This document shows positions 1 to 64,000 of a stretch of 64,000 nt of DNA, piece by piece. The first letter of the stretch is position 1. The number at the start of each line of letters is the position of its first letter. A model generated the notes under the pieces. That model saw nothing but the letters and a program-made list of their open reading frames with translations, was not told the origin of the DNA and did no database searches. Location of the stretch: the sequence record NC_017969.1. The stretch is one strand, 5' to 3'. This DNA is from Escherichia phage vB_EcoS_AKFV33. The translations under genes were made by a program, and so were the position numbers.

Positions 1-120
1 CCAGTGGGTTGGGGGAGAATACTTAGTCTGCTAACCGCCACCCCCGTTACTATTAGCAAGGTAATTGTTTCATCCTGCAACCATTTTAATTGCAGGATGA
101 AACTATTTCAACTTTAATTA

Positions 121-855
121 TTACGCAACTTTTAATTTCTCCATGTATTGTTGCGGGCTGCAACTATATTCTGCGCGTTCTTCCTCGGTCATACCTTCCC
201 AACATAATTTCAAACGATCAGCTAGGAATTGATAATCATTATCATCATCGAGGGATTCATCAATAAAGGTTTCACCTATTAATGCCACGCCGATTGATAG
301 AATATCGTTAACGGCTTGTGCGTCCAGTGTTTTAAATCCGTATGACGCTGCCGCTGATAGCACGCCTTTATGATCATCAATCATTGTAAAATCAGCGTTC
401 GGATATAACTGTTTAAATAACTCAAAATAATAAGATTTATACACTGCGTCCTTGCTGTGGTATATTTCGCTAACCTTATCAGCTTTAAAATATTTATGCA
501 GTGTGTCGCGGGAAAACACGCGGATATTGCTTTTATCACGACCACGCAAGCCTTGTTTGCGCAGGAAGTAATAATCTGATTTGCTCATTAGTCGAGCGGT
601 GCAAATAATGTTTAAAGTATTTGAGTCATTCATGCACTGGCGCATGTATTCAACTAATGGTAATAAAGTATCTTGCATTATTAAATGATGTTTGCAGGCT
701 TCATTTTTATACTTATTTAAATCTAAATTACCCTCATTATCAAAGCAAGGCGCTACACGATGGAAAGAATTAATGATAGTGCCGTCTAAATCCCAAATCA
801 TGACGCGGGAAATATGCGGGAAGCTGCGGGAAATATTCATAATAGCTTTATTCAT
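121..855 (-). CDS. dmp: 5'-deoxyribonucleotidase, HAD-family phosphatase (pre-early)
   Basis: 244 aa ORF; N-terminal HAD motif I (WDLDGTII); first gene of leftward pre-early operon as in T5-like phages. Confidence 0.8.
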   Translation of the reverse strand: MNKAIMNISRSFPHISRVMIWDLDGTIINSFHRVAPCFDNEGNLDLNKYKNEACKHHLIMQDTLLPLVEYMRQCMNDSNTLNIICTARLMSKSDYYFLRKQGLRGRDKSNIRVFSRDTLHKYFKADKVSEIYHSKDAVYKSYYFELFKQLYPNADFTMIDDHKGVLSAAASYGFKTLDAQAVNDILSIGVALIGETFIDESLDDDNDYQFLADRLKLCWEGMTEEERAEYSCSPQQYMEKLKVA

Positions 856-941
856 TTGTTACGTTCTCCATTTAAGGGATTAGATTAATTCAATCTAGCC
901 CACTAATTATATTTTATTAGTGGGCTATGTTCAATTAACTA

Positions 942-1343
942 TTAGAACACCAGACCAAAAGCAAGAGCATCAGCGATAAAACTAACATCCTCACCTGATA
1001 CATGGGAACGAATACCCGCGCAGGTATATACTTTTGCACTGATCAATTGATCATCGAGGCAAGCGAGGCAAGGCGCGACAACTGCAAAGGCTAGGCCGGA
1101 TTTTACGGCGTCGATGATAATCGTTTCTTGTTTCACAGTGTCAACATAAACACCTTTTGCTTTAATATGGCTGGTTAGTTTACCTTGCATATATGCAAAG
1201 GTAGTAACCTGCAAGGCGTCGTTAAAGTCCAATAGCTCATCAATAACGTGCCCCGCCTCGACGTGGTAACGTTCGCCATTAGAATAAACCAGAACAATTG
1301 AGGATTGAGCGCGATCGAATGGAATGCGATTAGATTTAGCCAT
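942..1343 (-). CDS. hypothetical pre-early protein
   Basis: 133 aa ORF; conserved AATCCC..GGAG-type leader upstream. Confidence 0.5.
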   Translation of the reverse strand: MAKSNRIPFDRAQSSIVLVYSNGERYHVEAGHVIDELLDFNDALQVTTFAYMQGKLTSHIKAKGVYVDTVKQETIIIDAVKSGLAFAVVAPCLACLDDQLISAKVYTCAGIRSHVSGEDVSFIADALAFGLVF

Positions 1344-1379
1344 GTTTATAACTCCAATTAGTTTAATAAGGGGTTTAAT

Positions 1380-1637
1380 TTATTTGATAATAATCTGCAT
1401 CTGGTACGGCGTTAATTCACCGTTTACGGGTAAGTTATTATCGCTTAGCCACTCATAAAAAGCACCATCATCATCAAAAGGGACAATATCGTTATCACGG
1501 GAATCGACGGAAATAATACCATCCGTATTAGTTTTGGCGGCTAGGATAGGTCCGAAGCTGTAAACTTTATCGGATTCCATTTCATCCGGTGAAATGAATA
1601 CTTTTTCGTCCAATGTTTTGGGTAATGTAACTTTCAT
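1380..1637 (-). CDS. hypothetical pre-early protein
   Basis: 85 aa ORF, acidic, SD upstream. Confidence 0.45.
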   Translation of the reverse strand: MKVTLPKTLDEKVFISPDEMESDKVYSFGPILAAKTNTDGIISVDSRDNDIVPFDDDGAFYEWLSDNNLPVNGELTPYQMQIIIK

Positions 1638-1694
1638 TCTAATTTAGCTCCTATAATAGCGGCTATATTTCAAGCCGCTAGGGTAATAATTTAA

Positions 1695-3359
1695 TTATGC
1701 AAAGAATTTACCGTTTTTAAAGTCAATCAAAGTGCGCTGACCGTTTGCATAGGTAATTAAATGCGTTTGCGTCCAGCTTGACGCGCCAACGTTGTAACCC
1801 ATGTCCAGACTACCAGCTACGCCAGCGGTGTATACGCCACCGTAAATGCTGGCGGTATGAGTGTGTCCAGTGTTCAGTTTACCCAATTTCTTAAACTGTT
1901 TCGGATTGCCACGGCTGCCGTTAATGCCGTTGTGACCGTGTACGCCGCATTCAATGCCTGCAATCTTGAAAGATTGATCAGTAGTCAGGAAAATGGCGTT
2001 AAATTCACAACCTGCAACCTTGCGCAGCGCATAATCTAGCACGTTGAAGGTGTCGTCTTTTTCTGCAATAGCTCCATAAATCGCGGCATTTAGGCGGTGA
2101 TATAGTTCGGCGTTGGCGGGATCGTCTTTGATGTTAGCATTACGATCATCCAGCCAACGGGATAACGCCAGATCATGGTTAGATTCAACAATGATTGTTT
2201 GAGAAAAATCGCGCTCCATTGACTCCAACACGCGCCCCGTATCGATAAGATCATCCAGAACTTTATCACGTCCGGCGGCATACTGTTTTGCTAGGAATAC
2301 ACCGGATGCGCGGTTATGATGATTGCGGGATGTAAAATCATGCACGTCATGCACAAACTGATATTTTGGTTTAAGAATATCAAGCAAGCTATTTTCGCCA
2401 GCCCATGACGCAACGGCACAATCATCATCCAGTTTTTCGGCGTGAATATCGCCATATTGCAAGCCTAAAACATGCCCCGACGTTTCATAGCATCCGGCAG
2501 GAGTAGCGCAAACATTCAGATCATAAAATACCCCGCTTTCATCCATCGTTTCAAGCTGGCGAACAAAAAACTCACCGTCTTCGTCGAACTCGACAACAAG
2601 CGCACCGAAATTATGCAATGCTTCGGCTTTTTGTCCTGCCTTCTGCTGAATGTAGTTTTTGAGCGTTGCCGTTCCAGTTGAATACATACGGCGCACTACT
2701 TCACCTTTTAAAGCTGGCACGCTTTCGGCGGTAATTTTAGCGTGACCAATTGCCAGACCTTCCAGATTAAGCGCCGTTGCAGTTTCAGCGAATCCAGAAA
2801 GCGGATAATCTGCGGTGGGCAAAACGTTAATTTCAGCCATGAAAGCAAAACGGCGGTTATTTAAAAACACGTTTTTGCTGCAAATATATTTATCGAATGC
2901 GGAATCATATTTTATCCCATCCGCGCCCTCGCCATTTTGGAATCCGTTTTTATTATAAATATACTTAGAAACAAGCAAATCAGCACCGATAAATTGGGCA
3001 TATTGCTCCAGACTTGCTAAAAAGTTTTTATGCGGGAAAGTATTATTCTGAATCGATGTAATAATAAAGCGTTTGCCCTGCTTTACTTCCCAGCTTTCCA
3101 CCGTGCTAGAAACAATCCCCGCCGCTTCTGGGCGCTCATCGTTTTTAATGGCTTTTGCTACTTTTGCCGCTTTTGGTTTGACTGGTTTATTTGCTTCCAG
3201 CCAATCACAAATGGCGGTGGAGTGTTTAGTAGTATCGTATACCGCTTTCGAAATATCGTCACAAACTTCCAATTTAGTGGCGCGCAGACGTTTACCGTAG
3301 AAATTGAAGTCAGCGGCCATTTTCAGGATAACGGTTTGTTTTTCTGCGGAAATAATCAT
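1695..3359 (-). CDS. A1: A1-like pre-early protein with C-terminal calcineurin-like metallophosphoesterase domain
   Basis: 554 aa ORF; phosphoesterase motifs (GDIH, HGHNG, GHTH) in C-terminal half; lies between dmp and A2 as in T5. Confidence 0.8.
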   Translation of the reverse strand: MIISAEKQTVILKMAADFNFYGKRLRATKLEVCDDISKAVYDTTKHSTAICDWLEANKPVKPKAAKVAKAIKNDERPEAAGIVSSTVESWEVKQGKRFIITSIQNNTFPHKNFLASLEQYAQFIGADLLVSKYIYNKNGFQNGEGADGIKYDSAFDKYICSKNVFLNNRRFAFMAEINVLPTADYPLSGFAETATALNLEGLAIGHAKITAESVPALKGEVVRRMYSTGTATLKNYIQQKAGQKAEALHNFGALVVEFDEDGEFFVRQLETMDESGVFYDLNVCATPAGCYETSGHVLGLQYGDIHAEKLDDDCAVASWAGENSLLDILKPKYQFVHDVHDFTSRNHHNRASGVFLAKQYAAGRDKVLDDLIDTGRVLESMERDFSQTIIVESNHDLALSRWLDDRNANIKDDPANAELYHRLNAAIYGAIAEKDDTFNVLDYALRKVAGCEFNAIFLTTDQSFKIAGIECGVHGHNGINGSRGNPKQFKKLGKLNTGHTHTASIYGGVYTAGVAGSLDMGYNVGASSWTQTHLITYANGQRTLIDFKNGKFFA

Positions 3360-3449
3360 AGTAATAAAACTCCATTAAAGGGATTAGGTTAATAACGGCA
3401 ATATTGCCAAATATAACGCCTCGAACAATAGGCGTTATAATTTGCAACA

Positions 3450-3647
3450 TTAATTTAAAGGCATAAGGCTAGAACTAACACCACAAGCAACGGCGGCAAT
3501 AAAACAAATCAGACCTAAACGTTTTGCTAATTTAGATTTACGTTTAAAATAATACGAATCTAAATCATTTTGAAAATAAGCGAACAATAACGAGGCCGCC
3601 ATAATAAATAAGCCTAGAATTAAAGATTCAGTAGGGAAGAAAACCAT
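3450..3647 (-). CDS. small membrane protein
   Basis: 65 aa ORF with hydrophobic segments; conserved leader motif upstream. Confidence 0.4.
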   Translation of the reverse strand: MVFFPTESLILGLFIMAASLLFAYFQNDLDSYYFKRKSKLAKRLGLICFIAAVACGVSSSLMPLN

Positions 3648-3738
3648 TTTTTAAAACTCCTGATTTAAGGGAAGAAAATAACTATCGCTAAACAGTTATA
3701 TTATTGCCCCCTCACTAGAAGGGGGCAAGGTATAACTA

Positions 3739-4146
3739 TTATTCCCCTGCGGCTTGTTTTACTTCATCGGCAACGCCTAGCAGTTGCGCTACGGCGTCCA
3801 GCGTTTCAAGTTTTGCACTTTCCAGACTTGCCAGATCATCGGCGTCTTTGATAATGCCGGAATCAATAGCATGTTTAGCGATAACGCGCACATAGTGAGC
3901 TTTACGCACAGAGCTACCGCCGCCAACTTTACGCGGCTTATCGCTTTTTTGATAGGCTTTTGCACTGGTCAATTTTGACCGAACGGATACGGGAGAAGCC
4001 GCGCCTACTGCTTTTGCAATCTCTTTTAAACCGTCGCTATTTGCGAAATCTAAACCGTTTTCATTGATTAACTGCTGGTACATAGAAACAGCTTTCTGAG
4101 TGTTTTCTTCGTTCCATGCGAATTTTGCGGTTTTTGCGTTAGTCAT
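3739..4146 (-). CDS. A2: A2-like pre-early protein
   Basis: 135 aa ORF directly upstream of A1 in operon order; size and position match T5 A2. Confidence 0.65.
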   Translation of the reverse strand: MTNAKTAKFAWNEENTQKAVSMYQQLINENGLDFANSDGLKEIAKAVGAASPVSVRSKLTSAKAYQKSDKPRKVGGGSSVRKAHYVRVIAKHAIDSGIIKDADDLASLESAKLETLDAVAQLLGVADEVKQAAGE

Positions 4147-4247
4147 GATTGTAGCTCCTGTTAGTTTAATTTAAGGGATAAGATTAACATAATGTTAATC
4201 GTTATATACCCCGAACTACTGGGGTATATAAAGTTAACACTATAAAT

Positions 4248-4499
4248 TTATGCTACGGCTTCCCATTTTTCGTTGCGTTGAACAACCTTTACAACGTCGC
4301 CGGATTTAACGCGAACGCTAAAAACGGTTTTGCCGTTGTTACTACGTTCATTTTCAGCGTATACCGCGTCGATTGTATCAAATGGCATAAGCGCCGCGCC
4401 TTTAATGCGTTCGGCCTTTCCGGTTAATTCATCCGTTTTAGTAACGAAAGGAATAAAAACGGATTGACCAATTTTAGGCGCGGTAATAACGTTTTGCAT
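4248..4499 (-). CDS. hypothetical pre-early protein
   Basis: 83 aa ORF; conserved leader motif upstream. Confidence 0.45.
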   Translation of the reverse strand: MQNVITAPKIGQSVFIPFVTKTDELTGKAERIKGAALMPFDTIDAVYAENERSNNGKTVFSVRVKSGDVVKVVQRNEKWEAVA

Positions 4500-4732
4500 A
4501 GTATAAACTCCAGTTATTTAGGGGATTGTTCCGCATTACCTGCTAGAAAAGTAGTGGCAGGTAATAAGTAACAATCCGCTCGCCAATATAATCAATTTAA
4601 AGAACTCCACGCAGGCTGCTATATCCCAGTTAGGGGGCAGGATGATTTATGGGGAATCACCTAACCGTCAAATTTTATCAAGTTATCGCTCTTTTCGAAC
4701 TGGGTACATCTTAAAACCTATCGGCTAGGTTG

Positions 4733-4936
4733 TCAAACGGTTTTTTGCAGTTTTTTATGATTTTCTTTTAGGTCAATCATAATATTTCGCCAGATCATTT
4801 CCAGACCTTGCTGGCGACCTTTCTTGTACTGCGTGAATCGGTATTTTACCGATCTTTGCGCTACTGTCAACAAATTTTTTGTTTTGCTATCTAGTGCCTT
4901 AATAGGCTTGCCAGTGATCAAAAGCGTTTGTTTCAT
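4733..4936 (-). CDS. hypothetical protein
   Basis: 67 aa basic ORF. Confidence 0.3.
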   Translation of the reverse strand: MKQTLLITGKPIKALDSKTKNLLTVAQRSVKYRFTQYKKGRQQGLEMIWRNIMIDLKENHKKLQKTV

Positions 4937-5223
4937 ATCGTCGATTCCTTATAATGAATAAGTTTACCGCCGATAGGCTTTAAGATATACCCAATTTTTA
5001 AAGAGCGTGGCGGTAAACTTCCCGCCGTGTAGTTCGTCATTGCCGCCCTACGAGATAAATAATAGGGGATTCCCGAAAATGGCGCAACCTTATTTTTGTA
5101 AAGAAACGTAAAGACACGATCCACCGAACGGCGTGCGGCGACCTGGGCGCGGCGCATTAAAATTAAAAGAAACGGGCGCGCGAATACCACAAAACAAAGC
5201 AAATAGGCAAGTAATTTTTTCAT
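4933..5223 (-). CDS. hypothetical protein with N-terminal signal/TM segment
   Basis: 96 aa ORF, N-terminus MKKLLAYLLCFVVFA. Confidence 0.35.
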   Translation of the reverse strand: MKKLLAYLLCFVVFARPFLLILMRRAQVAARRSVDRVFTFLYKNKVAPFSGIPYYLSRRAAMTNYTAGSLPPRSLKIGYILKPIGGKLIHYKESTI

Positions 5224-5393
5224 TTATATTTGCTTTCCCCTACTTGACAAAATCTAAAAAGCTCGTGGTAGCGATAAACGGCTTATCCCCTTATGATGGG
5301 ATGGCTAAAAACTTCATCGCGTTCTAGGGCGTTTTAGACGTGTTCTAGCCCTGTTGATAACTTATCCCCAAAAGCAAAAATGAAATTTTCCTA

Positions 5394-5429
5394 GTTATCC
5401 ACTTGACTTTTATTTTCCAGTGGATAACT
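5394..5429. promoter_or_regulatory. inverted pair of DnaA-box-like sites (AGTTATCCAC / GTGGATAACT) with 16-bp spacer
   Basis: perfect 10-bp inverted repeat containing TTATCCAC. Confidence 0.45.
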
Positions 5430-5678
5430 ACTTATTTTATAAAATTAATTAATTGACTTTTATTTGTTAGTATGTATCGGAAAGATAGCAGACTAATAAT
5501 TACTAGAATAATAACCATGCTGGTGGATTGTAACGGCCTAAACTATCAGCAGACTATTAATCACGAAAAATCTCGTTAGCTAACTAACTATTTCATGATG
5601 TATAATATACATATAAATTAATGAGAAATAATAACTATAAGAAACTATCGGCCTAAGTGAGAACCACTATCATTTAAG

Positions 5679-5771
5679 TTATCCACAAGTTTATTAACAG
5701 CACAAAATGATTTGACACGATAGGCGGCGATATAAAGACTTATCCACAGACTTATCCACAGGTTATCCTAC
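5679..5771. promoter_or_regulatory. cluster of DnaA boxes (TTATCCACA x3 plus TTATCCTAC)
   Basis: exact matches to DnaA box consensus at about 5679, 5740, 5752. Confidence 0.5.
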
Positions 5772-5786
5772 TGTATAAATATACAG
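5740..5786. repeat. left arm of inverted repeat (CTTATCCACAG..TTATCCTACTGTATAAATATACAG)
   Basis: reverse-complement copy found at 8876-8911. Confidence 0.5.
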
Positions 5787-6053
5787 GGTAGAAAGGTAGT
5801 GTTAACAACTGCAATCAATTTTAAGCGGCCTAAAACGCTTTCTAACGAGCTAAATGCGGTGGGATAATATTAAAGTAAAGCCTTCACCCGTCGCCCTGGT
5901 GGCTTCGCCGTGGTTTGCTCTTTATTACACCGCTGCGCGGTTAGCATAAAACTAGGCGCTAGGCAAGGAAAATAAAAAGGTAAAATAATATTTGCCCCTA
6001 GAAAGAAAATACCTTTATCATTCACTCACCGATTAACGAGGGAGGCCGAACAA

Positions 6054-7046
6054 ATGAGGCTTTATAAACCTGATAATGCCACCGTTTTAAAAGGTGCATT
6101 GCGTAACCTGCTGGACGGTAGCAGGTCAACCAGCATCAAACATTTTGTTTTCAATATTGAAACTATTCATCGTAATTTTATTGATGATTATGATGCTTAT
6201 AATATGAATAGTTTTCTACCGTTATATAAACAAGGGGCAACGCTTGTTTTATATAATCAGGATTATCAATTGCTTACTAGCAGGGGGTCGGATACTGATT
6301 TCATAATCGTAAAAGGTAGCACAGTAAAAGCCTATGATACCGGGGCGGGCTTAGAAGTTTTCACAATAGAAAACTATGAGGCTAATGATAATGATCTTTA
6401 TGATGTAGAAAATTTTCTCGATTCATTTTGGCGTTATTTATCAGTTGGCTGGAATCGATCAGATTATGACGGGTATCGTTTTGCGGCTGTAATGGCTTTT
6501 GATGATAACGGTAATTTTTTGTTACCGTCGGAATTATGCCCTTATGTATATAATGATCTAATAGAAGAGGCTGGTTTTTCTTTCTGGAAAGATGATGATC
6601 AGCCCATTGACAATACAGAAAAACATGCTGTAAATTCTAACACTCAAAGCGTTAATACTCAAATCACTGAAAACAAAGGAAAAAACACCATGACCAAGAT
6701 CGCTAATATTGTTGCCGCTAATAAATCCGCTGTTGTAAATGCTGCAAAACTGGAAGCGGGTAAAATTGCACTGACTCAAATCACGAAAGTAGCGGCTAAA
6801 AAAGCACCGTTTATTATCAAGGGTTATATTGATACGCCGATTGGTCGGGTAGTGATTGCCAACCTGCTGAGCGTAGCGGTTGACCAGTACGCCCCTAGCA
6901 ACCAAAAAGCGAAAGCGGTAGCGGGCGCAGCTATGGAAGCGGCCATGTTAGAAATGGTGCAATCTTTTAACATTGCTGAGATGATTGATGAAATGGTGAA
7001 AGGTATTGATATTTCTACTTTTACCGTTAACAACGAAAGCGAGTAA
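6054..7046 (+). CDS. hypothetical protein (rightward pre-early cassette)
   Basis: 330 aa ORF with strong SD (GAGGGAGG) 7 nt upstream of ATG; Ala/Lys-rich C-terminal half. Confidence 0.6.
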   Translation: MRLYKPDNATVLKGALRNLLDGSRSTSIKHFVFNIETIHRNFIDDYDAYNMNSFLPLYKQGATLVLYNQDYQLLTSRGSDTDFIIVKGSTVKAYDTGAGLEVFTIENYEANDNDLYDVENFLDSFWRYLSVGWNRSDYDGYRFAAVMAFDDNGNFLLPSELCPYVYNDLIEEAGFSFWKDDDQPIDNTEKHAVNSNTQSVNTQITENKGKNTMTKIANIVAANKSAVVNAAKLEAGKIALTQITKVAAKKAPFIIKGYIDTPIGRVVIANLLSVAVDQYAPSNQKAKAVAGAAMEAAMLEMVQSFNIAEMIDEMVKGIDISTFTVNNESE

Positions 7047-7073
7047 TAGCTAACCTAGTGTAAAGTTTTGTAA

Positions 7074-7100
7074 AGGTCGCCTTTTATGGTGGCCTTTTTT
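7074..7100 (+). terminator. rho-independent terminator candidate
   Basis: hairpin AGGTCGCC/GGTGGCCT (with G-U pairs) followed by TTTTTT. Confidence 0.45.
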
Positions 7101-7162
7101 GTTATAATGCCTTTACACCAAAACGGTGGATTGAAAATTTCCCAAAAAATTGGAGGCTTATA

Positions 7163-7393
7163 ATGGTTGCTTACTCTTCTGCTAGTCATCTGTTCACCGC
7201 TCAAGGCTGGGTATCTAACCGCGTTATTATTCACGAAATGGTGCAAGAATATGGCATTGCTAAAACTTATAACACCATTCAGGAATTATATAACGCTGAT
7301 AAGATTGATCAGCAAACGGCTGGCTTTTTGCTAGATACCCTGAAAGCTGAACATTGCACTAAAAAACAAGCCGCTAAAATTGTTTTAATGTAA
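7163..7393 (+). CDS. hypothetical protein
   Basis: 76 aa ORF, SD GGAGG upstream. Confidence 0.45.
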   Translation: MVAYSSASHLFTAQGWVSNRVIIHEMVQEYGIAKTYNTIQELYNADKIDQQTAGFLLDTLKAEHCTKKQAAKIVLM

Positions 7394-7400
7394 TTAATAA

Positions 7401-7421
7401 CGGGGGATATTATATCCCCCG
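7401..7421 (+). terminator. stem-loop (CGGGGGATAT/TATATCCCCCG), terminator-like
   Basis: perfect 10-bp palindrome just after stop of 7163-7393. Confidence 0.3.
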
Positions 7422-7442
7422 ATAACTAGGAGGCTATCACAA

Positions 7443-7592
7443 ATGGTTATTTTTCGAGCTATTTTAGCGGGTATCTTGGGCGCTATTTTATCTTTGTTTG
7501 CAATAGCTTTCGGCGTTCACGCGGTTATTATCGGCGCGGGTATCGCTGTATTTTCTTATCTGCTGGGCTGCATGACTAGTAAAGGAGAATAA
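7443..7592 (+). CDS. small hydrophobic peptide (49 aa)
   Basis: ATG preceded by SD AGGAGG; product MVIFRAILAGILGAILSLFAIAFGVHAVIIGAGIAVFSYLLGCMTSKGE; below ORF-track size cutoff. Confidence 0.4.
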   Translation: MVIFRAILAGILGAILSLFAIAFGVHAVIIGAGIAVFSYLLGCMTSKGE

Positions 7593-7594
7593 AA

Positions 7595-7807
7595 ATGATC
7601 CGCAACGTTTCTCTTGCACGTTCGAAAGGCTTTAAGCTGGTGGATGCTAACACGTTCGAGCGTCCAGATTGTAAAATCGAATATGTAGCACGTAATAAAA
7701 ATGCCTTTCGTGTTACCGAGAAAAAATTCGACAAGCGCGGCAACGTGATCGCTGAAACGGTTAAACACTTTGCCACCTTTTACGCTGCGTTTCGTGGGGT
7801 ACTATGA
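7595..7807 (+). CDS. hypothetical protein
   Basis: 70 aa ORF, SD AAAGGAG upstream. Confidence 0.45.
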   Translation: MIRNVSLARSKGFKLVDANTFERPDCKIEYVARNKNAFRVTEKKFDKRGNVIAETVKHFATFYAAFRGVL

Positions 7808-7947
7808 AAAGCGTTATTGTTATTATCCTTGCAATGGTTAGCGGTTTTACCGCCACCTTATTTAAAAATGACCCCATTTCGTTGGGGATCTTTATGCTTT
7901 TATCTGGCTATCTGATCGGGAGGCTAACAAATGATTCAGCAAATTAA
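7804..7947 (+). CDS. small membrane peptide (47 aa)
   Basis: ATGA start/stop overlap with upstream gene; hydrophobic product MKSVIVIILAMVSGF... Confidence 0.35.
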   Translation: MKSVIVIILAMVSGFTATLFKNDPISLGIFMLLSGYLIGRLTNDSAN

Positions 7948-8053
7948 AACGGCTTTTCGTTTTTGGGGCGTCCTGCCTTCAATCGGTTTTATTCTGATAA
8001 TCATTAGTCAGCTAATGATTATAGGAGGAACTATTTGGGAGCTATGCAAATGA
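7931..8053 (+). CDS. small membrane peptide (40 aa)
   Basis: ATG with SD GGGAGG upstream; hydrophobic product MIQQIKTAFRFWGVLPSIGFILIII... Confidence 0.3.
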   Translation: MIQQIKTAFRFWGVLPSIGFILIIISQLMIIGGTIWELCK

Positions 8054-8394
8054 TAATTTATGAAGGCAATCGCTTTGTTGCTAATTGCCGTACGGCATTA
8101 CTAGCAAATTACTTAAATCAGCTTTCCCCAGCTTACAAGGGCGTTATTAATATTTATGAGGGCAAGGCGCATTATAAAATCAATGCGGTCGTTGCCCGTG
8201 AACTAGCGTTTCAATTTTTGACCTTTGCATCTTGTGACGTTCAGGTTATGGGTGAGGCATTAATTGCAGAAAATGAAGATGATTTTATTAATATTTTCCG
8301 CAAGATATGCACCGAGCGGCTGATAATGAAAGGCGCATATATTCAATCCACTGCGGATAGCATTGAAACAGCATTTCGAAAGGTGGCGCAGTGA
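8044..8394 (+). CDS. hypothetical protein
   Basis: ORF track 8035-8394 begins at a TTG; ATG at 8044 has SD AGGAGG upstream. Confidence 0.5.
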   Translation: MQMIIYEGNRFVANCRTALLANYLNQLSPAYKGVINIYEGKAHYKINAVVARELAFQFLTFASCDVQVMGEALIAENEDDFINIFRKICTERLIMKGAYIQSTADSIETAFRKVAQ

Positions 8395-8422
8395 GATAAT
8401 CAACTAATAACGGAGCGTTATT

Positions 8423-8617
8423 ATGAGCAATAAAATTATTGTAACCAAAACTAGTACAATGGTTGATATTTTTTACGTGCCCGATACGCCGGAAAACCGA
8501 CAAGCGGTCGAGCGTGGCGAATATGATAAAGTGATTTATGATCACGATGGTTATTATCATTATTTGGTAGATTCCTATGGGGAGGAGGAAAAAATCACGC
8601 ACCGACTACCGGACTAA
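8423..8617 (+). CDS. hypothetical protein
   Basis: 64 aa ORF, SD GGAG upstream. Confidence 0.45.
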   Translation: MSNKIIVTKTSTMVDIFYVPDTPENRQAVERGEYDKVIYDHDGYYHYLVDSYGEEEKITHRLPD

Positions 8618-8658
8618 TAATCACGGGGCGCAACTATCAGGAAGTGCCCCCAATTCTC

Positions 8659-8679
8659 AAATGAGAATGATTCTCATTT
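8659..8679. repeat. perfect palindrome AAATGAGAATGATTCTCATTT
   Basis: operator-like dyad symmetric site. Confidence 0.5.
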
Positions 8680-8875
8680 GACCGCGCTCGCGATGGTTAG
8701 CCTGCTAATGGTTAGGGTGTTACGTGTCGCCTTGTGTGATCGTTAGCGGGCTAACTAATTTTCAAGCCTCCTCCAATTTTGCCCTTGTTTTAGTATCTCC
8801 ACCAAAATTAAACGCGTTAGAATGCGATCTAGGACGTTTTAGCGGTATATTAGAATTATTCACTACATAGGAATA

Positions 8876-8911
8876 CTGTATATTTATACAGTAGGATAAG
8901 CTGTGGATAAG
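8876..8911. repeat. right arm of inverted repeat with DnaA box (CTGTATATTTATACAGTAGGATAAGCTGTGGATAAG)
   Basis: reverse complement of 5740-5786 region. Confidence 0.5.
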
Positions 8912-9002
8912 TCTGTTAATAACGCTTCAAAATGGCTAGGATTCTGTCAAATCAAATCGTGCTGTTAATAAGTCTGAGGATAACTTAAATAATAGTGTTT
9001 CT

Positions 9003-9175
9003 CACTTCCATTCTTAAATGCGAATCATTATCATTCGCATTTCACTATCTAACCGATAATCACTCCACTTTTTAAATGAGAATCATTTCACTTTTTGAAT
9101 AGCTCTCATTTCACTTCTTAAATGAGAATAATTATCATTTGCATTCCACTTCTTAAATGATAATGATTCTCATTC
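9003..9175. repeat. four direct copies of ~22-bp motif CACTTCTTAAATGAGAATCATT (some internally palindromic)
   Basis: copies near 9003, 9063, 9107, 9148. Confidence 0.5.
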
Positions 9176-9180
9176 AAAGT

Positions 9181-9200
9181 CGCAGGGCAATTGCCCTGCG
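9181..9200 (+). other. perfect 20-bp palindrome CGCAGGGCAATTGCCCTGCG (hairpin, terminator-like)
   Basis: followed by CTTTTG. Confidence 0.35.
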
Positions 9201-9205
9201 CTTTT

Positions 9206-9943
9206 GTGCAAATCCGACATTGCTCCACGGGTGTTACGTGCGGGCATGTATGTGCGAATCCGACAATTTTTGGTAGTGTGCAAATCCGACCCGAAAAATT
9301 TTTATAGTGTGCAAATCCGACAATGAATTTTCCCAAAAACTCCAGCAATCCGATGCTGCGCATCAATCCTGTGGAATTAGCTAGAATATGTGCAAATCCG
9401 ACATGGGTTTATTTGTGCGAAACCGACAAGATTTTTGTGACTTCGATTGGAGGGTGTGTGATTGTATGGGTTTGGGGAGAAGATAAGAGAGCGAGAGAAA
9501 TTTGGGAGGCTAGAAGGATGGGGCGCATGTTTGGTGCGGAGCACCTGATTTGCGGGGATTTTGGGGAAGAGTTGAGAAGATTTGGGTTAATTTGAGATAA
9601 GTGCAGAAAAAGTAAAATTTTATTAGCAAAATGGGGCAAAATAGCTTGACAAGTGAAAATTTCTGTGGCTCTAAAAACTCAGGCAATCATGGGCCTTCGG
9701 CCCGAAATAATGCTGCCATTTTCAGGAGATTATGTGTCCATGAAAACTTAGGCAATTGTGCAAATCCGACCAGTTTTTAAACTTATGTCAGTGTGCAAAT
9801 CCGACAGTAATTTCTGTAAATGTGTTTTCAAAAAATGTCTCCTAGAAATAACCGCCCTCCCAATAACCGCCCTGTATAGGAAAACCGGCCTAGGATATTT
9901 ATAGCAGGAGAGAAACTGCCCTATAATATGTGCAAATACGACA
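9206..9943 (+). repeat. array of nine direct 14-bp repeats GTGCAAATCCGACA (iteron-like)
   Basis: copies at about 9206, 9251, 9277, 9308, 9389, 9414, 9767, 9792, 9930, all in the same orientation, 0-2 mismatches. Confidence 0.6.
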
Positions 9944-10281
9944 GGATTTTCCTAGAAACTTAGGAGTCTACTAGAAAGTGTTGTGCCATCCTAGGAAGAG
10001 CGGTGGCAACAAGTGTATCATCTTGAATGTAAATTATGTGGTCAAAAGTTTTACCTTTAATTTAAGTATAAGATCCCCCAAAGATTGGAAGAGATGCTCC
10101 ACCCCTGGGATACGAATTGCGTGAGATGGTACAAAACTTCTTAAGATTTCCCTAGCCCTTCGACAAGCTACGGGGGAAATAGAAGTTTCCCATCCACTAT
10201 CCGTATCCGGGTGGATCTCTTTATTCTATGTTATTTCATAGAGTTATTATAACATGCAGAAATCATAACGTCAAGTAGAGT

Positions 10282-11172
10282 TTATTCATCGAACATGAGA
10301 TTTCCTTTCATCCCCATCTCCGCATACTCCATGAGTTCTTTGATGGATCTCACGGGGTAATCTACTTTACTAAAGTTATCATAGATCTTGCACGAACTCT
10401 CGTACAACTCGTTAGGTATCTGCAATTTGTTATCTGTTAGCTTCTCATAACGTGCAGAAGAATTTGTACCCTCAAATAGAACTGCGATAACTGCGGCGAT
10501 TTGTTTAGTAAGATCATCTGCTCCTAGAATTATTCTATTAATAGCAATCGTTACTTCATGCTTAGGTTTAGCAGGCGGAAGGATAGGTTTGAGATCCTTA
10601 GGTAAAGGTTCTGTTCCTAGGAATCCTTCTTTTGTGCGGAACCAATAATTATCTAGATCAGATATCGTCTTAGACTTATTCCAAATAGTAAAGCAGGGTT
10701 TATTTCCTTCACGATCTCTGTATTCACGAACTGGAAGGTAATGATCAGGGAATGAATTGAGTGCATCATGCATCGGTGAGCCTGTCTTTTTGAAGGACAA
10801 ACCATATAACTCATTATAATTCATAACTTCATCTTCGTAAACATGGAAATCTTTATATGCTGGAAGATTAAACCATTCCTGAAGTGAATGAACTGCAAAA
10901 CGTTGTGCCCAAGCATGCATCACTAGAACTCTGTATTCTTTTACTTCATCTTTTGGAGAAGTACCTTTAGCTGTTCTAGCTGAACGAATACAGAACATCT
11001 CAACAACACGTTTCTCATTTAAAGAGAGTTCAGAATAACAACGTTCATGGCAGCCTTCTAGCATTTCTAGAAGTTCACGTAGTTTCTCTACATCGACCGG
11101 TGGAAAAGGTCTTTCTTCAACTGCGAATTTACCAGTTACACCTTTTGGTTTTCTATTACTATAAAATCCCAT
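10282..11172 (-). CDS. hypothetical protein
   Basis: 296 aa ORF; translationally coupled (ATGA overlap) with upstream ORF. Confidence 0.55.
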   Translation of the reverse strand: MGFYSNRKPKGVTGKFAVEERPFPPVDVEKLRELLEMLEGCHERCYSELSLNEKRVVEMFCIRSARTAKGTSPKDEVKEYRVLVMHAWAQRFAVHSLQEWFNLPAYKDFHVYEDEVMNYNELYGLSFKKTGSPMHDALNSFPDHYLPVREYRDREGNKPCFTIWNKSKTISDLDNYWFRTKEGFLGTEPLPKDLKPILPPAKPKHEVTIAINRIILGADDLTKQIAAVIAVLFEGTNSSARYEKLTDNKLQIPNELYESSCKIYDNFSKVDYPVRSIKELMEYAEMGMKGNLMFDE

Positions 11173-11771
11173 TAATTACCTCTCTTATCTTCATTAATAG
11201 CAGCTCCCAACGCCTCCATAATAGCATCCTCTAAACTTCCATGTTTACTAGGATTATTAAAATGAATAGTACAAACAGAACTCCTAGAAACTCCAGCATC
11301 CACAGGTGCTACGCTTCGCATATCAGATTCAAAAGCTTCTTGAGTATGTTTCAACTGCACAGAAGGGCCGTAATCTTCACCAACTCGATAGGACTGATTA
11401 GATGACAGCGTACCACCACATGGAATATTGTGCAAATCCGATGATTTATTTAGCATTGCGATTGGTCCGGACGGCCATGAATCTCGAATAGTTACTGGAG
11501 CACTAGGACGGTTCACCTCAGTCTTCACGAGTTTATAACCAGCGTCTATTAGTGCATTAATCAGGTTATCAGCCGGGATGCGAGCCGTGCCAAAAATCTT
11601 ACGAGCATCTTCGAGCTTACTTTCAAGATCTTTACAGGCTTTAAGGTCGGTGTGTGCAAATGTTAGCTTCATAGATTTGAATTGTACAGTAGCAGTTAAA
11701 TCTTTAAAGCTATAATCCCATGTGTTCAGTTCATGGTCTGGTACTACTTGAATAGGTTGTTGTGTAAACAT
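11172..11771 (-). CDS. hypothetical protein
   Basis: 199 aa ORF; contains one copy of the GTGCAAATCCGA repeat within the coding sequence. Confidence 0.55.
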   Translation of the reverse strand: MFTQQPIQVVPDHELNTWDYSFKDLTATVQFKSMKLTFAHTDLKACKDLESKLEDARKIFGTARIPADNLINALIDAGYKLVKTEVNRPSAPVTIRDSWPSGPIAMLNKSSDLHNIPCGGTLSSNQSYRVGEDYGPSVQLKHTQEAFESDMRSVAPVDAGVSRSSVCTIHFNNPSKHGSLEDAIMEALGAAINEDKRGN

Positions 11772-11956
11772 TATTTATTCTCCAGTTTGTCTAACAGTTT
11801 ATGGGCTGCTAGATTATATTGTTTGAGTTCACGATTAAGGATTTGGTTCTCACACTTTAGCTCTAGATTCTTATTATTAAGAATGTTGCAGATTAGTAGA
11901 AGTGCTAGTATTAATAATAGAGAACCTACGAGCATTAAAAGAAAAAGAGTTTCCAT
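11771..11956 (-). CDS. small membrane protein
   Basis: 61 aa, single TM segment. Confidence 0.35.
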   Translation of the reverse strand: METLFLLMLVGSLLLILALLLICNILNNKNLELKCENQILNRELKQYNLAAHKLLDKLENK

Positions 11957-12189
11957 TATTTGATTCCCATGTAACGTTTGAGATATACGATGAAGTCTTC
12001 CGCTGTATGCTCTACGCTACCTTGAGCTACGAATAGCTTGAGAGCTTCACGTTGTAGTTTGATAGCAGCCAACTCACCACGCAATTTTATTAGATCTTCT
12101 GCTAGTTCTCTAGCTCTACGCATAATAGCAAAAGATATAAGTACTACGATGAATAACATAACTACTAAAATAATTGCTATGATTTCCAT
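11956..12189 (-). CDS. small membrane protein
   Basis: 77 aa, N-terminal TM segment then coiled coil. Confidence 0.4.
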   Translation of the reverse strand: MEIIAIILVVMLFIVVLISFAIMRRARELAEDLIKLRGELAAIKLQREALKLFVAQGSVEHTAEDFIVYLKRYMGIK

Positions 12190-12467
12190 ATTAACATCCA
12201 GCTTTTATCGCACATTTGGGCATATTCTATCAGTTCATTCATTGATGTATTGTTATCATAAATGCACTCTAGTATATACCTTCTGTCAAATTCGTCAACT
12301 AAATATTCTACGCTATTTATTACTACTTTATACAGATCTGGAACTAGAGGGCATGTATTTGATATTGGGCGACTGCTTAAGTCTATCTCATTATAGCCCC
12401 ATGTTGTTTTAAATAGTTTGTTACTAAGTGCTGCTAATGGATTTGACCATATAATATAGCTACTCAC
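12177..12467 (-). CDS. hypothetical protein
   Basis: 96 aa ORF. Confidence 0.4.
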   Translation of the reverse strand: MSSYIIWSNPLAALSNKLFKTTWGYNEIDLSSRPISNTCPLVPDLYKVVINSVEYLVDEFDRRYILECIYDNNTSMNELIEYAQMCDKSWMLIWKS

Positions 12468-12906
12468 TATTTATCTCCATTCTTAACTTTGAAAACTTAT
12501 TATACCAAACTATATGATTATCGTCAACTACAAATTTATGATAACATGCTGGTACGGTATAAGTTCCATAATCCGTGACACGCTGCACAACCTTGTGTGC
12601 GCACAGTCGACAACCATGCCCCTCTAAATGAGATCTAGCAGTTTGCCAGTAATAACCACCATGGTCCGGGCAGTAGATCTCGACTTGCTGTTGCATTGTT
12701 TTATAATTTACACGCTCATATCCAAAGAAAGCTCCATGAACTGTAACAGCTTTCTTGATAAATATAAGGTTTAGTGCTTCTTGCTGAAAATCGGGATGTA
12801 GCTGCTTAATCTTAGTTCTATTAATAGATCCATCTGATTTGATAAATCTATTTATTGGAAAGTTGTTAGCTTCCTCGATTAATAATTCATTTACTTTCTC
12901 TCTCAT
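12460..12906 (-). CDS. hypothetical protein with Cys/His-rich C-terminal region
   Basis: track ORF 12460-13008 trimmed to internal ATG abutting the upstream gene; CPDHG..HLEGHGCRLCAH motif. Confidence 0.45.
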   Translation of the reverse strand: MREKVNELLIEEANNFPINRFIKSDGSINRTKIKQLHPDFQQEALNLIFIKKAVTVHGAFFGYERVNYKTMQQQVEIYCPDHGGYYWQTARSHLEGHGCRLCAHKVVQRVTDYGTYTVPACYHKFVVDDNHIVWYNKFSKLRMEINSE

Positions 12907-12907
12907 A

Positions 12908-13132
12908 TTAGATATTCTCACAGCTAAGGTAAAAACATTCGTAAGCGTCTCCAGTAAACTCTTTATTTTGTAGTATACACTTAGCCTGGTCTTCTGGTAC
13001 TCCAGCATCTAATAATTGTTGTTTACTTGGCTTTTCAGCGAATACTTTTACAAAATACTCTCCATCCTGATTATACTCATTTATATCTCTAGTAAGGACA
13101 TATACTTGCATTTGAAGTTCCTTGAAACACAA
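12908..13132 (-). CDS. hypothetical protein
   Basis: 74 aa ORF. Confidence 0.4.
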   Translation of the reverse strand: MCFKELQMQVYVLTRDINEYNQDGEYFVKVFAEKPSKQQLLDAGVPEDQAKCILQNKEFTGDAYECFYLSCENI

Positions 13133-13165
13133 AAGGCCAGAACAATTAAGTCCTGGCCTCTAGAA

Positions 13166-13537
13166 TTAGTGGAGTTGTTTACCACTTCTTAAAATAGTGG
13201 CCGTTTCCATAAGATTTAACGTTGTATCACGCTTTTTGATTTGTTTGTCCAGCTCATCGGTACGTTTGCCAATGTAAGCGTTAATAGCCATATTCATAGC
13301 TGAGGCGAGATCTTCTTTGGTTATCTCTTCATTATCTAAAGCTAATTTAGCTAAAGAATCGAAAGTACTAGAAAGTCCTATAAGATCTGAGGTTTCACTG
13401 GCCAAAATAGGATTAATATTATCTACTGTTACTTCTAGCATAGAGTTAACAATATCTTCACCGTCTATTAGGCCAGATTCAATATTACTCTCCCATTCCT
13501 TCATCTGCTCCAGCAATGGATTTTTCTTTTCTGTCAT
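13166..13537 (-). CDS. hypothetical protein
   Basis: track ORF 13166-13603; start uncertain. Confidence 0.4.
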   Translation of the reverse strand: MTEKKNPLLEQMKEWESNIESGLIDGEDIVNSMLEVTVDNINPILASETSDLIGLSSTFDSLAKLALDNEEITKEDLASAMNMAINAYIGKRTDELDKQIKKRDTTLNLMETATILRSGKQLH

Positions 13538-13946
13538 GGTAAAGGTTTCCTGTGTCTGTTGGTAAGAAGGACGATTGAGCTTTAGGTGGATGTTGTTTAG
13601 CAATCCAGTTAAGAATTAGTACACGACTAGGAACAATATCAGTGTTGTACCAGAAATCATGAACCCATTGACGAGCATCCTCAAACTTACCAAATTTATA
13701 CGCTTTCTTAAACAACTCAAACCCAAAACAATCTGGTGTAAAGTCTACTTCACGATACTGAATTACTTTAGAACCAGTTAGGTCTTGGATCGCTGCATTA
13801 ATTTCTGTATGGGAGAATTTTGTTTCGTGAAACTTATTAAAGAATCGGTAGTTGAAGCGTCCGTTCGTTTCGACAAATAACTGGATAAAGAGATCGTTAA
13901 ATTGGTTATCAAACCAGTAATTCTGTAGTTGTTGTAGTGCTGTCAT
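13485..13946 (-). CDS. hypothetical protein
   Basis: 153 aa ORF. Confidence 0.45.
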   Translation of the reverse strand: MTALQQLQNYWFDNQFNDLFIQLFVETNGRFNYRFFNKFHETKFSHTEINAAIQDLTGSKVIQYREVDFTPDCFGFELFKKAYKFGKFEDARQWVHDFWYNTDIVPSRVLILNWIAKQHPPKAQSSFLPTDTGNLYHDRKEKSIAGADEGMGE

Positions 13947-14143
13947 TTACGAACTCCGTTAATTGCCACGATGATGCCTTCGTACATAAAAGGAAGTAGT
14001 TCAGAAGTGTAGAAGATATTCTCCGTTATTCCTAGATGTCGAAAAAGTATATTAAATAACGCTGTTAGAAATACAATCTGAGGCAGTAATACAAAATACT
14101 CAGTTACAATCTTTGGTGCCTGATAAACAAGACGTTTTATCAT
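13943..14143 (-). CDS. small membrane protein
   Basis: 66 aa, hydrophobic. Confidence 0.35.
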   Translation of the reverse strand: MIKRLVYQAPKIVTEYFVLLPQIVFLTALFNILFRHLGITENIFYTSELLPFMYEGIIVAINGVRK

Positions 14144-14242
14144 TGTTTTTAAGTCTCCTTATTACTTTGGCCTGCTCCACAATAATAAAAACTGCAAGCA
14201 CTAATAGTGCTATTAGCCCCGCAGTAATTGGTACTAAATCAA

Positions 14243-14569
14243 TCATGGGAGACGCCATACGTAATTAGCTGTCTGTAGAGTCTTAGCGGTATCATCATGG
14301 TACATTACTACAGACTTTGGTGAATAGCTATCAGCTAGTTCTTTACGAATCATTTCACACTCTTCACCAGTATCAATATTTTTAACTATCACTTTCATAT
14401 TAAGTGGTGTTAATACAGAAAGTGGTTTCCAAGAGTCCTCAATCTCAATTCCTACCTTTTTCTCGATTAACATGAGAACTTCTAACGTATCATCTGGAAT
14501 ACTAATGTTATTATTCACAAACTGTAATATCTCATGTAAGGTATTTAATTCATTAAAATTAAGCTTCAT
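14243..14569 (-). CDS. hypothetical protein
   Basis: 108 aa ORF. Confidence 0.45.
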   Translation of the reverse strand: MKLNFNELNTLHEILQFVNNNISIPDDTLEVLMLIEKKVGIEIEDSWKPLSVLTPLNMKVIVKNIDTGEECEMIRKELADSYSPKSVVMYHDDTAKTLQTANYVWRLP

Positions 14570-14804
14570 CTTTAATAATATCCTCTACCATATCACAAGA
14601 CTGTTGCAATTCATCAGCAATACGTTTAACATTGGTTTTTGTTACTTTACCGATTAGCATTACCAGTAACATAGAGAGGATAATAAAAGGTACTGGAATA
14701 ATAAACAAAGCTACCTTAACAACATTCTTTGGCGTCCATGTGTGGTACTTAGTAACTAGTACACCAACCACAATTAGATAAAACGCTAGAATAAACATCA
14801 TCAT
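14559..14804 (-). CDS. small membrane protein
   Basis: 81 aa, two TM segments. Confidence 0.4.
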   Translation of the reverse strand: MMMFILAFYLIVVGVLVTKYHTWTPKNVVKVALFIIPVPFIILSMLLVMLIGKVTKTNVKRIADELQQSCDMVEDIIKDEA

Positions 14805-15082
14805 TTTTTAATCTCCGTAATTATCTGTGCACGCATTACTTTATTAGGTAATTTTGTATTCCCAGCTATTGCTTCAATATTGTTTAGTTTTTCTTTTAGA
14901 ATATCTGAGCGTCTTTGTGCTAATTCAATATCTTGTTCTTGTTCTATTAAGCGGCAGTGAAGTCCACTATTAGTAATAAGCATACTCTCCATATTTTTTC
15001 GTATGCTTACAATACCAATAACCCCACCAATCGCTGCTAGTGTCATAAGCACTAGCAATCCAATGAGAATTTCAATTAACAT
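14801..15082 (-). CDS. small membrane protein
   Basis: 93 aa, N-terminal TM then coiled coil. Confidence 0.4.
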   Translation of the reverse strand: MLIEILIGLLVLMTLAAIGGVIGIVSIRKNMESMLITNSGLHCRLIEQEQDIELAQRRSDILKEKLNNIEAIAGNTKLPNKVMRAQIITEIKK

Positions 15083-15245
15083 TAAATACCCCTACATTTT
15101 TCGTTATTTGGAGTTACTTTGCAAATCTCTACGTTTAGCTCATGAAGAGACTTGTCTACTTCAGTTAAGCGTATGTTAAGAGAAACCATATTATATATTA
15201 GTATTCCTATAAGGAATGACAGTATTGAAATTGATACTCTTTCCA

Positions 15246-15515
15246 TTATTTCTTACCTTTCAGTTGCTTAACTTCACACTCAAAAGATGCTGCACGGCGT
15301 TCGGCAGTCGCCTGATGCTCTTTAGCAAAACGTGCTTCCTGTTTTGCAAGGTTGAATGCCATAGCATTCTTATTCAGAGAATCATACATCTTTTTCATTG
15401 CTGGAATAGACATCTTCATGAGCTGACCCTCAAAACCCTGCATGTCGAGGAGAATTGCCAGAACGTTAGCCATTTCATTTTTAGTCATGTTTTCCATTAG
15501 AATTTCCTCTCTCAT
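15246..15515 (-). CDS. hypothetical protein
   Basis: 89 aa ORF; early promoter motif upstream. Confidence 0.45.
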   Translation of the reverse strand: MREEILMENMTKNEMANVLAILLDMQGFEGQLMKMSIPAMKKMYDSLNKNAMAFNLAKQEARFAKEHQATAERRAASFECEVKQLKGKK

Positions 15516-15575
15516 TAATTTATGAACTTATTATACAGAATTTTAAGGCTTAAAGCAACTGAATTTTTTAATTAC

Positions 15576-16007
15576 TTACCAATCGTTAACAACGCCGGAG
15601 AACTCAGAAGCAAAAACTTTTTCAAATTTCTCTGCAATTTCAGGATGATCTTTGCAGATCAGCTCAATACAGGCTTCTGGAGTCATTCCTTCATCTTCAG
15701 GATCACCATAGTATTTATCCCAAAGATCATCAGGAATGATATGCTCCGCCAAATCTTGGAAAGAGATTAACTGATAACGTTCTGCCTCCTCAGCGATAAG
15801 AATTTCGCACAGATCTTTATCTATATCGCTACGATAATCCGCAATTAATAGGGCATTGCAAGCATGACATTCCCAGACCATCAAACGTTCAGAGATAGGA
15901 TTAGACTTATCTTGAACGTAAGACTGGAACAAGGTTCGGAAAGTTGCCTTAACTTGTTCAAACTTATCTGCTGCTGCGAAAACTAGAGCTTTATCAACTT
16001 TGTTCAT
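15576..16007 (-). CDS. hypothetical protein
   Basis: 143 aa ORF; early promoter motif upstream. Confidence 0.5.
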   Translation of the reverse strand: MNKVDKALVFAAADKFEQVKATFRTLFQSYVQDKSNPISERLMVWECHACNALLIADYRSDIDKDLCEILIAEEAERYQLISFQDLAEHIIPDDLWDKYYGDPEDEGMTPEACIELICKDHPEIAEKFEKVFASEFSGVVNDW

Positions 16008-16174
16008 TTTGATTCCTTCTCATCAATTTATAAAGTAATTATACAGAAACTTAAGCATTTTAGCAAATAAAACTTTTAATTAAAATGCCTAATCCCGTAC
16101 CAATAGCAATACAAAGGATTATAAGTATTGCTATCGCTTGTATGATTCGTTTAATAATAGCCCCAGCTATATAC

Positions 16175-16765
16175 TCAGACATTTATATCACCACGTAATA
16201 CAGCAGCTACATCTTCCCCTATTTGTAATACTTCGCCGGTAGTACAATTAACTACTCTGTCATAGCTAGTAAACTTACCAGACACAATATCCTCTAGTGG
16301 AACTGGAGTTTTACTCATTTCAAATGAGACATTAATATAACGTGGGTCACGTAAAGAAATAGTATGTACATGTCCGTGAATATTTAATTTGCCACGAAGT
16401 TCATTAGGATGTAAAGGGCAGTGAGATAGCCAAAACTTTTTGCCACCTCCAGTCTGTTTACCTAGAGCCTGAATATCATCATAAACTTCTGCTAAGTCCC
16501 TAATGCTCAGTCCTTGACGTTCCGCATCATGATTACCCATAATAAGTTGGTTAGGAACATTGTGGATAACCGACTTTAATTTGGCCAGACCTTCACGACC
16601 TACTGCAATATCCCCTAGCAAAATAAGTTTTGTTCTTTTACCAATATGCTTGGACAAAGTGTCTAGAATATACTCATCGTGCTCCTTCATGTTCTTAAAC
16701 CACGGACGGAAACGTAACGCTCCAGGGTGGTCTAAGTGCAAGTCTGACCAGAATTTAACTTTCAT
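16175..16765 (-). CDS. metallophosphoesterase (calcineurin-like)
   Basis: 196 aa; motifs DLHLDH, GDIAVG, GNHD, GHVH. Confidence 0.65.
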   Translation of the reverse strand: MKVKFWSDLHLDHPGALRFRPWFKNMKEHDEYILDTLSKHIGKRTKLILLGDIAVGREGLAKLKSVIHNVPNQLIMGNHDAERQGLSIRDLAEVYDDIQALGKQTGGGKKFWLSHCPLHPNELRGKLNIHGHVHTISLRDPRYINVSFEMSKTPVPLEDIVSGKFTSYDRVVNCTTGEVLQIGEDVAAVLRGDINV

Positions 16766-17054
16766 TACTCTTTTCCTTATTCTGTATTAAATTATCAGCC
16801 CAAGAGGTTAACACTTTGGTTTTAAACTCCTCTAGAGTCTCTCCTTCCTTAAGATCTACCTCATTAAGGTAGGTAGTAAGCCTTGTTTCTATCTCTATTT
16901 CAGCAGGAGAATTAAAACAAAAATTGACTGCTATTCCAGAATATATTACTCCGGTATCTCCTTTGACGAAAGCATTAACTAATGCCCTCCAACGAAGGGC
17001 ATCAATATGCATGGATTGTAATTCTTCTCGTACCTCTTTCATTCTATCATTCAT
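16755..17054 (-). CDS. hypothetical protein
   Basis: 99 aa ORF. Confidence 0.45.
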   Translation of the reverse strand: MNDRMKEVREELQSMHIDALRWRALVNAFVKGDTGVIYSGIAVNFCFNSPAEIEIETRLTTYLNEVDLKEGETLEEFKTKVLTSWADNLIQNKEKSNES

Positions 17055-17929
17055 TAAAGAATCCTCTGTACACCGCAGCTATTATTTTTGTCTGTAGTAA
17101 ATGTGGTGATTTTGCCAGTTTCATCGTTAACTTGCGCAACCGTCAGCTGCCCGTTGAAAACACCACCAGTATCAAGATAAACACGGTTTTTATAGAGTAT
17201 TGGGTAAGGAACCCCAGTGTGTCCGTGGAACACAAAATTTACCCCTTTAACTTCGGGCACTTCTACCATGTATTTTTCTTTAAATCCTGCATAACGCTGA
17301 AAATACGGATGTTCCTCACCGTTTTTGGACAAGTAGAAGCCTATTTCTTGGATTACATCTCGATCCCATAAATATGGTTCAATATGGTACCCAGGATGGT
17401 CATGTGGGTCTTCCTTAGCTGCTTCTACTTGTGCAATAAGATTATCCCATACTGGGGTTTCTACCTCATTACCGCATTCTTTGTATGTAAAAGGTACACC
17501 ACCGTGAACAACACCATACTTCTTACCACGATGTCTAACAGTTAGGAATACTGGCATTTTTTCAGCCATATCTTCGGCGATATTTTTAATGGTGTCTGCA
17601 TCCAGCTCTTCCATAGCCCATATACCACCGTTATACATCCAATTAGCCCAATCTCCTGCAATCATAAATTGGTCGTGATTACCACGGACACTGATAAAAT
17701 GTGGATTATACAGGAATTTGGCTAAAACTTGTAGGTTTTGTGTGCCTCGGTCAATTAAGTCACCAACACATACTAAGCAATCTTTCTTGCTATTATACCC
17801 AGCTAATTTCAACGCATCTTCCAGCAAATCATTGCATCCATGAATATCACCGACGAAAAACAAGTCGGCGTCATCCGGCACTACTAGAGTTTTATGTACA
17901 TTAAATTCTTTTTTCATAATTATTCCCAA
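17054..17929 (-). CDS. serine/threonine protein phosphatase (PPP family)
   Basis: 291 aa; motifs GDIHG, GDLIDRG, GNHD. Confidence 0.75.
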   Translation of the reverse strand: MGIIMKKEFNVHKTLVVPDDADLFFVGDIHGCNDLLEDALKLAGYNSKKDCLVCVGDLIDRGTQNLQVLAKFLYNPHFISVRGNHDQFMIAGDWANWMYNGGIWAMEELDADTIKNIAEDMAEKMPVFLTVRHRGKKYGVVHGGVPFTYKECGNEVETPVWDNLIAQVEAAKEDPHDHPGYHIEPYLWDRDVIQEIGFYLSKNGEEHPYFQRYAGFKEKYMVEVPEVKGVNFVFHGHTGVPYPILYKNRVYLDTGGVFNGQLTVAQVNDETGKITTFTTDKNNSCGVQRIL

Positions 17930-18165
17930 ATAACAGTTAAAATAGTTGTGCCATACTCATTAGATAGTTGGAGAGTATAACCCTCTTTATAGATGGCTTT
18001 TATAGCTTCATAACTAATTTCATCACGATTAAACTGTACAAAAGAACCTCCAATCTCCACAGAAGAAACTATTCTCTTTTTAACATACTTATACGTTTTC
18101 TTCTTGCTCTTAAGGAGTGCAGCTCTATTTATCCTGGCTAAACGTTTTGCTTGTTCCGCTAACAT
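17920..18165 (-). CDS. hypothetical protein
   Basis: 81 aa ORF. Confidence 0.4.
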   Translation of the reverse strand: MLAEQAKRLARINRAALLKSKKKTYKYVKKRIVSSVEIGGSFVQFNRDEISYEAIKAIYKEGYTLQLSNEYGTTILTVIWE

Positions 18166-18169
18166 TTAA

Positions 18170-18550
18170 TTATCTCCAGTGGTTAGTATGCTTCTCAGCT
18201 TCCTCATCGTTAGGCTCAAAGACAACATGGCAGTCAACTGCTTCCCAAAAAGCCTCACGGATTAAAGAGTTTTTAGCTGAAATGTCTAATTCTCCCCACT
18301 CTTCTAAAGTCTCTAGGTCTGTATCAACTTCGGTATCACAGCCAACCAGCCCCAAAGAAACAACAATAGTAACGCGATCTTCACGTTGTTCGGGATAAAC
18401 ATCAGCATATTCCCAAGCAGCTTCTTCAACATAATATTGTTGTTCCTTTTCTGGAAGTGACTTATACTTTTCTTCTGTAATACCCATCTCAACGGCGCGA
18501 GTACCACAAACTACATTGTTATTAATAATTAGATATGCATAGTTCATCAT
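18170..18550 (-). CDS. hypothetical acidic protein
   Basis: 126 aa ORF. Confidence 0.45.
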   Translation of the reverse strand: MMNYAYLIINNNVVCGTRAVEMGITEEKYKSLPEKEQQYYVEEAAWEYADVYPEQREDRVTIVVSLGLVGCDTEVDTDLETLEEWGELDISAKNSLIREAFWEAVDCHVVFEPNDEEAEKHTNHWR

Positions 18551-18690
18551 AATACTCCTACTTCTTGAGTGGCAAAGATGGCCATTAATATGACTAAAAT
18601 CCCTACAAAGATAGGAGATGTAAGCATATTAATGGCTCTTCTCTCAAATTTATATAACTATTATACCAAAATTTTTAGCAAAAAGCAAGT

Positions 18691-18721
18691 AAAATAAAAG
18701 CCTGATCAGCTAAGATCAGGC
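18691..18721 (-). terminator. rho-independent terminator candidate
   Basis: hairpin GCCTGATC/GATCAGGC followed by a U-run on minus strand. Confidence 0.45.
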
Positions 18722-18729
18722 TTTGTTTA

Positions 18730-19020
18730 TTAGTCCTCTGGGTTATCATCCAGGAAATTTTTAATAGCTTCGTGCATAGTTTCTTTACGAAGCTGACGTC
18801 CAATCAGAATATGATTAGCTTCTACTCGACCATTAGGTAAGCGATCTGCCAGAACTACTACAGGAACTTGGCGCACACCAAATTTCTGCATTAATTCTGT
18901 ATTATCAGTCTCTTTGTGGACTTCCAAATTATAGTCATTGACTACTTTATCAAATACTGGCTCAAACATTTTGCAAGGGTTGCAGGTGGAACCTTTCAAT
19001 AGATATACTAATTTACTCAT
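18730..19020 (-). CDS. thioredoxin/glutaredoxin-like protein
   Basis: 96 aa; CxxC motif (CNPC) in thioredoxin-fold context. Confidence 0.6.
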   Translation of the reverse strand: MSKLVYLLKGSTCNPCKMFEPVFDKVVNDYNLEVHKETDNTELMQKFGVRQVPVVVLADRLPNGRVEANHILIGRQLRKETMHEAIKNFLDDNPED

Positions 19021-19444
19021 AGTTATTAATGGCCTCTAAGAAGTTTTTCATAGTTTTTACGGTTGCGGTGCTCAGATCAAGATTTACACCCAAACACTCG
19101 GTTAATGCTTCCTGATAAGGAGCCTTTAATCTGCCTTCCGGGACTTCTACCTTCTTATATTCTTTATTTTTGACCTTTTTAATCATAGTCTCTAGTACAA
19201 GAAGCGGTAATTTAGCACCTTCAATATCAGTACCCAAAAGTTCAGTTAAAATTTTATTAAGATCAAGACGAGTTAACTTTTTGCCCTTAGACATAGATGC
19301 ACCTACCTTTGTATCAATAGATTTTTCCGCTTTCTTTTCGAGCTTTTTGTACTCAGGAGAGTCATGATCACGGAGTGCAATGTTTAGCTCGTAATGTGGT
19401 ATACGAAAATGTTCCGCCATTTGAGTATAGAAACGATCAGACAT
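19013..19444 (-). CDS. hypothetical protein
   Basis: 143 aa ORF. Confidence 0.45.
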   Translation of the reverse strand: MSDRFYTQMAEHFRIPHYELNIALRDHDSPEYKKLEKKAEKSIDTKVGASMSKGKKLTRLDLNKILTELLGTDIEGAKLPLLVLETMIKKVKNKEYKKVEVPEGRLKAPYQEALTECLGVNLDLSTATVKTMKNFLEAINNYE

Positions 19445-19519
19445 AATATATACCTCTCTTAACTAATTTATGTATATATTATATAATAACTAGGGCTAAA
19501 AGTCAACTACTTTTTTATC

Positions 19520-19936
19520 TTAATCTACTGCATGTATAAATTTTTTCCTAACTAGATACATAGTTATTGGGTAAATTGAGTACATAAGTATCGGGGAGAA
19601 AAGGGTGAAATACGCTGTAACTCCCCCAGCTAACATCAAAGGTATTAATGCTAGAGTAAGGGCCATAAGAATCATACCGAATGAAACAGCCAAAGCTATG
19701 GATATAGGATTCTCTAGTTCCATCCATAACCAACAATATTTCGTATCTCTATGGCAATTGCATTTACAAACGCCGAATGAACCCATAATTGTATACTCTA
19801 GTCCGTGAATAACCTTTATTAATAAGCTATTTCGGGTAGTTAATGCAATGATAGTAAAGACTATCATTAAAACGAATACTACTAGACTTATTTTCCAGAT
19901 ACCTAGCAGCATCATAGTGAATAGTTCTGCAAACAT
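19520..19936 (-). CDS. integral membrane protein
   Basis: 138 aa, several TM segments. Confidence 0.45.
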   Translation of the reverse strand: MFAELFTMMLLGIWKISLVVFVLMIVFTIIALTTRNSLLIKVIHGLEYTIMGSFGVCKCNCHRDTKYCWLWMELENPISIALAVSFGMILMALTLALIPLMLAGGVTAYFTLFSPILMYSIYPITMYLVRKKFIHAVD

Positions 19937-20013
19937 GGCTTTCTCCTATCTTCAAAAATTATTAAAGCCCCCTTTGCCTAAAAAGGCGGGAGTATTCCCG
20001 CCTAAGTTATTAA

Positions 20014-20427
20014 TTAAACTAGTTCGACATGACCGCCATCATAGGTACCACGTTTTATTTCATCGTGATAGTCTCCCGAAGCATTCCAATCAGCACCAAA
20101 ACGAAGTTTAATGCCTAGTTCTTTACCTGCTTGTTCAAAAGCCTTTTTAACTGCCCAAAATGCTTCTAAGTCATTCCAATCAATTTTGCCATTAATGTAT
20201 GGAGCAAAATCAAGAGCATCCCCAGTAATATGCTTGCTTTTACTAGGATCTTTTAAAAATGAAGTGCCATTAGCAATATTCTGGGCACTTTGTGCTACTG
20301 TACGAATACCCTGTACGATCGTGAAATCATATGGAGATAATTCTAAAGCTCTACGAGCTACTTTTTGTAGCTCTGGCTTAACGGTAGCTAATTGTTTTTC
20401 GCTATTTTTACCAAATTTAAAACTCAT
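20014..20427 (-). CDS. lys: endolysin, L-alanyl-D-glutamate peptidase (M15 family)
   Basis: 137 aa; matches size and sequence character of T5 endolysin; immediately downstream of holin. Confidence 0.8.
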   Translation of the reverse strand: MSFKFGKNSEKQLATVKPELQKVARRALELSPYDFTIVQGIRTVAQSAQNIANGTSFLKDPSKSKHITGDALDFAPYINGKIDWNDLEAFWAVKKAFEQAGKELGIKLRFGADWNASGDYHDEIKRGTYDGGHVELV

Positions 20428-21080
20428 ATTGATCTACCTAAAGATCTCTGTTGTGGTGAACAGAGCTTTGTTAAATATTCCTTAAATTTCTCAGAATCGG
20501 CTGCATCTACAGGATTATCTTTCCAAGCAATACCAATATACCCAGCATAGATATTGTTTAGATTGAAATATGGACAAGTGTATATGTAATTAAAAGTAAC
20601 GTTCTTAAACGCAGGTATATTTAACCCCGTATATTTATTTACTCTTACACTTAAATCCGATGCGTAGTTAAAGCCCTCTAAGTGACGTCTGTATAGCTCA
20701 GACGTTTTATTTACTGCTTTATCGGCCAAGTCAGCCCTATCTAATTGCGCATTGCTTTCCCATGCAATAATGTTAGAATAATCATTAATGGCATCGGGTT
20801 TATACTTGACTACAAAAACAGCATCCGCACCCGTTTGAGAAAAGAGTACCATGCTCTTTTCTCTAGCTACATTAGGAAAGTTATCTATCCTTTGAGTTTG
20901 AACATCCTGTAGAACCGCAGACGTGGAGAAAGTCTTTAAGAATGACATCACCTCGCTAGTATTACTAACAAATAAGAAAATAATGACAGCAACTAAGATA
21001 GTTAGCAGACGTTTAAGAAGCGATGCTGGATCTTTCGCTTCTTGGAGCAGTACCGTTAATAATTGTAAGAACTTTTCCAA
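20424..21080 (-). CDS. hol: holin
   Basis: 218 aa with N-terminal TM segment; ATGA overlap with endolysin gene. Confidence 0.7.
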   Translation of the reverse strand: MEKFLQLLTVLLQEAKDPASLLKRLLTILVAVIIFLFVSNTSEVMSFLKTFSTSAVLQDVQTQRIDNFPNVAREKSMVLFSQTGADAVFVVKYKPDAINDYSNIIAWESNAQLDRADLADKAVNKTSELYRRHLEGFNYASDLSVRVNKYTGLNIPAFKNVTFNYIYTCPYFNLNNIYAGYIGIAWKDNPVDAADSEKFKEYLTKLCSPQQRSLGRSI

Positions 21081-21186
21081 TTGTAACCTCCTCTAACCAG
21101 TACCATTATACTAATTTTTGAGGAAAATTACAATGGGTTTTTAAAGATCACTTCTGGAGCACAAAATTTTGTCGTTGTCAAGAAGA

Positions 21187-21216
21187 ATTTTAGATAAAAG
21201 AAAAGCCAGGGTCGTT
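21187..21216 (-). terminator. rho-independent terminator
   Basis: hairpin GCCAGGG/CCCTGGC with U-run on minus strand, downstream of ClpP-like gene. Confidence 0.5.
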
Positions 21217-21236
21217 AAACCCTGGCTTAAAATTAC

Positions 21237-21833
21237 TTACTCTTCGTTGTGCTCCTCGGATTGAGGTAACTGGGCTTTATTATATTGCTCAGATCGATAT
21301 TTCGCCAAGATTTCAATACGCTTATGGATTTCCTTGCTATCTAGATAGATATTTTTGTTGTCTTTTACCATCTCGTCGATTTCATCTATTGAGAAAAATG
21401 GATAGTAGACATCTAGCATCATATCTTCTACAAACTTGTTGTAAGATTCATAGGCTTTCTTGATTTCCTGACCTTTCTCACAGAACCCACCAGAGAACGT
21501 GTGGCCCATTAGCGTAGCATGTGGATGTACTACCCATCCATGACAGGATAGAAAAATTGTGCAGTAAGCAGAAGCACTAGGACCAACCAGATGTCCTATA
21601 ACTGTTCCACGGCAATTAGCAATTAAGTTAGATAACTGTGCAGCAGTATCAACATAACCACCAGGGCCATTAATCATCAGATTAATTTCGTCGTCCTCAT
21701 TTGCTTGCATAAGTACCATTGATAAATCACGGTATTCATCCGGCGGGCCTAATTCTTCATCAAAGAAAAAGGTATACTCATTAGATTGGCGAATGGAGTG
21801 AAACAGGTTAGTCTTTTCTTCTTTTTTAGTCAT
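21237..21833 (-). CDS. ClpP-like protease subunit
   Basis: 198 aa; ClpP-fold-like sequence (GPGGY, GPSASAY); call from motif recognition only. Confidence 0.55.
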   Translation of the reverse strand: MTKKEEKTNLFHSIRQSNEYTFFFDEELGPPDEYRDLSMVLMQANEDDEINLMINGPGGYVDTAAQLSNLIANCRGTVIGHLVGPSASAYCTIFLSCHGWVVHPHATLMGHTFSGGFCEKGQEIKKAYESYNKFVEDMMLDVYYPFFSIDEIDEMVKDNKNIYLDSKEIHKRIEILAKYRSEQYNKAQLPQSEEHNEE

Positions 21834-21845
21834 AGCGATCCTTGA

Positions 21846-22598
21846 TTATCCAACTAGTGGTTCTAGCTCTAAGTCACAGAAGTTATAAACTTCTAGTTTA
21901 AGGTTATTGATACCATCGAATTTATTAACTAATTCGTGAGTAATATATTTTGCAGGAATACCACTTTCAGATGGATGATCTGATTTAATAGTGAACTTCT
22001 GCTCAGCTGGTACTACATTTACTATCAAAGAATCCATATCTAAATGGTTTGTTTCTCTGAGTAGCTCTCCTTCATTGGGGAATCTAACATCTGTTATTAC
22101 GGCGACATCTGGGTCGTCTTTAGCGATGGATTGCTCCAGAATTATGAGCCAAATGCGTTCATGCACCAGCTGCCTTCCTAGCTCTGTTCCTATGAGCTGT
22201 AACATTTTTCTCGGAGAAATAAATAAGCTATAAAGACCATCTTCTTTATTCTCTGAGATAAGTTGTTGAGGATTAAGATACTTTTCCTCAAAAATAGGCC
22301 AAACGTACGAGAAGTCTTCAAACTTATCGATACCGTACTTAAACCACACATCTCTGGCTCGCTCCAATTGAGATTGTGTGACCGTAAACCATTGGTCAAT
22401 CTCTTTTCCCCTGCGCTCTCCTAGAAACTCTGGAGTTACACCGAGGATTACGGATGCAAGTTCATAAACGGGCTTAGCAAAACTGTAACGACGTGATAAA
22501 CACGTTGGATACGTGTCATTACACCAATCGATAATTAATTTTGCAACGGTATCTTTTCCCGAACCAGCTTCACCATGTAAACCGACTAATACTGACAT
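21846..22598 (-). CDS. dnk: deoxynucleoside monophosphate kinase
   Basis: 250 aa; P-loop GEAGSGKDT. Confidence 0.7.
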   Translation of the reverse strand: MSVLVGLHGEAGSGKDTVAKLIIDWCNDTYPTCLSRRYSFAKPVYELASVILGVTPEFLGERRGKEIDQWFTVTQSQLERARDVWFKYGIDKFEDFSYVWPIFEEKYLNPQQLISENKEDGLYSLFISPRKMLQLIGTELGRQLVHERIWLIILEQSIAKDDPDVAVITDVRFPNEGELLRETNHLDMDSLIVNVVPAEQKFTIKSDHPSESGIPAKYITHELVNKFDGINNLKLEVYNFCDLELEPLVG

Positions 22599-22951
22599 TA
22601 ATCTTTCCTATTTGTAATGGGTGGATAGTAAACTAAGCAACGTTTTTCTTGTAAATCTTGACGATAGAAGCAAACCATACTTGTCAGTCGTGAAATATAT
22701 GAATATTCTGCCTCACGGCATTTTGCCAACATATTCCAATCTTTATATGGTACAACAACTACTACGCCATCTTCCCCATTTGTAGCTAATTTCTTTTCAA
22801 ACTTAAAGTCAAAGCTACAAGGTTGAAGTCCTTTAGGCCAATCTACATGAGCTGTTGGTAGCTCATGTGTGGGTTCTGACTCTATTTCTTGTGCACAGCC
22901 TGTGATTGTGATTGCGGCTGCGAGCAGTACTCCAAGTTTCCAGTTAAACAT
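22598..22951 (-). CDS. lipoprotein (outer-membrane spanin candidate)
   Basis: 117 aa; lipobox LAAAITITGC; 5' end overlaps 3' end of upstream i-spanin-like gene. Confidence 0.45.
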   Translation of the reverse strand: MFNWKLGVLLAAAITITGCAQEIESEPTHELPTAHVDWPKGLQPCSFDFKFEKKLATNGEDGVVVVVPYKDWNMLAKCREAEYSYISRLTSMVCFYRQDLQEKRCLVYYPPITNRKD

Positions 22952-23331
22952 GCTAATCTTTCCTCGAACTCTTTATTCTGCTTTTTAGCAATTAATGTTA
23001 CCAATCCAGGCTTTGCAGCGATAACATCTTGACGACTAAGAGCTTTATCTAGCTGCTTAATCTTTTTGTCTAGATCTGCTTGCGAAATATTATTCATTGT
23101 GAAATACTGGTTCATTCGAGTCTCACGAAGTTCGCTTTCAGCTTTCACCTTATTAAGGGAAGTCTCTAGAGAGGAAATCTTTTTAGTAGCTACCGCAAGA
23201 TCTCCCGCTAAAGTCTCTACTTTATCTACTAAGTGATAAGCACCTAACCCAATGCCTATCGCTAGACCTGCTCCCAGGATATACCACTTACCGTGCCATA
23301 TTCCTGAAAGAAGTTTTTGTATCAAATCCAT
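22882..23331 (-). CDS. inner-membrane spanin-like protein (N-terminal TM, coiled coil)
   Basis: 149 aa; architecture typical of Rz-like i-spanins. Confidence 0.45.
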   Translation of the reverse strand: MDLIQKLLSGIWHGKWYILGAGLAIGIGLGAYHLVDKVETLAGDLAVATKKISSLETSLNKVKAESELRETRMNQYFTMNNISQADLDKKIKQLDKALSRQDVIAAKPGLVTLIAKKQNKEFEERLACLTGNLEYCSQPQSQSQAVHKK

Positions 23332-23986
23332 GCGCTGCTAACCTATCTTTATCTGATACTTTAATCATATCAGGCTCACCAGTTCCTAGTACACCAAAGA
23401 TATACTGTTCGAGAACTTGGTGTAAACGGTATAAGTTACTTTCAATTTCCTGCCACGGAATACCTGACTGATGGAAACGAATGTTAGTCTGAATCACGAA
23501 GTTACGAACATCATCGTTATCGTTCTTTTTAATACCTTTCACATATGCAATCGGTACACGCAGTTCGGATAAGATACGTTCTGCTTTAGGTTTTGCTTCA
23601 GCGAGCAAATCACGCATTGTTTCACGAACATCTCCACGACTCTTATCCATTAAGTAAGAGCGAGCATGCAATCCCATCTCTTCCATTTTATCGAACATAG
23701 TGTCGAGGTTGAACGTTTTGAAGCTAAACGCTGGATGCCAGCAGTACAGCTCGTGTAACCAGTAAACTTCACCTGCAACAAATAGTGGGTTTACAAAATA
23801 TTCGAAATCACCACGAAAAGATAGCGAACCATCACGAAATACCTGGCGAGTATGCACAATGTTCTTTTCTGCATCATCGGTTACTTTAACCAGTAACTCC
23901 TCAGTTTTACGTTCCCACACACGATCTGGGTCGAACAAACTGTTCTGCAAATCATACACATCGGCGAACTTAGAAATAATCCTCAT
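23288..23986 (-). CDS. hypothetical protein
   Basis: 232 aa ORF; early promoter motif upstream. Confidence 0.5.
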   Translation of the reverse strand: MRIISKFADVYDLQNSLFDPDRVWERKTEELLVKVTDDAEKNIVHTRQVFRDGSLSFRGDFEYFVNPLFVAGEVYWLHELYCWHPAFSFKTFNLDTMFDKMEEMGLHARSYLMDKSRGDVRETMRDLLAEAKPKAERILSELRVPIAYVKGIKKNDNDDVRNFVIQTNIRFHQSGIPWQEIESNLYRLHQVLEQYIFGVLGTGEPDMIKVSDKDRLAAHGFDTKTSFRNMAR

Positions 23987-24061
23987 ATTTAATCCTCTTG
24001 CCTCAATCTATAAACATATTATACAAAAGTTTGGGCATCTAAGCAACTAAAATTTTATTAT

Positions 24062-24096
24062 AAAAATAGCCCAGTCGCAAAAGTGCAGGCTGGGCT
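24062..24096 (-). terminator. bidirectional terminator-like hairpin
   Basis: AGCCCAG/CTGGGCT stem flanked by A-run and T-run. Confidence 0.45.
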
Positions 24097-24140
24097 TTGT
24101 CATTATTTGCTTTTGCTAGTAAGTTGACTTAGTGTCAATC

Positions 24141-24521
24141 TTATGTAATATTAGTTTTTCTAGCTTTGTACAGTACCCCTGCATTTCTCCACAATTTGAT
24201 GTCAGCAACTGTTTCCTTATATGGAACAATGGTAGGACCAATTGGGCCAGCAACTAATAGTCCAAAGAACCCTACAATACGCATATAGAACAAACATTCT
24301 TTGGCTGTCATATTATTTACTGCTTTTTTCTGTCTTTCATCTTTAAACTTCTGTTCTTGATCATCAATACGCAGATACTTAACAAACCATTCAGCAGAAT
24401 ATTCATCCAAATGTCTAATAATAGCTATCGCATATCCAGCACCGATTAAAAACCAGGTTGTAACAAGAATTAGTAATATAGTCATATTATCTCCAGTTAG
24501 GGCTAGCAGCCACCTCACCAC
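24141..24521 (-). CDS. membrane protein
   Basis: 126 aa, TM segments. Confidence 0.45.
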   Translation of the reverse strand: MVRWLLALTGDNMTILLILVTTWFLIGAGYAIAIIRHLDEYSAEWFVKYLRIDDQEQKFKDERQKKAVNNMTAKECLFYMRIVGFFGLLVAGPIGPTIVPYKETVADIKLWRNAGVLYKARKTNIT

Positions 24522-24595
24522 TTACCGCACTAAGGGGCACGACTCCCTTATCCGTAACAGTTGCAGGTGACGCAACTCGGTCCTACGCGAGTTCT

Positions 24596-24880
24596 TTAGG
24601 TATTCTGCATTTCAGCTTTAAATTTTTTCATATTACGAGTTTTTCTATAAAAGAAGAATACAGATGCTGGGCCTAGCAGAATATCCACAATAAATATCAT
24701 AGATCTAGCACATCTGAGTAATGTTTTATCATCAAGAGGTGGCAGATCTAACTGTCGAGTTTTATGTATAACGTATAATATTACATCTTTATTCTTAGAA
24801 ATATACAGATCATCAACCAAGCTGTAAATAGCAACCACAGACCCAATGACGAACCAAAGAGCAAACGGAGAAATAATCAT
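24596..24880 (-). CDS. membrane protein
   Basis: 94 aa, TM segments. Confidence 0.4.
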   Translation of the reverse strand: MIISPFALWFVIGSVVAIYSLVDDLYISKNKDVILYVIHKTRQLDLPPLDDKTLLRCARSMIFIVDILLGPASVFFFYRKTRNMKKFKAEMQNT

Positions 24881-25173
24881 TTCAGATCCTTTTCATTAAT
24901 TAGAATATTAGTAAACAGTGGAGTAACTCCTAGACTCATAGTGGGTCCAAACGTATTCATGGCTACCCACAATTGCATAGTAATCATCCCATCTTTAATC
25001 TCTGGATCTTTATATTCTTCGATACGTTTCTTGGCAAAAGAAACTATGCCTGGATTATTTTTATTTTCCTGAATATAGTCATGCCAAAATTGGGTATTCT
25101 CACTACGTAGGAATGTTAAAACATCCTTAGTTGCTGGAATCTGCACTGTGCTATTGATGTTTAGTCTTTTCAC
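24877..25173 (-). CDS. hypothetical protein
   Basis: 98 aa ORF. Confidence 0.4.
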   Translation of the reverse strand: MKRLNINSTVQIPATKDVLTFLRSENTQFWHDYIQENKNNPGIVSFAKKRIEEYKDPEIKDGMITMQLWVAMNTFGPTMSLGVTPLFTNILINEKDLK

Positions 25174-25570
25174 GTTCTTCTCTCCTACGTTTACTTTCTT
25201 TCATCATATGAGCTGCTACAACTTCATGGTAGTAGTCATTAATGTTACCTTCTGGCAAGAAATGTTTAATAGTCTCTAACTGACAAATAACTCGATGGAG
25301 ATGGTTATTTGGTAGACACAATTTTATACCTGCGACAAATCCTGAGAAGCCTGGAACACTGAACATGGGTTGGGCCTCTACCCTACCTTCAGAGTTGATA
25401 TTAAGCTCAATTGAGATACCCATTTTCATGCTATAAAGCTGGCAATATTCTCCATTACCAGACCTTGACCAAACAGTAAAATCCTCATCAATTTGATCTT
25501 GGATTTCTGTAATTGCAAATTTAATTCTAGGGTCTAAATTATTCATCTTCACCTTCAAAGTCGCAATCAT
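25151..25570 (-). CDS. hypothetical protein
   Basis: 139 aa ORF. Confidence 0.45.
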   Translation of the reverse strand: MIATLKVKMNNLDPRIKFAITEIQDQIDEDFTVWSRSGNGEYCQLYSMKMGISIELNINSEGRVEAQPMFSVPGFSGFVAGIKLCLPNNHLHRVICQLETIKHFLPEGNINDYYHEVVAAHMMKESKRRREEREKTKHQ

Positions 25571-25841
25571 AACGACAAGTAAAAGAATCAGAACTATTAG
25601 TACGTTGAGTGGTTATTTCACCGCGTTTGCTAATAGTAACGGCTGGAGTAGAGAAATTTTTATTAGTATATATTTCTACTTTACCATTACGTTCCTTAAC
25701 ATCACGAACTTTACCATACTCGGTAATAATGCCGTTCTGTTGAACTTTAACATTACCATTTTTCATAGAAACTTTGGTAGATGCCAGAGAGCCGAAACTA
25801 ACTGCGGAGATCATCAGTGCAATAATAAACTTATTCATCTT
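25539..25841 (-). CDS. secreted/periplasmic protein
   Basis: track ORF trimmed to internal Met giving signal peptide MKMNKFIIALMISAVSFGSLAS. Confidence 0.4.
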   Translation of the reverse strand, partial: KMNKFIIALMISAVSFGSLASTKVSMKNGNVKVQQNGIITEYGKVRDVKERNGKVEIYTNKNFSTPAVTISKRGEITTQRTNSSDSFTCRYDCDFEGEDE

Positions 25842-26112
25842 CATCCTCCCCACTACAATCACGACATACATCATAATCATTGAAAGAGTGTTCGTGAGCT
25901 TCGCACCACCAAGAACAAGAATCGCAGAGGAACATTTCGGTTTTCTCAATTGCTTGGCCTAAAAGATCATCAGCTTCCTCAGCAGTAATCTTCAATCCGC
26001 ACACATCTGCCACACGTTCTTTAATTAAACGACCTGCTTCATGGTAAGACATACAGGTTCCAGCAACATCATGTTCAAGAACATGAATGGCACAGTCTAG
26101 GCGATTTTTCAT
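25831..26112 (-). CDS. Cys-rich hypothetical protein
   Basis: 93 aa; early promoter and SD upstream. Confidence 0.45.
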   Translation of the reverse strand: MKNRLDCAIHVLEHDVAGTCMSYHEAGRLIKERVADVCGLKITAEEADDLLGQAIEKTEMFLCDSCSWWCEAHEHSFNDYDVCRDCSGEDEDE

Positions 26113-26142
26113 TTCAAACCTCTCTCATCAATTTATAAATAT

Positions 26143-26172
26143 ATTATAGCAAGAAAAGAGAGGTTTAGCAAA
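26143..26172 (-). promoter_or_regulatory. sigma70-type early promoter (-35 TTTGCT, extended -10 TGCTATAAT)
   Basis: reverse complement shows TTTGCT-n17-TATAAT with A-tract upstream; member of a family repeated more than 20 times. Confidence 0.55.
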
Positions 26173-26188
26173 TGAATTATTTCAGAAT

Positions 26189-26536
26189 TTAGTCATAGCA
26201 CCACCATAATCCACGCTTACGCATGTCATGATCGCGATTATAGTCATAATTTTCTGGATCTTTCATCACGCGGTGGAGTTCTTGACGATTCCCTTGACGA
26301 ACCATTTTATTAGAATGCCACTTAACATTCTTACTAATAGAATTCCAGCTATAACCATCCTTTTTCTCATTACGAATGGTTGCTTCCTTCATTTCCTGTT
26401 CTACATCATCCCAGGATTTAGCATAAATAACACGAATCCAGTAGCCATTTTCTTTGAGGAAAGAATATTCTTGAGAGAATTGTTCTTTAGATTTCCACCA
26501 CTGATCACCAGATTGTTTACGATAAGTACGGCTCAT
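26189..26536 (-). CDS. hypothetical protein
   Basis: 115 aa ORF. Confidence 0.45.
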   Translation of the reverse strand: MSRTYRKQSGDQWWKSKEQFSQEYSFLKENGYWIRVIYAKSWDDVEQEMKEATIRNEKKDGYSWNSISKNVKWHSNKMVRQGNRQELHRVMKDPENYDYNRDHDMRKRGLWWCYD

Positions 26537-26613
26537 ATTACCTCCATTAAGTCTTTTAAATTAACCTAATGTGGATGAATTTTATTATACATATATTATG
26601 TACCTTTATACAG

Positions 26614-26646
26614 AAAAACCCCAGACTACTTATTCAATAGCTGGGG
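26614..26646 (-). terminator. rho-independent terminator
   Basis: CCCCAG/CTGGGG hairpin with U-run on minus strand. Confidence 0.45.
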
Positions 26647-26657
26647 TTTGTTATTAA

Positions 26658-26972
26658 TTACAGATCGGGGCGTTCATCTTCGAAACAGCCTGAGCTGATT
26701 CCTTCTCCGAATCCTACAAAGCCATCAAATTCATCATTTGAGGTGCTCATAATCATTGCTTCCATTTTCCGGATCTCCGAGGTTTTCATGCCTGCTTTAC
26801 TATTCTTATAGTACTTGTGAGGGTTCCCACACATCCAACAAGAACAGATGCAAGGAGTAGTAGTGATGATACCTAACCGCTTAGGGCTTTCTTCATGTGG
26901 AAAGACTGTCCAGTACTTCTTGCGGTTGTTCTTCACACGTTGCCGGTGATGACGTCTTAATGCTCGATCCAC
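26658..26972 (-). CDS. Cys-rich hypothetical protein
   Basis: 104 aa; CICSCWMCGNPH cluster. Confidence 0.45.
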   Translation of the reverse strand: MDRALRRHHRQRVKNNRKKYWTVFPHEESPKRLGIITTTPCICSCWMCGNPHKYYKNSKAGMKTSEIRKMEAMIMSTSNDEFDGFVGFGEGISSGCFEDERPDL

Positions 26973-27053
26973 ACATTTCTCCTAAAACTTGGGAGATAAA
27001 CGGAGTTTGCTCGACTACCTTGCGTAGCTGGGAGAAATCGTATCCAAACCCCA

Positions 27054-27422
27054 TTACATCGCCTGAGTAAATGTACGACTAATAACGTCGTTCTGTTGTT
27101 CACGAGTCAGTGCATTAAATCGAACAGCGTAGCCAGAGACACGGATGGTCAACTGAGGATATTTTTCAGGATGTTTCTGCGCATCCAAAAGCTGGTCACG
27201 GCTTAATACATTAACATTTAGGTGCTGACCACCTTCGATTTGAGGGGCGATTTCCACTTTGACCTCACGGAAGGCTTCGGGATCGAATTGTGGTGTGATA
27301 CCTTCTAGATCTTCAACTAGAACTTTCTGTTTAAGTTCACCGTTATCGGAGTATAGCTGAATGATCTGATTTTCATGAACGAGGTTGATTACGCCAGATT
27401 TAAGATTTTGATAAGCTTTCAT
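27054..27422 (-). CDS. grcA: autonomous glycyl-radical cofactor protein (GrcA/YfiD-like)
   Basis: 122 aa; C-terminal [31 protein letters not shown] glycyl-radical signature. Confidence 0.7.
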
Positions 27423-27607
27423 TAGATCTCCCTGATGTTAGAATTTGGCTCAGCTTTTTGTTAACCCAGAAGCAAGATAAAAACTGGAAGGCAGGCTGTT
27501 TATTAAGTGAATACCCGATAATCGCTCGTAGTCCGGCTTGTGGATTGATAGTCCCATTCAGCTTAATAAACATAGAGATCAGGCACAAAGGCCTGATATT
27601 TTATTCT

Positions 27608-27802
27608 TTATACTTTTCCATAGTATACGGAAACTGTCTTACCAGTTTGGTTCATGACATATGCTACTTCATCTTCTTTTAAAAAGATGGCTTGGTCTAC
27701 TCCAACTATAGCCAATCTTTTATTTCTAGGATTAAAGCTTACACTTTTTCCTGTATGAATCTGCTCCCCATTCTTGGCTGACATTATTTTAATTGTTAAC
27801 AT
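27608..27802 (-). CDS. hypothetical protein
   Basis: 64 aa ORF. Confidence 0.4.
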   Translation of the reverse strand: MLTIKIMSAKNGEQIHTGKSVSFNPRNKRLAIVGVDQAIFLKEDEVAYVMNQTGKTVSVYYGKV

Positions 27803-27839
27803 AGCTGCTCCTAAATTTAGCTATCTCTAGCTATTTTAA

Positions 27840-27915
27840 TGGTAATTAGTAGTGGATTTGAACCACTGTAGTCGCTCCGTATGAAGGAGGTGCATAACCA
27901 CTCTGCCAACTAACT
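27840..27915 (-). tRNA. tRNA-Met or Ile2 (anticodon CAT)
   Basis: hand-folded cloverleaf; T-arm AGTGG-TTCAAAT-CCACT; anticodon loop TTCATAC; CCA encoded. Confidence 0.7.
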
Positions 27916-28011
27916 GTTATGTTTTACTAGACTAAGTAAGTATTCTTTATACTCTTTAGACCAATTAGCTTTTTTAAACTTTCCTGGACGCATAGTCTTA
28001 ATTCCTAAATT

Positions 28012-28088
28012 TGGTACTCCGGGAGGGATTTAAACCCCCGATCTCTCGGTTATCAGCCGAGTGCTTTAGATCGCTAAGCTACCGAAGC
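28012..28088 (-). tRNA. tRNA-Ile (anticodon GAT)
   Basis: anticodon stem CTCGG/CCGAG, loop CTGATAA; CCA encoded. Confidence 0.75.
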
Positions 28089-28089
28089 A

Positions 28090-28317
28090 TTAACATTTCA
28101 CAGCAGAACGTTTGCCATTTCTAGGTGCACCTGGAAGTCGTGCACGTTCTGCCATTCTTCGCTTAATCTTTGAGATATTTTCTAGTGTTTGTTCTTCAGG
28201 CTTAATACCTGAAACACTACACCACTGATTACCGTCCCATGCGGTAATGATCATAACACCATTACTCATGATCTTTTCTGTAAAAGTAATCCTCATTATA
28301 GCAACTCGTCTAAGCAA
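28090..28317 (-). CDS. hypothetical protein
   Basis: 75 aa ORF. Confidence 0.4.
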   Translation of the reverse strand: MLRRVAIMRITFTEKIMSNGVMIITAWDGNQWCSVSGIKPEEQTLENISKIKRRMAERARLPGAPRNGKRSAVKC

Positions 28318-28589
28318 GAGGTATATTTAAGTTTACCATCTTTATCTACTTTGATTTCGACTTCCGCCCGTGGTACTTGACGAACTACACCATGAATCAT
28401 CTTATAGCGAATGCCTTTAGCTAATTCATGATCTTTTGGAAAGACTTGCTTAACCGTTACTACCTTGTACCCATCACGCGGTGTTAATACAACTACTTGA
28501 TCACCTTCTTTGATTTTCCAAGAGCCAGGAAATTCGTAAGTATAGCGTTGACCACCAGTTTGGAACACAACAGAAAGATAACGTTTCAT
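28296..28589 (-). CDS. hypothetical protein
   Basis: 97 aa ORF; early promoter upstream. Confidence 0.45.
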   Translation of the reverse strand: MKRYLSVVFQTGGQRYTYEFPGSWKIKEGDQVVVLTPRDGYKVVTVKQVFPKDHELAKGIRYKMIHGVVRQVPRAEVEIKVDKDGKLKYTSCLDELL

Positions 28590-28619
28590 TTGGCTTCCCT
28601 CTCATTAATTTATATAAAT

Positions 28620-28649
28620 ATTATAACAATAAATAAGAGAGAAAGCAAA
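28620..28649 (-). promoter_or_regulatory. sigma70-type early promoter
   Basis: conserved ATTATAACA..AGCAAA (reverse complement TTTGCT-n17-TATAAT). Confidence 0.5.
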
Positions 28650-28663
28650 TGAATTTTTAAATT

Positions 28664-28738
28664 TGGTGCTCCCACCAGGAATCGAACCCGGTTCAGATGC
28701 TTACAAGGCAACTGCATCGCCAACAATGCTTTAGGAGC
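28664..28738 (-). tRNA. tRNA-Thr (anticodon TGT)
   Basis: T-arm with TTCGATT loop; anticodon loop CTTGTAA; CCA encoded. Confidence 0.7.
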
Positions 28739-28747
28739 GATAGCCCG

Positions 28748-28912
28748 TTATTTCAACGGGATTTCTTTTTCAATAACAGGAGACTTATCAGTCATGACTG
28801 TCATTGCCATTTGTTGTAGAAATTCAAAGGTGAAGGCTACACGTTCTTCACCAATCTCTACTTCGACACGTTTCTTTTGTTTATCGATCTTGACTTTTAG
28901 GTTATCAGCCAT
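28748..28912 (-). CDS. small hypothetical protein (54 aa)
   Basis: unlisted ORF MADNLKVKIDKQKK... between tRNAs. Confidence 0.3.
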   Translation of the reverse strand: MADNLKVKIDKQKKRVEVEIGEERVAFTFEFLQQMAMTVMTDKSPVIEKEIPLK

Positions 28913-28928
28913 CTTCGGGTTCTCGTTG

Positions 28929-29126
28929 CTACGCTACTTCTAGCCAGTCTGGTAGAAGAAACTTTGTACGAAATTCTTCGTAAGTTTCTTTGGGATAAAA
29001 GCTAAAACCTCCTTTCTCGTCATTCAGGATAACAGAGCCGTCAGTTTGTTCGTATGCTCGGTATGTTTCTCCAATAACAATAACTCGTTTATCGGTACTT
29101 TTATTACGAAATTCAAAAACGTGCAT
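28929..29126 (-). CDS. hypothetical protein
   Basis: 65 aa ORF. Confidence 0.4.
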   Translation of the reverse strand: MHVFEFRNKSTDKRVIVIGETYRAYEQTDGSVILNDEKGGFSFYPKETYEEFRTKFLLPDWLEVA

Positions 29127-29142
29127 AACATTTCCTTAAAGT

Positions 29143-29218
29143 TGGAGCGGCTAGAGGGAATCGAACCCTACTCGGCGAGGCTTGGAAGGCCTGCGACACA
29201 ACCCGTGTGCTTAACCGC
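29143..29218 (-). tRNA. tRNA-Gly (anticodon TCC)
   Basis: anticodon loop CTTCCAA; T-loop TTCGATT; CCA encoded. Confidence 0.7.
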
Positions 29219-29226
29219 TTATTGTT

Positions 29227-29302
29227 TGGCTGGAGAAGGAGGAATCGAACCTACCATTAACGGAGTCAAAGGCCGTTGTGCTAACCGTTACACTACTCTC
29301 CA
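29227..29302 (-). tRNA. tRNA-Gln (anticodon TTG)
   Basis: anticodon loop CTTTGAC; CCA encoded. Confidence 0.7.
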
Positions 29303-29308
29303 ATTATT

Positions 29309-29384
29309 TGGCTGGAGTGCCTGGGATCGAACCAGGAACCTTCGGAGTCAGAGGCCGACGATCTGCCAATTGATCTACACTCCA
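29309..29384 (-). tRNA. tRNA-Gln (anticodon CTG)
   Basis: tandem paralog of previous; anticodon loop CTCTGAC; CCA encoded. Confidence 0.7.
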
Positions 29385-29396
29385 ATAATTTTTATT

Positions 29397-29591
29397 CTAC
29401 GGAAAAATTGTTGTTGGCTCAGATTCTTCTAAACGTTTGCCTTCATGATCTACTCGAATAACTCCGCATCCTTCGCAAATCACAACTGCACCATAACCTT
29501 CTTTGACCTCAGCTTCTGTAATCAAACCAGAAAGATCACCAGTATCTCTGCCCCACATATCAATGGAGCATTGTTTGCAGAAATCAGCCAT
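29397..29591 (-). CDS. small zinc-ribbon-like protein
   Basis: 64 aa; CKQC...CEGC. Confidence 0.4.
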   Translation of the reverse strand: MADFCKQCSIDMWGRDTGDLSGLITEAEVKEGYGAVVICEGCGVIRVDHEGKRLEESEPTTIFP

Positions 29592-29616
29592 ATTTTATTT
29601 CCTATTTAAGTTAATT

Positions 29617-29693
29617 TGGGGTGGCTAGTGGAATTCGAATCCACATAGGCCTGATTCACAATCAGGATCATTAACCAATTATGATATAGCCAC
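29617..29693 (-). tRNA. tRNA-His (anticodon GTG)
   Basis: anticodon stem CCTGA/TCAGG, loop TTGTGAA; C73 discriminator; no G at position -1 encoded. Confidence 0.75.
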
Positions 29694-29922
29694 AATTGAA
29701 AACTCGCAGGGTTAGCGAAACCTTCCTCAATTAGCATGTTCTAGAATACTAATCAAGTTATCTCCTATTGCACGCAGCTCAAGACGAGTACGAATTTTCA
29801 ATTGTGGCGGCTCTCAGAAACTCTTCTACTCTAGCCTTAGCAGCTTACTCCCGAACGCATGTCGGGGAAGTCTTACTAAGAGCTTCGAATAGCACCGTTA
29901 CACTTTGAGCCATAGATGTATC

Positions 29923-30054
29923 AAGAAGTAGAAGGACTTGAACCTTCACGAGATAGACCATTTATCTCAGCCGCTTTATGAGGTATGTTGCGGGGAGTGG
30001 ATGTTCCCCATAAACCTTTTAGGCAGCCCCGTCTACCAATTCCGGCATACTTCA
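29923..30054 (-). ncRNA. atypical tRNA-like element (T-arm-like hairpin with extra hairpins)
   Basis: T-arm GAAGG-ACTTGAA-CCTTC, 6/7 complementary acceptor-like ends ~130 nt apart; no canonical anticodon loop found. Confidence 0.25.
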
Positions 30055-30059
30055 AGATT

Positions 30060-30154
30060 TGGAGGTAGGTAAGGGGATCGAACCCTTACACCGTATCACT
30101 ACGATCAACCGATTTCAAGTCGGAGTCCAGCGCCAGCCATTGGATTGACCTACC
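30060..30154 (-). tRNA. tRNA-Ser (anticodon TGA), class II
   Basis: long variable arm; anticodon loop CTTGAAA; CCA encoded. Confidence 0.7.
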
Positions 30155-30165
30155 ATTAAGTTATT

Positions 30166-30256
30166 TGGCGGAAGAGGAGAGATTTGAACTCTCAAGCCGT
30201 TTTACCAGTCAGCCACTTTCCAAGTGGTTTTCGTCGCCAATTCGATTTGCTCTTCC
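30166..30256 (-). tRNA. tRNA-Ser (anticodon GGA), class II
   Basis: perfect 7-bp acceptor stem; anticodon loop TTGGAAA; long variable arm. Confidence 0.65.
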
Positions 30257-30292
30257 AATAATAAGATGATGCCTCTATCACACCAGGCAGTT

Positions 30293-30367
30293 ACGCCTCG
30301 CTGGGATTCGAACCCATTAAAACAGCTCAACCGAGATAGTAGGTTTAATTTACTCTGACCATCAAAT
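30293..30367 (-). ncRNA. tRNA-like fragment (T-arm and 3' acceptor half without matching 5' half)
   Basis: TTCGAAT T-loop with flanking stem, but no complementary acceptor 5' strand. Confidence 0.25.
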
Positions 30368-30368
30368 T

Positions 30369-30445
30369 TGGTGCGTGACAAGGGATTCGAACCCTCAAAA
30401 CCCGACTTCTAAGGACGGTATGTATGCCCATTCCATCAATCACGC
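30369..30445 (-). tRNA. tRNA with anticodon TAG (Leu-type anticodon, class-I architecture)
   Basis: anticodon loop CTTAGAA; short variable loop; A73 discriminator; CCA encoded. Confidence 0.6.
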
Positions 30446-30450
30446 GTATT

Positions 30451-30529
30451 TGGTGGAGAATAACGGAATCGAACCGTTCTGATGTCCTCGGTGCAAGCGA
30501 GGTGTCCACTCCATGCAGACCCATTCCCC
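30451..30529 (-). tRNA. tRNA-Ala (anticodon TGC)
   Basis: anticodon stem CCTCG/CGAGG, loop CTTGCAC; G3:U70 identity pair present. Confidence 0.75.
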
Positions 30530-30767
30530 AAATTCTTTAGTTTACTAAGGCTATTAGCTCGGCGTAACTACAGCACCTTCGCTTAGAGCGGAAGGAACTA
30601 CGTCATCTCGCAAACCCAATACACTATTCAGTTGCCGCTGAATCTAGTGGACCAATCTAGAACTTCTCCCGAATCGTAGGGATCGTGCTTTTTGGCAGCC
30701 AGTCCTAGGTCGAGCTAATACCTTAGTGAACTATGATGAGGATTTCTCCTCATCAATTTATATAAAT

Positions 30768-30797
30768 ATTATAACAAGAAATTAAGCATCAAGCAAG
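30768..30797 (-). promoter_or_regulatory. sigma70-type early promoter facing a non-coding island
   Basis: conserved promoter motif; only a 12-codon ORF, then ~200 nt of GC-richer non-coding sequence downstream. Confidence 0.45.
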
Positions 30798-31142
30798 TAC
30801 ATTTTTGCAGACTTCTTGTATTTCCTTAACATCGCTAATGAAAAGGTAATCGGAACTTCCAGAGTGCATACTAGACATTAGTACACCACTATCTGGTGCA
30901 TCTTCTTTTAACGTAATGCCTAACCAGAACTCGGCAAAACTAGGTGTTACCTCACCTTGACTTGCCTTGAATACATCGGCTTCTGTGATCTCCTGACCAG
31001 TAGAAAGTCCCATGTACGGTACGTTCAGATCAATATCTTTGTAGAACTCAGCTAAATCTTGTTCGAAGTCCCAACCTTTAGAGATAGCGAACTCCATTGT
31101 CACATGACCGAAATAACCTTGAATCTTGCTTGATAATTGCAT
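30789..31142 (-). CDS. hypothetical protein
   Basis: track ORF starts at a TTG (31148); first ATG at 31142. Confidence 0.45.
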   Translation of the reverse strand: MQLSSKIQGYFGHVTMEFAISKGWDFEQDLAEFYKDIDLNVPYMGLSTGQEITEADVFKASQGEVTPSFAEFWLGITLKEDAPDSGVLMSSMHSGSSDYLFISDVKEIQEVCKNVLA

Positions 31143-31167
31143 TTGCAATTCCTTATTTTGAGTTAAT

Positions 31168-31241
31168 TGGTACCCGGTGATAGAATCGAACTATCTCAAC
31201 CGCCATGTAAAGACGGGGTTCTCCCATTAAACTAACCGAGC
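31168..31241 (-). tRNA. tRNA-Val (anticodon TAC)
   Basis: anticodon loop TTTACAT; CCA encoded. Confidence 0.65.
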
Positions 31242-31245
31242 AAAT

Positions 31246-31324
31246 TGGTAGATCGCCTGGGACTTGAACCCAGAACCTTCCGATTAAAAGTCGGATGCTA
31301 CTAAACCTATTGAGCTAGCGATCT
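31246..31324 (-). tRNA. tRNA-Lys (anticodon TTT)
   Basis: perfect anticodon stem TCCGA/TCGGA, loop CTTTTAA; CCA encoded. Confidence 0.75.
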
Positions 31325-31513
31325 ATTAGTAACCATTGTATACTTCTTTAATAGAGTGAACTTTCAAGTAAGGGTGATTAGTACTAAACTCTGCCATTAC
31401 TTCATCCCAATTTCTACCATAATGAGCAAGTAAGGATTTTGATGTATTCTTACCTAAGCGTTTGTCACTTACTACTAATCGAAATACTTTCATTTCGAAA
31501 TCCTCTATTAAAA

Positions 31514-31591
31514 TGGAAGCGGGTGCAGGAATCGAACCTACCTCTTTCTAGCTTATGAGACTAGCGATCTCTACCAGAGATCTAACCCGCA
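31514..31591 (-). tRNA. tRNA-Met (anticodon CAT)
   Basis: anticodon loop CTCATAA; position 1:72 mismatch; CCA encoded. Confidence 0.7.
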
Positions 31592-31597
31592 ATTGTT

Positions 31598-31675
31598 TGG
31601 TCTCCGTGGGAGGATTTGAACCCCCGACCCTATCGCCCCAAACGAAACGCTCTGGCCAAACTGAGCTACACGGAG
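31598..31675 (-). tRNA. tRNA-Pro (anticodon TGG)
   Basis: perfect acceptor stem; anticodon loop TTTGGGG; CCA encoded. Confidence 0.75.
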
Positions 31676-31679
31676 AATA

Positions 31680-31838
31680 TTATTTCTTCAACCACAACAA
31701 AGATAAGCCAAGCATACTAAAGCCACTAACTAATCCGATACATTTTTCTTCTATAGTAAAAGTATCTAGATTAAATGCTGTTATAGCTATTGGCATACAC
31801 CATAATGCCATAAAAACTTGAGCTATCTTGTGTTTCAT
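31680..31838 (-). CDS. small membrane protein (52 aa)
   Basis: unlisted ORF MKHKIAQVFMALWCMPIAITAF... directly downstream of early promoter. Confidence 0.3.
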   Translation of the reverse strand: MKHKIAQVFMALWCMPIAITAFNLDTFTIEEKCIGLVSGFSMLGLSLLWLKK

Positions 31839-31870
31839 TTTGCTTTCCTTCTCTTCACTTTATAAAATAT

Positions 31871-31900
31871 ATTATACAGATAGTTAAGCAGAATAGCAAA
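31871..31900 (-). promoter_or_regulatory. sigma70-type early promoter
   Basis: ATTATACAG..AGCAAATGAATTTTT motif. Confidence 0.5.
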
Positions 31901-32048
31901 TGAATTTTTAATAAATTTACTTATTGTGTAGGCCACCTGGAGGCTACCAACCCCACGGCTGACAAAGAAGTTTGCGAGACCTCTCTTAAATGCCAGAATA
32001 GACCCGCCGATCTATCGGAACCTACATAATAAGTAAACTTTATAGTGT

Positions 32049-32169
32049 CATTCTAGACAGGACTCGAACCTGTTATCACTTGTGCGGACTTACGAGAACC
32101 ATTCTTTCACTCGAATCGAACGAGCTTCTGCCCTCGCCAAGCTGGTTTCCCCACCAACCACGCTAGAAT
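32049..32169 (-). ncRNA. long tRNA-like RNA (~121 nt): perfect 7-bp acceptor-like stem, D-arm, T-arm and an extra internal TTCGATT hairpin
   Basis: ATTCTAG/CTAGAAT ends, T-arm ACAGG-TTCGAGT-CCTGT; no canonical anticodon loop. Confidence 0.35.
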
Positions 32170-32291
32170 GTTTGATTGTTTTCAGTGCAAGAGTCCGAGT
32201 CTTGGACACGACCGCTTTGCAAGTACATAGGCAGCTTATCATGAGTCAGCACTTCCGAATTGCTAGCTCCGTGTTCTGCACTGAAATTTTA

Positions 32292-32639
32292 TTAGTTTAA
32301 CCTTAAAGTATTATCTACTTCACCATTAATTGTTCGGCATTCCTCTGGAATTGCTGGAGTAGCCTTGTATTCCCACCACTCAGCTCCATCATATTCCCCA
32401 CGTTCTAGCCAGGTTCCATCGGCAAACCATACATTACCATAAAGTAGTTGTCCACCATAACCAGAATCATACTCAAAGTCTAGGTTATTAAGAAAATCCC
32501 CAATATCTTCTTCTGTATACCCCAGAGGTAATACCCAAACTTTTTTGTCCCCATAATACCCGAATTCTATTTTAATACACTTAACTTCAGAATTAGTATT
32601 TTTTAAGGCAAGTAACAACTCTTCTTTAGCATTACGCAT
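32292..32639 (-). CDS. hypothetical protein
   Basis: 115 aa ORF. Confidence 0.45.
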   Translation of the reverse strand: MRNAKEELLLALKNTNSEVKCIKIEFGYYGDKKVWVLPLGYTEEDIGDFLNNLDFEYDSGYGGQLLYGNVWFADGTWLERGEYDGAEWWEYKATPAIPEECRTINGEVDNTLRLN

Positions 32640-32665
32640 AGTATATTTCTCGTGCTAGTTTAGTT

Positions 32666-32741
32666 TGGTACACCCACTAGGACTTGAACCTAGAACCCTC
32701 CGCTTAAGAGGCGGTAGCTCTAACCATTGAGCTATGGATGT
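32666..32741 (-). tRNA. tRNA-Lys (anticodon CTT)
   Basis: anticodon loop CTCTTAA; CCA encoded. Confidence 0.65.
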
Positions 32742-32918
32742 ATTAAATTACTTTTTCCAGTTCATCAGCTATGGCTTTGATTTTTTCAAAGTTTACATCA
32801 CTAATAATGATACCTTCTAGTGACAGAGATATTCTAGCATTTTTCGTAGCAGATTCTTTTATCTGCTCTATCTCTTCTGGAGTAAACTCTCTACGTTCCA
32901 TAGCTAACCTACCTTATT

Positions 32919-32995
32919 TGGCGCGACCGATGGGATTTGAACCCACATTCCCTCCCGTGACAGGGGAGTACCATTACCAAGCCAGCCCCGGTCGC
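32919..32995 (-). tRNA. tRNA-Asp (anticodon GTC)
   Basis: perfect acceptor and anticodon stems; loop CTGTCAC; position cross-checked against ORF-track frame. Confidence 0.8.
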
Positions 32996-33004
32996 ATAAT
33001 TCAT

Positions 33005-33190
33005 TTACTCAGCTTTGAGTTTTTCAATAGCTGCATTAAGTTCTTTAAGAAACTCTTTTCGTACATTAAGACGGTTGAGACTTACTAGTATATCATGTTT
33101 AAGTTCTTCGATGTATTTCTTCTCAACTTCAATATTGTTGATAGTGCTATCACGATGAACTTCTAGCTGCGCAATTACATTCTTGGACAT
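33005..33190 (-). CDS. hypothetical coiled-coil protein
   Basis: 61 aa ORF. Confidence 0.4.
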   Translation of the reverse strand: MSKNVIAQLEVHRDSTINNIEVEKKYIEELKHDILVSLNRLNVRKEFLKELNAAIEKLKAE

Positions 33191-33292
33191 GCTTGTTTCC
33201 TCAGTTATTAATGAAAATGGTATCTGTGGCTGAATTCGATGTCAGCAATGATAGCTGGTTGGCTACCGGTTTACTTAACTCTACACAGAATT

Positions 33293-33375
33293 TGGCGGGC
33301 CGTGTAGGATTCGAACCTACGTTGTCTTTCGACATGGATTAACAGTCCACCGCCAAACCGCTTGGCTAACGACCC
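33293..33375 (-). tRNA. tRNA-Asn (anticodon GTT) with extended variable region
   Basis: D-stem GCCA/TGGC, anticodon loop CTGTTAA; 83 nt. Confidence 0.6.
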
Positions 33376-33381
33376 TGAATT

Positions 33382-33456
33382 TGGAGCACCCTGCTGGAAT
33401 TGAACCAACCTAGACGATTTTGCAGACCGTCACCTAAGCCACTCGGACAAGGATGC
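33382..33456 (-). tRNA. tRNA-Cys (anticodon GCA)
   Basis: anticodon loop CTGCAAA; CCA encoded. Confidence 0.65.
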
Positions 33457-33458
33457 AA

Positions 33459-33647
33459 TTATTCTTTATCTTCCGGCCATGAAAAGTGGATTAGATTTGC
33501 TGGCCCAAGAGTCCTGCAATAATATCCATCACCATGATCATAACCACATGTTCCACATTCACACATCTTAAATTCACCAAACTTAGTGAATAAGATTTCT
33601 GTGTCACAACAGTCGAACTTAACTAATTTAGCTTTTGGCTTCTTCAT
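33459..33647 (-). CDS. Cys-rich small protein
   Basis: 62 aa; CCDTE..CECGTCGYDHGDGYYC. Confidence 0.4.
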   Translation of the reverse strand: MKKPKAKLVKFDCCDTEILFTKFGEFKMCECGTCGYDHGDGYYCRTLGPANLIHFSWPEDKE

Positions 33648-33886
33648 TTAACACGCTCCGGTAGATCTTCGAGGTTATATTCCGTTGCTACACCAGCAGC
33701 ATCTAATAGTAAACCCATATGTTTAAGGATTTTAGTGATAGATTCACCTTCTGCTTCTTCTACAAAAGAACGTAGATGAACAAAGTCAATACCCCCATCC
33801 ATACCAGAGAAAATGTTTAGTAAGCGGAGCATTACCAGCTTACGTTCATTCAATTCTTGTTCTGTCATGTTGCTTCTCCAGTTCAA
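33644..33886 (-). CDS. hypothetical protein
   Basis: 80 aa ORF; early promoter upstream. Confidence 0.4.
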   Translation of the reverse strand: MNWRSNMTEQELNERKLVMLRLLNIFSGMDGGIDFVHLRSFVEEAEGESITKILKHMGLLLDAAGVATEYNLEDLPERVK

Positions 33887-33918
33887 TTTATGTAATTATT
33901 ATACAGAACTTTTGGAAA

Positions 33919-34206
33919 CTAAGCAACTACATTTTTTAAGAATTTGATACCTTTCTTTTTCTTCTTATATTTCCACGTTAATGGATTCTGTCGATTGTGA
34001 ACGCTTGAGATCTTTGTCTCGTCAAAGTTCTTCAATATCATGTAATCACAGGATAATTGTTCTAATGGAATGTGATTACCGTCAAAAGCATATACATAAG
34101 GCTGTTGACTAGCACGATAATGATAGACTTTGTTAATTCTACGTTTCAGCGACTTATCCGCGCAGTAAATAAAGAAGTTTTCAGGATGCATCAGCAGCTC
34201 CTTCAA
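33919..34206 (-). CDS. hypothetical protein
   Basis: 95 aa ORF (TTG start in track). Confidence 0.4.
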   Translation of the reverse strand: MKELLMHPENFFIYCADKSLKRRINKVYHYRASQQPYVYAFDGNHIPLEQLSCDYMILKNFDETKISSVHNRQNPLTWKYKKKKKGIKFLKNVVA

Positions 34207-34208
34207 TT

Positions 34209-34284
34209 TGGTGCACCCTGTTCGTATCGAACGAACCTCTCAAGCTCTTCAGGCAAGCGCTAATCCATCTCAGCTAAAGGTGCA
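34209..34284 (-). tRNA. tRNA-Phe (anticodon GAA), tentative
   Basis: anticodon loop CTGAAGA with weak stem; T-stem GTTCG/CGAAC. Confidence 0.5.
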
Positions 34285-34289
34285 AATTT

Positions 34290-34366
34290 TGGCAAACCTA
34301 CTAGGACTCGAACCTAGACCGTACGGTTTTGGAGACCGACATGCTGTCCAGTAACACTCTAGGAAT
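34290..34366 (-). tRNA. tRNA-Trp (anticodon CCA)
   Basis: anticodon loop CTCCAAA; two mismatches in acceptor stem. Confidence 0.7.
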
Positions 34367-34374
34367 GCAGAAAT

Positions 34375-34451
34375 TGGCGTCCTGTGCGGGGATCGAACCC
34401 GCAAATCCTACCTTGAAAGGGTAGTGACTTTACCAGTTTGTCTAACAGGGC
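34375..34451 (-). tRNA. tRNA-Glu (anticodon TTC)
   Basis: perfect anticodon stem CTACC/GGTAG, loop CTTTCAA. Confidence 0.75.
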
Positions 34452-34458
34452 TTAAATT

Positions 34459-34549
34459 TGGTGTTGGATGATGGAGTCGAACCACCCGAGACCCTTCCGA
34501 GTCGGCAGATTTACAGTCTGCTTCGCTACCTCTACGATACTAATCCAAC
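34459..34549 (-). tRNA. tRNA-Tyr (anticodon GTA), class II
   Basis: perfect acceptor and anticodon stems (GCAGA/TCTGC), loop CTGTAAA, long variable arm. Confidence 0.8.
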
Positions 34550-34677
34550 ATATTTAAAAATACTAAAATACTAGTTTAAACACTTTTAAATATGTTTCCA
34601 AATTAGATAACTATTATACCAAGTTTTAAGGCACTGAGCAAGTCAAATTTTAAAGAACTTGCTCAGTGCTGTATTAG

Positions 34678-34953
34678 TTAGTCGAACTTAGGAGTGACAG
34701 CTAAGGAGAATGGAAGTTCGAAAACTTCTTCACCCTCATCACTAACAGTAATTACACGGCCTTTAAGTTCAGACATTGAAATATCAATATCAGCTTTTGC
34801 ATCTGGAGCCATTCCAGCTTCAACACATTTAGCTTTAACTTCCGGCAGAAGTTCTACATCGTAGAAATAAAGCCATTCAATCTCACCTTCCCAGCCTTCC
34901 CAGGATTTACAGATTGCACTTTCAATACCAGTTGCTATAACACGATTTTGCAT
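34678..34953 (-). CDS. hypothetical protein
   Basis: 91 aa ORF. Confidence 0.45.
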   Translation of the reverse strand: MQNRVIATGIESAICKSWEGWEGEIEWLYFYDVELLPEVKAKCVEAGMAPDAKADIDISMSELKGRVITVSDEGEEVFELPFSLAVTPKFD

Positions 34954-35043
34954 TAGTTAACTCCTTCATCAATTTATATAACTATTATATCAGAAATTTA
35001 AAGCAAAAGGCAAGTACATTTTTAAAAATTCTATTTGGAGGAG

Positions 35044-35250
35044 CTAAACTCCAGATTCTTCAGCCAAGTCTAGACTAATAAGAGATATAGCCATAATTGC
35101 TGCTGTGTGCTCTTTTTCTCCAGTCTCTTTAGCTAGAGTTATAATATCAAGAATTTGCTTATGAAAGTCTGCAACCTCTTGAGTCATACCTGCTTCAGCA
35201 ATCATGCCTTTAAGCATGAAACGTTGTGCGGTAATTTCAGGATTAGCCAT
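35044..35250 (-). CDS. hypothetical protein
   Basis: 68 aa ORF. Confidence 0.4.
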   Translation of the reverse strand: MANPEITAQRFMLKGMIAEAGMTQEVADFHKQILDIITLAKETGEKEHTAAIMAISLISLDLAEESGV

Positions 35251-35425
35251 GTTGTTTCTCCAGTTTCATCTTTAATAGTCTACAAATAAAATCAATGTCT
35301 TCATCCGTGCCTAAATCTCTATCTTCAAGAGTTGCCTTGAAGTTTTTAGTCAATTCCATGAGGATAACTTCTCTAGAACGACGTGTTGGCGGAGGTGGAG
35401 GTCTATACATCTTATTTCCTTAATT

Positions 35426-35502
35426 TGGTAGGGGTGGTGGGATTCGAACCCACAAAACCTGAATTTTAAGTCCAGTACCTATGCCAATTCGATTACACCC
35501 CC
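35426..35502 (-). tRNA. tRNA with anticodon TAA (Leu-type anticodon, class-I architecture)
   Basis: anticodon stem CTGGA/TTCAG, loop CTTAAAA; A73; CCA encoded. Confidence 0.6.
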
Positions 35503-35603
35503 GTGTAATCAGTTTATTAGTTGATACATATTATAGCCTAGTGAAAATCCTACTACTAGTCCCACAAACCAACCAATATAATAATCTTTTAGTTTCACAG
35601 ATA

Positions 35604-35789
35604 TTACCCTCTTTCAATATCTAGAGAAATACCACAGTTAGGATTAATACCTGTACCATTGCAATTTGGGCAAACCCAGATATTGCAAAAAGTATCTCCT
35701 GCTTCTGCATCAGAACTTTCACCAATTCCCCTACACTCAGGGCAGGCACATTCTTCTAGCTCTTGCTTGAGTTCTTGAAACTTGGACAT
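35604..35789 (-). CDS. DnaJ-type zinc-finger small protein
   Basis: 61 aa; CPECRGIG and CPNCNGTG repeats. Confidence 0.45.
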   Translation of the reverse strand: MSKFQELKQELEECACPECRGIGESSDAEAGDTFCNIWVCPNCNGTGINPNCGISLDIERG

Positions 35790-35798
35790 ATAGTCTCC

Positions 35799-35987
35799 TT
35801 AGTCAATTACTTTTGAGGCCTCAAGGTAGTCGATATAGTGTACGTTTTCTACCGTAATCATATAATCTGCCACTTTATCCATAGCTTGGGCTTCAGAGGT
35901 AGCTCTGGCTAACCTATATCCTTTTTTATATTCATCAGGGTATTCTCTATCTTGAATAAACACAACATAAACTATGTATAATTCCAC
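35799..35987 (-). CDS. small hypothetical protein
   Basis: track ORF 35799-36134 reads through a tRNA gene; trimmed to GTG with SD AGGGGA. Confidence 0.35.
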   Translation of the reverse strand: MELYIVYVVFIQDREYPDEYKKGYRLARATSEAQAMDKVADYMITVENVHYIDYLEASKVID

Positions 35988-36007
35988 TTGTAATCCCCTA
36001 ATTAAGT

Positions 36008-36085
36008 TGGTGGCTCCCCGAGGATTCGAACCTACGTACCTTCCAGTTATGAGCTGGGTGCTCATACCATATGAGCTTGAGAACC
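36008..36085 (-). tRNA. tRNA-Met or Ile2 (anticodon CAT)
   Basis: D-stem GCTC/GAGC, anticodon loop CTCATAA; position cross-checked against ORF-track frame. Confidence 0.65.
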
Positions 36086-36091
36086 AGAATT

Positions 36092-36180
36092 TGGCGGAAG
36101 AAGTGGGAATCGAACCCACAAGGCTATATTTCAAACCGACAGATTAGCAATCTGCTGCAATACCGTTATGCTATTCTTCC
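36092..36180 (-). tRNA. tRNA-Ser (anticodon GCT), class II
   Basis: perfect 7-bp acceptor stem; anticodon loop TTGCTAA; long variable arm. Confidence 0.75.
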
Positions 36181-36201
36181 GAATTTATAAGATATATTAT
36201 A

Positions 36202-36720
36202 TTAGAAATTTAGCTTCATAGCAAGAAAATTTTTCAAGTTTTCGGTAGACATCTCATCCACATCTACAGGAGAAACAAAGCCGTTTAATTTTCTAGCAAA
36301 TTTTTCACCCGCAGGATCGTTATTCCCGACAGCTACCAATTTAAAAGGTAATAATTTCAGTTGCTTTAATAACGCTTTTCCTGGAGAAGAACCCAACATT
36401 GCTAGGGCTGGATAACCAGCGTTATGTAACGCAACTGCCTTAAATACAGATTCAGCGATCAATACTACTTTTTCATCTCCATTGAGAGTTTCTAATCCCC
36501 ATACACACTGGGTAGTAGAATAGGTAAAATATTTAGCTTCAAAGGGACACTTACCATGACCTTTTGGAGCAGAAGGATTATAAGTTTGATAGCCTCTCAA
36601 CATCCCAGAGAAATCATACAACGGGACTGTTAGCCATCCTTCCGGACTTAACCAGCAATGATATTTATCTGCATCAAATCCTCTAGATAGAAGATGTTGT
36701 GTTAATTCATCAACACCCAT
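36202..36720 (-). CDS. small TOPRIM-like domain protein
   Basis: 172 aa; VVLIAESVFKA..YPALAMLGSS..LVAVGNNDPAGEKFARKL resembles the TOPRIM acidic motif arrangement; call is low-certainty. Confidence 0.5.
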   Translation of the reverse strand: MGVDELTQHLLSRGFDADKYHCWLSPEGWLTVPLYDFSGMLRGYQTYNPSAPKGHGKCPFEAKYFTYSTTQCVWGLETLNGDEKVVLIAESVFKAVALHNAGYPALAMLGSSPGKALLKQLKLLPFKLVAVGNNDPAGEKFARKLNGFVSPVDVDEMSTENLKNFLAMKLNF

Positions 36721-36816
36721 GTTTAATCTCCTAGTTAGTTTTATAATTACATTATATAGAAAAGCCCTGCGCTCTCCAGGAAACGCAGGGCTTACTTTAG
36801 ATGTTACATGCGGGTA

Positions 36817-37764
36817 TTATTTATTACGCATATCCATGATCATTTGGCCATCATAACCAGTACCAACTACCGTCTGTGGTACACCACCTTGATACTTCTG
36901 AGCACGGATCATTTCAACTTCCAGTTGCTTCCAGCGAATCATCTCAGGAGTAATGGTACGTTGCAATGCGGCGTTAGCTTCAGCTTCTTTCTTAGCTGCG
37001 TACAGTTTAGCATCTGCGTCACGTTCATTAGCAATAGCTTGGTTGTTGCGAGCTTCACGATCTGCTTCTGCTTGTTTAACTTTTTGCTGTGCTTCCTGTT
37101 CAACACGAGCTAATTCAGCTTTAGCAGCATTAACCTGTTCTTCACGAACTTTGGTATTCTGTACCTGTTCCATGATTACCGGTGGCAAAGTAATATCCTG
37201 AAGGAACACCTGCTTAACTGTGTAACCATATGGGCGTGCATACTCTTCAACTTCCTGTTGAATTGCAGTTTGCAATTGAGCCTGAATTTTAGCATCAAAT
37301 AAATCTTGTGCTTTAGGTACAGACTTACCAAACTCACGAATAGTAGACAGTAATTTTTCAGTTACATATTTGTCTAACGCTTGATCCTGAGTACCTGCAT
37401 TAATACGGTTAATCGGTGCTTTAGAACCATCAAACTGCAACATAACAGTCAGGTCAACAGTGGATTTAAACTTATCCTGACTAGGAACCTGAAGTTTATC
37501 TAATTTTAGAGCAATATCTTTAGTACTAAAAGTATCAAAAGAAGCAAAAGGATTTACAATATGGAAACCAGGTAATACTGGATTAGGATCAACTTTACCC
37601 AAGAAAGTCTGGGTCTTAACAGTACCGTCTTGAACAACGGTATAGGAGTTAAGAGCTAGAACTAAACCTGCTAAACCAACTACAGCACCAATCCCCCAAC
37701 GTTTAATAGTACGAATTACTTTCTGCTCAGAAGTCAGTTCTTTCATATTTTTAGTATTAAACAT
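36817..37764 (-). CDS. SPFH/band-7 family membrane protein (prohibitin/HflC-like)
   Basis: 315 aa; N-terminal TM segment, SPFH-like core, C-terminal Ala/Glu/Gln-rich coiled coil. Confidence 0.65.
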   Translation of the reverse strand: MFNTKNMKELTSEQKVIRTIKRWGIGAVVGLAGLVLALNSYTVVQDGTVKTQTFLGKVDPNPVLPGFHIVNPFASFDTFSTKDIALKLDKLQVPSQDKFKSTVDLTVMLQFDGSKAPINRINAGTQDQALDKYVTEKLLSTIREFGKSVPKAQDLFDAKIQAQLQTAIQQEVEEYARPYGYTVKQVFLQDITLPPVIMEQVQNTKVREEQVNAAKAELARVEQEAQQKVKQAEADREARNNQAIANERDADAKLYAAKKEAEANAALQRTITPEMIRWKQLEVEMIRAQKYQGGVPQTVVGTGYDGQMIMDMRNK

Positions 37765-37798
37765 ATATTTCCTTTGTTTTAGTTACAGTTAATAAAAT

Positions 37799-37873
37799 TG
37801 GCCGAGGTGACAGGATTCGAACCTGCATAAAGGAATTTAGAAGACTCCTGCCTCTCCCTTAGACTACACCCCG
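37799..37873 (-). tRNA. tRNA-Arg (anticodon TCT)
   Basis: anticodon loop CTTCTAA; CCA encoded. Confidence 0.7.
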
Positions 37874-38375
37874 TTTAAGTATTTTTAAGAACTCTCGTAA
37901 AAACTCTTAAAAATACAGACGATACCGGGAGAGTCATAAGTCTCACTCATTAAGTATTTCAAGACAAAATACAGTAACGTCTATTATTTTCCAGTTTAAG
38001 TCAGGGTGACTTAGTGGTTATGTCCTGCGGTATATTGAGGACTCGGTTAGGCTTGGGGTCATGACTTCCCGCCTTTTGCTGCTACTCAACAGGAATTATC
38101 GCGAATTACCTGTGCTATTGTGCACCATTAGTGACATCTCTCATGTCAGCATTTCCCACTTTGTGGATAGCTTGAAAAACTACTCCGATGTGGAGAAAGA
38201 ACTTCACTATCCTAGAATACCTTCTAAAGTTCTTCTTTAGCCTGGACATAGTTAAACCGTAATAAAACTATTCAGCAGACTGGTTGGTTAGTCTGGAACC
38301 AACTACCGCGTGGTTTAGGCAGTGCGCAACTAACCTCGGAAGCTTTTACGTTAAAAGCATCAGTTATCCAGTTCT

Positions 38376-38447
38376 TACCGACCGTAGGATTCGAACCTAC
38401 ATCTTCCACCAGTTACGGCTTGATAATACCAATTATACTAGGACGGC
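38376..38447 (-). ncRNA. tRNA-like element with canonical T-arm but no resolvable anticodon arm
   Basis: T-arm GTAGG-TTCGAAT-CCTAC; acceptor pairing 6/7. Confidence 0.3.
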
Positions 38448-38525
38448 AGTGTTACTACATAAGTGATTTCCACACCCCACTATTTATAAATTAGATGCCT
38501 AATTATCATCTAATTTATGAATATA

Positions 38526-38554
38526 TTATATAGAATTTATAAGCATTTAGCAAA
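38526..38554 (-). promoter_or_regulatory. sigma70-type early promoter reading into the tRNA cluster
   Basis: ATTATATAG..AGCAAATGAATTTTT motif. Confidence 0.5.
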
Positions 38555-38561
38555 TGAATTT

Positions 38562-38996
38562 TTAGAAAAATTCGCTAGCAATCAAAGCAGTTGTTTTACC
38601 TTCATAACGCCCTGGAAACTCTGCCTTAATGGTTTTCATTAAGAGAGCTTTGGTAATGCCGGGGTTTAGCTTAACCAGTTCTGCAAAGTATTTACGAATT
38701 TCAGTTTCAGTCAGTTGACTTGGCTGATACTCTTGCAGCATGGAATAAAGCAGTTGCTCATAGTCTACATCAGTAGGAACTTTCGTACCAACTTTAATAG
38801 CGCGCTGCTTTGCATTTTCTAGAGCCTTAATCTGAGCTTTCAGATAGGCTACGAACTCGGTTCGAGTAACAATATCTTTATCAATACGTTGCAGGTCGCC
38901 AATCATGGTCTGAAGATTAAGCGCCCGCTCTTTATCACCGTGAGTACGTGCTAGACTAAGCAGTCCACGAAGGGTCATTAGGATATTTTCACCCAT
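38562..38996 (-). CDS. hypothetical protein
   Basis: 144 aa ORF. Confidence 0.45.
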   Translation of the reverse strand: MGENILMTLRGLLSLARTHGDKERALNLQTMIGDLQRIDKDIVTRTEFVAYLKAQIKALENAKQRAIKVGTKVPTDVDYEQLLYSMLQEYQPSQLTETEIRKYFAELVKLNPGITKALLMKTIKAEFPGRYEGKTTALIASEFF

Positions 38997-39234
38997 TATT
39001 TCATCCCCAGTGCTTGGTTAAAAGATTGCTCTGTCATAACTGCTGAGACTTTGGCGAAATCAAACTTTTTAGGGTTCGTAGTGATTTCAGCAACGTTAGA
39101 AGTTTTAACAGTTTTCGTAGTACGAATACCGCGAGTGTTAACACCAATAATTACAACTGATTTCATATTTCGCTTCCTCTCATTAATTTATGAAAGTATT
39201 ATACAGAAATTTAAGTAGTTAAGCAAGTAACTTT

Positions 39235-39702
39235 TTAAGTTTTAGTGACAACAGGTTTATAGAATGTATGTCCCTTAATCTTAGTTGTTTTCTTAAATTT
39301 CTTTGTCCAGTAAGGTTTATCTTTACCACTATGGAAGTATAGTGCTCCATGTGTAGGATCTTGTGGTAAATCAACGTAGTATATCACTCTAGCTAAATTC
39401 TTAGCGGTTTGCCAAGCCTCATCAGTTTTATCAACTTTTGGTCTCTTAGATACCCAAGAGAACTGGTTAGACTGATATACTACTTTACAGTAGGAATCTG
39501 GGAATTTACCGGAGTTTACACGGTTTTTAGTAACATGTGCAATTGCCGTCATTCCCTTTATGCCCTCACCACGACTCTCGAAATAGATATTTTTAGCAAT
39601 GCAATCTATTTCTTTTGCATCGTGCGATGCCTGACTACTAAAGCTGAAGGTAAGGGCAGCTACTAAAAGCAAAGCTGCCTTCATTCTTTTTACTCCTGCC
39701 AA
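39235..39702 (-). CDS. cell-wall hydrolase, SleB/Hydrolase_2-like, with signal peptide
   Basis: 155 aa; signal peptide; NIYFESRGEG..VTKNRV..QFSWV motif. Confidence 0.6.
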   Translation of the reverse strand: MAGVKRMKAALLLVAALTFSFSSQASHDAKEIDCIAKNIYFESRGEGIKGMTAIAHVTKNRVNSGKFPDSYCKVVYQSNQFSWVSKRPKVDKTDEAWQTAKNLARVIYYVDLPQDPTHGALYFHSGKDKPYWTKKFKKTTKIKGHTFYKPVVTKT

Positions 39703-40007
39703 TCATATTCAACACGATTGGGATTTTCTTTATACCCTAAGTCAAGCAAATCATTACGCATATTTTGCTTAGCTACTGGGTTCGAGGTTACTAGTACCAC
39801 TTTCTTTGGTCTCTGCCCAAATTCTAAGAGTAAACGAAGAATTTGATAACCTTCCATACCATCTACAGCCAAGTCATTATCCATATAAACGAAATGGCCG
39901 GTGGTATCAGTTTTATTCAGAAACTCTACAGCGGCTTCTGGGGTTCGAATGATAATGTCCATTCCGTGAAGATTACGCACATCATCAATCAAAATATGAA
40001 AAGTCAT
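39690..40007 (-). CDS. receiver (REC)-like domain protein, tentative
   Basis: 105 aa; acidic pocket LIDD, central D, LVTSN. Confidence 0.35.
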   Translation of the reverse strand: MTFHILIDDVRNLHGMDIIIRTPEAAVEFLNKTDTTGHFVYMDNDLAVDGMEGYQILRLLLEFGQRPKKVVLVTSNPVAKQNMRNDLLDLGYKENPNRVEYDWQE

Positions 40008-40449
40008 AATAGCCTCGTTTCATCAATTTAAAAATATATTATACATATAATTTAGTAGATTAGCAAATACATTTTTAAATTGTGAAACTAGTAAACCGAT
40101 AAACAGCCTAGAGGCGCCACAGGCCATATCTTATGAGCCATGTACCTTTGATCTAGGGTTTGAATCATCAACGAATACTTTGCATCTTTTAGCTTTAGAA
40201 GTTTAGAAGTTTGAGTTCTTTAAACTTTTCAGCTTTCATACTTAAATGTTGATCTTTGAAGTTGTGTCGGTAATATCAACGACGCTTTGTTCTTACGTGT
40301 CAGCTTAAAAGGCTGGTGTAATAAACATAATCTCCAATAGATTATACTTTATAGTATGGTCAGCGGTCTTATTTAACCTCGTATTTCAACCGCTGCTGCG
40401 AGGTAAGATGCTTGGGCTTTCGTCTACCGATTTACTAGCTTTTAAATTA

Positions 40450-41088
40450 TTACTCTACTTCAATGAAGGTAGAAGCGTTAGACTCGGACAGAACAAAGTC
40501 AACATTTGTTGCAAAGTCCTGATATTCCTCGTCATGCTGCTTAATCAGCTTTTCCAGTTCCAGCGGATCAATCAAGAATGGAGTATTCTTGAGTTCCAGC
40601 AGGTTGAGCTGCATTTTAACTTCATCTTCGGAAGTTTTCTTATCGCGGGTAGCCATGCTATCCTGCAAACGCTCATATTTAGCATCAAACTGTGCTTTCT
40701 GCGTATTAAACTTAACCGTAGCGGCATGGAACTGCTTACGCATGTTAGCCAGTAGTTGGGCTTTAAGTTCCATAGAACGCTTAGCTTCAATTGCTTCCGC
40801 AACAGTCATCTTACGAGAGCCAATCTCAACGATTGTTTCCGCATTGCTTTTAATCAGAGCAGCTTTGATACGATCACGCTGGGACATCATATCCAGCAGA
40901 GACTGGAAATCAGTCTTAATACGAGTAGACAGATCAGCTACTTCGATTGCAGCGCCAACTACAACTTGGTTTTTATCCTTACCTTCACCAACAGCGATCA
41001 GAAGCTGCTGTTCAGTAGCTTTACGGATTTTAGCTTCCAGAGATTTGATAGTTGCCAGAGCGCGAGTTTTAGAAATACGAGTAGTCAT
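40450..41088 (-). CDS. coiled-coil protein
   Basis: 212 aa ORF. Confidence 0.5.
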   Translation of the reverse strand: MTTRISKTRALATIKSLEAKIRKATEQQLLIAVGEGKDKNQVVVGAAIEVADLSTRIKTDFQSLLDMMSQRDRIKAALIKSNAETIVEIGSRKMTVAEAIEAKRSMELKAQLLANMRKQFHAATVKFNTQKAQFDAKYERLQDSMATRDKKTSEDEVKMQLNLLELKNTPFLIDPLELEKLIKQHDEEYQDFATNVDFVLSESNASTFIEVE

Positions 41089-41141
41089 TATTTGCTTCCT
41101 TATATGAAGTTTGAGATTTGAATTTGTTTAAAGTTGGTCTA

Positions 41142-41324
41142 TTACAGACCAATTGCCAGCAGAGTGCGTAGAACAGTATCATTACTGTTATCAATTTTAG
41201 GATTAGCACGATTTAGCAGATCAAAGATTTTCTGGATACCTGATTGACGTTCAGCCATACGACGGATACCCAGATTACGAGTAGCTTTCTTACCATTTTT
41301 ACGAACATTTTTAGATACTGGCAT
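41142..41324 (-). CDS. small basic protein
   Basis: 60 aa ORF. Confidence 0.35.
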   Translation of the reverse strand: MPVSKNVRKNGKKATRNLGIRRMAERQSGIQKIFDLLNRANPKIDNSNDTVLRTLLAIGL

Positions 41325-41394
41325 ATATGTTTTCCTTTTATTGTTTTCTCAAATTTATGAATATATTATACAGAATTTTGGGGCCGGAAGCAAA

Positions 41395-42096
41395 TCAAAT
41401 TTTCATTTTTTCGATCATAGCTGCAACACAATAGCTTTCAACTAAGGCATCAAATGCAGGATCATGCTTAACCGGATAGATCCCATAACGAATAGTGTCC
41501 ATCTTCTCCATTTTAGCTATTGCCCAGCTAATACCTTCGGTCTCTAGAGCCTTATAACTGTATCCAGCTTGCATCCAGAGATTACGAAGAGATCGAACAT
41601 TGCCCAAATTCCAGAATTTCCACGGAACTACCTCTTCATTGGTTCCAGCATGGAACGTGTTTGCAGAGTAGATAGTCATATCAAACTCTGGGCCATTGCC
41701 ATAATACAAAGCATTTTCACCTAGAGCCAACTCCATAATATTTTGAGCCATAGAGAAGGCAGCATAGTTTGAGCCTAATTTATTAGTGCAATGATGTTTA
41801 CCATTTTGGAAGGCAATCAGTTTTGGATTACGTTCCTTCATGGCTTCCATAATGTGGATAGCAGACGGGCTATTTTTAGCTTGATCCATCCAGAATGCTA
41901 GAGTAGATGCTGTAACTTTGGCACCAGAATTAAGCTGATCCTGCACATCCAAAGTAGCAAATACTAAGTCAGGGTCTTTATCAATCCCATGCATAGCCAC
42001 AAAAGCGAAAGAAGGCATTGCGATATGAGTAGTACCACAATCTCCTGGAGTTCCTAGAGATTCAATATCTAGCATACCAAATGGTTTTACTTTCAT
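41395..42096 (-). CDS. DEDDh-type 3'-5' exonuclease (DnaQ/RNase T-like), tentative
   Basis: 233 aa; Exo I-like LDIES and Exo III-like HDPAFDAL motifs. Confidence 0.5.
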   Translation of the reverse strand: MKVKPFGMLDIESLGTPGDCGTTHIAMPSFAFVAMHGIDKDPDLVFATLDVQDQLNSGAKVTASTLAFWMDQAKNSPSAIHIMEAMKERNPKLIAFQNGKHHCTNKLGSNYAAFSMAQNIMELALGENALYYGNGPEFDMTIYSANTFHAGTNEEVVPWKFWNLGNVRSLRNLWMQAGYSYKALETEGISWAIAKMEKMDTIRYGIYPVKHDPAFDALVESYCVAAMIEKMKI

Positions 42097-42124
42097 AACT
42101 TATCCTTTATTGTGTAGAAAACTA

Positions 42125-42361
42125 TTAAAGAGCTGTCTCTTTAATAGACTCCCACTTCTTGGGGTCTTTAAAACCAGGAAGCATATCCTCACTGACATCC
42201 CAGTTCTCTTCCATAGAGAAGTCGGGCCAGTCATTCCAGCTACCTTCCAGCTCTTCATAACAGGTATCCATTACTTCATGACTAGAAAGTCGTATATAAT
42301 CCCTAGCTGACTTATGGGTGCTAGCACGGTTAAAATCATTCTTTGCTACAAAATTACGCAT
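42125..42361 (-). CDS. hypothetical protein
   Basis: 78 aa ORF. Confidence 0.4.
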   Translation of the reverse strand: MRNFVAKNDFNRASTHKSARDYIRLSSHEVMDTCYEELEGSWNDWPDFSMEENWDVSEDMLPGFKDPKKWESIKETAL

Positions 42362-42402
42362 AGTTTCTCCAAATAAGAGGGGCTTTCGCCCCCTGATTTA
42401 AA

Positions 42403-42618
42403 TCACTTGCCCAGCAGTTTAAGGATATTTTCCATAATAGTTTGGGCAGATTTTTCGCTCTTGTTGGTTTCAGCCAACTTTAAAGCGAGTTCTTCCTGCT
42501 GTTTCTGAATATCCGCAGCAATTTTTTGATCAGCCTCAATACGAGCTTGAAGCTCATCAGTGATAGTGGTAAAGGAAGCAACGATTTCAGTAACGGAACG
42601 TGGTTTCTTAGAGAACAT
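42403..42618 (-). CDS. hypothetical coiled-coil protein
   Basis: 71 aa ORF. Confidence 0.4.
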   Translation of the reverse strand: MFSKKPRSVTEIVASFTTITDELQARIEADQKIAADIQKQQEELALKLAETNKSEKSAQTIMENILKLLGK

Positions 42619-42681
42619 AAAAATATCCTTGATTAGTTAGAGAATTAGTAGATTGTAGGGGCTTCTGCCCCTATTTATCTA

Positions 42682-43197
42682 TTACTTCGCTTTACGCTTG
42701 CGAGCTGGTTTAGCAGATTTACGAGCAGAATCACCCGTGAACTTAATGCCTACACCGTAACACAGAGCACGAACATTATCTTTACTATACTCTACGCCAA
42801 AGATATTTGGCTTAACAGAACCAAACTGTCCACGAGTATCACGCAATACATCTGCTGTTGGTTTACGCTTCTGGTTAACTGCCTTCTCATAGTCTTTCAT
42901 AGACATACCATTACGAGAGAACAATTCAGCCCCAGCGTTGAAGCTCAGGGAAACTGGGACAGATTTGTGGCCGTAATTTTCTACATACATAACCATTTTG
43001 TAGGATTTACGGGTGGCATTTTTAGCTTTAGGCTTCTTACGAATCGGAGCCGGATTATTCAGTGCTTGCGCAGCCTGAGCATCGGTAGGATGCTTACGCA
43101 GGTGGCGTTCCAGACGAGCTTTGCGATTAGCCTCGGTCTGCGGGAAAGTTTTAACTGCCGGAGCTGCTTGAGTTTTTGCGTTTTTCTGCTTAGCCAT
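42682..43197 (-). CDS. basic (putative nucleic-acid-binding) protein
   Basis: 171 aa; Lys/Arg-rich termini. Confidence 0.45.
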   Translation of the reverse strand: MAKQKNAKTQAAPAVKTFPQTEANRKARLERHLRKHPTDAQAAQALNNPAPIRKKPKAKNATRKSYKMVMYVENYGHKSVPVSLSFNAGAELFSRNGMSMKDYEKAVNQKRKPTADVLRDTRGQFGSVKPNIFGVEYSKDNVRALCYGVGIKFTGDSARKSAKPARKRKAK

Positions 43198-43280
43198 TAT
43201 TTGTTTTCCTTTTTGTTTATCAATTTATGAAGTATATTATACGAGAATTTGAAGCGTTTAGCAAATGAATTTTTTAAAAA

Positions 43281-43559
43281 TTATCTACCAACCATCTTAG
43301 CTTGTTCGGCATCTGAGACATATTGATACGCTCCTTTATTATACGCTGGAGCAGTACACATTTTCTTACGCTCAATCTCTTCTTGAGCTTTTCTTTCGCG
43401 TTCAGCTAATTCTTCATCCAGGTAAACTAAACGTTGCTCTGGAGGAGGTGGGAGACGTGTTTCTGGCTCACCAATATTAGCCTTTCTTATTTGACGAGGT
43501 GATTGTGCACGTTTTCTCAATGGCTTAAATCCTAATGAATTTGAGTTATAAATCCGCAT
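43281..43559 (-). CDS. hypothetical protein
   Basis: 92 aa ORF. Confidence 0.4.
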   Translation of the reverse strand: MRIYNSNSLGFKPLRKRAQSPRQIRKANIGEPETRLPPPPEQRLVYLDEELAERERKAQEEIERKKMCTAPAYNKGAYQYVSDAEQAKMVGR

Positions 43560-43635
43560 AAAGCCCTCCTCACTTTCAATACGAATATTATACTAAATTA
43601 GAGGGCTTTAAGCAAGAAAATTTTTAATTTATTTA

Positions 43636-44112
43636 TTACATCTCGGCAAGTTCTTGCTCGGTAATAACTGTGTTACACAATGCATCTACAGCTTCATTAC
43701 CACTAATACCAGAATGACCTTTAACCTTAATAAAGGTAGGGTTAGTATTATGAAAGTTGATATACTGCTGTGTTAATTTAAATGCTTCCTGCCAAAGTTC
43801 TAGATTAAGAGGGACTTCACCATCTGCTTTCTTCCAGCCTTTCCTTTGCCAAGAAAACATCCAACTTTCCATACCATTTTTGCAATAAGCAGAGTCAGTA
43901 TAGATAGCAATTGGTCTATTATCTTTTTTAACAGACCAACGTAGAGCTTCTACAATAGCTGTGAGTTCCATCTCATTATTTGTAGTTTTAGGATTATAAC
44001 CAGATTTAGAACCCAAACGATCGTCGTTATCATCATAGACAATAAAACCCCAAGCACCTGGACCTGGGTTAGACTTACAAGCACCATCTGTGTAAATGTG
44101 GAAAACCGACAT
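43636..44112 (-). CDS. rnh: ribonuclease H
   Basis: 158 aa; RNase H1 motifs (YTDGAC..GPG, TNNEMEL, HSG). Confidence 0.75.
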   Translation of the reverse strand: MSVFHIYTDGACKSNPGPGAWGFIVYDDNDDRLGSKSGYNPKTTNNEMELTAIVEALRWSVKKDNRPIAIYTDSAYCKNGMESWMFSWQRKGWKKADGEVPLNLELWQEAFKLTQQYINFHNTNPTFIKVKGHSGISGNEAVDALCNTVITEQELAEM

Positions 44113-44375
44113 TATTTTTCACCTTCTGTTACAACTCTAGTTTTTGGCGGAATTGGAGGCATTGGTGGAACTCTTGGGTACTCTCTTTGTGGACCATTTG
44201 ATGCTAAAGACGGCTCAGGAGGCTTAGGTTTTATAGCCTCTAATTCCCTATCCAAGAATTCCTCTATTGCTCTATCTACAAAGTAGTCATAAGGTAAATG
44301 ATAGTATTCTGATAGAGTAAGAAGTTTGTGTTCTTGCCTTTCTGTTAAATAAATTTTCTTTCTAAAGAGTCCCAT
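44112..44375 (-). CDS. hypothetical Pro-rich protein
   Basis: 87 aa ORF. Confidence 0.4.
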   Translation of the reverse strand: MGLFRKKIYLTERQEHKLLTLSEYYHLPYDYFVDRAIEEFLDRELEAIKPKPPEPSLASNGPQREYPRVPPMPPIPPKTRVVTEGEK

Positions 44376-44469
44376 ATGTATACCTCCAATTTATAAAATA
44401 TATTATATTTAAATTTCACTAAATAAGCAAATGAAATTTAAATATAATAGCCCCGAAGGGCTATTTGAG

Positions 44470-44823
44470 TTAAATTATAATCAAGATTATGAGAGCATAG
44501 GTTAAGTAATGGAGTAACTGATCAAATCCTAAAGCTATCCAAAACTTGGAATCACTTATATCGTATTTACAGCGTTGTGCTTTCCAGTAATCTATGATAA
44601 AGTGTAGGATTAATTCCATTATAGCTAAAGTTATAGCCATTCCTAGTGATGTGAACATAGTAAGAATTATAAAGGTTAGTCCAGCATGTACTAGAGAATG
44701 GGTTAGTAATGGAAGTTTCCATCCTATTTTGTGAGTCTTCCTTAACATGTATGGAGTTTGGAGGGGATAATCAGCCATAAAATGTTTCAGGAAGAATATA
44801 ACAAATAATAATATTGTAAACAT
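44470..44823 (-). CDS. membrane protein
   Basis: 117 aa, multiple TM segments. Confidence 0.45.
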   Translation of the reverse strand: MFTILLFVIFFLKHFMADYPLQTPYMLRKTHKIGWKLPLLTHSLVHAGLTFIILTMFTSLGMAITLAIMELILHFIIDYWKAQRCKYDISDSKFWIALGFDQLLHYLTYALIILIII

Positions 44824-44826
44824 ATA

Positions 44827-45681
44827 TTATACCGTAAAGGGGTATGCAATAGCAGGATGGTGTTTGTAACCACGAACAGTAAAATCATCCTTACTTACCC
44901 AGGTCAATACATCCTCCAGAGTTCGGATATTTGGATTGATTTCTAGAGTAGGATGTGCAAAAGGTTCACGATCGAATTGCTTATGCTCCATCAAAACATT
45001 ATACTGATCCTCATAGATATGAAGATTGATAATCTTCTGGCGTGCAATTCCTGGTTTAAGGCCTGTAATCTGTGCCATTAATGCTAGAAGCGTATAGCAC
45101 TGAACCATGTTAAATACTTGGCCTAACAGGAAGTCATTAGATCTCTGAAAAGAGTTCAGGTATAATGTATCTCCCAAAATAGAGAACTGATGAGTGTGCA
45201 TACATGGACGTAAGCAACCTTTCGAGAACTCTCCAGGATTCCAGAAGGTTAGAATTTCCCCACGATCATCAATGCCCTTCTTCAGGTTATGATAAATCTT
45301 GGCTAGTTGGTCAAACATAAGACCATCGGAATTAGTCCACTGACGTCCTTGAACACCATAGACTCGTCCCATATCATCCTCACCTTTGCGATATGGATTG
45401 TCTAGCCAAGCTAAGTTTTCATTTGCATTAGCATTCCATGTGTTAACACCAATAGCGCGGAATTGTGCTGCTGAATCATACCCACGCAGATACCCAATCA
45501 TTTCCATTATTGCTTGTTTTGCAAACGCCTTACGAGTAGTAATAAGGGGGAATTCCCCTGCACCTACGTTAAAAGTAAAGTCTGCGTCAATAATGGTGAG
45601 GCAACGAACCCCCGTTCTAGGATTCGTTACCCACTGACCCTCTGATAGAATATGTTTTCCAACTTCGATATACTGATCCAT
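44827..45681 (-). CDS. thyA: thymidylate synthase
   Basis: 284 aa; catalytic-region motif RPCMHTHQF and overall ThyA pattern. Confidence 0.85.
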
Positions 45682-46214
45682 TAATAGGTAACCAATTCCT
45701 GTACAAATCGCAGGCTGTTATCACTGTTTGCGCCAGTTGCGTAAACTAAACGAGTAGATTCATAGTTGTAATCTAGAATCGTATTATCCAGATGTACATC
45801 TGCCTCTAGTTTTTGATCACTAAAGATTGTGGATACGAAAGCACTTTCAATATGACCATGAATATACATTTCGTACAGTAATGTTGCGCCACCTAAAACC
45901 ACTGTCTGTTGATCTTTTAAGAATGTAGGCAATGTATCCCCAATCTTAGAAATTGGAATGTAAATATCATGCGTAATATCGTCTGGCAGTGGACGATCAG
46001 CACGAATAAATAGATCAGAAGCCCCAATCATACGTTCCCTAACGGCGTATGGAAGAGCTAAATAAGTACCAGCACCAATGATGATGTTATCTGGATTCAA
46101 CACGTCCAGTTGAGAATAGAAAGCATCTAGTTCTTCTTTGAAGGAACCCCATGGAAGTTTACCGTGGAGGCCGAACTCCCCATTCGGCCCAACTGCATAC
46201 ATTGCTGTAATCAT
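45681..46214 (-). CDS. frd: dihydrofolate reductase
   Basis: 177 aa; DHFR-like N-terminus; adjacent to thyA; ATGA overlap with nrdB stop. Confidence 0.7.
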
Positions 46215-47356
46215 AAGAAATCTCCAAATTCATTACCCAGATCTTTCAGAGTATCAGTAGAGGTTTCGGTGACTTGACCTACACGATATGCTGCACCAAT
46301 CTGGATTTCTTGTGGAGCAGGCTGTAAAGAAGTGGTATCCAACCAGTTCATGATCCACGGAATAGGGTTTTTGGTGATTACTGGTAAATGACTAGGCCAT
46401 TCTACACCGATGTGCATAAATGCATTACGTCCCACAAAATACAGATATTCTTCTAGAAGTTCTGCATTTAAACCAATCAGACTACGACCTTTGAAAATGA
46501 AATGACCCCATTCAATTTCAGTTTTCAGAGTTTTCAGAAGCTGTGCGGGTGCTTTAGCCAATGCTTCATCCACCAGATCTTTGTCAAACTGCTGGAACAT
46601 AATCTGGATGATTGCTTTAGACATCTGAGTGTGTAGAGCTTCATCTTTAGCGATTAGTTGTAGGTTTTTAGCAATACCTTGCAGAATATCGTTCTCTGCT
46701 AATGCAAAGGTACATGCAAAGGATGCGTAAAACTGCATTGCTTCCAGACCGTAGATTGCAAAGTAAGCGTCTAATAGCTTAGCCTGAGTTTCACGTTTAA
46801 CTTCAGGGAACTCAGTTTCTGGATACGTATTGTCGCCACGATGATCGCGTACTGCGATGAAATACTGACCTAACTGATATAGCTCATCAAATAGCTCAAC
46901 AGAATCAGCGATGCGTGCGAATGCTTCCTGGTTTTTGGTTACAGAATCAATAAATTCTGCTGGATCAGTCAGCACATTACGAATAATATTGCTATAAGCA
47001 CGACTATGCAGATCTTCAAAATAGCTCCACTGCTTGAGCATACCTTCCAATTCTGGGCGACTTACAAGTGGCATAATAGCTGCTTCAGGGGCACGACTGA
47101 TAAAGGAGTCAGTTTGAGTTTGCCATGCTAAGTTCAGGAGTGTAATTTCCTGAATTTCACGCGGGAGATTACCCCACTGCTTTTTATCAGCTTCAAGACT
47201 AATTTCAGTTTCAGTCCAGAACTGGGAACGCTGCAACAGAGCTAATCGCTCTAGTTCGGGGTGTGCCACACGCACATAATCTGCGATACCCAAAGAATCA
47301 CCTAGGAAAAGATCAGCGTTAGTATGGTCCCATTCTAAGTTAAGTAAAGTAGTCAT
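46211..47356 (-). CDS. nrdB: ribonucleotide reductase class Ia beta subunit
   Basis: 381 aa; di-iron ligand motifs, C-terminal tail. Confidence 0.85.
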   Translation of the reverse strand: MTTLLNLEWDHTNADLFLGDSLGIADYVRVAHPELERLALLQRSQFWTETEISLEADKKQWGNLPREIQEITLLNLAWQTQTDSFISRAPEAAIMPLVSRPELEGMLKQWSYFEDLHSRAYSNIIRNVLTDPAEFIDSVTKNQEAFARIADSVELFDELYQLGQYFIAVRDHRGDNTYPETEFPEVKRETQAKLLDAYFAIYGLEAMQFYASFACTFALAENDILQGIAKNLQLIAKDEALHTQMSKAIIQIMFQQFDKDLVDEALAKAPAQLLKTLKTEIEWGHFIFKGRSLIGLNAELLEEYLYFVGRNAFMHIGVEWPSHLPVITKNPIPWIMNWLDTTSLQPAPQEIQIGAAYRVGQVTETSTDTLKDLGNEFGDFL

Positions 47357-47850
47357 TTAGCTTCTCCGTTGTTTGCAAAGTCCCCATGAAGTTCTAGTAG
47401 TTTGATGTCTCTCCATTCTATAGCTTCTTCTAGGGTTTTAAAAGTTTTTGTGTAAGATTTGCCGTCTTTGCCTATCCTAACCTGAAATGAAGTGCCTTTT
47501 ACACGAATATTTTTCATTCCAAGCTGGTTATCCGCTCTTGCACACGAGTTCATAGAATTTTGAGAACTCGTGGCTTCACGGAGATTATCCCAGGCACAGT
47601 TGGACGGATTAGTATCTTTATGGTCGATTTTTCCTTCTGGTATTTCTCCAGTCATATACAAGAAGGCTAGGCGATGAGCTAAATATTGAACTCCTTCAAC
47701 TTTTATACGAAGATACCCTAATTTATCGTAGGTTCCTGCTTTAGCGTTCCATAAATGCTTTGCTAAAGTTTTTCTTGGGAGCCAGGTAAATTCGCCAGTT
47801 TCAGGGTCATAGGAGATTAGCTCTTTTAATCTACTCTGTGTTAATTTCAT
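47353..47850 (-). CDS. HNH homing endonuclease-like protein between nrdA and nrdB
   Basis: 165 aa; HNH-type motif (YLRIKVEGVQYLAHRLAF..IDHKD..N) plus C-terminal AP2-like region. Confidence 0.7.
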   Translation of the reverse strand: MKLTQSRLKELISYDPETGEFTWLPRKTLAKHLWNAKAGTYDKLGYLRIKVEGVQYLAHRLAFLYMTGEIPEGKIDHKDTNPSNCAWDNLREATSSQNSMNSCARADNQLGMKNIRVKGTSFQVRIGKDGKSYTKTFKTLEEAIEWRDIKLLELHGDFANNGEAK

Positions 47851-47896
47851 ATAGATATTATAGCAAATCTGGTAGCGATTAGCAAGTAAAATTTCA

Positions 47897-47930
47897 AAGA
47901 AAAAGGAGACCCGAAGATCTCCTTGTTTTT
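47897..47930 (-). terminator. bidirectional terminator hairpin
   Basis: AGGAGA/TCTCCT stem flanked by A-run and T-run, downstream of nrdA. Confidence 0.45.
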
Positions 47931-47931
47931 A

Positions 47932-50262
47932 TTAAATAGTACAACCACCGGATGCACAACCGGCTGCTTCTTCTCCAGCACCTCCACCATTTGCGGTATT
48001 GAAGTTAGCGTAATACCAAGTTTTCCACCCATACTTAACAGCAGTCATGAAATCACGAACTACTACTGGGCCAGGAATGATTTCATTCTCAAACTTGGTG
48101 TAGTCATAGTACATATTCGTACTGATAGACTGACTGAAGAATTTCTGCATAGTTGCTACCCATTTGATCCACTCGATACGATCTACATCATAAGCCAGTT
48201 TATAGCTCATTAACGTTTCCCAATCGGTTGCACCTGGAGCAATTGCAATTACTTTATTTACTGCACTACCTTTAATAGATACAATCTTACGAGGCGGTTC
48301 GATAGAGTTAGTAACTCCTAGCAGAACAGAAGAACTTTCTCCTGGCATCTGAGCAGTCAGAACAGAGTTACGCATACCATATTTCAGAATATCTGCACGC
48401 AGAGACTCCCAATCCATTTCTAGACCTACGGATACCAGTTCATCAACAGTTTTCTTGTACGTGTCGATTACCAGAATTCCTTTAGATGGTTTAGTGCGAT
48501 CAAACCACTCGCATGCACCCTGTTCTTTAGCTAGGCGTACAGAGGCTTTATGCAGGAAGTAAGACAGTTTTTCAGCCTCACGGTGAATCCAGTTACGGGC
48601 TTCAATACCTTCATAAGCCAGACCTTCTGCTGCCATTGCACCTGCTGCGTTCATTAGTCCAATACCAACATTACGACGTTTCTTAGCCGTATATTCCATA
48701 GTTGGGAACGGATAATCCTGAATTTCAATAATTGTATCAACGAATTTCAGAAGGATGTAGCAAGTTTTTTCCCACTCAGCCAGAGATTCCATGCGCCCAA
48801 GTACAACACCACCTAAGTTACACAGAGATACTTCACCAATATCCTCCGGCTTCATTTGATCAAGCTGCTCTTTTGTCTTATACAGCTCTGTGATATGATG
48901 GAACGGGCGTGTAGGCTGAGTAATTTCAACACAAAGGTTTGTCATACGGATCGGATCAAGGAAGTTACCGTGACGATTAGATTCCCCGATGTGATGAGCA
49001 TACATACGTCCTGTTTCCATTCGGATACGTAGCCAAGTATCTAGGATTTCTTTTGCAGAGACTTTAGGAGCTGCAGGAACTGTTTTTCCTTCGTGGTCGA
49101 TCTTTGTAAGAGATGCCACACGTTTCTCCGCTGCCACGTAGATTTCTTCAAATTTAGCCTCGTCATCACTATAAAACGCTTCATGAACTTCTGGAGCATA
49201 GAAGTATGACATTAGCGTAATATCTTCGTTTTTAAGATAACGTTTTAACAAAAGATTGTTAAAGCTCAGAGAATAATCCATCTTATCGATTTTATTCTCA
49301 TCTGTAGCACGTTGTTGCTTAACCTGCATCAATTGAATGATTTCAGGGTCGAAGTATGGATAAGACACTGTAGCAGAACCACCACGAGTTTGCTGAGTAT
49401 TGGCCTTTACTGAGCGGTCAATGTGTCGATAATATGGTAGTTTTCCGGAATGCGGGAATGCCCCATTTCGCACCGGATCAGCAATTGATCGGCTTTCAAG
49501 ATGATACCCGATTCCCGCTCTGGCTGCGACCATTTTGAAGACGATGTGCTCGGCGGTGTCGATTGAATCCAACGTGTCAGTGGAATCCACGAGGCAGCAA
49601 CTAGCAAATCCACGGTCACTAGAGCGCAGACCAACCAGTGGCGGCGTAGGAACGTTGATTTTGTGGAGTGACATTGCGTTGTAGAGGTCGATTGCATCTA
49701 GAATTGTCCAGTTAGGTTGAGATAACATCGCCATTGCCATACCCATGTAGGCAAACTGCGGAGTTTCATAAATTTCACCAGTGGCTATGTTACGACGGGA
49801 ATACTTATCAAAGAACTGCTTCAGTCCACCACTAGTAAAAAGACGGTCACGATCATGGTCGATAACCTGATTCAGAGCTTCAAATTGCTCATCGGTAATC
49901 CATGCACTCATGTCTTCCCATGCACCTACGCTAACCATGTGGTCATGGAAGAAGCGCAGAGAAGGCGGTTCGAAGGAATCATAAAGGCGTTTACGCATTT
50001 GCGCAAGACGTAATTCCTTTGCTGGCACATCATATGCTGGATTATCTTTAATAAGACTTTCAGCAGCTTTAATTAATGCATCCATCAGAGTGTCGGAATC
50101 TACAACCCCTTTAGGCAGAGTTTTTTGAGCAGCCATAGTAATGGCTGACCAACTTACATCAACTGTTTTGCAACCATACTCTGCCCAACCATTTAGTTTT
50201 TCAGGAGCAAAGTCTTCTACAGTACCGTCACGTTTAATTACTTTTTCAATGCGATGGCTCAT
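47932..50262 (-). CDS. nrdA: ribonucleotide reductase class Ia alpha subunit
   Basis: ATP-cone N-terminus (MSHRIEKVIKRDGT); track ORF extends to 50367 but ATG at 50262 has SD AAAGGAAAG. Confidence 0.85.
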   Translation of the reverse strand: MSHRIEKVIKRDGTVEDFAPEKLNGWAEYGCKTVDVSWSAITMAAQKTLPKGVVDSDTLMDALIKAAESLIKDNPAYDVPAKELRLAQMRKRLYDSFEPPSLRFFHDHMVSVGAWEDMSAWITDEQFEALNQVIDHDRDRLFTSGGLKQFFDKYSRRNIATGEIYETPQFAYMGMAMAMLSQPNWTILDAIDLYNAMSLHKINVPTPPLVGLRSSDRGFASCCLVDSTDTLDSIDTAEHIVFKMVAARAGIGYHLESRSIADPVRNGAFPHSGKLPYYRHIDRSVKANTQQTRGGSATVSYPYFDPEIIQLMQVKQQRATDENKIDKMDYSLSFNNLLLKRYLKNEDITLMSYFYAPEVHEAFYSDDEAKFEEIYVAAEKRVASLTKIDHEGKTVPAAPKVSAKEILDTWLRIRMETGRMYAHHIGESNRHGNFLDPIRMTNLCVEITQPTRPFHHITELYKTKEQLDQMKPEDIGEVSLCNLGGVVLGRMESLAEWEKTCYILLKFVDTIIEIQDYPFPTMEYTAKKRRNVGIGLMNAAGAMAAEGLAYEGIEARNWIHREAEKLSYFLHKASVRLAKEQGACEWFDRTKPSKGILVIDTYKKTVDELVSVGLEMDWESLRADILKYGMRNSVLTAQMPGESSSVLLGVTNSIEPPRKIVSIKGSAVNKVIAIAPGATDWETLMSYKLAYDVDRIEWIKWVATMQKFFSQSISTNMYYDYTKFENEIIPGPVVVRDFMTAVKYGWKTWYYANFNTANGGGAGEEAAGCASGGCTI

Positions 50263-50404
50263 TTGGCTTTCCTTTTTATAGTTATCAGGATTTAAGGAAT
50301 ATTCTACTTTATTATCGGTCATTAGGCAAATAAAATTTTCTGATAGAAAAGGCCCGAGTATTTTCATACCCAGGCCCTGTATATTACCAGTCTAGCTTTT
50401 TAGC

Positions 50405-50626
50405 TTATTCAATTACTTTAGCTCTAGCTACTTCTTTTAATAGAATATCTATGGAGGTGCTCAGCTCGTTATAATTGAATGGTTTATTTGGATTTGAGGT
50501 TACAATTTTCCACGCTAGGGTTGTCTTAGGACTTTCTTCCCCTTCCTTACGTGTAATCATATTAGCAGCACTCAGTGAAGTACGATGTATTTTAGTTTTA
50601 CGGCTCAGATGAACGACGTTTCCCAT
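50405..50626 (-). CDS. hypothetical protein
   Basis: track ORF trimmed to ATG abutting phoH stop. Confidence 0.4.
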   Translation of the reverse strand: MGNVVHLSRKTKIHRTSLSAANMITRKEGEESPKTTLAWKIVTSNPNKPFNYNELSTSIDILLKEVARAKVIE

Positions 50627-50627
50627 A

Positions 50628-51380
50628 TTACACCTTCCCCATGTCTTTAAAGATGTCATAGAATGCTTTAGACTCAACAGAACGAACGTTATCAATCAAT
50701 TCGATCATTGAGAATGGGGCATTTTCGTATTTCTCATAGACTTCCATAAGGAGTGCTAGACCTGAGTCACCTTTAATGTCTTTCTGAGCTATATCTCCGC
50801 AGATAATTAAACGGCAGTCTTGTCCTACACGAGTTAGAAGACAAATCATTGCCTCAACGGAAATATTCTGAGCTTCATCGACAATTACATAGGAGTTGTT
50901 GAAAGTTCTGCCACGAGCATGTTCGACAGCCAAAAATTTAATTTTCTGACGTTCGACATATCCCTTATAGGCATGATCGCCGATGGCCCATTTCATACCA
51001 TCAGCTATTGGCTCCAACCAAGGCTCTAGCTTTTCTGCTAGATCACCAGGAAGCATACCAAGAGACTTACCTAGAGGTTCATTAGGACGTACGAGGATAA
51101 CTTGCTCAATATCTGAGTGAATGTCTACGAGTTCCTGAGCTGCAAGAACGGACGGAATAAAGGTTTTACCAGTACCTGGCTCACCGATACCCACAGTCAC
51201 TGTGTTGTTCTTGATCATATTGATATATGATTTTTGCTCGCGGTTTTTACCTACTAGGGATTTAGCAACTGGGTTAGCGTAATCATTAGAAAAATCAGCC
51301 TGAATTACGTTATTCTCATACTTGTTGCCACGCTTTCTTGAACCATTGCGGTTCTCTCTTTTTTGACGTGCTTTTCCCAT
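50628..51380 (-). CDS. phoH: PhoH-like ATPase
   Basis: Walker A GEPGTGKTF; ATG at 51380 has SD AGGAG upstream (track starts at a GTG). Confidence 0.8.
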   Translation of the reverse strand: MGKARQKRENRNGSRKRGNKYENNVIQADFSNDYANPVAKSLVGKNREQKSYINMIKNNTVTVGIGEPGTGKTFIPSVLAAQELVDIHSDIEQVILVRPNEPLGKSLGMLPGDLAEKLEPWLEPIADGMKWAIGDHAYKGYVERQKIKFLAVEHARGRTFNNSYVIVDEAQNISVEAMICLLTRVGQDCRLIICGDIAQKDIKGDSGLALLMEVYEKYENAPFSMIELIDNVRSVESKAFYDIFKDMGKV

Positions 51381-51682
51381 AAATAACACTCCTATAGTGT
51401 ACTTCGCTAACAGAGGATCAACAAAAAGATCTTGTTTATCAACTTACAAATATATTATACCAATATATACAGTAAAAAGCAACTACAATTTTAAATAAGC
51501 CTATGATATTGCATTTAAATAAAAAATTTGCTTGCTTTTAACGTGAGATGTGTGATACTAGATAATCATTTTATATCGCGTACACGAGTGCGTGATTATA
51601 CAATCTTTAATAGAAATTGGCAAATAAAATTTTTTCAAAAATTGATTAAAGTCAAGTTATTTAAGAATGCTAAAAAATTTTA

Positions 51683-51712
51683 TTGACATAGTGGTATTTT
51701 TATATTATACTA
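51683..51712 (+). promoter_or_regulatory. sigma70 promoter (-35 TTGACA) for rightward genes
   Basis: consensus TTGACA followed by TATATTATAC, about 25 nt upstream of the SD for gene 51735. Confidence 0.5.
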
Positions 51713-51734
51713 TGTACTAAATAGGAGAAATAAA

Positions 51735-52403
51735 ATGCCAAAGAAATTGAGTACGGAAGAAGTCAATAATAGACTTTTAGATAGAGGAATTGTCTTAGTT
51801 GGGGAGTATATAAATGCTAATACTAAGGCTAGTTTTAGATGTTCAGTGGGGCATGTATGGGAAACAAAACCATCAGTGTTACTTAACATGGGATTTGGAT
51901 GTCCATATTGCAGTGGGAAAGCTAAACTAACTCCTGAAGTAATAAACCAGGAATTAAGTAATAAAGGAATACAAATAGTAGGCAAATATGTAAATAATAG
52001 AACTCCGACCCTTTTTAGGTGTGAAAATGGCCATGAGTGGAATACTACTATTAATGCAGTGAAAAATTTAGACAGTAATTGCCCGATATGTAAAAAAGAA
52101 GGCAGGTCTAAAACAAAACTATATGTTATGTATAGTGAATCTTTAGGTACTAAGATTGGTATCTCTAATAAACCGGGAACTAGATTAGGAAAAATTAGCA
52201 GAAATGCTAATATACCAGATCTTAAATTATTTAAAGTATTTGATATCTTAGATTATACTAAGTGCCGTAAAATTGAGAAAGCAGCACATGAGCATTTTAA
52301 AGAATGGAACTGCTATTATAAGGATTTTGATGGTGCTACAGAGTTTTTTGATATTGAACCAGATACAGCAGTAAAATTTATTGAGGAAAATATTAATGAC
52401 TGA
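51735..52403 (+). CDS. T5orf172-domain protein (GIY-YIG-like superfamily) with N-terminal zinc-ribbon repeats; homing-endonuclease-like
   Basis: 222 aa; repeated FRCSVGHVW..CPYC and FRCENGHEW..CPIC units; call from domain recollection. Confidence 0.55.
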   Translation: MPKKLSTEEVNNRLLDRGIVLVGEYINANTKASFRCSVGHVWETKPSVLLNMGFGCPYCSGKAKLTPEVINQELSNKGIQIVGKYVNNRTPTLFRCENGHEWNTTINAVKNLDSNCPICKKEGRSKTKLYVMYSESLGTKIGISNKPGTRLGKISRNANIPDLKLFKVFDILDYTKCRKIEKAAHEHFKEWNCYYKDFDGATEFFDIEPDTAVKFIEENIND

Positions 52404-54243
52404 AGCTGAATTATTCGATAATATCTATGGTATTACAGATGGCTTTGCAGACTCTACCCTAAAGCATAATAATGCTAATAAACCCTCTGAGCGTTTTCCT
52501 ACTCAGCGGGATATGATTGCAGGTGAACTAAGTAAATTTTTAACCTTGCAAGAAATGCCCGTACAGATCAGGACAGCACACTCAATCGGAGATATTCATT
52601 TCCATGACTTGGATTATTCCCTTTTGGGCATGACTAACTGTTGTCTAGTAGCTCTGGAAGATATGCTAAAAAATGGTATGAAGGTTGGTAATGCTGAAAT
52701 TAGCACTCCAAACTCTATCACTACTGCGGCGGCTATTACTGCTCAGATTATCACTCAGGTTAGCTCCCATCAGTATGGTGGTACTTCTGTAGATCGCCTT
52801 GATGAAGTATTAGCCCCTTATGTTCGTAAATCCTATGACAAAAATCATGCGTTTGCAAAACGTTGGACTAAGGATGAAGCCAAAGCATCAGTAATGGCTA
52901 CGGAGATGACTGAAAAAGAAGTCTATGACGCTTGTCAGGGTTTAGAATATGAAATCAATACCATGTTCAACTCTAATGGTCAGAGTCCATTTATTACCTT
53001 TGGTTTTGGTCTAGGAACTTCCTGGGAAGCACGTCTAGTACAGAAAGCAGTACTGAAAGTACGCATGGATGGTTTAGGTATCAATAAACGTACAGCTATC
53101 TTCCCGAAACTGGTATTTGTACTTCGCGATGGCGTAAATATGAAACCAGGAGATGTTAATTATGACATCAAGAAGTTAGCTATGAAATGTACTGCTGAAC
53201 GTATGTATCCAGATTATATCAGCTATGACAAGGTTGTAGAAGTTACTGGAGACTATAAAGTTTCTATGGGCTGCCGTTCATTCCTAGCTGCTGCAGAAGA
53301 TGGTGAAACTGCTGGCCGTAATAACTTAGGTGTTGTTTCTGTAAACTTGCCTAGAATTGCTATCGAAGCTGAAGGAAATATTGATCTATTCTTTGATTTG
53401 CTTGAGCTACGTGTGGATACAGCGTTAAAAGCATTGGAGTGGAGAGTTGATCGCTTAAAATACATCCAAGCTAAAGCTGCACCCATCCTCTATATGTCAG
53501 GAGCCTTTGGGTTACGCTTGGAGCCTGATGAATATGTATTCGATCATTTCTATAACCGTGCTTCTGTATCTCTAGGGTATATTGGTTGCCATGAAATGCT
53601 ACAGTTCATGTTCGGCAAAGATGTAGACACAATGTCAGAGACCTGCATCAAGTTTGTTCAGCGTGTATTGCAGTACATGCGAGATAGAGTCGATCAGAAG
53701 AAGGAAGAGACTAAGTTAGGTTATAGCCTGTATGCTACACCGTCAGAGTCCCTATGTGATAGGTTTTGCCGTTTAGACCGTGAATATTTCCCAGAGCATG
53801 AAGATATTCTGTCTAAAGGATACTACACTAACTCGCACCACCTTGATGTAGAGCGTAAAGTTGCTCCTAACGTGAAATTTGATTATGAATCTAACTTTAC
53901 GCCTATTGCTTCTGGTGGGTGCATTTCCTATGTAGAACTACCGGATATGAAACGATTCCCAGATGCACTGGAATGGGTTATTAATTATGCTGCTAGTAAG
54001 GTTCATTACTTCGGTATTAATACCCCAGTGGATTCTTGTGGTAAATGTGGATTCTTAGGTGAAACAATAGCATCCGAAGATGGATTCAAGTGCCCTATCT
54101 GTGGTAATCATGACCCCGAAACTCTTGAAGTAACTCGTCGAGTTTGTGGGTATCTTGGAAATCCAGGTGCTCGTCCGTTTAACCCAGGAAAACAACATGA
54201 GGTTATGGGCAGGGTGAAACATCAGGATATTCGAGCTAAGTAA
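52396..54243 (+). CDS. nrdD: anaerobic ribonucleoside-triphosphate reductase (class III)
   Basis: C-terminal glycyl-radical motif RVCGYLG and Cys-rich zinc site; ATG at 52396 with SD GAGG (track starts at a TTG). Confidence 0.85.
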   Translation: MTEAELFDNIYGITDGFADSTLKHNNANKPSERFPTQRDMIAGELSKFLTLQEMPVQIRTAHSIGDIHFHDLDYSLLGMTNCCLVALEDMLKNGMKVGNAEISTPNSITTAAAITAQIITQVSSHQYGGTSVDRLDEVLAPYVRKSYDKNHAFAKRWTKDEAKASVMATEMTEKEVYDACQGLEYEINTMFNSNGQSPFITFGFGLGTSWEARLVQKAVLKVRMDGLGINKRTAIFPKLVFVLRDGVNMKPGDVNYDIKKLAMKCTAERMYPDYISYDKVVEVTGDYKVSMGCRSFLAAAEDGETAGRNNLGVVSVNLPRIAIEAEGNIDLFFDLLELRVDTALKALEWRVDRLKYIQAKAAPILYMSGAFGLRLEPDEYVFDHFYNRASVSLGYIGCHEMLQFMFGKDVDTMSETCIKFVQRVLQYMRDRVDQKKEETKLGYSLYATPSESLCDRFCRLDREYFPEHEDILSKGYYTNSHHLDVERKVAPNVKFDYESNFTPIASGGCISYVELPDMKRFPDALEWVINYAASKVHYFGINTPVDSCGKCGFLGETIASEDGFKCPICGNHDPETLEVTRRVCGYLGNPGARPFNPGKQHEVMGRVKHQDIRAK

Positions 54244-54250
54244 GCTAATC

Positions 54251-54285
54251 AGCCGGGTTGCTAGTCGACCTGGCTTTTATTTTAT
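54251..54285 (+). terminator. rho-independent terminator after nrdD
   Basis: AGCCGGG/CCTGGCT hairpin followed by TTTTATTTTATTT. Confidence 0.5.
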
Positions 54286-54314
54286 TTGCTTTCAGCCAAA
54301 AATTTATATATAAT
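54286..54314 (+). promoter_or_regulatory. sigma70-type early promoter (TTGCTT-n17-TATAAT)
   Basis: A-tract, -35 TTGCTT, -10 TATAAT upstream of gene 54344. Confidence 0.55.
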
Positions 54315-54343
54315 AGATTTATAAATTTGAGGAGGTAGGAATT

Positions 54344-54724
54344 ATGACTTTAAAACCGTATATAGTGGAGTCTACGTGTGGCAGTTTCCACCTGGGTGTG
54401 GATGATATTGCTGAGGCTGTCTTTGCTGCCACAGGTGATTACTCTCATATAGGGGGTGCTGGGTACCCCACCGTTATTGGCGATTGGGTGGAAACAAATC
54501 TAGATGTGTCGCCTTATAACCCGTATTGCTTGTTTGATGAAGACAGAGATGAGGTAAAGTGTAATCTTGAATTTGTGTATAATAGAGTATTAAAAGTATA
54601 CCAACGTAGTCCCGAGGGGTACGAAGATATTACTTGTAGTATTAAACAGTATCTTAAAGATGTATACTCTAGTTTTTCTGACGAAGGCCTAGAAACAGTT
54701 GCAGTGGAGTTTAATAATGACTAA
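54344..54724 (+). CDS. hypothetical protein
   Basis: 126 aa ORF with SD GGAGG. Confidence 0.45.
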   Translation: MTLKPYIVESTCGSFHLGVDDIAEAVFAATGDYSHIGGAGYPTVIGDWVETNLDVSPYNPYCLFDEDRDEVKCNLEFVYNRVLKVYQRSPEGYEDITCSIKQYLKDVYSSFSDEGLETVAVEFNND

Positions 54725-54923
54725 GAATGTGAAACACCTTAAATATCGCTTAATCTATAACGGACGTATGGAAACAGAAGATCTGGCCCAATTAGCTATT
54801 AATTCTAATGAGGTTATGGTGCGTGCGCTAGCAATTGAAAAGTTGCGTGCTTCTTATGAAAATCATGTTATGGAACTAGAGGAGAAACTGTATGGACTTC
54901 TTGAATCAGAGTCTAAAAAGTAA
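54717..54923 (+). CDS. hypothetical protein
   Basis: ATG overlapping upstream stop. Confidence 0.4.
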   Translation: MTKNVKHLKYRLIYNGRMETEDLAQLAINSNEVMVRALAIEKLRASYENHVMELEEKLYGLLESESKK

Positions 54924-55086
54924 TCCAGAAAACATGCTTATTGAGCAATGGAACTTTGGTTATAATGCCGGTATAGCTACTTGTATTGCTAGATTGGATA
55001 TGCTTATTAAGCAAGAAAAGGTACGCCCGGAGGAAGCAATTTTACTCCGAAATATTATCGAAGGATTTAAGCAAGGAATCGTATAG
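54892..55086 (+). CDS. hypothetical protein
   Basis: 64 aa ORF with SD GAGGAG. Confidence 0.4.
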   Translation: MDFLNQSLKSNPENMLIEQWNFGYNAGIATCIARLDMLIKQEKVRPEEAILLRNIIEGFKQGIV

Positions 55087-55904
55087 TGCGTAGATTAATT
55101 ATTATTAGCGGTGCAGGTTTGAGTGTTGAAAGTGGTGTACGAGCTTTTCGTACTGATACTGCTAGTGGTAAAGCACTGTGGGATGATTATGATCTAGAAG
55201 AAGTATGTAATATTCATGCCTTTCGTGGTAATTTTTATCATAAAACCCATATGTTTTACAACAAGCGTCGTGAAGAGCTAAAAACTGTTGAACCCAATCT
55301 TGCACACTTGCGTATTGGTGAATGGTATAAACAATATCCAGGTCAAGTAGTAAACTTGACTACCAACGTTGATGACCTTATTGAGCGTGCTGGCGTTCCA
55401 CATAGTGACATTCTGCACATTCACGGATATTTAAAAGAGGTTGTTGTAGCTGATAGCTACAATAGTAGCAATAAACGGATTATTGATGTAGGGTATAATT
55501 CTATTGATCCAGATGATTATAAATGGGTTAAACCTAATGTTATCTTCTTTGGTGAGGTTGCTCCTGCCTATAAAACAATGTATGAGGTTTTTGATGGTAT
55601 CACCAGTCATGATATGATCATCATTGTTGGGTGCTCTAACCAAGTAATTAACTTCTACTGGGAGCTATTTCCTATTCTGAATCTTACTGCTGCAAAACTT
55701 ATGGTAGTTAACTATTACGATAGTGCAGTAGCTATGGAACCAGGCTATCAGGGCATGACTCGTAGTGAAATGTATCAGTTAGAAGAACGTGGTATTCCTT
55801 ACTGGAGTAAAGGTGCTGTGGATGCCTTTAGTGATCCCGATTTTATTGCTCGTGTGGAAGCTCATCTAGAAGGTAAACCCTATGTCCAACAAAAGCATGT
55901 GTGA
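55086..55904 (+). CDS. Sir2-like NAD-binding protein (sirtuin family) without zinc-ribbon cysteines
   Basis: 272 aa, GTG start; motifs GAGLSVESGVRAFR, TTNVDDLIERAG, HIHG, KPNVIFFGE, IIVGCS. Confidence 0.7.
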   Translation: MRRLIIISGAGLSVESGVRAFRTDTASGKALWDDYDLEEVCNIHAFRGNFYHKTHMFYNKRREELKTVEPNLAHLRIGEWYKQYPGQVVNLTTNVDDLIERAGVPHSDILHIHGYLKEVVVADSYNSSNKRIIDVGYNSIDPDDYKWVKPNVIFFGEVAPAYKTMYEVFDGITSHDMIIIVGCSNQVINFYWELFPILNLTAAKLMVVNYYDSAVAMEPGYQGMTRSEMYQLEERGIPYWSKGAVDAFSDPDFIARVEAHLEGKPYVQQKHV

Positions 55905-56044
55905 TCTTTTAGTGTGGCCGGACGGTAGTTGGTGCTACCGTTTCGAATTTGCTACCGATGATTTCTCATGGAAGAGTGATGATTTCTGTGTTATCTATGA
56001 AGATACAGCAGAATGGAAAGAGTTCCTTATTAAGGAGGGAGAAT

Positions 56045-56230
56045 ATGGTGAAGAAGATTTTTAAGGGTATCTGGAAAGGTCTAGTATGGTTTGTCAACCT
56101 AATCGGTATGATTACCATTTATTCTCTGTTCCTATCTGTTATGTGGGGTAAAGGTGAATTGAAGGTTCCAGTTCCTTTTACTGATGAAGTTAAAGTCTGG
56201 ACGTGGGATGCTACTGGTGGAAATAAGTAA
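56045..56230 (+). CDS. small membrane protein
   Basis: ATG with SD AGGAGGGAG; hydrophobic product MVKKIFKGIWKGLVWFVNLIGMITIYSLF... Confidence 0.35.
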   Translation: MVKKIFKGIWKGLVWFVNLIGMITIYSLFLSVMWGKGELKVPVPFTDEVKVWTWDATGGNK

Positions 56231-56723
56231 TACTCCTGTGATTTTCCTGGATATTGATGGGGTGCTCAATTCGAGCATCTCCCACCATCATGCACCTGAT
56301 GATGAAAAGATTTTCTTTGGGAGTGACTGGGTTTTCAAACCGCTTCTCAAGGCTTTTCAAGATTTTATTCGTCCTTCCTCGATAATGATTGTTGGGGTAT
56401 CCTCATGGTTCTCTGTCAGGAATGAGATGGAGAACGTTCAGATTATGACCGGATTAGGTCTTATCGATCGTTTTCTTGGTACAACGGATTTTACTGGTGG
56501 TGGATTATCTAGGGGTAATTCTGTTCTTCGCTTCGTTGAAAAGCATAAGCTCAAACATTGGTGTGTACTGGATGACGCTGGTGCTATGATGTATCAGTAT
56601 CCAACGGTTATAGTCAATGGTAGAACTGGAATAAATCTTCAAGATTTAAAAGCTGTTAGCTATATGCTAGAATTTAGCCCAGATCTTGAAATGTGTAAAT
56701 CCTTACAACAATTTAAGGTGTAA
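56184..56723 (+). CDS. HAD-like hydrolase (phosphatase)
   Basis: 179 aa; HAD motif I VIFLDIDGVLN. Confidence 0.5.
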   Translation: MKLKSGRGMLLVEISNTPVIFLDIDGVLNSSISHHHAPDDEKIFFGSDWVFKPLLKAFQDFIRPSSIMIVGVSSWFSVRNEMENVQIMTGLGLIDRFLGTTDFTGGGLSRGNSVLRFVEKHKLKHWCVLDDAGAMMYQYPTVIVNGRTGINLQDLKAVSYMLEFSPDLEMCKSLQQFKV

Positions 56724-56725
56724 AT

Positions 56726-57154
56726 ATGTTCAATAATGTATTCTCTAAAGAAGCTAACCCAATTTTGGTTAACTTTTGGCGTACTCTCCCAGCTAGCCTG
56801 TATAATGAGGCTATTAACTCTTTGAAAATATGGTGTGAGAATAACGAAATCTCCTTTGCTTTTAAAGATGATATTGATGAGGCTCCCTGTATTGGTTTAA
56901 TTGTGCAGGTAGAGGAGGGTCTTGAAGAGATTGTGGGCTGGAAAGAGTTAGACGAAATGGGCTTAGTTTTTGCGTTAAATTATAAACTGTTTATGCCTGC
57001 TAAGCATCGCCTTGTTGTTAACTATAAAACTAGTGAATCTCCTGGTTTTCAGGTTAATGAACGTTATGGTTGGTCTTACTCACCGGAAGAAGTAAATGAG
57101 GGGATTCAGAAACTTCGACGTTTCGGGTATATGATCCCGGGTTTAACTGCTTAA
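56726..57154 (+). CDS. hypothetical protein, paralog A
   Basis: 142 aa; shares DDPCIG..ALN..LF.P and C-terminal G-x-x-I/V-PGL with the next ORF. Confidence 0.5.
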   Translation: MFNNVFSKEANPILVNFWRTLPASLYNEAINSLKIWCENNEISFAFKDDIDEAPCIGLIVQVEEGLEEIVGWKELDEMGLVFALNYKLFMPAKHRLVVNYKTSESPGFQVNERYGWSYSPEEVNEGIQKLRRFGYMIPGLTA

Positions 57155-57163
57155 GGAGGCAGG

Positions 57164-57556
57164 ATGGAACAAGTATATTGGCGTCAGATTGACCCTAGTT
57201 TGGTGAAACGTGCGGAGAAGCTGCTACAACGTTGGTTGGGGGTAAGGCAAGCCTCCTTCTCTTTTCCGGAGCAGCAAACGGATGATCCATGCATTGGCGT
57301 TTTCCTGTCTGGATATGCCGGGGAATGGGAGATGGATTGGAATGAATTGTCCGCTATGAGTTTAATTGTTGCCCTAAATTTCTCTTTGTTCCATCCACGT
57401 GGTTTGGCCATATGTCGTGTGCCTGATGACGGTTGTTCGCCCCATCTTTTACAGGTGGAAGATGATATTTGGGAGTACACTCCAGATATTCTCAAAGAAG
57501 CTAAAGAACAATTAAACCGTGTTGGGATTTATGTTCCAGGCCTAAATGATGAATGA
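57164..57556 (+). CDS. hypothetical protein, paralog B
   Basis: 130 aa; tandem paralog of the previous ORF. Confidence 0.5.
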   Translation: MEQVYWRQIDPSLVKRAEKLLQRWLGVRQASFSFPEQQTDDPCIGVFLSGYAGEWEMDWNELSAMSLIVALNFSLFHPRGLAICRVPDDGCSPHLLQVEDDIWEYTPDILKEAKEQLNRVGIYVPGLNDE

Positions 57557-57695
57557 TTTTTATTAGCTGAAATTTGTAATCCGGGCTATTAGTGCTCGGA
57601 TTATTACATAATCTTTCCAGTCGATTGACAGTCAAAATAAATTGTCGTTGACAATTTGGATGGATTATGTAATAATATATGTATTGGAGGTGAGG

Positions 57696-58148
57696 ATGTC
57701 ATTCACACAGCAAGAACTTTTAGATAACTTCCGATATGAAGATGGTAAGTTATTTAGAACTACAGGAAGAAATGCAGGGAAAGAATGTTGTGTTTCTACG
57801 GGTAACGGATATTATCGTATATCTCTAGGGAATAGGACTATGCTTCGGCATAGAGCAATATTTTTAATGCATCATGGATACTTACCTGATTTAGTAGATC
57901 ATGTGAATACTATAAAAGGTGATGATCGTATTGAAAATCTTAGAGAGCAGACAGTGTCCGGTAATCTAAGAAATATCAAATATAAGAAAGGAATGCATGT
58001 TTACCCTTCTGGTAGTAAGAACTGGCAAGTAGTATTTACTATTAACCGTAAACGTATAGTTAAAGGAACATATGACAACTATGAGGTTGCATGTTCTATG
58101 GCCAAGATGTTTAGAGGTCAATTATACGGTAGGGAATCAATCCAGTAA
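57696..58148 (+). CDS. HNH homing endonuclease-like protein
   Basis: ATG at 57696 with SD GGAGGTGAGG; HNH-type motif (YYRISLGNRTMLRHRAIF..DHVN..N) with AP2-like C-terminus. Confidence 0.65.
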   Translation: MSFTQQELLDNFRYEDGKLFRTTGRNAGKECCVSTGNGYYRISLGNRTMLRHRAIFLMHHGYLPDLVDHVNTIKGDDRIENLREQTVSGNLRNIKYKKGMHVYPSGSKNWQVVFTINRKRIVKGTYDNYEVACSMAKMFRGQLYGRESIQ

Positions 58149-58155
58149 AATTTCA

Positions 58156-58186
58156 TTTGCAAGGGAGTATTATTTTATAGTATAAT
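58156..58186 (+). promoter_or_regulatory. sigma70-type early promoter (TTTGCA-n19-TATAAT) at the start of a ~0.5 kb leader
   Basis: -35 and -10 hexamers with A/T-rich upstream region. Confidence 0.45.
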
Positions 58187-58681
58187 ATTCCCATAAATGA
58201 GAGACATTAGTAAAAATTGATTTTGCTAATTTTTCTTGTTTACAATCCGCGATACGGAACAGTTAGGCTGCCCCATTAAGGGTTGTTTTAACTATTACTA
58301 GTGTTTATATTGCATTAGTTAATCTTCAATTAAGTGATCTGTGTACCCTGAATTCGGAAAGGTAAATCCAAACCGTGCATATTTAGCTCGTTATATAGGC
58401 AGAGCTTTATATGGGGGTGCGAACGAAAAGAGCAGCGAATGGCGGCACGTACAGTAGTCACCTACCAATAGGATAGTGAGGACAAATAGAATCGGCTTAG
58501 CGGCCAATGACCTAGGTTCTATTCTGTATATGAGCGAAGAGAGCACAGCACTGAGATATGATAACTTATTCATATTGTTTGATGATAATTGATGTTTACG
58601 TAAATAGTAGTAATAGTTGTTCTATTCTTTCTGAATAGTCCTAAAGAAAAGATTTCTATTAATCAACACAGGAGTATTGTT

Positions 58682-61471
58682 GTGTTTTCTATCCTCCAAG
58701 GTCACGCCGGGTTTTCTCGTGATTTAGCAACAGGTATTTGGCGAGAAATCAAAGCGGAAGATTATACCTTTGCCAAACGATTCTCGAAAGAGCATCCAGA
58801 AGGTAAACCAGCTTCTATGCCCTTCAAATTTGATGTAATAGAAGAGCACGACCCACAAAGCCTTGCCGAAATGTTACCACTTATGAGACGTTTAACGTCT
58901 GACCCTCATATCGTTGCGGTACGAGGTCGATGTCTTGCACCTAAAAATAATGTGCGACGTAAGAAAGGTAACTTTAATGTATCCAACCCTAGCAATATTA
59001 TTGCTATGGACGTGGATGGTATCCTAGATACCGGTGGGTATGACAAGTTTAATCTTGTAGGTATGGCTCGACATATTATTAGGATGTTAAATAGTATTAG
59101 TGAGGATATGTTTCCTCTTGATGCAGGGTTTATCGCTCATGCATCGTCTTCGGCTGGGCTAAAACCAGGTATCCGAATGCACTTAATACTAGAATCTAAT
59201 GTTAAGGTAACTCAGGGTCAAATCAAATTCTTATTTACATCTATCAACGAAAGTAGTAGACAAAAGTATGGCTTTGATATTGCCGACTTAGCTTATTACT
59301 CTTCCGTACAGCTCCATTATTTTGCAGATCCGTTATTTACCGATGGTATAGTAGATCCGTTTAAAGCGGAGAGTAAGCCACGTCTGGTATATGTTAAAGG
59401 TTCGAAGGTAAATTTGCCCAATAATCTGGTTGACTATGAAACAACTAGAGGGGAATTTAAGGAAGAGTTTTATTCTTTACTTGATCAAATTAAAGGCAAA
59501 AAGATTGCTTCTGATAAAGTAGAAGAAACCATCAGCGAATTGGAAGAAGCCGAGGATGGGGTGTACTTGCGTATTATCCCCAAACTCTACCATAGAGCAT
59601 TAGAGGATGGTGTTGATTTCGCATGGCTAGAACGTGAGATTAAACCCGCTTTATCTGAATATATTGCAACTAAAGATAACAGTCGTAATATTCAAGATTA
59701 CTTTAATAACGGTCGTAAGCAGGCTCTCAAAGCGTTTGTTAATAATTCTAAACGTGAGATCCCATTAAATCTGAAGGGTGTTCCACTCAAGAAATTAGAA
59801 GTGGATTCTCCACCAGAAGTTCCGTACCTGAAGATTAACATTGTGCCTCCAAAAGGCCATATAACATTTGTTAAGGCAAGTCTTGGTACTGGTAAGACTA
59901 CGGCAGTAACTAAATGGCTGGACGCAGGTGTTCTTCCTGGCAACTTTTTAGCAGTTACAAATACTAGAGCACTGGTATCTTCAAACGCTAAGAAATTTAG
60001 CGCAGGACAATATGATAAGTCTGTAGATATGCTCAACTTTAAACGTGGAGCTATTGATCGTATGTCTACAACTATCCACTCTTTGCATAAGTTCAAAAGT
60101 TTTATTGGTCAAATAGATACCATTTTTATTGATGAATGTGATGCTGTAATGAATGATCTATTATTCGCACCTGTTGTTAAGCAACGTCGCGAATGTATTC
60201 AAGTTCTACGTGACATCCTCATGACAGCTAAAACTGTAATTCTATCTGATGGGGATATTAGTGCAGAAACAATTGAAGCATATGGTTCTCTAATTGATTT
60301 TGATAAACCAGTAGCATTTTATAATCATCACCGTAAGATGCTGTCAAAAGCTCATGCTTATGAGTTCCCGGATGAATCCAGTATTTGGGTTGCACTTCAG
60401 ACCTCTCTAGAGATGGGTGAGAAATCTATCCTAGTATCTGATTGTGGGCCGGATGAACTGAATGAGAAGGGCATGGCGTTGCGTCGTAATACGGGTGCGT
60501 TAGTTAAGGAAATCCACTCAAACTCTACGTCTGATGTAGATATTCGACGTATTCTGGATTACACAACTAATGAGCTAATTGACCAACAAATTGATTGCTT
60601 ATTATGTAGTCCATCCGTAACTAGTGGTGTTGACTTCAACTATTTTGATAACGTATTCGTTATTACTAGAACCAGCAACCAAGCGCCAAACATGCGTTTC
60701 CAAGCAATCAGGCGCGACCGTGGTGCTCAGAACATTTATTATTTTATTGATAAATCTACGAGTGGATTCTCCGCAGGTTCTGAACAATATAATATTGATG
60801 AGGGTTGGCTGGAGTTAGCACAGCAATTATACGCACGTCGTAGGGAGCTGGAATCTAGGAATTATACTAGTACCTTACGTTATTACTTGCTTGATCAGGG
60901 TGCAACTATTGATATTTTCAGTGAAAGCTGGGGAACTATCGAAGGTGCAGGCAAAGAGTATACAGAAGAGCGAATCAAAGCCATTTTGTATTCAACTCCT
61001 GATTATTGCGCTCCACGTCATGCGGATGCGTATGAAGCTAAACTACTTCTTGTTCGCTACTATCATCTTGAGTCTATTAAAGATGTAACAGTTGAGCATG
61101 TTGAACAATATATCAAGGATAAACCTAATGATCGGGCTGCATTCTTCCATAAAATGCACGAGATGTTCTGGGAAGATATTAAGAAGTGTTCAAATGTCAC
61201 TATCAAACCATTCATAGAAGCTCTGAAAGGTAAGAAGAAAGATTTCTTCCTTAAAACAGGTCAGAGTGCTAACCCAAAATATGCCAGAATGTATCTTGGT
61301 ATGATGGGTATTGGTAAAGATATGAACACGGAGAATATTGTAGACTGGTACAGAACTTATTGTAAAATCGAGTGTATGCCAATCCCATATAAGTTTATGA
61401 CTGATGAGGAGAAACATATGCATGATGAAGCAATGGCAGAGCTAGGTGCTAGAAATGACAGTGAAGAATAA
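58682..61471 (+). CDS. large SF2-type helicase/ATPase; putative replication origin-binding/initiator helicase
   Basis: 929 aa, GTG start with SD AGGAG; Walker A ASLGTGKTT and DExD-type FIDECD. Confidence 0.7.
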   Translation: MFSILQGHAGFSRDLATGIWREIKAEDYTFAKRFSKEHPEGKPASMPFKFDVIEEHDPQSLAEMLPLMRRLTSDPHIVAVRGRCLAPKNNVRRKKGNFNVSNPSNIIAMDVDGILDTGGYDKFNLVGMARHIIRMLNSISEDMFPLDAGFIAHASSSAGLKPGIRMHLILESNVKVTQGQIKFLFTSINESSRQKYGFDIADLAYYSSVQLHYFADPLFTDGIVDPFKAESKPRLVYVKGSKVNLPNNLVDYETTRGEFKEEFYSLLDQIKGKKIASDKVEETISELEEAEDGVYLRIIPKLYHRALEDGVDFAWLEREIKPALSEYIATKDNSRNIQDYFNNGRKQALKAFVNNSKREIPLNLKGVPLKKLEVDSPPEVPYLKINIVPPKGHITFVKASLGTGKTTAVTKWLDAGVLPGNFLAVTNTRALVSSNAKKFSAGQYDKSVDMLNFKRGAIDRMSTTIHSLHKFKSFIGQIDTIFIDECDAVMNDLLFAPVVKQRRECIQVLRDILMTAKTVILSDGDISAETIEAYGSLIDFDKPVAFYNHHRKMLSKAHAYEFPDESSIWVALQTSLEMGEKSILVSDCGPDELNEKGMALRRNTGALVKEIHSNSTSDVDIRRILDYTTNELIDQQIDCLLCSPSVTSGVDFNYFDNVFVITRTSNQAPNMRFQAIRRDRGAQNIYYFIDKSTSGFSAGSEQYNIDEGWLELAQQLYARRRELESRNYTSTLRYYLLDQGATIDIFSESWGTIEGAGKEYTEERIKAILYSTPDYCAPRHADAYEAKLLLVRYYHLESIKDVTVEHVEQYIKDKPNDRAAFFHKMHEMFWEDIKKCSNVTIKPFIEALKGKKKDFFLKTGQSANPKYARMYLGMMGIGKDMNTENIVDWYRTYCKIECMPIPYKFMTDEEKHMHDEAMAELGARNDSEE

Positions 61472-61688
61472 AAAATGGGAAACAAGGAAGTTCCCAGTAA
61501 AAGAACGTAAAGTTCCTGTTTACGACACTTCGGAAAAGCTATGTAGGGTGGTACCGCCCAGATTAGCTGGCATCCCTAACATATCCGAATGGTTACTTAA
61601 ACAACGGAAAACCAACGTGTCTCTTCGCATCGGCTTTGAGTTAGATAAAGTCTATGCTGAACTTGCTTCTTTGCTCAAGGAATCGTAA
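61455..61688 (+). CDS. hypothetical protein
   Basis: track ORF 61446-61688; overlaps helicase 3' end. Confidence 0.4.
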   Translation: MTVKNKKWETRKFPVKERKVPVYDTSEKLCRVVPPRLAGIPNISEWLLKQRKTNVSLRIGFELDKVYAELASLLKES

Positions 61689-61696
61689 AAATTTAT

Positions 61697-61725
61697 TTGC
61701 TTTCAGGAAAATTTTTCTGTATAAT
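61697..61725 (+). promoter_or_regulatory. sigma70-type early promoter (TTGCTT-n17-TATAAT)
   Basis: upstream of gene 61757. Confidence 0.55.
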
Positions 61726-61756
61726 AGATTCATAAATTTGAGAGAGGAGTTTAAAT

Positions 61757-62461
61757 ATGGCCGGTTCTCGCAGAAAGAAACATATCCATGAAATCCCGGA
61801 TGAAGTCTTCAAAAAAGTTATAGAGCATCTAGAGAACGGTGGTACTAAGAAAGCAGCATGTGAAATGCTTGGCGTATCATCCAATCCAACTATGGAAAGG
61901 ATGATTGAAGAATGGCAAGACCGCCAGATTCAAGTTGCCGAAATGAAGAAAAAGAAACGTGGCACACTCATTGAAGGCATTGAGTTAGCTAACGTTATTG
62001 AGCAGTATTTATCTGGTGATTCTTTTGAAGAGATTGCCGATCGTAATTATCGATCTGTAGCAATGGTTAAATCTGTTCTGGAACGCTATGGTGCTTTGCT
62101 TCGTTTGAACGATATTGTAGACCCATTGAATCCTCCAATTATTCCTGATGATGCTGTAGCAGAAGAATTTGCAGTTGGTGAGCTTGTTTGGGTTCCTGGA
62201 TACCAGTGTATCGGTGAAATCAAAAAAGCAATGGATAATCCTGTTGGTTGTTACCGTGTATGGCTTCTATCAGAAGGCAAACAACAGAACGTTCATTATA
62301 TGAATTACGAGCTGGCTTCTGTTAAACATCTGGAAAAGCTAGGGGTTGATGTAAAATCTCTGGGATACAAGTGGACTCGTGAAGAAGTAATTTCGTTGAT
62401 TAACGAAGCTGTTAAGGCTGCCCTGAAACTTGATAAAGAAAAAGGAAAACGCCGTGAGTAA
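61757..62461 (+). CDS. putative HTH DNA-binding protein
   Basis: 234 aa; N-terminal helix-turn-helix-like segment (GGTKKAACEMLGVSSNPTMERMI). Confidence 0.5.
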   Translation: MAGSRRKKHIHEIPDEVFKKVIEHLENGGTKKAACEMLGVSSNPTMERMIEEWQDRQIQVAEMKKKKRGTLIEGIELANVIEQYLSGDSFEEIADRNYRSVAMVKSVLERYGALLRLNDIVDPLNPPIIPDDAVAEEFAVGELVWVPGYQCIGEIKKAMDNPVGCYRVWLLSEGKQQNVHYMNYELASVKHLEKLGVDVKSLGYKWTREEVISLINEAVKAALKLDKEKGKRRE

Positions 62462-62705
62462 ACTAACAGATTTGCTTAAAGATGGGGAAGTAAAAACTCT
62501 GTATCGTAGAAGCTGGGATAATGACAATAATGGCTTAGTGTTACTAACTTTAGACGCTGACTCAGATGTAGTTACCCAACATACCTGGGTAGCTGGTAGT
62601 TATCCCTATAGTGAGGTTGTTACGTTAACAGTATGCGAAGCTATTGCTGACGATTGGGAGATTGCCAGCATTGATGATATGCTTGCTGTTGGCCTGGTGG
62701 AGTAA
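62454..62705 (+). CDS. hypothetical protein
   Basis: GTG start with SD AAGGA; track ORF begins at an upstream TTG. Confidence 0.4.
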   Translation: MSKLTDLLKDGEVKTLYRRSWDNDNNGLVLLTLDADSDVVTQHTWVAGSYPYSEVVTLTVCEAIADDWEIASIDDMLAVGLVE

Positions 62706-62722
62706 CTACAGAAAAATTTCAG

Positions 62723-62751
62723 TTGCTTAATCCTATAATTCTTGATATAAT
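62723..62751 (+). promoter_or_regulatory. sigma70-type early promoter (TTGCTT-n17-TATAAT)
   Basis: upstream of gene 62809. Confidence 0.55.
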
Positions 62752-62808
62752 ATTCTCATAGTTTGAAAGAACTATTCTGTTTAATTCTTAATTAAGGAAA
62801 TATAAAAT

Positions 62809-63219
62809 ATGACTACTCCAACTCAGTGGACTGATGAACTGTTCGAAAAAATGTCTTCCGAATACGTTGCTCGTATGGAGCAATTCCCAGAGGATGAACG
62901 TCCGGGTGTTAGCATGGAAATTGTTAGCGAAATTGCCCAGGAAAATGGTGTAACTCCGAACGGTTTTCGTATGAAGCTGACTAAAGCAGGTTTGTATATC
63001 AAGAAAGCTGCTGGCTCTGCTTCTAAATCTAGCGCATCTACTGGAGAAAAAGCTTCCGGTGGTTCTCGTACCTCCAAAGCCCAAGCTCACGCCGATCTTC
63101 GCTCAGCATTCTCTGATGCTGGCCTAGCACCAGATTTTCTGGATGATGCAATTATCGACAAACTGACCGGTAAAGCGGCTGCTCATCTGGCAGAAGCAAT
63201 CCGAGCTATCACTAAGTAA
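62809..63219 (+). CDS. hypothetical protein
   Basis: 136 aa ORF with SD AAGGA. Confidence 0.45.
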   Translation: MTTPTQWTDELFEKMSSEYVARMEQFPEDERPGVSMEIVSEIAQENGVTPNGFRMKLTKAGLYIKKAAGSASKSSASTGEKASGGSRTSKAQAHADLRSAFSDAGLAPDFLDDAIIDKLTGKAAAHLAEAIRAITK

Positions 63220-63255
63220 TTTTTAGATAAATCCACCAACAAAAGGAACACAGTT

Positions 63256-63552
63256 ATGACCAAAGCTGAAATTATCGCACAATGTGAAAAATTTGGTGAG
63301 TTTTATCTTCATTACGAGAAACTTCGTCAGAAAGGAACCACGTACCTTCAGGGTACGATGGAATTTGATCCAGCCCAAGATAAATATCTAGCTGAGCGTA
63401 TTAAACGTGAACGTATTCGTAAAGCGAAAGATGATGAGATCCTTGTCTTCTCTCGTACTAATGATAGCTTCCGTTTTATTCCTGTCGAGAAAGTCCGTCG
63501 TGTGACCAGCCTCCAATCAGAGTTAGATCGTGCTTCTCCAGTAGGCCGATAA
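63256..63552 (+). CDS. hypothetical protein
   Basis: 98 aa ORF with SD AAGGA. Confidence 0.45.
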   Translation: MTKAEIIAQCEKFGEFYLHYEKLRQKGTTYLQGTMEFDPAQDKYLAERIKRERIRKAKDDEILVFSRTNDSFRFIPVEKVRRVTSLQSELDRASPVGR

Positions 63553-63562
63553 GAAACCAATT

Positions 63563-63586
63563 AGCCCCTATATGGGGCTTTTTGTG
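63563..63586 (+). terminator. rho-independent terminator
   Basis: AGCCCC/GGGGCT hairpin followed by TTTTT. Confidence 0.5.
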
Positions 63587-63602
63587 TATTTGGGATATGT
63601 AA

Positions 63603-63911
63603 ATGAGCGAACAGGTAAATCAAAACTATGAAGGACACGTTGATGACCAGTCCATCATACTTTGGGAGAAGGAGGGGGAACAAGTAAGATTAACAGTATC
63701 TGAATTTCGTGGGAATCTATACATGGGTATTCGTTACTGGCTTCTTGATATTAATGATGAATGGTTTCCAACGAAATCTGGCTTCTCTTTTCCTTACACC
63801 CTAGAAACAACATCACAGCTTTTCTATGCGTTTACACAGATTCTTAGCGAATCTGAGGTTTTACATGAAGTACAGAAACGAGCTGAAGAACTCAAAGCCA
63901 AGAATGCCTAG
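63603..63911 (+). CDS. hypothetical protein
   Basis: 102 aa ORF. Confidence 0.45.
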   Translation: MSEQVNQNYEGHVDDQSIILWEKEGEQVRLTVSEFRGNLYMGIRYWLLDINDEWFPTKSGFSFPYTLETTSQLFYAFTQILSESEVLHEVQKRAEELKAKNA

Positions 63912-63938
63912 TTCTTGGCTTTTTCTTTATAAATGTAC

Positions 63939-63967
63939 TTGCTTTCAACTCAGTTTTGTTATATAAT
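63939..63967 (+). promoter_or_regulatory. sigma70-type early promoter (TTGCTT-n17-TATAAT)
   Basis: at window edge; drives a gene beyond position 64000. Confidence 0.5.
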
Positions 63968-64000
63968 ATTTATATAAATTAACGAGAGATATAAATAAAT

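What the first reader, a model, noticed from the sequence alone, without database searches (positions are those of the whole stretch)
30530..38375. Promoter-driven non-coding islands inside the tRNA cluster (candidate small RNAs)
Several conserved early promoters face stretches without credible ORFs: 30530-30767 (only a 12-codon ORF, then GC-richer sequence), 32170-32290 (bounded by the inverted repeat CAGTGCA..TGCACTG, about 100 nt) and 37880-38375 (~0.5 kb, only a spurious 60-aa ORF). GC content is above the local average, consistent with structured RNA.
Basis: seen in the sequence. Interest (0 to 1): 0.5.

Follow-up and report, generated by a model that had tools for sequence, protein, structure and literature searches.

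The report
Phage T5 stable RNAs, rediscovered
The "non-coding islands" are the structured stable RNAs of unknown function (RNA2H and RNAX, plus one unannotated spacer element) already annotated in the tRNA gene cluster of phage T5; they are real, folded and conserved across the whole T5 phage family, but nobody knows what they do.

Summary
The window is a T5-like phage (Tequintavirus), and its tRNA cluster lies on the minus strand. Island 1 (30530-30767) is T5 RNA2H. Island 3 (37880-38375) is the body of T5/DT57C RNAX. GenBank annotates both as "stable RNA with unknown functions", each behind a named early promoter (P13b, P16-17).

Island 2 (32170-32290) is an unannotated ~105-nt stem-closed element. 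It has no promoter of its own and sits directly 5' of the annotated T5 RNAs rna2 and RNAIV.

RNA2H is clearly a structured RNA: fold z = -5.6, 63 consensus pairs and 13 compensated pairs. A covariance model finds it in five more Demerecviridae genera, and its 22-bp closing stem covaries there. The T5-annotated ends fall inside that stem with a 2-nt 3' overhang, which suggests RNase III excision.

RNAX is a mosaic: 5' hairpin, pseudo-tRNA, conserved modules, AU-rich terminal hairpin, then tRNA-Arg. Module C has 39 pairs, 7 compensated. Much of this layout persists in Klebsiella and Pectobacterium phages.

No island matches an Rfam family, and the ORFs inside RNAX show no coding signature. Island 2 is nearly invariant, so its fold cannot be tested.

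Verdict: real, non-coding, already known as features; function unknown.

The parts
30768..30796 (-). Early sigma-70 promoter (-35 TTGCTT, 17-nt spacer, -10 TATAAT); homologue of T5 promoter P13b
   Evidence: Motif match. T5 annotates promoter P13b directly upstream of rna2H. The same promoter is found in rutana, Uniso31 and My1.
30734..30756 (-). 5'-terminal hairpin of the RNA2H primary transcript (UUGAUGAGGAGAAAUCCUCAUCA)
   Evidence: Fold. Relatives keep the stem through changes such as GGGG/CCCC in L009. My1 and DU_PP_V have a different hairpin at the same place.
30536..30733 (-). RNA2H structured domain: 22-bp closing stem P1 around a multi-helix core. The mature RNA as annotated in T5 maps to 30720-30549 (172 nt).
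   Evidence: 96.5% identical to T5 RNA2H over 172/172 nt. MFE z = -5.58. 63 pairs, 13 compensated, 98.7% of cells paired against 28-43% in slid registers. CM hits in five other genera.
32180..32286 (-). Island 2 element: ~105-nt stem-closed module (UUUCAGUGCAG...CUUGCACUGAAA). Not annotated in T5 and has no promoter of its own.
   Evidence: Fold with an 11-bp closing stem, z only -1.65. 218 records, all at least 94% identical. Present without the upstream CDS, between tRNA-Lys and rna2, in TrudiGerster and SB9.
32046..32170 (-). rna2 homologue: tRNA-like RNA with acceptor stem, D-arm, T-arm GGUUCGAGUCC and an expanded anticodon arm carrying a second T-loop-like hairpin
   Evidence: 96% identical to T5 rna2. 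Fold. Compensated stems against rutana. BLAST homologue in Pectobacterium phage DU_PP_V.
31925..32027 (-). RNAIV homologue (103 nt, stem-closed)
   Evidence: 98% identical to T5 RNAIV. Fold. One hairpin is replaced by a compensated variant in rutana.
38525..38553 (-). Early promoter (-35 TTGCTA, 17-nt spacer, -10 TATAAT); homologue of T5 promoter P16-17 that drives RNAX
   Evidence: T5 RefSeq annotates 'promoter P 16-17' immediately before rnaX.
38486..38518 (-). 5'-terminal hairpin of the RNAX transcript
   Evidence: Fold, seen in both the MFE and the centroid structure.
38376..38447 (-). Degenerate tRNA (pseudo-tRNA) embedded in RNAX
   Evidence: Rfam tRNA 35.5 bits, but no ARAGORN call. T-arm and acceptor stem are compensated between window, DT57C and rutana, while the anticodon arm is not conserved. 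Other records annotate it as tRNA-OTHER, tRNA-Pro, tRNA-Sec or tRNA-Leu.
38262..38375 (-). RNAX module B: a variable compensated hairpin followed by a near-invariant block (AGUUGCGCACUGCC.AAACCACGCGGUAGUUGGUUCCAG.CUAACCAACCA)
   Evidence: Alignment with DT57C, rutana and PMBT31. Part of it is conserved in Sugarlandvirus.
37994..38161 (-). RNAX module C: multi-helix domain closed by GUGG/CCAC, with a hairpin whose loop AGUCAUGA lies within the 8-nt palindrome GUCAUGAC
   Evidence: 39 pairs, 7 compensated, 97.9% paired against 30-49% in slid registers. The CM hits Sugarlandvirus at E 0.003-0.009. The loop motif occurs once per RNAX in six genera with different stems.
37879..37916 (-). AU-rich terminal hairpin of about 17 bp, ending 5 nt before tRNA-Arg(UCU) (37873-37799). 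No U-tract follows it.
   Evidence: Fold. The sequence is conserved in Tequinta-, Epseptima-, Sugarland- and Hongcheonvirus whether a tRNA or a CDS follows.

Best explanation
The islands are the T5-type 'stable RNAs': structured, non-coding RNAs that head or punctuate the early tRNA operons of T5-like phages.

Island 1 is RNA2H. A strong early promoter (P13b) starts a transcript with a protective 5' hairpin. Next comes a ~185-nt domain closed by a 22-bp stem, then tRNA-Ala and tRNA-Leu. I infer that host RNase III cuts the closing stem and releases the 172-nt RNA that T5 annotates, and that RNase P and the usual tRNA nucleases free the tRNAs.

Island 3 is RNAX, a ~640-nt transcript from promoter P16-17. 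Its parts, in order, are a 5' hairpin, a degenerate tRNA, conserved modules B and C, an AU-rich terminal hairpin, and tRNA-Arg(UCU). The tRNA-like element and the downstream tRNA would serve as RNase P processing handles.

Island 2 is an extra stem-closed module in the same RNA array, just 5' of the tRNA-like rna2 and RNAIV. It is transcribed by read-through.

Shown here: identity with the T5 features, promoters, secondary structure with covariation, absence of coding signal, and conservation across Demerecviridae.

Inferred: the processing enzymes.

Unknown: the function in trans. My preferred guess is that these are trans-acting structured RNAs serving tRNA biology or counter-defence in what has been called the phage's anti-defence island.
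For: Identity.
- The window is 96% identical to Tequintavirus IME178.
- T5 RNA2H maps to 30720-30549 at 96.5%, rna2 and RNAIV at 96-98%, and DT57C rnaX to 38494-37874 at 95.8%.
- The annotations read 'stable RNA with unknown functions', with promoters P13b and P16-17.

Structure of RNA2H.
- Fold z = -5.58.
- 63 consensus pairs, 13 compensated, covariation score 0.167 against at most 0.048 in slid registers.
- CM R2 finds full-length homologues in Hongcheonvirus (E 4e-16), Sugarlandvirus (1e-14), Myunavirus (2e-10) and Priunavirus (1.5e-5).
- P1 shows up to 4 pair types per position.

Structure of RNAX.
- Module C has 7 compensated pairs against 0-1 in controls.
- The pseudo-tRNA stems are compensated.
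- The architecture is kept in DU_PP_V and Sugarlandvirus.

Selection. The RNA2H core is invariant between Tequinta- and Epseptimavirus, while third codon positions of the flanking CDSs are only 81% and 44% identical.

Processing. The T5/DT57C annotated RNA2H ends lie at alignment column 14 and two nucleotides 3' of its partner column 209. That is a duplex end with a 2-nt 3' overhang inside a 22-bp stem, the geometry RNase III leaves (established knowledge).

Non-coding.
- Substitutions in the RNAX ORFs are spread 6/10/12 and 9/11/11 over codon positions.
- The variable hairpin of RNA2H differs by a 23-nt indel.
- The ATG of the 50-aa ORF spanning island 2 and rna2 appears to be lost in TrudiGerster.
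Against: - No transcript data were available, so 'stable RNA' rests on GenBank annotation, whose experimental basis I could not read.
- Island 2 has weak fold support (z = -1.65; 12 of 200 shuffles fold as well) and no informative variation.
- The RNAX sub-blocks fold only modestly better than shuffles (z -1.4 to -2.2).
- The RNAX modules occur in different combinations in different genera, so RNAX may not act as one unit.
- T5 mutants lacking most of the tRNA region, RNAX included, are viable in the laboratory (PMC11464382; st0 record), so any function is conditional.
- RNase III involvement is inferred from geometry alone.
Confidence: 0.8

Rival explanations
1. The islands are evolutionary debris. 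In this reading they are decayed tRNA genes and scars of recombination or homing-endonuclease traffic in a fast-changing tRNA cluster. They are transcribed only because they sit in operons and have no function of their own.
For: - A degenerate tRNA sits inside RNAX, and rna2, RNA1 and rna3 carry tRNA-like arms.
- RNAX is mosaic, with blocks present or absent among genera.
- Insertions and HNH endonuclease genes are common nearby.
- Deletion mutants are viable.
- Island 2 has no diverged homologues.
Against: - RNA2H keeps a full-length fold with compensated stems across seven genera in at least two subfamilies.
- Its core is invariant where neighbouring synonymous sites have diverged.
- Module C and the AGUCAUGA hairpin are retained with co-varying stems.
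- RNA2H, RNAIV and modules B and C show no tRNA similarity.
Confidence: 0.08
2. They are cis-acting leaders, for example attenuators, riboswitch-like sensors or processing enhancers, that control expression or maturation of the downstream tRNAs rather than acting in trans.
For: - Both RNA2H and RNAX sit directly between a strong promoter and tRNA genes.
- EH3 changes three segments of RNA2H in a way that keeps two mutually exclusive pairings. These are helix P2 and the hairpin UCUAG..CUAGA, and that pattern would fit a switch.
Against: - The downstream gene differs among phages: tRNA-Ala, tRNA-Leu or a CDS with its own ribosome-binding site.
- No terminator/antiterminator pair was found, and no intrinsic terminator follows either RNA on the transcribed strand.
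- No riboswitch or leader family matches at E up to 10.
- The T5 annotators list them as separate stable RNAs.
Confidence: 0.12
3. The stretches encode small proteins that ordinary gene callers miss or call inconsistently.
For: - ORFs of 44-60 aa exist on both strands of RNAX, and a 50-aa ORF spans island 2 and rna2.
- Many GenBank records annotate 'hypothetical protein' over these stretches.
- In rutana two of the RNAX ORFs fuse into an 85-aa ORF.
Against: - Substitutions show no third-position excess.
- ORF lengths and starts differ between relatives: 59, 48 and 40 aa; 45+44 against 85 aa.
- The candidate start is a GTG inside the pseudo-tRNA with no Shine-Dalgarno sequence.
- Indels of 1, 2, 4 and 23 nt occur.
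- Base changes are explained by compensated helices.
Confidence: 0.03

Closest known systems
Phage T5 / DT57C misc_RNA genes RNA2H, rnaX, rna2 and RNAIV (GenBank AY692264, NC_005859, NC_027356)
   Same: Sequence is 95-98% identical. The order relative to promoters P13b, P13a and P16-17 and to tRNA-Ala, tRNA-Arg(UCU) and tRNA-Pro is the same. These are the same genes in another Tequintavirus.
   Different: T5's RNAX is longer (719 nt), with an insertion or duplication near the 3' part of module C. The island 2 element is present in T5 but is not annotated there as an RNA.
RNA species I and II in the phage T4 tRNA gene region
   Same: These are non-tRNA stable RNAs encoded inside a phage tRNA gene cluster. 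Their presence in maps of the T4 tRNA region is shown in the PMC2330249 Fig. 1 legend. That they are co-processed with the tRNAs and of unknown function is my recollection.
   Different: Homology was not tested, because no T4 sequence was fetched. T4 belongs to an unrelated phage family, so this is an analogy of context only.
GOLLD and ROOL large ornate RNAs
   Same: They are large structured RNAs of unknown function encoded in phages and prophages, 'often near tRNA islands', and tRNAs sometimes lie inside GOLLD's linker (PMC12286853). RNAX is ~640 nt, lies in a phage tRNA island and contains a tRNA-like element.
   Different: No match to any Rfam model at E up to 10. I take GOLLD and ROOL to be among the 4227 models searched, from memory. 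RNAX is mosaic and its folding energy is only modestly better than shuffles. Multimerisation is untested.
Long-range stems flanking rRNAs and phage T7 early RNase III sites
   Same: In both, a stem of about 22 bp formed by the 5' and 3' flanks brackets a structured RNA. The annotated ends of RNA2H give a 2-nt 3' overhang.
   Different: Cleavage was not demonstrated here, and the excised RNA is not an rRNA or an mRNA.

Membership tests
T5 stable RNA RNA2H | Full-length sequence homology to the T5 rna2H gene | tested here: met
   172/172 nt aligned at 96.5% identity, at window 30720-30549.
T5 stable RNA RNA2H | Position between promoter P13b and tRNA-Ala/tRNA-Leu | tested here: met
   Promoter at 30796-30768, RNA2H, then tRNA-Ala 30529-30451 and tRNA-Leu 30445-30369.
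T5 stable RNA RNA2H | Accumulates as a discrete stable transcript in infected cells | not testable with these tools
   Only the GenBank note 'stable RNA with unknown functions' is available.
T5 stable RNA RNAX | Sequence homology to rnaX, and position between promoter P16-17 and tRNA-Arg(UCU) | tested here: met
   95.8% identical to DT57C rnaX over 621 nt. T5 RefSeq shows the same order: promoter, rnaX, tRNA-Arg.
tRNA (Rfam RF00005) | Cloverleaf scoring above the Rfam gathering threshold inside the islands | tested here: not met
   No tRNA hit inside 30530-30767, 32170-32290 or 37880-38375, even at E up to 10. Only the flanking pseudo-tRNA 38447-38376 scores, at 35.5 bits.
GOLLD / ROOL large ornate RNAs | Match to the family covariance model | tested here: not met
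   cmscan of 27500-39000 against all 4227 Rfam 15 models at E up to 10 gave no such hit.
GOLLD / ROOL large ornate RNAs | Encoded in a phage next to or within a tRNA island | tested here: met
   RNAX lies inside the tRNA cluster and contains a tRNA-like element. The family's context is described in PMC12286853.
GOLLD / ROOL large ornate RNAs | Homo-oligomeric RNA-only assembly | not testable with these tools
   The only hint is a conserved hairpin loop within the palindrome GUCAUGAC.
Classical trans-acting bacterial sRNA with intrinsic terminator | Stem-loop plus U-tract terminator at the 3' end | tested here: not met
   No terminator-like site at the 3' ends of the islands on the minus strand. 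The RNAs run straight into tRNAs.
RNase III substrate | Duplex of about 20 bp or more (two helical turns) | tested here: met
   RNA2H P1 has 22 pairs, kept at that length in seven genera.
RNase III substrate | Product ends with a 2-nt 3' overhang | tested here: met
   The T5/DT57C annotated ends map to alignment column 14 and to two nucleotides 3' of its pairing partner, column 209. This depends on the annotated ends being experimental.
RNase III substrate | Cleavage by RNase III in vivo or in vitro | not testable with these tools
   Needs comparison with an rnc mutant or an in vitro assay.
Small protein-coding gene | Conserved reading frame with third-position bias of substitutions | tested here: not met
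   Substitutions are spread 6/10/12 and 9/11/11 over codon positions, and ORF lengths and starts are not conserved.
T4 tRNA-region RNA species I/II | Sequence or structure homology | not tested
   No T4 sequence was fetched, so only the shared context is noted.

The most novel reading that the evidence does not exclude
RNA2H and RNAX may not be mere processing by-products. They could be ancient, family-wide functional RNAs of Demerecviridae that act in trans. RNAX would then be the enterobacterial counterpart of the GOLLD/ROOL class: a large RNA in a phage tRNA island, with an embedded tRNA-like element, possibly self-associating through the conserved palindromic loop GUCAUGAC. RNA2H would be a sequence-specific protein- or RNA-binding module excised by RNase III. 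Either could serve counter-defence or manipulation of host tRNA and translation, inside what has been called the anti-defence island of T5-like phages.
Probability: 0.15. Interest if true: 0.7.

Novelty: already known. Interest (0 to 1): 0.35.

Why it matters
T5's "stable RNAs with unknown functions" have sat in GenBank records for years without a family description, a structure or a function, and none is in Rfam. This analysis adds three points.

- RNA2H is a well-defined structured RNA with a covarying 22-bp closing stem, found in at least seven Demerecviridae genera.
- RNAX keeps a recognisable architecture across subfamilies.
- The annotated RNA2H ends fit RNase III excision.

The surrounding tRNA region has recently been shown to carry counter-defence functions: tRNA-Lys against PARIS, tRNA-Tyr against retron Ec78 (Eco7), and the Rad protein against retrons. 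These conserved RNAs are therefore obvious untested candidates in that arms race. For the scan itself, the finding is a correct rediscovery of annotated features, not a new kind of element.

Tried and rejected
- Rfam at gathering and at permissive thresholds found nothing in the islands except noise such as snoU30 at E = 5.
- BLAST of RNA2H against 5,426 E. coli genomes gave no match, so it is not host-derived. The search was too insensitive to find short antisense targets.
- Pairwise local alignment of all the cluster's non-tRNA RNAs showed no paralogy. In particular RNA2H is not detectably similar to rna2. Only rna2 and the pseudo-tRNA share a T-arm.
- The metagenome scan and two IMG/VR scans with conserved RNA2H and RNAX motifs returned only near-identical T5-like sequences and added no diversity.
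- BLAST with the Pectobacterium RNA2H homologue found only itself, so distant members could be reached only with the covariance model.
- CM R1 (module C) gave only noise in Providencia PR1 and no full-length hit in the two Pectobacterium phages. There only the AGUCAUGA hairpin motif is recognisable.
- Literature searches found no paper in the held library on the T5 stable RNAs or on T5 transcriptomics of this region.
- Pfam and PHROGs searches of the flanking small CDSs gave no clue linking a protein to the RNAs.
- The idea that hairpin loops mimic anticodon loops, as decoys for anticodon nucleases, was considered and dropped. By my reading of the sequence, no 7-nt loop in RNA2H has the U33/purine-37 pattern.

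Full report
**What the window is.** ARAGORN finds 23 tRNA genes on the minus strand between 27840 and 37873, and Rfam adds two more, at 36011-36085 and 38376-38447. Megablast of 30000-38600 hits 583 phage records. The best is Escherichia phage IME178 (Tequintavirus) at 96% identity. The finding therefore lies in the early tRNA region of a T5-like phage, and all genes there are read on the minus strand.

**Mapping the islands to known annotation.** Two carefully annotated relatives were fetched.
- The T5 st0 record AY692264 lists misc_RNA features rna2, RNAIV, RNA2H, RNA1, RNAI and RNAIII, and promoters P13a and P13b.
- DT57C (NC_027356) and T5 RefSeq (NC_005859) also list rnaX. It is 636 nt in DT57C and 719 nt in T5, is noted as 'stable RNA with unknown functions', follows 'promoter P 16-17' and runs up to tRNA-Arg(UCU).

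BLAST of these features onto the window gives:

| Feature | Window coordinates | Identity |
|---|---|---|
| RNA2H | 30720-30549 | 96.5% |
| rna2 | 32170-32046 | 96% |
| RNAIV | 32027-31925 | 98% |
| rnaX | 38494-37874 | 95.8% |

So island 1 is RNA2H and island 3 is the body of RNAX. Island 2 (32170-32290) is the unannotated ~120 nt between the stop codon of a 115-aa CDS (32639-32292) and the start of rna2.

**Checking the observation.** The early-promoter motif TTGCT-N18-TATAAT occurs 30 times in the window against 3.85 expected. No copy faces island 2. The inverted repeat of island 2 is real and closes an 11-bp stem spanning 32286-32180. GC content is 0.429, 0.455 and 0.405 for the three islands, against 0.40 for the cluster and 0.51 for the tRNAs. 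The GC argument is therefore weak for islands 1 and 2 and void for island 3. Rfam matches nothing inside any island, even at E up to 10.

**Island 1 (RNA2H) is a structured RNA.**
- The 241-nt stretch folds at -82.9 kcal/mol against -57.5 +/- 4.6 for shuffles, z = -5.6.
- The fold has a 5' hairpin at 30756-30734 and a 22-bp stem (P1) that closes a multi-helix core.
- Twenty-nine distinct homologues from Tequinta- and Epseptimaviruses give an RNAalifold consensus of 63 pairs, 13 of them compensated.
- On that alignment 98.7% of cells pair, against 28-43% when partners are slid by 1-3 columns. The covariation score is 0.167 against at most 0.048.
- Two peripheral hairpins are replaced by different, compensated versions in Epseptimavirus. 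One differs by a 23-nt indel, which is incompatible with a reading frame.
- The core is invariant. Third codon positions of the adjacent 119-aa CDS are only 81% identical between the same two phages, and those of the CDS upstream of RNAX only 44%. That points to selection on sequence as well as on pairing.

**RNA2H is family-wide.** A covariance model built from this alignment (R2) finds full-length homologues that BLAST cannot see:

| Phage | Genus | Bits | E-value |
|---|---|---|---|
| Pectobacterium DU_PP_V | Hongcheonvirus | 64.9 | 4e-16 |
| Klebsiella Uniso31 | Sugarlandvirus | 59.3 | 1e-14 |
| Pectobacterium My1 | Myunavirus | 44 | 2e-10 |
| Providencia PR1 | Priunavirus | 26.5 | 1.5e-5 |

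Each hit lies in a gap with no annotated feature. In the seven-genus alignment the 22 pairs of P1 are kept with up to four different pair types per position. That alignment was fitted to the model, so it leans towards the structure, but the compensations are plain in the raw sequences. The layout of promoter, 5' hairpin, RNA2H and then tRNA recurs in rutana and My1, and in Uniso31 without the hairpin. DU_PP_V has the hairpin and a downstream tRNA-Leu but no strict promoter match. The downstream sequences in Uniso31 and My1 look like tRNAs to my eye and are unannotated. The downstream gene is tRNA-Ala, tRNA-Leu or, in PR1 and some Epseptimaviruses, a CDS.

**A processing inference for RNA2H.** The ends that T5 and DT57C annotate for RNA2H fall inside P1. 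The 5' end is alignment column 14. The 3' end is two nucleotides beyond column 209, which is the pairing partner of column 14. A 22-bp duplex cut to leave a 2-nt 3' overhang is what RNase III produces (established knowledge). I therefore infer that RNase III excises RNA2H from the operon transcript, much as it excises rRNA precursors. This depends on the annotated ends being experimental, which I could not verify.

**Island 3 (RNAX) is a composite.** Reading 5' to 3' on the minus strand, it contains:
- the promoter at 38553-38525;
- a 5' hairpin at 38518-38486;
- a conserved leader;
- a degenerate tRNA at 38447-38376;
- module B at about 38375-38262;
- a variable segment with a 36-nt insertion specific to Tequintavirus;
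- module C at 38161-37994;
- a second variable segment;
- an AU-rich terminal hairpin of about 17 bp at 37916-37879;
- tRNA-Arg(UCU), 5 nt further on.

**Evidence for the RNAX parts.**
- The pseudo-tRNA keeps its T-arm and acceptor stem through compensated changes, but its anticodon arm differs between genera. Records annotate it variously as tRNA-OTHER, Pro, Sec or Leu.
- Module C gives 39 consensus pairs, 7 compensated. 97.9% of cells pair against 30-49% in slid registers, where compensated pairs number 0-1.
- The blocks occur in different combinations in Epseptima- and Sugarlandviruses.
- A model of module C hits the syntenic place in two Sugarlandviruses at E 0.003-0.009.
- The hairpin with loop AGUCAUGA, inside the palindrome GUCAUGAC, occurs once per RNAX in six genera with quite different stems.
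- The terminal hairpin is conserved in four genera whether a tRNA or a CDS follows.
- Pectobacterium phage DU_PP_V has the same order: promoter, long leader, pseudo-tRNA, ~510 nt with no annotated gene, terminal hairpin, tRNA-Arg.
- Thermodynamic support for the sub-blocks is modest, z = -1.4 to -2.2.

**Coding potential.** RNAX contains ORFs of 44-60 aa on both strands, and two of them fuse into an 85-aa ORF in rutana. Substitutions between the window and rutana are spread 6/10/12 and 9/11/11 over codon positions. ORF lengths and starts vary, the candidate start is a GTG inside the pseudo-tRNA, and short indels occur. The 12-codon ORF of island 1 lies in the 5' hairpin and is absent where that hairpin is replaced. 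In TrudiGerster the substitutions fall where the ATG of the 50-aa ORF spanning island 2 and rna2 lies, so that start appears to be lost. I conclude that none of the islands is explained by a conserved small protein.

**Island 2 stays unresolved.** Its fold is only marginally better than shuffles: z = -1.65, and 12 of 200 shuffles fold as well. All 218 copies in the phage collection are at least 94% identical, with no diverged homologue, so covariation cannot be assessed. One useful fact is that in Epseptimaviruses TrudiGerster and SB9 the element sits between tRNA-Lys and rna2 without the upstream CDS. It therefore behaves as an independent module of the RNA array, not as the 3' UTR of that CDS. 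Other Epseptimaviruses lack it altogether. The adjacent rna2 is a tRNA-like RNA with an acceptor stem, D-arm and T-arm GGUUCGAGUCC. Its anticodon arm is expanded and carries a second T-loop-like hairpin. Its stems are compensated against rutana, and a homologue exists in DU_PP_V.

**Function.** Nothing here reveals it.
- The RNAs show no detectable similarity to one another, and RNA2H has no match in E. coli genomes.
- T5 mutants that lack most of the region, including RNAX, grow in the laboratory (PMC11464382; st0 record). Any role is therefore conditional.
- The same region has been called an anti-defence island. It supplies tRNA-Lys against PARIS. It also supplies tRNA-Tyr and the TOPRIM protein Rad against retrons (bioRxiv 10.1101/2023.03.15.532788). 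A related 172-aa TOPRIM-type protein is encoded at 36202-36720.
- GOLLD and ROOL are large phage RNAs of unknown function 'often near tRNA islands', sometimes with tRNAs in their linkers (PMC12286853). RNAX resembles them in context and size but matches no Rfam model.
- The T4 tRNA region likewise carries 'RNA species I and II' (PMC2330249).

**Verdict.** The features are already annotated in T5 and DT57C, so the finding is a rediscovery. This analysis adds a covariation-supported structure and a family-wide distribution for RNA2H. It also adds a conserved modular architecture for RNAX and an RNase III processing hypothesis. Function remains the open question.

Noticed in passing
window 29695-30056 (minus strand): Homologues of three more T5 stable RNAs lie just outside the finding: RNA1 (30056-29912, 85.5%), RNAI (29911-29805, 89.7%) and RNAIII (29800-29695, 99%). 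T5 RNA1 has tRNA-like D- and T-arms, and T5 RNAI ends in an acceptor-like stem plus GCCA.
   Followed up: partly
window 33218-33290 (minus strand): Exact match to DT57C 'rna3' ('putative stable RNA'). It is a 73-nt degenerate tRNA-like RNA ending in ACCA that neither ARAGORN nor Rfam calls as a tRNA.
   Followed up: no
window 30064-30154, 30170-30256 and 29146-29219 (minus strand): Weak tRNA-Sec-model hits of 20.7-37.6 bits, below threshold. Two of them fall where T5 has its two tRNA-Ser genes. These look like long-arm tRNAs that both ARAGORN and the Rfam gathering threshold miss, or like decaying copies.
   Followed up: no
window 36011-36085 (minus strand): A tRNA found by Rfam (38.2 bits) but not by ARAGORN, next to tRNA-Ser. 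DT57C annotates tRNA-Ile(CAU) at the corresponding position.
   Followed up: no
window 36202-36720 (minus strand): A 172-aa TOPRIM/primase-like protein (PHROG 849, weak Pfam Toprim_2). It is the same kind of protein as the anti-retron protein Rad (189 aa, TOPRIM) described in T5-family phages. No direct sequence comparison was made.
   Followed up: partly
window 38562-38996 (minus strand): The CDS just upstream of the RNAX promoter is a YqeY/GatB-like protein, annotated 'tRNA amidotransferase' in relatives. It stays next to RNAX from Tequintavirus to Pectobacterium phage My1, with a distant homologue in Providencia phage PR1, although its sequence diverges to 32-57% identity.
   Followed up: partly
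window 38057-38068; L046 1402-1413; L047 3716-3727; L049 18563-18574: The conserved RNAX hairpin loop AGUCAUGA lies in the 8-nt palindrome GUCAUGAC. A self-complementary loop could mediate kissing-loop self-association. My1 has a 1-nt shorter version.
   Followed up: no
L004 12002-12150, also L005, L011 and L030; L008 and L021 upstream of RNAX: In some relatives the 5' hairpin of RNA2H carries a ~95-nt insertion within its loop. In many relatives an extra ~150-160 nt sits between the RNAX promoter and the pseudo-tRNA leader. Both may be further RNA modules.
   Followed up: no
L029 (Salmonella phage EH3) 2658-2880: EH3 changes three RNA2H segments together: CCUAGG to CUUAGG, UCUAG to UCUGA, and CUAGA to UCAGA. 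This preserves both helix P2 and a mutually exclusive hairpin, which may indicate two alternative conformations.
   Followed up: partly
L047 (Pectobacterium phage DU_PP_V) 9133-9592, 9881-10616 and 14566-14875: Several more gaps of 300-730 nt with no annotated gene lie in the tRNA cluster of this distant relative. They may hold further unannotated structured RNAs.
   Followed up: no

What the first reader, a model, noticed from the sequence alone, without database searches (positions are those of the whole stretch)
47353..58148. Homing-endonuclease-like genes flanking nucleotide-metabolism genes
A free-standing HNH endonuclease sits between nrdB and nrdA (47353-47850), apparently with a promoter -10 only a few nt from its ATG. 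A T5orf172-type zinc-ribbon protein overlaps the start of nrdD (51735-52403), and a second HNH gene lies at 57696-58148. Such elements drive localised gene conversion and mark hotspots of mosaicism.
Basis: partly seen in the sequence, partly recalled or inferred. Interest (0 to 1): 0.4.

Follow-up and report, generated by a model that had tools for sequence, protein, structure and literature searches.

The report
Homing endonuclease genes beside RNR genes
Three small selfish nuclease genes sit beside the nucleotide-synthesis genes of a T5-like phage (evidently the published phage AKFV33); related phages differ in whether they carry them, and pieces of the neighbouring genes travel with them. 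This is real but already annotated and well understood.

Summary
All three genes exist as described. HNH1 (47353-47850, minus strand) and HNH3 (57696-58148) are I-HmuI-type HNH nucleases with an AP2-fold DNA-binding tail. The gene at 51735-52403 has two treble-clef zinc fingers plus a T5orf172 (GIY-YIG-fold) nuclease domain, and it overlaps nrdD by 8 nt. Catalytic residues are intact and dN/dS is 0.04-0.06.

Related T5-like phages show precise presence/absence at all three sites. At least four different HNH genes occupy the nrdA-nrdB gap. Phage FFH1 is about 100% identical to the window around site 3 but has 99 nt where the window has a 609-nt cassette. Distinct sequence blocks travel with the genes: the first ~185 nt of nrdB, and the first ~235 nt of nrdD including a swapped N-terminus. 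This matches the pattern of T4 MobE.

The -10 remark is correct. The host nrdB promoter ends 6 nt before the HNH1 ATG, which predicts a leaderless mRNA. That layout is kept in a distant Klebsiella phage.

The window is evidently phage AKFV33, where these genes (ORF96, ORF100, ORF111) were annotated and discussed in 2012. T5orf172 endonuclease genes near ribonucleotide reductase genes in T5-like phages were surveyed in 2023. Only the leaderless layout is a modest new detail.

The parts
47353..47850 (-). HNH1: free-standing HNH endonuclease gene (165 aa). It has an N-terminal beta-hairpin region, an HNH motif (D76-H77, N89, N98) and a C-terminal AP2-fold domain. It corresponds to AKFV33 ORF96.
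47851..47931 (-). nrdA-HNH1 spacer. It holds the nrdA terminator hairpin (47903-47924) and the host nrdB early promoter (-35 at 47880-47885, extended -10 at 47857-47862). The ATG follows 6 nt after the -10 and there is no Shine-Dalgarno sequence, so a leaderless transcript is predicted.
   Evidence: The same promoter drives nrdB directly in phages without the endonuclease gene, and it is annotated T5P28 in T5. The junction is contiguous and 98-100% identical in 27 of 437 records. The 6-nt spacing is kept in STWB21 and Klebsiella phage Sugarland.
47172..47356 (-). First ~185 nt of nrdB. This is a sequence block linked to HNH1, a probable co-conversion tract that contains or adjoins the endonuclease target.
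   Evidence: Carriers (window, SE11, Th1) share about 30 mostly synonymous differences from all 14 empty-site phages in nt 1-185, and no association remains beyond that. The 47200-47400 bin is 82% identical to empty-site phages against 98-99% to carriers.
51645..51734 (+). Left end of the site-2 cassette: a promoter (-35 TTGACA at 51683-51688, -10 TATACT at 51706-51711), a leader and a Shine-Dalgarno AGGAG. Homology with phages lacking the endonuclease gene ends at the -35 element of the nrdD promoter.
51735..52403 (+). T5orf172-type endonuclease gene (222 aa). It has two tandem C-x3-H...C-x2-C treble-clef zinc fingers (C36/H40/C56/C59 and C96/H100/C116/C119) and a GIY-YIG-fold nuclease domain (Y130, K140-I-G142, R150, E203). 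It corresponds to AKFV33 ORF100.
52396..52630 (+). First ~235 nt of nrdD, which travel with the T5orf172 gene. The N-terminus is non-homologous (MTEAELFDNIYGITDGFADSTLKH... where empty-site phages have MNRNDELKYKEIQSLIRNCKEIIEGSADEELLF...), followed by a diverged block. This is the probable co-conversion and target-immunity tract.
   Evidence: Identity is 68-76% to all empty-site phages but 93-100% to the carriers EH7 and KFSSM up to about 52630. Beyond that it is 92-96% to everything. Shivani's distantly related T5orf172 gene is joined to a related N-terminus, MTENEL....
57572..57695 (+). Left end of the site-3 cassette: a degenerate copy of the terminator hairpin and a diverged copy of the early promoter upstream of the origin-binding-protein gene (-35 TTGACA at 57648-57653, -10 AATAAT at 57671-57676), then a Shine-Dalgarno GGAGG.
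57696..58148 (+). HNH3: a second free-standing HNH endonuclease gene (150 aa; D68-H69, N81, N90) of the same broad family as HNH1. It corresponds to AKFV33 ORF111.
   Evidence: Pfam HNH_3 E=2.3e-11. 39% identical to HNH1 over the HNH core. 100% identical at DNA level to Shivani and SHSML-45. Exact protein match to AET24723.1, 'putative homing endonuclease [AKFV33]'. GC 0.35, dN/dS 0.06.
58149..58186 (+). Right end of the site-3 cassette: a second copy of the same promoter (-35 TTGCAA at 58157-58162, -10 TATAAT at 58181-58186). Homology with empty sites resumes at 58181.
   Evidence: Window 57572-58180 (609 nt) replaces 99 nt in FFH1, T5 and NBEco002. The FFH1 flanks are 99.4-100% identical to the window.

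Best explanation
The region carries three free-standing homing endonuclease genes in a T5-like phage, evidently vB_EcoS_AKFV33. Two encode I-HmuI-type HNH enzymes with an AP2-fold DNA-binding tail. One encodes a T5orf172 (GIY-YIG-fold) nuclease with two zinc-finger DNA-binding modules.

Each gene sits directly downstream of a pre-existing host early promoter:
- HNH1 follows the nrdB promoter.
- The T5orf172 gene follows the nrdD promoter.
- HNH3 follows the promoter upstream of the origin-binding-protein gene.
Each is therefore expressed as the first gene of a host operon. The downstream host gene is translated from a ribosome-binding site inside the 3' end of the endonuclease gene (sites 1 and 2), or transcribed from a duplicated promoter copy (site 3).

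The inferred mechanism is as follows. During co-infection with a relative that lacks the gene, the enzyme nicks or cuts that genome close to the insertion point. The likely targets are the first ~200 nt of nrdB, the first ~230 nt of nrdD, and the 99-nt terminator/promoter spacer. Recombinational repair then copies the endonuclease gene plus a short stretch of flanking sequence into the recipient. The carrier's own flank is diverged and so presumably not cut.

What is shown: the domain architecture, intact catalytic residues, purifying selection, presence/absence at precise sites, several alternative endonuclease genes at one site, and sequence blocks linked to the genes. What is inferred: cleavage activity, the location of the targets, and directional inheritance.
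For: Family and fold:
-.

Purifying selection:
- dN/dS 0.04-0.06.

Presence/absence among related phage records:
- HNH1 allele in 27-31, T5orf172 allele in 5 and HNH3 in 41, out of roughly 440-540.

The nrdB-nrdA gap in the 23 distinct phages compared (window included):
- 106-107 nt in 14, 575 nt in 3, 606 nt in 1 and 621-626 nt in 5.
- These gaps hold at least four different HNH genes. Three are inserted at the same point after TATAATATCT, and one lies upstream of the promoter.

Natural near-isogenic control:
- FFH1 is 99.4-100% identical to the window from 52800 to 58600 except for the 609-nt cassette.

Sequence blocks linked to the endonuclease genes:
- nrdB nt 1-185.
- nrdD nt 1-235, including a swapped N-terminus. 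This N-terminus is also associated with Shivani's divergent T5orf172 gene.

Other support:
- GC is lower in the endonuclease genes than in the flanks.
- The best-matching relative changes at each endonuclease gene: Th1/SPC35, then EH7, then FFH1, then Shivani.

Precedent:
- T4 MobE lies between nrdA and nrdB, nicks the 5' region of T2 nrdB, and its recombination point falls within the first 189 nt of nrdB.
- T5orf172 endonuclease genes are abundant in T5-like phages and 33% lie near ribonucleotide reductase genes.
Against: - No cleavage assay or cross exists for these three proteins.
- The HNH1 allele has no Shine-Dalgarno sequence and may be poorly expressed.
- FFH1's own endonuclease gene at site 1 shows no linked nrdB block, so linkage blocks are not universal.
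- The blocks could also arise from ordinary recombination between diverged lineages, with breakpoints at conserved promoters.
- One carrier (bobsandoy) has a truncated 102-aa HNH3, so some copies are decaying.
Confidence: 0.8

Rival explanations
1. The genes are domesticated DNA-binding or regulatory proteins, or nucleases serving the phage, for example regulators of the nrd operons. They are no longer mobile. Their patchy distribution reflects ordinary modular exchange.
For: The 2012 AKFV33 paper called ORF100 a DNA-binding-domain protein. CapR, a relative of T5orf172 zinc-finger domains, is a transcriptional repressor. All three genes sit on promoters. dN/dS is very low.
Against: The catalytic residues of both nuclease types are fully conserved, which a pure DNA binder would not need. 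Most relatives (more than 85%) lack each gene and are viable. Alternative, unrelated endonuclease genes occupy the same site.
Confidence: 0.08
2. The genes work mainly as weapons in competition between phages. They cut the essential nrd and replication-region DNA of co-infecting relatives, which excludes those markers and lowers the rival's yield. Spread of the gene itself is a by-product.
For: The targets are inferred to lie in or next to conserved, important genes. Endonuclease genes clustering near essential genes is a general pattern. Several different endonuclease genes compete for one site.
Against: Nothing here distinguishes this from plain homing, because the sequence signatures are the same. 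nrd genes are often dispensable in the laboratory (own knowledge).
Confidence: 0.1
3. The nucleases are inactive relics. The cassettes move only by general homologous recombination between the conserved promoters and genes that flank them.
For: Cassette boundaries coincide with conserved promoter elements. One truncated copy exists. HNH1 lacks a ribosome-binding site.
Against: dN/dS of 0.04-0.06 over up to 17% nucleotide divergence shows that the proteins are under selection. Catalytic residues are intact. The leaderless layout is conserved across genera. Near-identical copies (99-100%) sit in otherwise diverged genomes.
Confidence: 0.05
4. One of the HNH enzymes is the nickase that makes the site-specific single-strand interruptions typical of T5 virion DNA.
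For: I-HmuI-type HNH enzymes, and by report T5 F-TflI/II/IV, are nicking enzymes (own knowledge; reference listed).
Against: T5 itself lacks both HNH3 and the window's HNH1 allele, and most T5-like phages lack them.
Confidence: 0.02

Closest known systems
Phage T4 MobE (free-standing HNH homing endonuclease between nrdA and nrdB; Wilson & Edgell 2009, PMC2790892)
   Same: Both are free-standing HNH genes in the nrdA-nrdB gap. [quoted passage not shown] Here the HNH1-linked block covers nrdB nt 1-185. The AKFV33 authors already drew this parallel.
   Different: The phage family differs (Demerecviridae here, T4-like there). Gene order on the transcript is nrdA, endonuclease gene, nrdB in both, but mobE has no promoter and depends on nrdA transcription. 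HNH1 sits immediately after the nrdB promoter and appears leaderless. No sequence comparison with MobE was made here, and the activity of HNH1 is untested.
I-HmuI (Bacillus phage SPO1 intron-encoded HNH nicking endonuclease, PDB 1U3E)
   Different: I-HmuI is intron-encoded and ends in a helix-turn-helix domain. HNH1 and HNH3 are free-standing and end in an AP2-fold domain.
Phage T5 putative HNH endonuclease P-TflVIII (AAX12027) and the characterised T5 enzymes F-TflI/II/IV
   Same: P-TflVIII occupies exactly the same insertion point after TATAATATCT, between nrdA and nrdB. It has the same family and architecture.
   Different: It is only 42% identical in protein to HNH1. It has a 26-nt leader with AGGAG and a TTG start, where HNH1 is leaderless. 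It carries its own distinct nrdB 5' sequence block. F-TflI/II/IV lie in the tRNA region and are absent from AKFV33.
T5orf172 homing endonuclease genes of ICP1 and T5-like phages, and the CapR zinc-finger domain (Barth, Dunham & Seed 2023, PMC10448857)
   Same: The architecture is the same: tandem CapR/DUF4379-type zinc fingers plus a T5orf172 nuclease. The association with ribonucleotide reductase genes is the same, as is variation in repeat number (2 fingers here, 3 in Shivani).
   Different: This particular allele was not singled out in that survey as far as I read it. The conserved overlap with the nrdD start and the nrdD N-terminal module that travels with the gene are details worked out here.
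HNH-AP2 endonuclease family (bacterial and phage relatives of the plant AP2/ERF domain)
   Different: Pfam AP2 itself does not reach any threshold on HNH1 or HNH3.

Membership tests
HNH endonuclease, I-HmuI / Pfam HNH_3 type | Sequence match to the HNH_3 profile above the curated cut-off | tested here: met
   HNH1 scores 60.5 bits and HNH3 43.6 bits, against a cut-off of 24.8.
HNH endonuclease, I-HmuI / Pfam HNH_3 type | Catalytic Asp-His general base pair and metal-binding Asn residues of the beta-beta-alpha-metal motif | tested here: met
   D76, H77, N98 and N101 are invariant and N89 is nearly invariant in 46 homologues that include both window proteins. They align with the DHKD...N...N pattern of I-HmuI. 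In HNH3 the residues are D68, H69, N81 and N90.
HNH endonuclease, I-HmuI / Pfam HNH_3 type | Beta-beta-alpha-metal fold | tested here: met
AP2 DNA-binding domain | Match to Pfam AP2 (PF00847) | tested here: not met
   No AP2 hit appears even at E<=10 on the isolated C-terminal segments. There is only a weak Arm-DNA-bind_3 match at E=0.026 for HNH3.
AP2 DNA-binding domain | Three-stranded sheet packed on a helix (AP2/integrase-arm fold) | tested here: met
T5orf172 / GIY-YIG-like nuclease | Match to Pfam T5orf172 or MUG113 above the cut-off | tested here: met
   T5orf172 scores 35.1 bits (cut-off 20) and MUG113 27.5 bits (cut-off 22.3).
T5orf172 / GIY-YIG-like nuclease | GIY-YIG-type fold with a conserved Tyr, the (Y/K)IG motif, Arg and a catalytic Glu | tested here: met
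T5orf172 / GIY-YIG-like nuclease | N-terminal CapR/DUF4379-type zinc-finger DNA-binding module(s) | tested here: met
   There are two DUF4379 stretches and a CapR match at E=3e-8. The ligands C36/H40/C56/C59 and C96/H100/C116/C119 are conserved.
Free-standing homing endonuclease gene (mobile element) | Presence/absence polymorphism at a precise site among close relatives | tested here: met
   The FFH1 empty site lies in a ~100% identical background.
Free-standing homing endonuclease gene (mobile element) | Co-conversion of flanking markers, or diverged (cleavage-immune) flanks linked to the gene | tested here: met
   nrdB nt 1-185 and nrdD nt 1-235. At site 3 the divergence is confined to the replaced 99-nt spacer.
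Free-standing homing endonuclease gene (mobile element) | Site-specific cleavage or nicking of the allele that lacks the gene | not testable with these tools
   This needs in vitro cleavage or in vivo break mapping.
Free-standing homing endonuclease gene (mobile element) | Super-Mendelian inheritance in mixed infection that depends on the catalytic motif | not testable with these tools
   This needs phage crosses.

The most novel reading that the evidence does not exclude
The HNH1 allele is expressed as a truly leaderless mRNA. The insertion has placed its AUG exactly at the +1 position of the strong host nrdB early promoter (-10, then 6 nt, then ATG, with no Shine-Dalgarno sequence). This layout has been kept by selection in two Demerecviridae genera, while sister alleles at the same site keep a normal leader with a Shine-Dalgarno sequence. 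It would be a built-in way to hold a toxic nuclease at a low level while leaving transcription of nrdB-frd-thy intact. It would be a mode of homing-endonuclease expression control different from those described for T4 (no promoter, internal terminators, sequestered ribosome-binding sites).
Probability: 0.45. Interest if true: 0.35.

Novelty: already known. Interest (0 to 1): 0.17.

Why it matters
The region is a clean textbook example of homing endonuclease genes shaping phage mosaicism. One 11-kb stretch holds three such genes of two nuclease classes. Each hijacks a host promoter, and each is accompanied by a short block of neighbouring gene sequence that travels with it. Natural empty-site and alternative-occupant alleles are available for all three.

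For practical work, the block boundaries tell anyone engineering or typing T5-like phages where recombination breakpoints will fall. These phages are widely proposed for biocontrol. The boundaries also show which marker genes (the 5' ends of nrdB and nrdD) give misleading phylogenies.

It opens no new question. The genes are annotated in GenBank, the nrdA-nrdB case was compared with T4 mobE in 2012, and the link between T5orf172 genes and ribonucleotide reductase genes was surveyed in 2023.

Tried and rejected
- Rfam scan of 46000-59000 at E<=1 found nothing, so no intron or known RNA is associated with the genes. They are free-standing, not intron-encoded.
- Pfam AP2 gave no hit on the C-terminal segments, even in isolation at E<=10. 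The fold evidence was used instead.
- NCBIfam gave nothing useful: one sub-threshold VisR match.
- PDB sequence search with the T5orf172 protein gave only spurious ankyrin-repeat matches. The fold search was needed.
- The look-up of encoding contigs for the exact T5orf172 protein found no record. The source was identified through cluster members and the 2012 paper instead.
- An exact-pattern scan of IMG/VR for the leaderless junction found only SE11. The GenBank phage collection was more informative.
- The IMG/VR locus sample (26 loci) contained no HNH3 carrier. Shivani and KFSSM from GenBank were used.
- The promoter-consensus scan is not enriched over shuffles, so it was not used as evidence on its own.
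- One dN/dS pair (window against SE11) was computed with wrong coordinates and is discarded.
- The T5 genome-nickase idea was considered and rejected, because T5 lacks HNH3 and carries only a 42%-identical gene at site 1.
- The idea that the 61-aa ORF at 47847-48032 is a gene was rejected: it overlaps the nrdA 3' end and has no family hit.
Full report
**What the window is**

The 12.6-kb stretch around the finding matches 542 phage records, nearly all T5-like Salmonella, Escherichia and Klebsiella phages (Demerecviridae, Markadamsvirinae). No single record covers more than about 91% of it.

The gene order is the T5 early region: thymidylate synthase, dihydrofolate reductase, nrdB, nrdA, phoH, nrdD, Sir2-like, HAD-like, two paralogous small genes, then the replication-origin-binding protein.

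All three candidate proteins are exact matches to database entries. Their accessions AET24708.1, AET24712.1 and AET24723.1 form one series, and the latter two are named as Escherichia phage vB_EcoS_AKFV33.

The AKFV33 genome paper describes the following (PMC3326045):
- ORF96, [quoted passage not shown].
- ORF111, a second homing endonuclease next to the origin-binding protein ORF112.
- ORF100, a "DNA-binding domain" protein next to nrdD (ORF101).

My own comparison gives 42.2% identity to the T5 protein. The window is therefore evidently AKFV33, which the BLAST collection I could search does not contain.

**Observation check**

- HNH1 (47353-47850, minus strand, 165 aa) hits Pfam HNH_3 at E=1.2e-16.
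- HNH3 (57696-58148, 150 aa) hits HNH_3 at E=2.3e-11. Both fall in PHROG 99 'HNH endonuclease'.
- The 222-aa protein from 51735-52403 has two DUF4379/CapR treble-clef zinc fingers and a C-terminal T5orf172/MUG113 domain.
- Its stop codon overlaps the nrdD ATG (52396) by 8 nt. This is the same junction that is annotated in NBEco002, KFSSM and EH7.
- The -10 remark is right. The minus strand reads TTGCTA, 17 nt, TGcTATAAT, atctat, ATG. The ATG therefore begins 6 nt after the -10 hexamer, and there is no Shine-Dalgarno sequence.

**Protein anatomy**

HNH1:
- It aligns with the SPO1 intron endonuclease I-HmuI (PDB 1U3E, E=2e-4) through IDHKDTNPSNCAWDNLREATSSQN.
- In an alignment of 46 homologues that includes HNH3, residues D76, H77, R91, N98 and N101 are invariant and N89 is nearly so.
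- Pfam AP2 does not score on either window protein, but it does on about a third of full-length homologues.

The T5orf172 protein:
- It keeps both zinc-ligand sets (C36/H40/C56/C59 and C96/H100/C116/C119) and the nuclease residues Y130, K140-I-G142, R150 and E203.
- Relatives differ in the number of zinc-finger modules. There are two here and three in Shivani. This is the domain-repeat behaviour described for this family.

Selection:
- All three genes are under strong purifying selection, with dN/dS of 0.04, 0.06 and 0.06 against the most divergent same-site alleles I held.
- They have lower GC than their neighbours: 0.39, 0.32 and 0.35 against 0.41-0.45.

**Site 1: the nrdA-nrdB gap**

Among the 23 distinct phages compared (window included), the gap is 106-107 nt in 14, 575 nt in 3, 606 nt in 1 and 621-626 nt in 5.

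The empty gap is simply the nrdA terminator, the promoter annotated T5P28 in T5, a 28-nt leader with AGAGGA, and the nrdB ATG.

Four different HNH genes occupy the gap:
- The window allele, also in SE11 and Th1.
- The T5 allele P-TflVIII, also in KFSSM, Shivani and L008. It is 42% identical in protein.
- A third allele in EH7 and L012.
- A fourth in FFH1.

The first three all begin right after TATAATATCT, inside the promoter's discriminator. The FFH1 gene is instead inserted upstream of the promoter and brings its own terminator.

Carriers of the window allele share a block of about 30 mostly synonymous differences from every empty-site phage across nrdB nt 1-185. No association remains beyond that. 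The T5-type carriers have their own distinct block over roughly nt 1-135. FFH1, whose gene sits on the far side of the promoter, has the 'empty' nrdB sequence. The nrdA side shows no such block.

This matches T4 MobE closely. MobE is a free-standing HNH gene between nrdA and nrdB. It nicks the 5' region of T2 nrdB, and its recombination point maps within the first 189 nt of nrdB.

**The leaderless layout**

With TATAAT at -12 to -7, six discriminator bases place +1 on the A of the ATG. This is the spacing in the well-known T5 PN25 promoter (own knowledge).

- The T5-type and EH7-type alleles at the same site keep a leader with AGGAG and a TTG or GTG start. The window allele has lost it.
- No in-frame ATG, GTG or TTG lies upstream.
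- The junction is contiguous and 98-100% identical in 27 of 437 records that carry the promoter.
- The same '-10, 6 nt, ATG' layout occurs in STWB21 (91.6% nucleotide identity; atctac) and in Klebsiella phage Sugarland. Sugarland belongs to a different genus, its gene is 73.5% identical, its promoter sequence is different, and its six bases read attcac.
- phiLLS, a chimeric relative, has a normal leader.

Conserved spacing across this divergence suggests the layout is functional. My reading is that it yields a leaderless, weakly translated message for a potentially toxic nuclease. nrdB is then translated from the GGAG inside the 3' end of the endonuclease gene. This is inference; no transcription-start data for this allele were found.

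**Site 2: upstream of nrdD**

The distance from the phoH start to a fixed anchor inside nrdD (window position 52480) differs as follows:
- 452-472 nt in 18 distinct phages without the endonuclease gene.
- 1090-1092 nt in the window, NBEco002, KFSSM and EH7.
- 972 nt in L027, which holds an HNH-AP2 gene on the opposite strand.

Shivani has a 287-aa, three-finger T5orf172 gene joined to a very divergent nrdD.

- Homology with empty sites ends at the -35 of the nrdD promoter and resumes only at codon ~25 of nrdD.
- The NrdD N-terminus is non-homologous between the two states. The next ~170 nt are 68-76% identical to every empty-site phage but 93-100% identical to EH7 and KFSSM. After about 52630, identity is 92-96% to all.
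- Shivani's NrdD begins MTENELIENCKG...DLQHNNANKP, which is related to the window's MTEAELFDNIYG...TLKHNNANKP and not to the empty-site type. The overlap between the endonuclease stop and the nrdD start is also conserved.
- This family of endonuclease genes and an nrdD 5' module have therefore travelled together for a long time. In the window lineage, recombination has trimmed the foreign tract to about 235 nt.
- Only 5 records carry this allele at 80% coverage or more. A further ~59 match only its 3' quarter at 72-79%. In Shivani that match lies in the different T5orf172 gene upstream of nrdD; the other records were not checked for position.

**Site 3: upstream of the origin-binding-protein gene**

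- FFH1 is 99.4-100% identical to the window from 52800 to 58600, except that window 57572-58180 (609 nt) replaces 99 nt.
- The 99 nt are a terminator hairpin plus the promoter annotated T5P32 in T5.
- The cassette is a degenerate hairpin, a diverged promoter copy, GGAGG, the endonuclease gene, and a second diverged promoter copy. The gene is thus bracketed by two ~60-65% identical versions of the host promoter.
- The ORF is 100% identical to those of Shivani and SHSML-45, and 41 records carry it.
- One carrier (bobsandoy) has a truncated 102-aa product, as expected for some copies in a cycle of invasion and decay.

**Mosaic pattern**

In 200-nt bins, the window's best relative changes at each endonuclease gene:
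- Th1 and SE11 across HNH1 and the nrdB 5' end.
- EH7 across the T5orf172 gene and the nrdD 5' end.
- FFH1 from 52800 onward.
- Shivani for HNH3.

Of the records compared, only KFSSM has an endonuclease gene at all three sites, and its site-1 gene is the T5 type.

**Mechanism, stated with its status**

Shown: nuclease families and folds, intact catalytic residues, purifying selection, precise presence/absence, allelic replacement, linked flank blocks, and promoter-proximal insertion.

Inferred from established knowledge of free-standing phage homing endonucleases (T4 MobE and Seg proteins; the review listed):
- During mixed infection the enzyme nicks or cuts the genome that lacks the gene, close to the insertion point.
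- Repair copies the gene plus adjacent sequence.
- The carrier's diverged flank escapes cleavage.

Rivals are judged unlikely for the reasons given in their entries. They are domesticated regulators, competition weapons, inert relics moved by ordinary recombination, and the T5 nickase.

**Novelty**

The genes are annotated as (homing) endonucleases in GenBank. The two HNH genes were discussed, and the mobE parallel drawn, in 2012. The abundance of T5orf172 endonuclease genes in T5-like phages, their link with ribonucleotide reductase genes and their tandem zinc fingers were published in 2023.

What I add is incremental:
- Exact cassette boundaries.
- The linked nrdB and nrdD blocks.
- The four-allele series at one insertion point.
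- The duplicated-promoter structure at site 3.
- The conserved leaderless arrangement of one allele.

Verdict: observation confirmed, interpretation supported, already known, low interest.

Noticed in passing
L030 (Shivani) 1473-4715; L029 5338-8706 compared with L028 6345-8705: NrdA carries an intein in Shivani (3243-nt gene, annotated 'contains intein splice site'). It also does in IMG/VR locus L029 (1122 aa against 786 aa in its near-twin L028), inserted at NLC|VEI. The window's nrdA has none. The nrd region therefore collects inteins as well as free-standing endonuclease genes.
   Followed up: partly
L027 9274-9765 (minus strand): A different HNH-AP2-type gene (163 aa) sits on the opposite strand between phoH and nrdD, in a phage whose nrdD has the 'empty-site' N-terminus. 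The phoH-nrdD spacer is thus used by two unrelated nuclease families.
   Followed up: partly
L028 5310-6277 and L029 4611-5328: Two or three tandem paralogous small ORFs (99-130 aa, with CxH...CxxC-like motifs) fill the nrdB-nrdA gap in a more distant group of phages (nrdD ~72% identical). They have no similarity to the window's endonuclease genes.
   Followed up: no
window 58181-58680: A ~500-nt non-coding stretch lies between the promoter and the origin-binding-protein gene. It is 97-100% identical in one group of relatives and replaced or ~83% identical in another (EH7, Th1, L005, L006). There is no Rfam hit. It could be a long leader, a small RNA or an origin-related element.
   Followed up: partly
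window 44200-44830, 54344-54724, 55800-56200: Other presence/absence cassettes carry no recognisable nuclease. Two small ORFs at 44112-44823 are matched only by L024. The 126-aa ORF at 54344-54724 (PHROG 11748) is matched only by T5 and FFH1. The segment 55800-56200 is matched only by NBEco002, KFSSM and L012.
   Followed up: no
window 50405-50626 (minus strand): The 73-aa ORF next to phoH matches PHROG 5357, which is labelled 'tail length tape measure protein', and RefSeq copies that name. For a 73-aa early-region protein this looks like a propagated mislabel.
   Followed up: no
L007, L010, L025 about 2570-3050; L027 about 2220-2530: A further HNH gene, about 50% identical to HNH1 over residues 4-106, lies about 1.9 kb beyond the 3' end of nrdB in four relatives. 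It has no counterpart in the window.
   Followed up: no
window 47851-47862 compared with L002 1858-1887: Klimuk et al. 2020 report that T5 early promoters share ATATT in the discriminator. The empty-site nrdB promoter reads TATAATATTCC and has this motif. All three endonuclease-bearing alleles inserted there read TATAATATCT. The insertion may therefore change the temporal class or strength of the promoter.
   Followed up: no
L030 11196-11372: Shivani has an extra ~66 nt downstream of HNH3, with a ~56-nt duplication of the promoter-proximal sequence (window 58181-58236 matches twice).
   Followed up: no
L030 6960-8786: Shivani's whole nrdD is only about 61-72% identical in nucleotides to the window's, while neighbouring genes are 90-98% identical. 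This suggests wholesale replacement of nrdD together with its T5orf172 gene from a distant lineage.
   Followed up: partly

What the first reader, a model, noticed from the sequence alone, without database searches (positions are those of the whole stretch)
54344..58148. Zinc-less Sir2-like protein in an accessory module with a HAD-like hydrolase and a tandem paralog pair
ORF 55086-55904 carries the sirtuin Rossmann motifs (GAGLSVESGVRAFR, TTNVDDLIERAG, HIHG, KPNVIFFGE, IIVGCS) but lacks the CxxC...CxxC zinc ribbon of classical deacetylases. Zinc-less Sir2 domains are typical of NAD-hydrolysing defence effectors, so a phage-borne copy could act on NAD+ or ADP-ribose pools. It sits between nrdD and the helicase next to a HAD-like phosphatase (56184-56723), two clearly paralogous unknown ORFs (56726-57154, 57164-57556) and an HNH endonuclease, which looks like an inserted accessory block.
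Basis: partly seen in the sequence, partly recalled or inferred. Interest (0 to 1): 0.65.

Follow-up and report, generated by a model that had tools for sequence, protein, structure and literature searches.

The report
T5-type zinc-less phage sirtuin operon
This is the conserved early operon of T5-like phages, encoding a CobB-like sirtuin without its zinc site beside an RNA-repair-type phosphatase; both were already annotated and discussed in print, and their biochemistry is still untested.

Summary
ORF 55086-55904 is a true sirtuin (Pfam SIR2, 87 bits). It keeps the NAD-binding and catalytic residues and has no zinc-binding cysteines. Next to it lie a HAD_SAK_2 phosphatase, two DUF7415 paralogs and an HNH gene.

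Most of the interpretation does not hold.
- **Not a defence-type sirtuin.** The protein is closest to E. coli CobB and the SIRT5 class and matches no defence-system model.
- **Not an inserted block.** The window is a T5-like phage and these genes are T5.100-T5.107. The order nrdD, Sir2, (HAD), DUF7415, helicase is conserved across Demerecviridae. Only the HNH gene and the first small ORF vary.
- **Already published.** Sir2 has been annotated in T5 since 2005. Iyer et al. 2022 described the Sir2 plus SAK-type HAD pair in phage SP15 and predicted a Tpt1-like, NAD-dependent RNA-end repair role.

I confirmed that orthologous sirtuins in rV5-like, Mydovirus-type and Erwinia phages sit with RNA ligase, a kinase and cREC or phosphoesterase genes.

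Sir2 and HAD are dispensable in the laboratory, shown by a natural deletion in DT57C and a null knock-down in T5.

The DUF7415 pair looks separate and tracks dNTP-metabolism genes.

The function remains untested, and interest is low to moderate.

The parts
54251..54285 (+). Terminator-like hairpin plus T-run directly after nrdD. An AT-rich promoter region and a GAGGAGG ribosome-binding site follow, ahead of the first ORF.
   Evidence: T5 has a terminator and a promoter annotated at the same relative place.
54344..54724 (+). T5.100-like ORF (126 aa), function unknown, variable among T5-like phages.
   Evidence: phrog_11748. Near-identical DNA is found in only 58 phage records, against 443 for the whole block.
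54720..54923 (+). T5.101-like small ORF (about 67 aa), function unknown.
   Evidence: phrog_5236 matches from residue 8 of the listed ORF. The SP15 and T5 gene models agree.
54892..55086 (+). Small ORF (64 aa), function unknown. Its stop overlaps the Sir2 start.
   Evidence: phrog_5827. 89% identical in Epseptimavirus S114.
55086..55904 (+). Phage sirtuin (T5.102 ortholog, 272 aa). CobB-like class III type, catalytic residues intact, no zinc-binding cysteines.
   Evidence: Pfam SIR2 at 87 bits. CobB 1s5p at E 9e-18. AlphaFold model with pLDDT 89; Foldseek best hit CobB, E 2e-17, TM 0.84. Clade alignment. Cys count. dN/dS 0.11-0.12.
55882..56064 (+). T5.103-like small ORF (60 aa), function unknown.
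   Evidence: phrog_5116. 98% identical in S114.
56045..56230 (+). T5.104-like small ORF (about 61 aa) with a hydrophobic stretch, a putative membrane peptide.
   Evidence: Internal ATG of the ORF listed at 55949-56230. Its position matches the 183-nt genes in SP15, S114 and T5.
56208..56723 (+). HAD-superfamily phosphatase of the HAD_SAK_2 family (T5.105 ortholog).
   Evidence: Pfam PF18143, E 2.9e-20. Invariant D15-x-D17-G-V and D122-D123 across T5-like, My1 and Aeromonas phage homologs. dN/dS 0.05-0.07.
56726..57154 (+). DUF7415 paralog 1 (T5.106 ortholog, 142 aa); Pfam reports two DUF7415 stretches.
57164..57556 (+). DUF7415 paralog 2 (T5.107 ortholog, 130 aa).
   Evidence: Pfam PF24187, E 1e-30. 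32% identical to paralog 1, E 1e-20. T5.107 scored 'Fit' in the CRISPRi-ART screen.
57648..57676 (+). Promoter-like site (TTGACA-17-AATAAT with a TG) ahead of the HNH gene.
   Evidence: Best match in the scan, 11 of 12. The total number of such sites does not exceed the shuffled controls, so this is only suggestive.
57693..58148 (+). Free-standing HNH homing endonuclease. This is the only clearly mobile element in the interval.
   Evidence: Pfam HNH_3. Present in 41 of about 443 related records, often >=99% identical. Absent from T5, S114 and DT57C at this site. GC 0.33-0.34.

Best explanation
**What is shown.** The interval is the conserved early operon of T5-like phages (equivalent to T5.100-T5.107), with a mobile HNH gene added at its end. 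ORF 55086-55904 is the T5.102-type phage sirtuin. It has a CobB-like (class III) sirtuin fold with all NAD-binding and catalytic residues. The zinc-binding cysteines are missing in the sampled phage clade, while the small beta-sheet module is kept.

**What is inferred.** The enzyme binds NAD+, releases nicotinamide and transfers ADP-ribose. Its most likely target is a phosphate on a broken RNA end. The RNA 2'-phosphate would attack NAD+. [quoted passage not shown] This is the same two-step chemistry as Tpt1/KptA, and Iyer et al. 2022 proposed it.

The adjacent HAD_SAK_2 phosphatase, which carries the same DxD-type HAD motif as the T4 Pnkp phosphatase domain, would remove 3'- or cyclic phosphates, or dephosphorylate the ADP-ribose by-product. 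Together the pair would heal tRNA or mRNA ends cut by host anticodon nucleases. That is a conditional counter-defence function that is dispensable on laboratory hosts.

**Separate parts.** The two DUF7415 proteins are a separate unit linked to dNTP metabolism. The HNH gene is a homing endonuclease.
For: **Identity**
- Pfam SIR2.
- CobB and SIRT5-class best matches by sequence and by structure.
- Invariant GAGxS, F21-R22, Y58-x-x-R61, N94, D96, H113 and KPNV-FF-E across 31 clade members.

**Operon and synteny**
- Terminator after nrdD and tight or overlapping ORFs.
- T5 has a promoter and terminator annotated around T5.100-T5.107.
- Same gene order in SP15, S114, My1 and Sugarland.

**RNA-repair link for this sirtuin clade (checked here)**
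- Vequintavirus JeffSchatz: RNA ligase, cREC_REC, Sir2 (58% identical), then a MazG-like gene; a kinase and a calcineurin-like phosphoesterase lie divergently.
- Raoultella phage Ro1: Metallophos ... RNA_lig_T4_1, cREC_REC, AAA_33, SIR2, all on one strand.
- Erwinia phage pEa_SNUABM_55: Metallophos, RNA ligase, AAA_33 ... SIR2.

**Other support**
- The HAD belongs to the 'Swiss Army Knife RNA repair' HAD family with an intact DxD motif.
- Published prediction for exactly this Sir2 plus HAD pair in SP15: PMC9503650, section 3.7.3.
- Sir2 and HAD are disrupted together in DT57C and neutral on knock-down in T5, as expected for a conditional function.
Against: - No biochemical data exist for any member of this clade.
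- T5-like phages lack the Rnl1-type RNA ligase that accompanies the sirtuin elsewhere. tblastn found it in only 14 Salmonella-phage records, against about 270-290 with the Sir2 block. No ligase or polynucleotide kinase is annotated in T5 at 1-50 kb or 53.5-60.5 kb. The pathway would therefore be incomplete in this phage.
- Sugarlandvirus has Sir2 without the HAD.
- The protein keeps features of a lysine deacylase: the class III Y-x-x-R, the FGE-type loop, and hydrophobic V95, F155 and V187.
- Distant HAD homologs sit next to thymidylate synthase in Aeromonas T4-like phages. The whole operon lies in the nucleotide-metabolism region, so its position alone does not argue for RNA repair.
- ECO340P2 has the sirtuin with no RNA-repair neighbours.
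Confidence: 0.4

Rival explanations
1. The phage sirtuin is a protein lysine deacylase like host CobB (deacetylase or desuccinylase). It would reset acylation of host or phage proteins during infection, and its neighbours would be unrelated to it.
For: - Best sequence and structure matches are CobB, Sir2Af1 and SIRT5.
- The Y58-x-x-R61 motif aligns with CobB Y92/R95 and is present in 121 of 121 clade members. From established knowledge, this motif binds the acyl carboxylate in SIRT5 and CobB.
- The FGE-type loop and the hydrophobic tunnel positions are conserved.
- This reading was proposed for KVP40-like phage Sir2 in PMC5107563.
Against: - The host already has CobB.
- Scores fall far below every NCBIfam CobB model cut-off (99 against 243 bits at best).
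- The zinc module that shapes the peptide cleft has changed across the sampled clade.
- The G of FGE is replaced by H, E, R or C in several members.
- Repeated, independent linkage to RNA ligase, kinase and cREC genes is not explained.
Confidence: 0.3
2. One reading: a zinc-less Sir2 that hydrolyses NAD+ or acts on ADP-ribose-derived molecules, changing NAD+ or signal pools in the phage's favour.
For: - It is zinc-less, as many defence-associated SIR2 NADases are (from established knowledge).
- It is conditionally dispensable.
- In ECO340P2 the sirtuin lies about 4 kb from an Acb2/Tad1-hairpin-like gene.
- The HAD could dephosphorylate ADP-ribose derivatives (an idea raised in PMC9503650).
Against: - No match to any PADLOC defence model.
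- No Pfam SIR2_2 hit.
- The top 50 structural matches are all deacylase-type sirtuins, with no defence-type SIR2 among them.
- No sensor or partner domain is present.
- NAD+ depletion would hurt a lytic phage.
Confidence: 0.12
3. The operon is part of the phage nucleotide-metabolism cluster. The HAD would be a nucleotidase, the sirtuin would carry out phosphoribosyl or NAD-linked nucleotide chemistry, and the DUF7415 proteins would be accessory factors.
For: - The operon sits beside nrdA, PhoH and nrdD.
- HAD homologs lie next to td in Aeromonas phages.
- The DUF7415 core is fused to dATP/dGTP pyrophosphohydrolase and to thymidylate kinase, and lies between nrdD and nrdG in Jiaodavirus.
- CobB was first found through a phosphoribosyltransferase-like activity (cited in PMC9503650).
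Against: - The DUF7415 evidence does not extend to Sir2. The pair is retained when Sir2 and HAD are lost.
- In other phages the sirtuin travels with RNA ligase, not with RNR genes.
- The HAD matches an RNA-repair family, not a nucleotidase family.
Confidence: 0.1
4. The whole interval is a recently inserted accessory island.
For: It is bounded by mobile endonuclease genes in this window: a T5orf172/DUF4379 ORF at 51735-52403 and the HNH gene at 57693-58148.
Against: - Synteny is conserved across Demerecviridae genera.
- 443 records carry the block.
- GC content is the same as the flanks, except over the HNH gene.
- Purifying selection acts on the genes.
Confidence: 0.03

Closest known systems
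T5.102 'Sir2-like protein' of phage T5, and the phage sirtuin clade with a SAK-type HAD neighbour typified by Escherichia phage SP15 (Iyer, Burroughs, Anantharaman, Aravind 2022, PMC9503650)
   Same: It is the same gene: 91.5% identical to T5 and 93% to SP15. The neighbours and gene order are the same, including the HAD_SAK_2 gene.
   Different: Nothing essential. This window also carries an HNH gene after the DUF7415 pair and a T5orf172-type endonuclease ORF upstream of nrdD. T5 has neither, and SP15 lacks the upstream ORF.
E. coli CobB and other class III sirtuins (SIRT5, Sir2Af1)
   Same: The Rossmann fold plus small domain, GAGxS, the FR loop, the catalytic His, the N and D of the TQNID-type motif, the Y-x-x-R motif and the FGE-type loop. 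Foldseek TM 0.84 to CobB.
   Different: No zinc-binding cysteines. TTNVD replaces TQNID. There is a C-terminal extension of about 60 residues. It is only about 25% identical and falls far below the NCBIfam CobB cut-offs. It is phage-encoded, and in most lineages it is linked to RNA-repair genes.
Tpt1/KptA RNA 2'-phosphotransferase
   Same: The proposed chemistry: NAD+-dependent removal of an RNA 2'-phosphate through an ADP-ribosyl intermediate. The proposed place in an RNA ligase, kinase and cyclic-phosphodiesterase pathway (PMC9503650; contexts).
   Different: The fold is unrelated (ART superfamily, not sirtuin). There is no sequence match and the activity is untested, so this is a working analogy, not membership.
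Defence-associated SIR2 NADases (ThsA, DSR1/DSR2, SIR2-HerA, SIR2-pAgo)
   Same: Sirtuin superfamily, NAD+ as substrate, no zinc ribbon.
   Different: No PADLOC or Pfam SIR2_2 match. No sensor domain or partner gene. Encoded by the phage, not the host. No defence-type SIR2 appears among the top 50 structural matches, which are all deacylase-type sirtuins.
Zinc-less Sir2/CobB of KVP40-like Vibrio phages (PMC5107563)
   Same: A phage sirtuin in which the loss of the zinc ligands has already been noted. It is 40-41% identical over about 76% of the protein.
   Different: A different phage family and a different gene context. That paper proposed deacetylation of host acetyl-CoA synthetase.
Phosphatase domain of T4 polynucleotide kinase-phosphatase (for the HAD gene)
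   Same: A HAD-superfamily DxD acyl-phosphatase motif and a predicted role at RNA 3' ends (established knowledge of T4 Pnkp).
   Different: It stands alone with no kinase domain. No solved-structure homolog is detectable by sequence. The substrate is unknown.

Membership tests
Sirtuin family (Pfam PF02146 SIR2) | Profile match above the curated threshold across the whole domain | tested here: met
   87.4 bits against a cut-off of 24; profile positions 1-178 of 180.
Sirtuin family (Pfam PF02146 SIR2) | NAD-binding GAGxS motif, FR cofactor loop, N and D of the TQNID-type motif, catalytic His in HG | tested here: met
   G9-A10-G11-x-S13, F21-R22, N94, D96 and H113-G114 are invariant in 31 clade members and align with CobB.
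Sirtuin family (Pfam PF02146 SIR2) | Four-cysteine zinc ribbon in the small domain | tested here: not met
   No Cys in the window protein between HG and KPNV. The 91 of 121 clade sequences that the motif pattern parsed have 0-2 Cys there. The beta-strands of the module are still predicted.
Sirtuin family (Pfam PF02146 SIR2) | NAD+-dependent deacylase or ADP-ribosyltransferase activity | not testable with these tools
   This needs enzyme assays. No published assay was found.
Class III sirtuins (CobB/SIRT5 type) | Y-x-x-R motif in the helical module; closest relatives are CobB and SIRT5 | tested here: met
   FYNKRR aligns with CobB FYNARR (Y92/R95). FY..RR is present in 121 of 121 homologs. Top structural hits are CobB, Sir2Af1 and SIRT5.
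CobB (NCBIfam models) | Score above the curated model cut-off | tested here: not met
   The best model, NF001753 (a subfamily model), scores 99 bits against a cut-off of 243. The equivalog NF040867 scores 89 against 320.
Defence-associated SIR2 effectors (ThsA, DSR, SIR2-HerA, pAgo-SIR2) | Match to defence-system SIR2 profiles or to Pfam SIR2_2 | tested here: not met
   No PADLOC family at E<=0.01. Only PF02146 is reported at E<=0.1.
Defence-associated SIR2 effectors (ThsA, DSR, SIR2-HerA, pAgo-SIR2) | Fused or adjacent sensor or partner (SLOG, HerA, pAgo, TIR) | tested here: not met
   It is a single-domain protein, and none of its neighbours has such a domain.
Phage sirtuin RNA-repair neighbourhoods (Iyer et al. 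2022, type 3, SP15-like) | Clade sirtuin gene next to a SAK-type HAD phosphatase gene | tested here: met
   Sir2 at 55086-55904 and HAD_SAK_2 at 56208-56723, separated by two small ORFs. The layout is the same in SP15.
Tpt1/KptA RNA 2'-phosphotransferase | Homology to the KptA/Tpt1 ART-fold family | tested here: not met
   No such Pfam hit; the fold is sirtuin. This is only a functional analogy.
Tpt1/KptA RNA 2'-phosphotransferase | NAD+-dependent removal of RNA 2'-phosphate | not testable with these tools
   This needs in vitro assays or complementation of a yeast tpt1 deletion.
HAD_SAK_2 (Pfam PF18143) | Profile match above threshold, with an intact HAD motif I (DxD) and motif IV (DD) | tested here: met
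   73.5 bits against a cut-off of 27.5. D15, D17, D122 and D123 are invariant in distant homologs.
DUF7415 (Pfam PF24187) | Profile match above threshold | tested here: met
   123 and 106 bits against a cut-off of 27, with two stretches in each protein.
Free-standing HNH homing endonuclease | HNH domain plus sporadic presence at a fixed site among close relatives | tested here: met
   HNH_3 at 43 bits. Present in 41 of about 443 related records, many >=99% identical. Absent at this site in T5, S114 and DT57C.

The most novel reading that the evidence does not exclude
The T5-type phage sirtuin is not a protein deacylase. It is a nucleic-acid enzyme that uses NAD+ to remove 2'-phosphates from broken RNA, a sirtuin-fold analogue of Tpt1. 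It works with the HAD phosphatase to undo tRNA cleavage by host anticodon nucleases. This would be the first sirtuin shown to act on RNA. The idea is already published as a prediction (PMC9503650), so the new part would be the experimental proof.
Probability: 0.3. Interest if true: 0.65.

Novelty: already known. Interest (0 to 1): 0.3.

Why it matters
As a genome finding it adds little. The gene has been annotated in T5 since 2005 and occurs in about 1000 phage records. Its zinc-less state and its HAD neighbour are both already in the literature.

It still marks an open biochemical question. A widespread, strongly conserved phage sirtuin clade has no tested activity, and a concrete hypothesis exists for it: Tpt1-like RNA 2'-phosphate removal. 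The hypothesis is cheap to test with standard enzyme assays, yeast complementation and phage plating tests. A positive result would extend sirtuin chemistry to RNA and add a counter-defence route against anticodon nucleases.

Two by-products may help annotators:
- DUF7415 appears linked to dNTP metabolism.
- PHROG 18062 wrongly spreads the label 'Sir2' onto the HAD gene.

Tried and rejected
- **Defence-type SIR2.** Tested with PADLOC and Pfam and rejected.
- **Inserted island.** Tested by synteny in five genera, by GC content and by counts of related records, and rejected.
- **HAD against solved structures.** No hit, either as a single sequence or as a five-sequence profile.
- **N-terminal domain of the DUF7415 protein P0177.** I suspected it was MazG-like, but Pfam, PHROGs and the PDB gave no support. 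The dATP/dGTP pyrophosphohydrolase fusion was instead found in other clusters.
- **Structured RNA.** Rfam gave no match at 54000-58800 on either strand. A repeat scan of the 58100-58720 spacer found only short, weak repeats.
- **Literature on experimental work.** Searches for work on phage sirtuins found none. The HIDEN-SEQ and transposon-mutagenesis preprints do not mention it.
- **A phage RNA ligase in T5-like genomes.** Not found. The T5 region beyond 60.5 kb was covered only by the collection-wide tblastn.

Full report
**What the window is**

Megablast of 54344-58148 finds 443 phage records, nearly all T5-like Escherichia and Salmonella phages. The best are vB_EcoS_MM-1 at 94.6% and SP15 at 91.9%. 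The flanking genes are nrdA, a PhoH-like gene, nrdD and the origin-binding helicase. In T5 itself the same genes are T5.100-T5.107, with a promoter and terminator annotated at either end. In the window, a terminator-like hairpin follows nrdD at 54251-54275. An AT-rich stretch and a strong ribosome-binding site then precede the ATG at 54344.

**Checking the observation**

The 272-aa ORF at 55086-55904 matches Pfam SIR2 (PF02146) over essentially the whole profile, at 87.4 bits against a cut-off of 24. Its best solved relative by sequence is E. coli CobB (1s5p, E 9e-18). In that alignment, the cysteine-bearing CobB segment faces a phage segment with no cysteine.

I aligned 31 diverse homologs. 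The invariant columns include G9, A10, G11, S13, F21, R22, Y58, R61, R62, T92, T93, N94, V95, D96, H113, G114, K149, P150, V152, F154, F155 and E157. No conserved cysteine lies between HG and KPNV. My motif pattern parsed 91 of the 121 sequences (the window protein plus 120 homologs). In those, that segment holds 0 cysteines in 62, 1 in 28 and 2 in 1. The zinc-less state is therefore a property of the sampled phage clade and not a defect of this copy.

An AlphaFold model built from the alignment is confident (pLDDT 89, pTM 0.88). It still shows three strands where the zinc ribbon would be. Foldseek against the PDB ranks CobB first (E 2e-17, target-normalised TM 0.84), followed by Sir2Af1, SIRT5 and Sir2Tm.

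The HAD gene matches PF18143 HAD_SAK_2. It has invariant D15-x-D17-G-V and D122-D123. The two unknown ORFs are 32% identical (E 1e-20), and both are DUF7415. The last ORF is an HNH_3 endonuclease.

dN/dS against T5 and SP15 is 0.05-0.12 for all four main genes. By comparison with the SP15, S114 and T5 gene models, the likely true starts are 56208 for the HAD, 54720 for the second small ORF and 57693 for the HNH gene. A 61-codon hydrophobic ORF at 56045-56230 was missed.

**Is it a defence-type sirtuin?**

No. Only PF02146 is reported at E<=0.1. No PADLOC defence model matches at E<=0.01. The closest structures are deacylase-type sirtuins.

The phage FYNKRR aligns with CobB FYNARR. Counting along the 6rxj chain, and using the A76G and Y92A mutant names in the PDB titles as anchors, these are CobB Y92 and R95. 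This is the class III Y-x-x-R motif, which from established knowledge binds the carboxylate of succinyl- or malonyl-lysine in SIRT5 and CobB. The motif is present in all 121 sequences.

The protein is nevertheless not a CobB equivalog, because it scores far below every NCBIfam cut-off.

**Is the block an insertion?**

No. The order nrdD, small ORFs, Sir2, small ORFs, HAD, DUF7415, origin-binding helicase is found in:
- SP15;
- T5;
- Epseptimavirus S114, which has no HNH gene;
- Myunavirus My1, which has Sir2, the HAD and one DUF7415;
- Sugarlandvirus, which has Sir2 and two DUF7415 genes but no HAD.

GC content matches the flanks, except for a dip to 0.33-0.34 over the HNH gene. The HNH gene is present in 41 records, many of them >=99% identical. 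The first ORF is present in 58 records. The block as a whole is in 443.

**What is already published**

- The T5 sirtuin has been annotated since the 2005 genome paper (cited in PMC5107563; T5 record).
- Loss of the zinc ligands in phage Sir2/CobB was noted for KVP40-like phages in 2016 (PMC5107563).
- Iyer, Burroughs, Anantharaman and Aravind (2022, PMC9503650, section 3.7.3) describe a distinct clade of phage sirtuins in three kinds of RNA-repair neighbourhood. [quoted passage not shown] They propose that the sirtuin removes RNA 2'-phosphates in the manner of KptA/Tpt1.
- I found no experimental test of this.

**Independent check of the context**

Orthologs of the window sirtuin sit with RNA-repair genes in other phage groups:
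- In Vequintavirus JeffSchatz, the ortholog (58% identical) follows an RNA ligase and a cREC_REC gene and precedes a MazG-like gene. A kinase (AAA_33) and a calcineurin-like phosphoesterase lie divergently.
- In Raoultella phage Ro1, the order on one strand is Metallophos ... RNA_lig_T4_1, cREC_REC, AAA_33, SIR2, DNA ligase.
- Erwinia phage pEa_SNUABM_55 has Metallophos, RNA ligase, AAA_33, three small genes, SIR2, one small gene, then DNA ligase.
- One lineage, ECO340P2, shows no such neighbours.

T5-like phages, however, lack this RNA ligase. tblastn finds it in only 14 Salmonella-phage records, against about 270-290 that carry the Sir2 block. No ligase or polynucleotide kinase is annotated in T5 at 1-50 kb or 53.5-60.5 kb.

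**Dispensability**

In DT57C both Sir2 and the HAD are reduced to a 273-nt remnant, while the DUF7415 pair is intact. In the CRISPRi-ART screen of T5 (PMC11879866, supplementary file 16), T5.100-T5.106, including Sir2 and the HAD, are 'Not Fit'. T5.107 is 'Fit' (p 0.02). The origin-binding gene T5.108 is also 'Not Fit', so the sensitivity of the screen is limited.

**Most likely mechanism**

What is shown: a catalytically intact NAD+-binding sirtuin and an intact HAD phosphatase, co-transcribed early, under purifying selection and conditionally dispensable.

What is inferred: the sirtuin transfers ADP-ribose from NAD+ to an RNA 2'-phosphate, and the His-activated ribose 2''-OH then expels ADP-ribose cyclic phosphate. 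This mirrors both the Tpt1 mechanism and the normal two-step sirtuin mechanism. The HAD would trim 3'- or cyclic phosphates or process the by-product.

I give this about 0.4. The clade-level context is strong, but the T5-type operon lacks a ligase and a kinase, Sugarlandvirus lacks the HAD, and the deacylase-type pocket residues are retained.

The rivals are a CobB-like protein deacylase (0.3), an NADase or ADP-ribose pool modifier (0.12) and a nucleotide-metabolism role (0.1).

**The paralog pair**

A profile search of 1.84 billion representatives finds 327 clusters, mostly 70-160 aa single-domain proteins. Three of the ten long hits I scanned are fusions. Two have a dATP/dGTP pyrophosphohydrolase domain directly followed by DUF7415, and one combines DUF7415 with thymidylate kinase.

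In Jiaodavirus T4-like phages, a 77-aa single-domain homolog lies exactly between nrdD and nrdG. In a P2-like prophage, one follows the replication gene A.

Together with its retention in DT57C, this points to a role in dNTP supply or replication and not to a role with Sir2 and the HAD. This is a contextual inference only.

**Verdict**

The 'defence-like NADase in an inserted block' reading is not supported. The locus is a known, previously discussed feature of T5-like phages whose biochemistry remains untested.

Noticed in passing
window 56726-57556; L002 3480-3713; proteins P0202, P0240, P0243: The DUF7415 core domain recurs with dNTP-metabolism genes. It is a stand-alone 77-aa ORF between nrdD and nrdG in Jiaodavirus. 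It is fused to dATP/dGTP pyrophosphohydrolase in two clusters and to thymidylate kinase in one. It always lies downstream of nrdD in Demerecviridae. No solved fold relative was found.
   Followed up: partly
window 56208-56723; T5 record T5.105 (L010 4089-4595): PHROG 18062 is labelled 'Sir2 (NAD-dependent deacetylase)' but matches the C-terminal half of the HAD protein. The label probably derives from the DT57C remnant annotated 'sir2 (defective)'. This explains why many records, including RefSeq T5, list two 'Sir2' genes.
   Followed up: yes
window 55086-55904 compared with L003 5001-5852: Against Epseptimavirus S114, the sirtuin is only 62% identical, while its immediate neighbours are 89-98% identical (nrdD 94, HAD 90). 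The window sirtuin is as close to the one in the far more distant phage My1 (64%). Deeply diverged sirtuin alleles therefore appear to be exchanged within a conserved frame. The alleles differ by an insertion of about 26 aa in the helical module and by a C-terminal insertion.
   Followed up: partly
L005 3980-4252 (Escherichia phage DT57C): This is a natural double loss. Only a 273-nt remnant joining a Sir2 fragment to the HAD C-terminus remains, while both DUF7415 genes are intact. The phage is viable and could serve as a ready-made mutant.
   Followed up: partly
window 51735-52403: A 222-aa ORF with DUF4379/CapR zinc-finger and T5orf172 (GIY-YIG-like) domains lies just upstream of nrdD in a low-GC stretch (0.29-0.32). 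It is absent at this site in T5, SP15, S114 and DT57C, so it is probably a second mobile endonuclease.
   Followed up: partly
T5.107, equivalent to window 57164-57556: In the published CRISPRi-ART screen of T5, DUF7415 paralog 2 is the only gene of this operon scored as contributing to phage fitness (p 0.02). Paralog 1, Sir2 and the HAD are neutral.
   Followed up: partly
L011 4468-4971 (Aeromonas phage Ah1): A distant HAD homolog (32% identical) lies directly after thymidylate synthase and three genes upstream of rnlA. This context fits either a nucleotide role or an RNA-repair role.
   Followed up: no
L014 1-215 (Escherichia phage ECO340P2): In this roughly 150-kb phage, the sirtuin has no RNA-repair neighbours. 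An Acb2/Tad1-hairpin-like gene lies about 4 kb upstream on the same strand.
   Followed up: no
window 58149-58681: A non-coding spacer of about 530 bp lies before the origin-binding helicase. It has promoter-like sites at 58157-58186 and 58217-58246. There is no Rfam match, and only short, weak repeats were found.
   Followed up: partly
window 56045-56230: A small ORF of about 61 codons with a hydrophobic stretch (GLVWFVNLIGMITIYSLFLSVMW) sits between Sir2 and the HAD.
   Followed up: no
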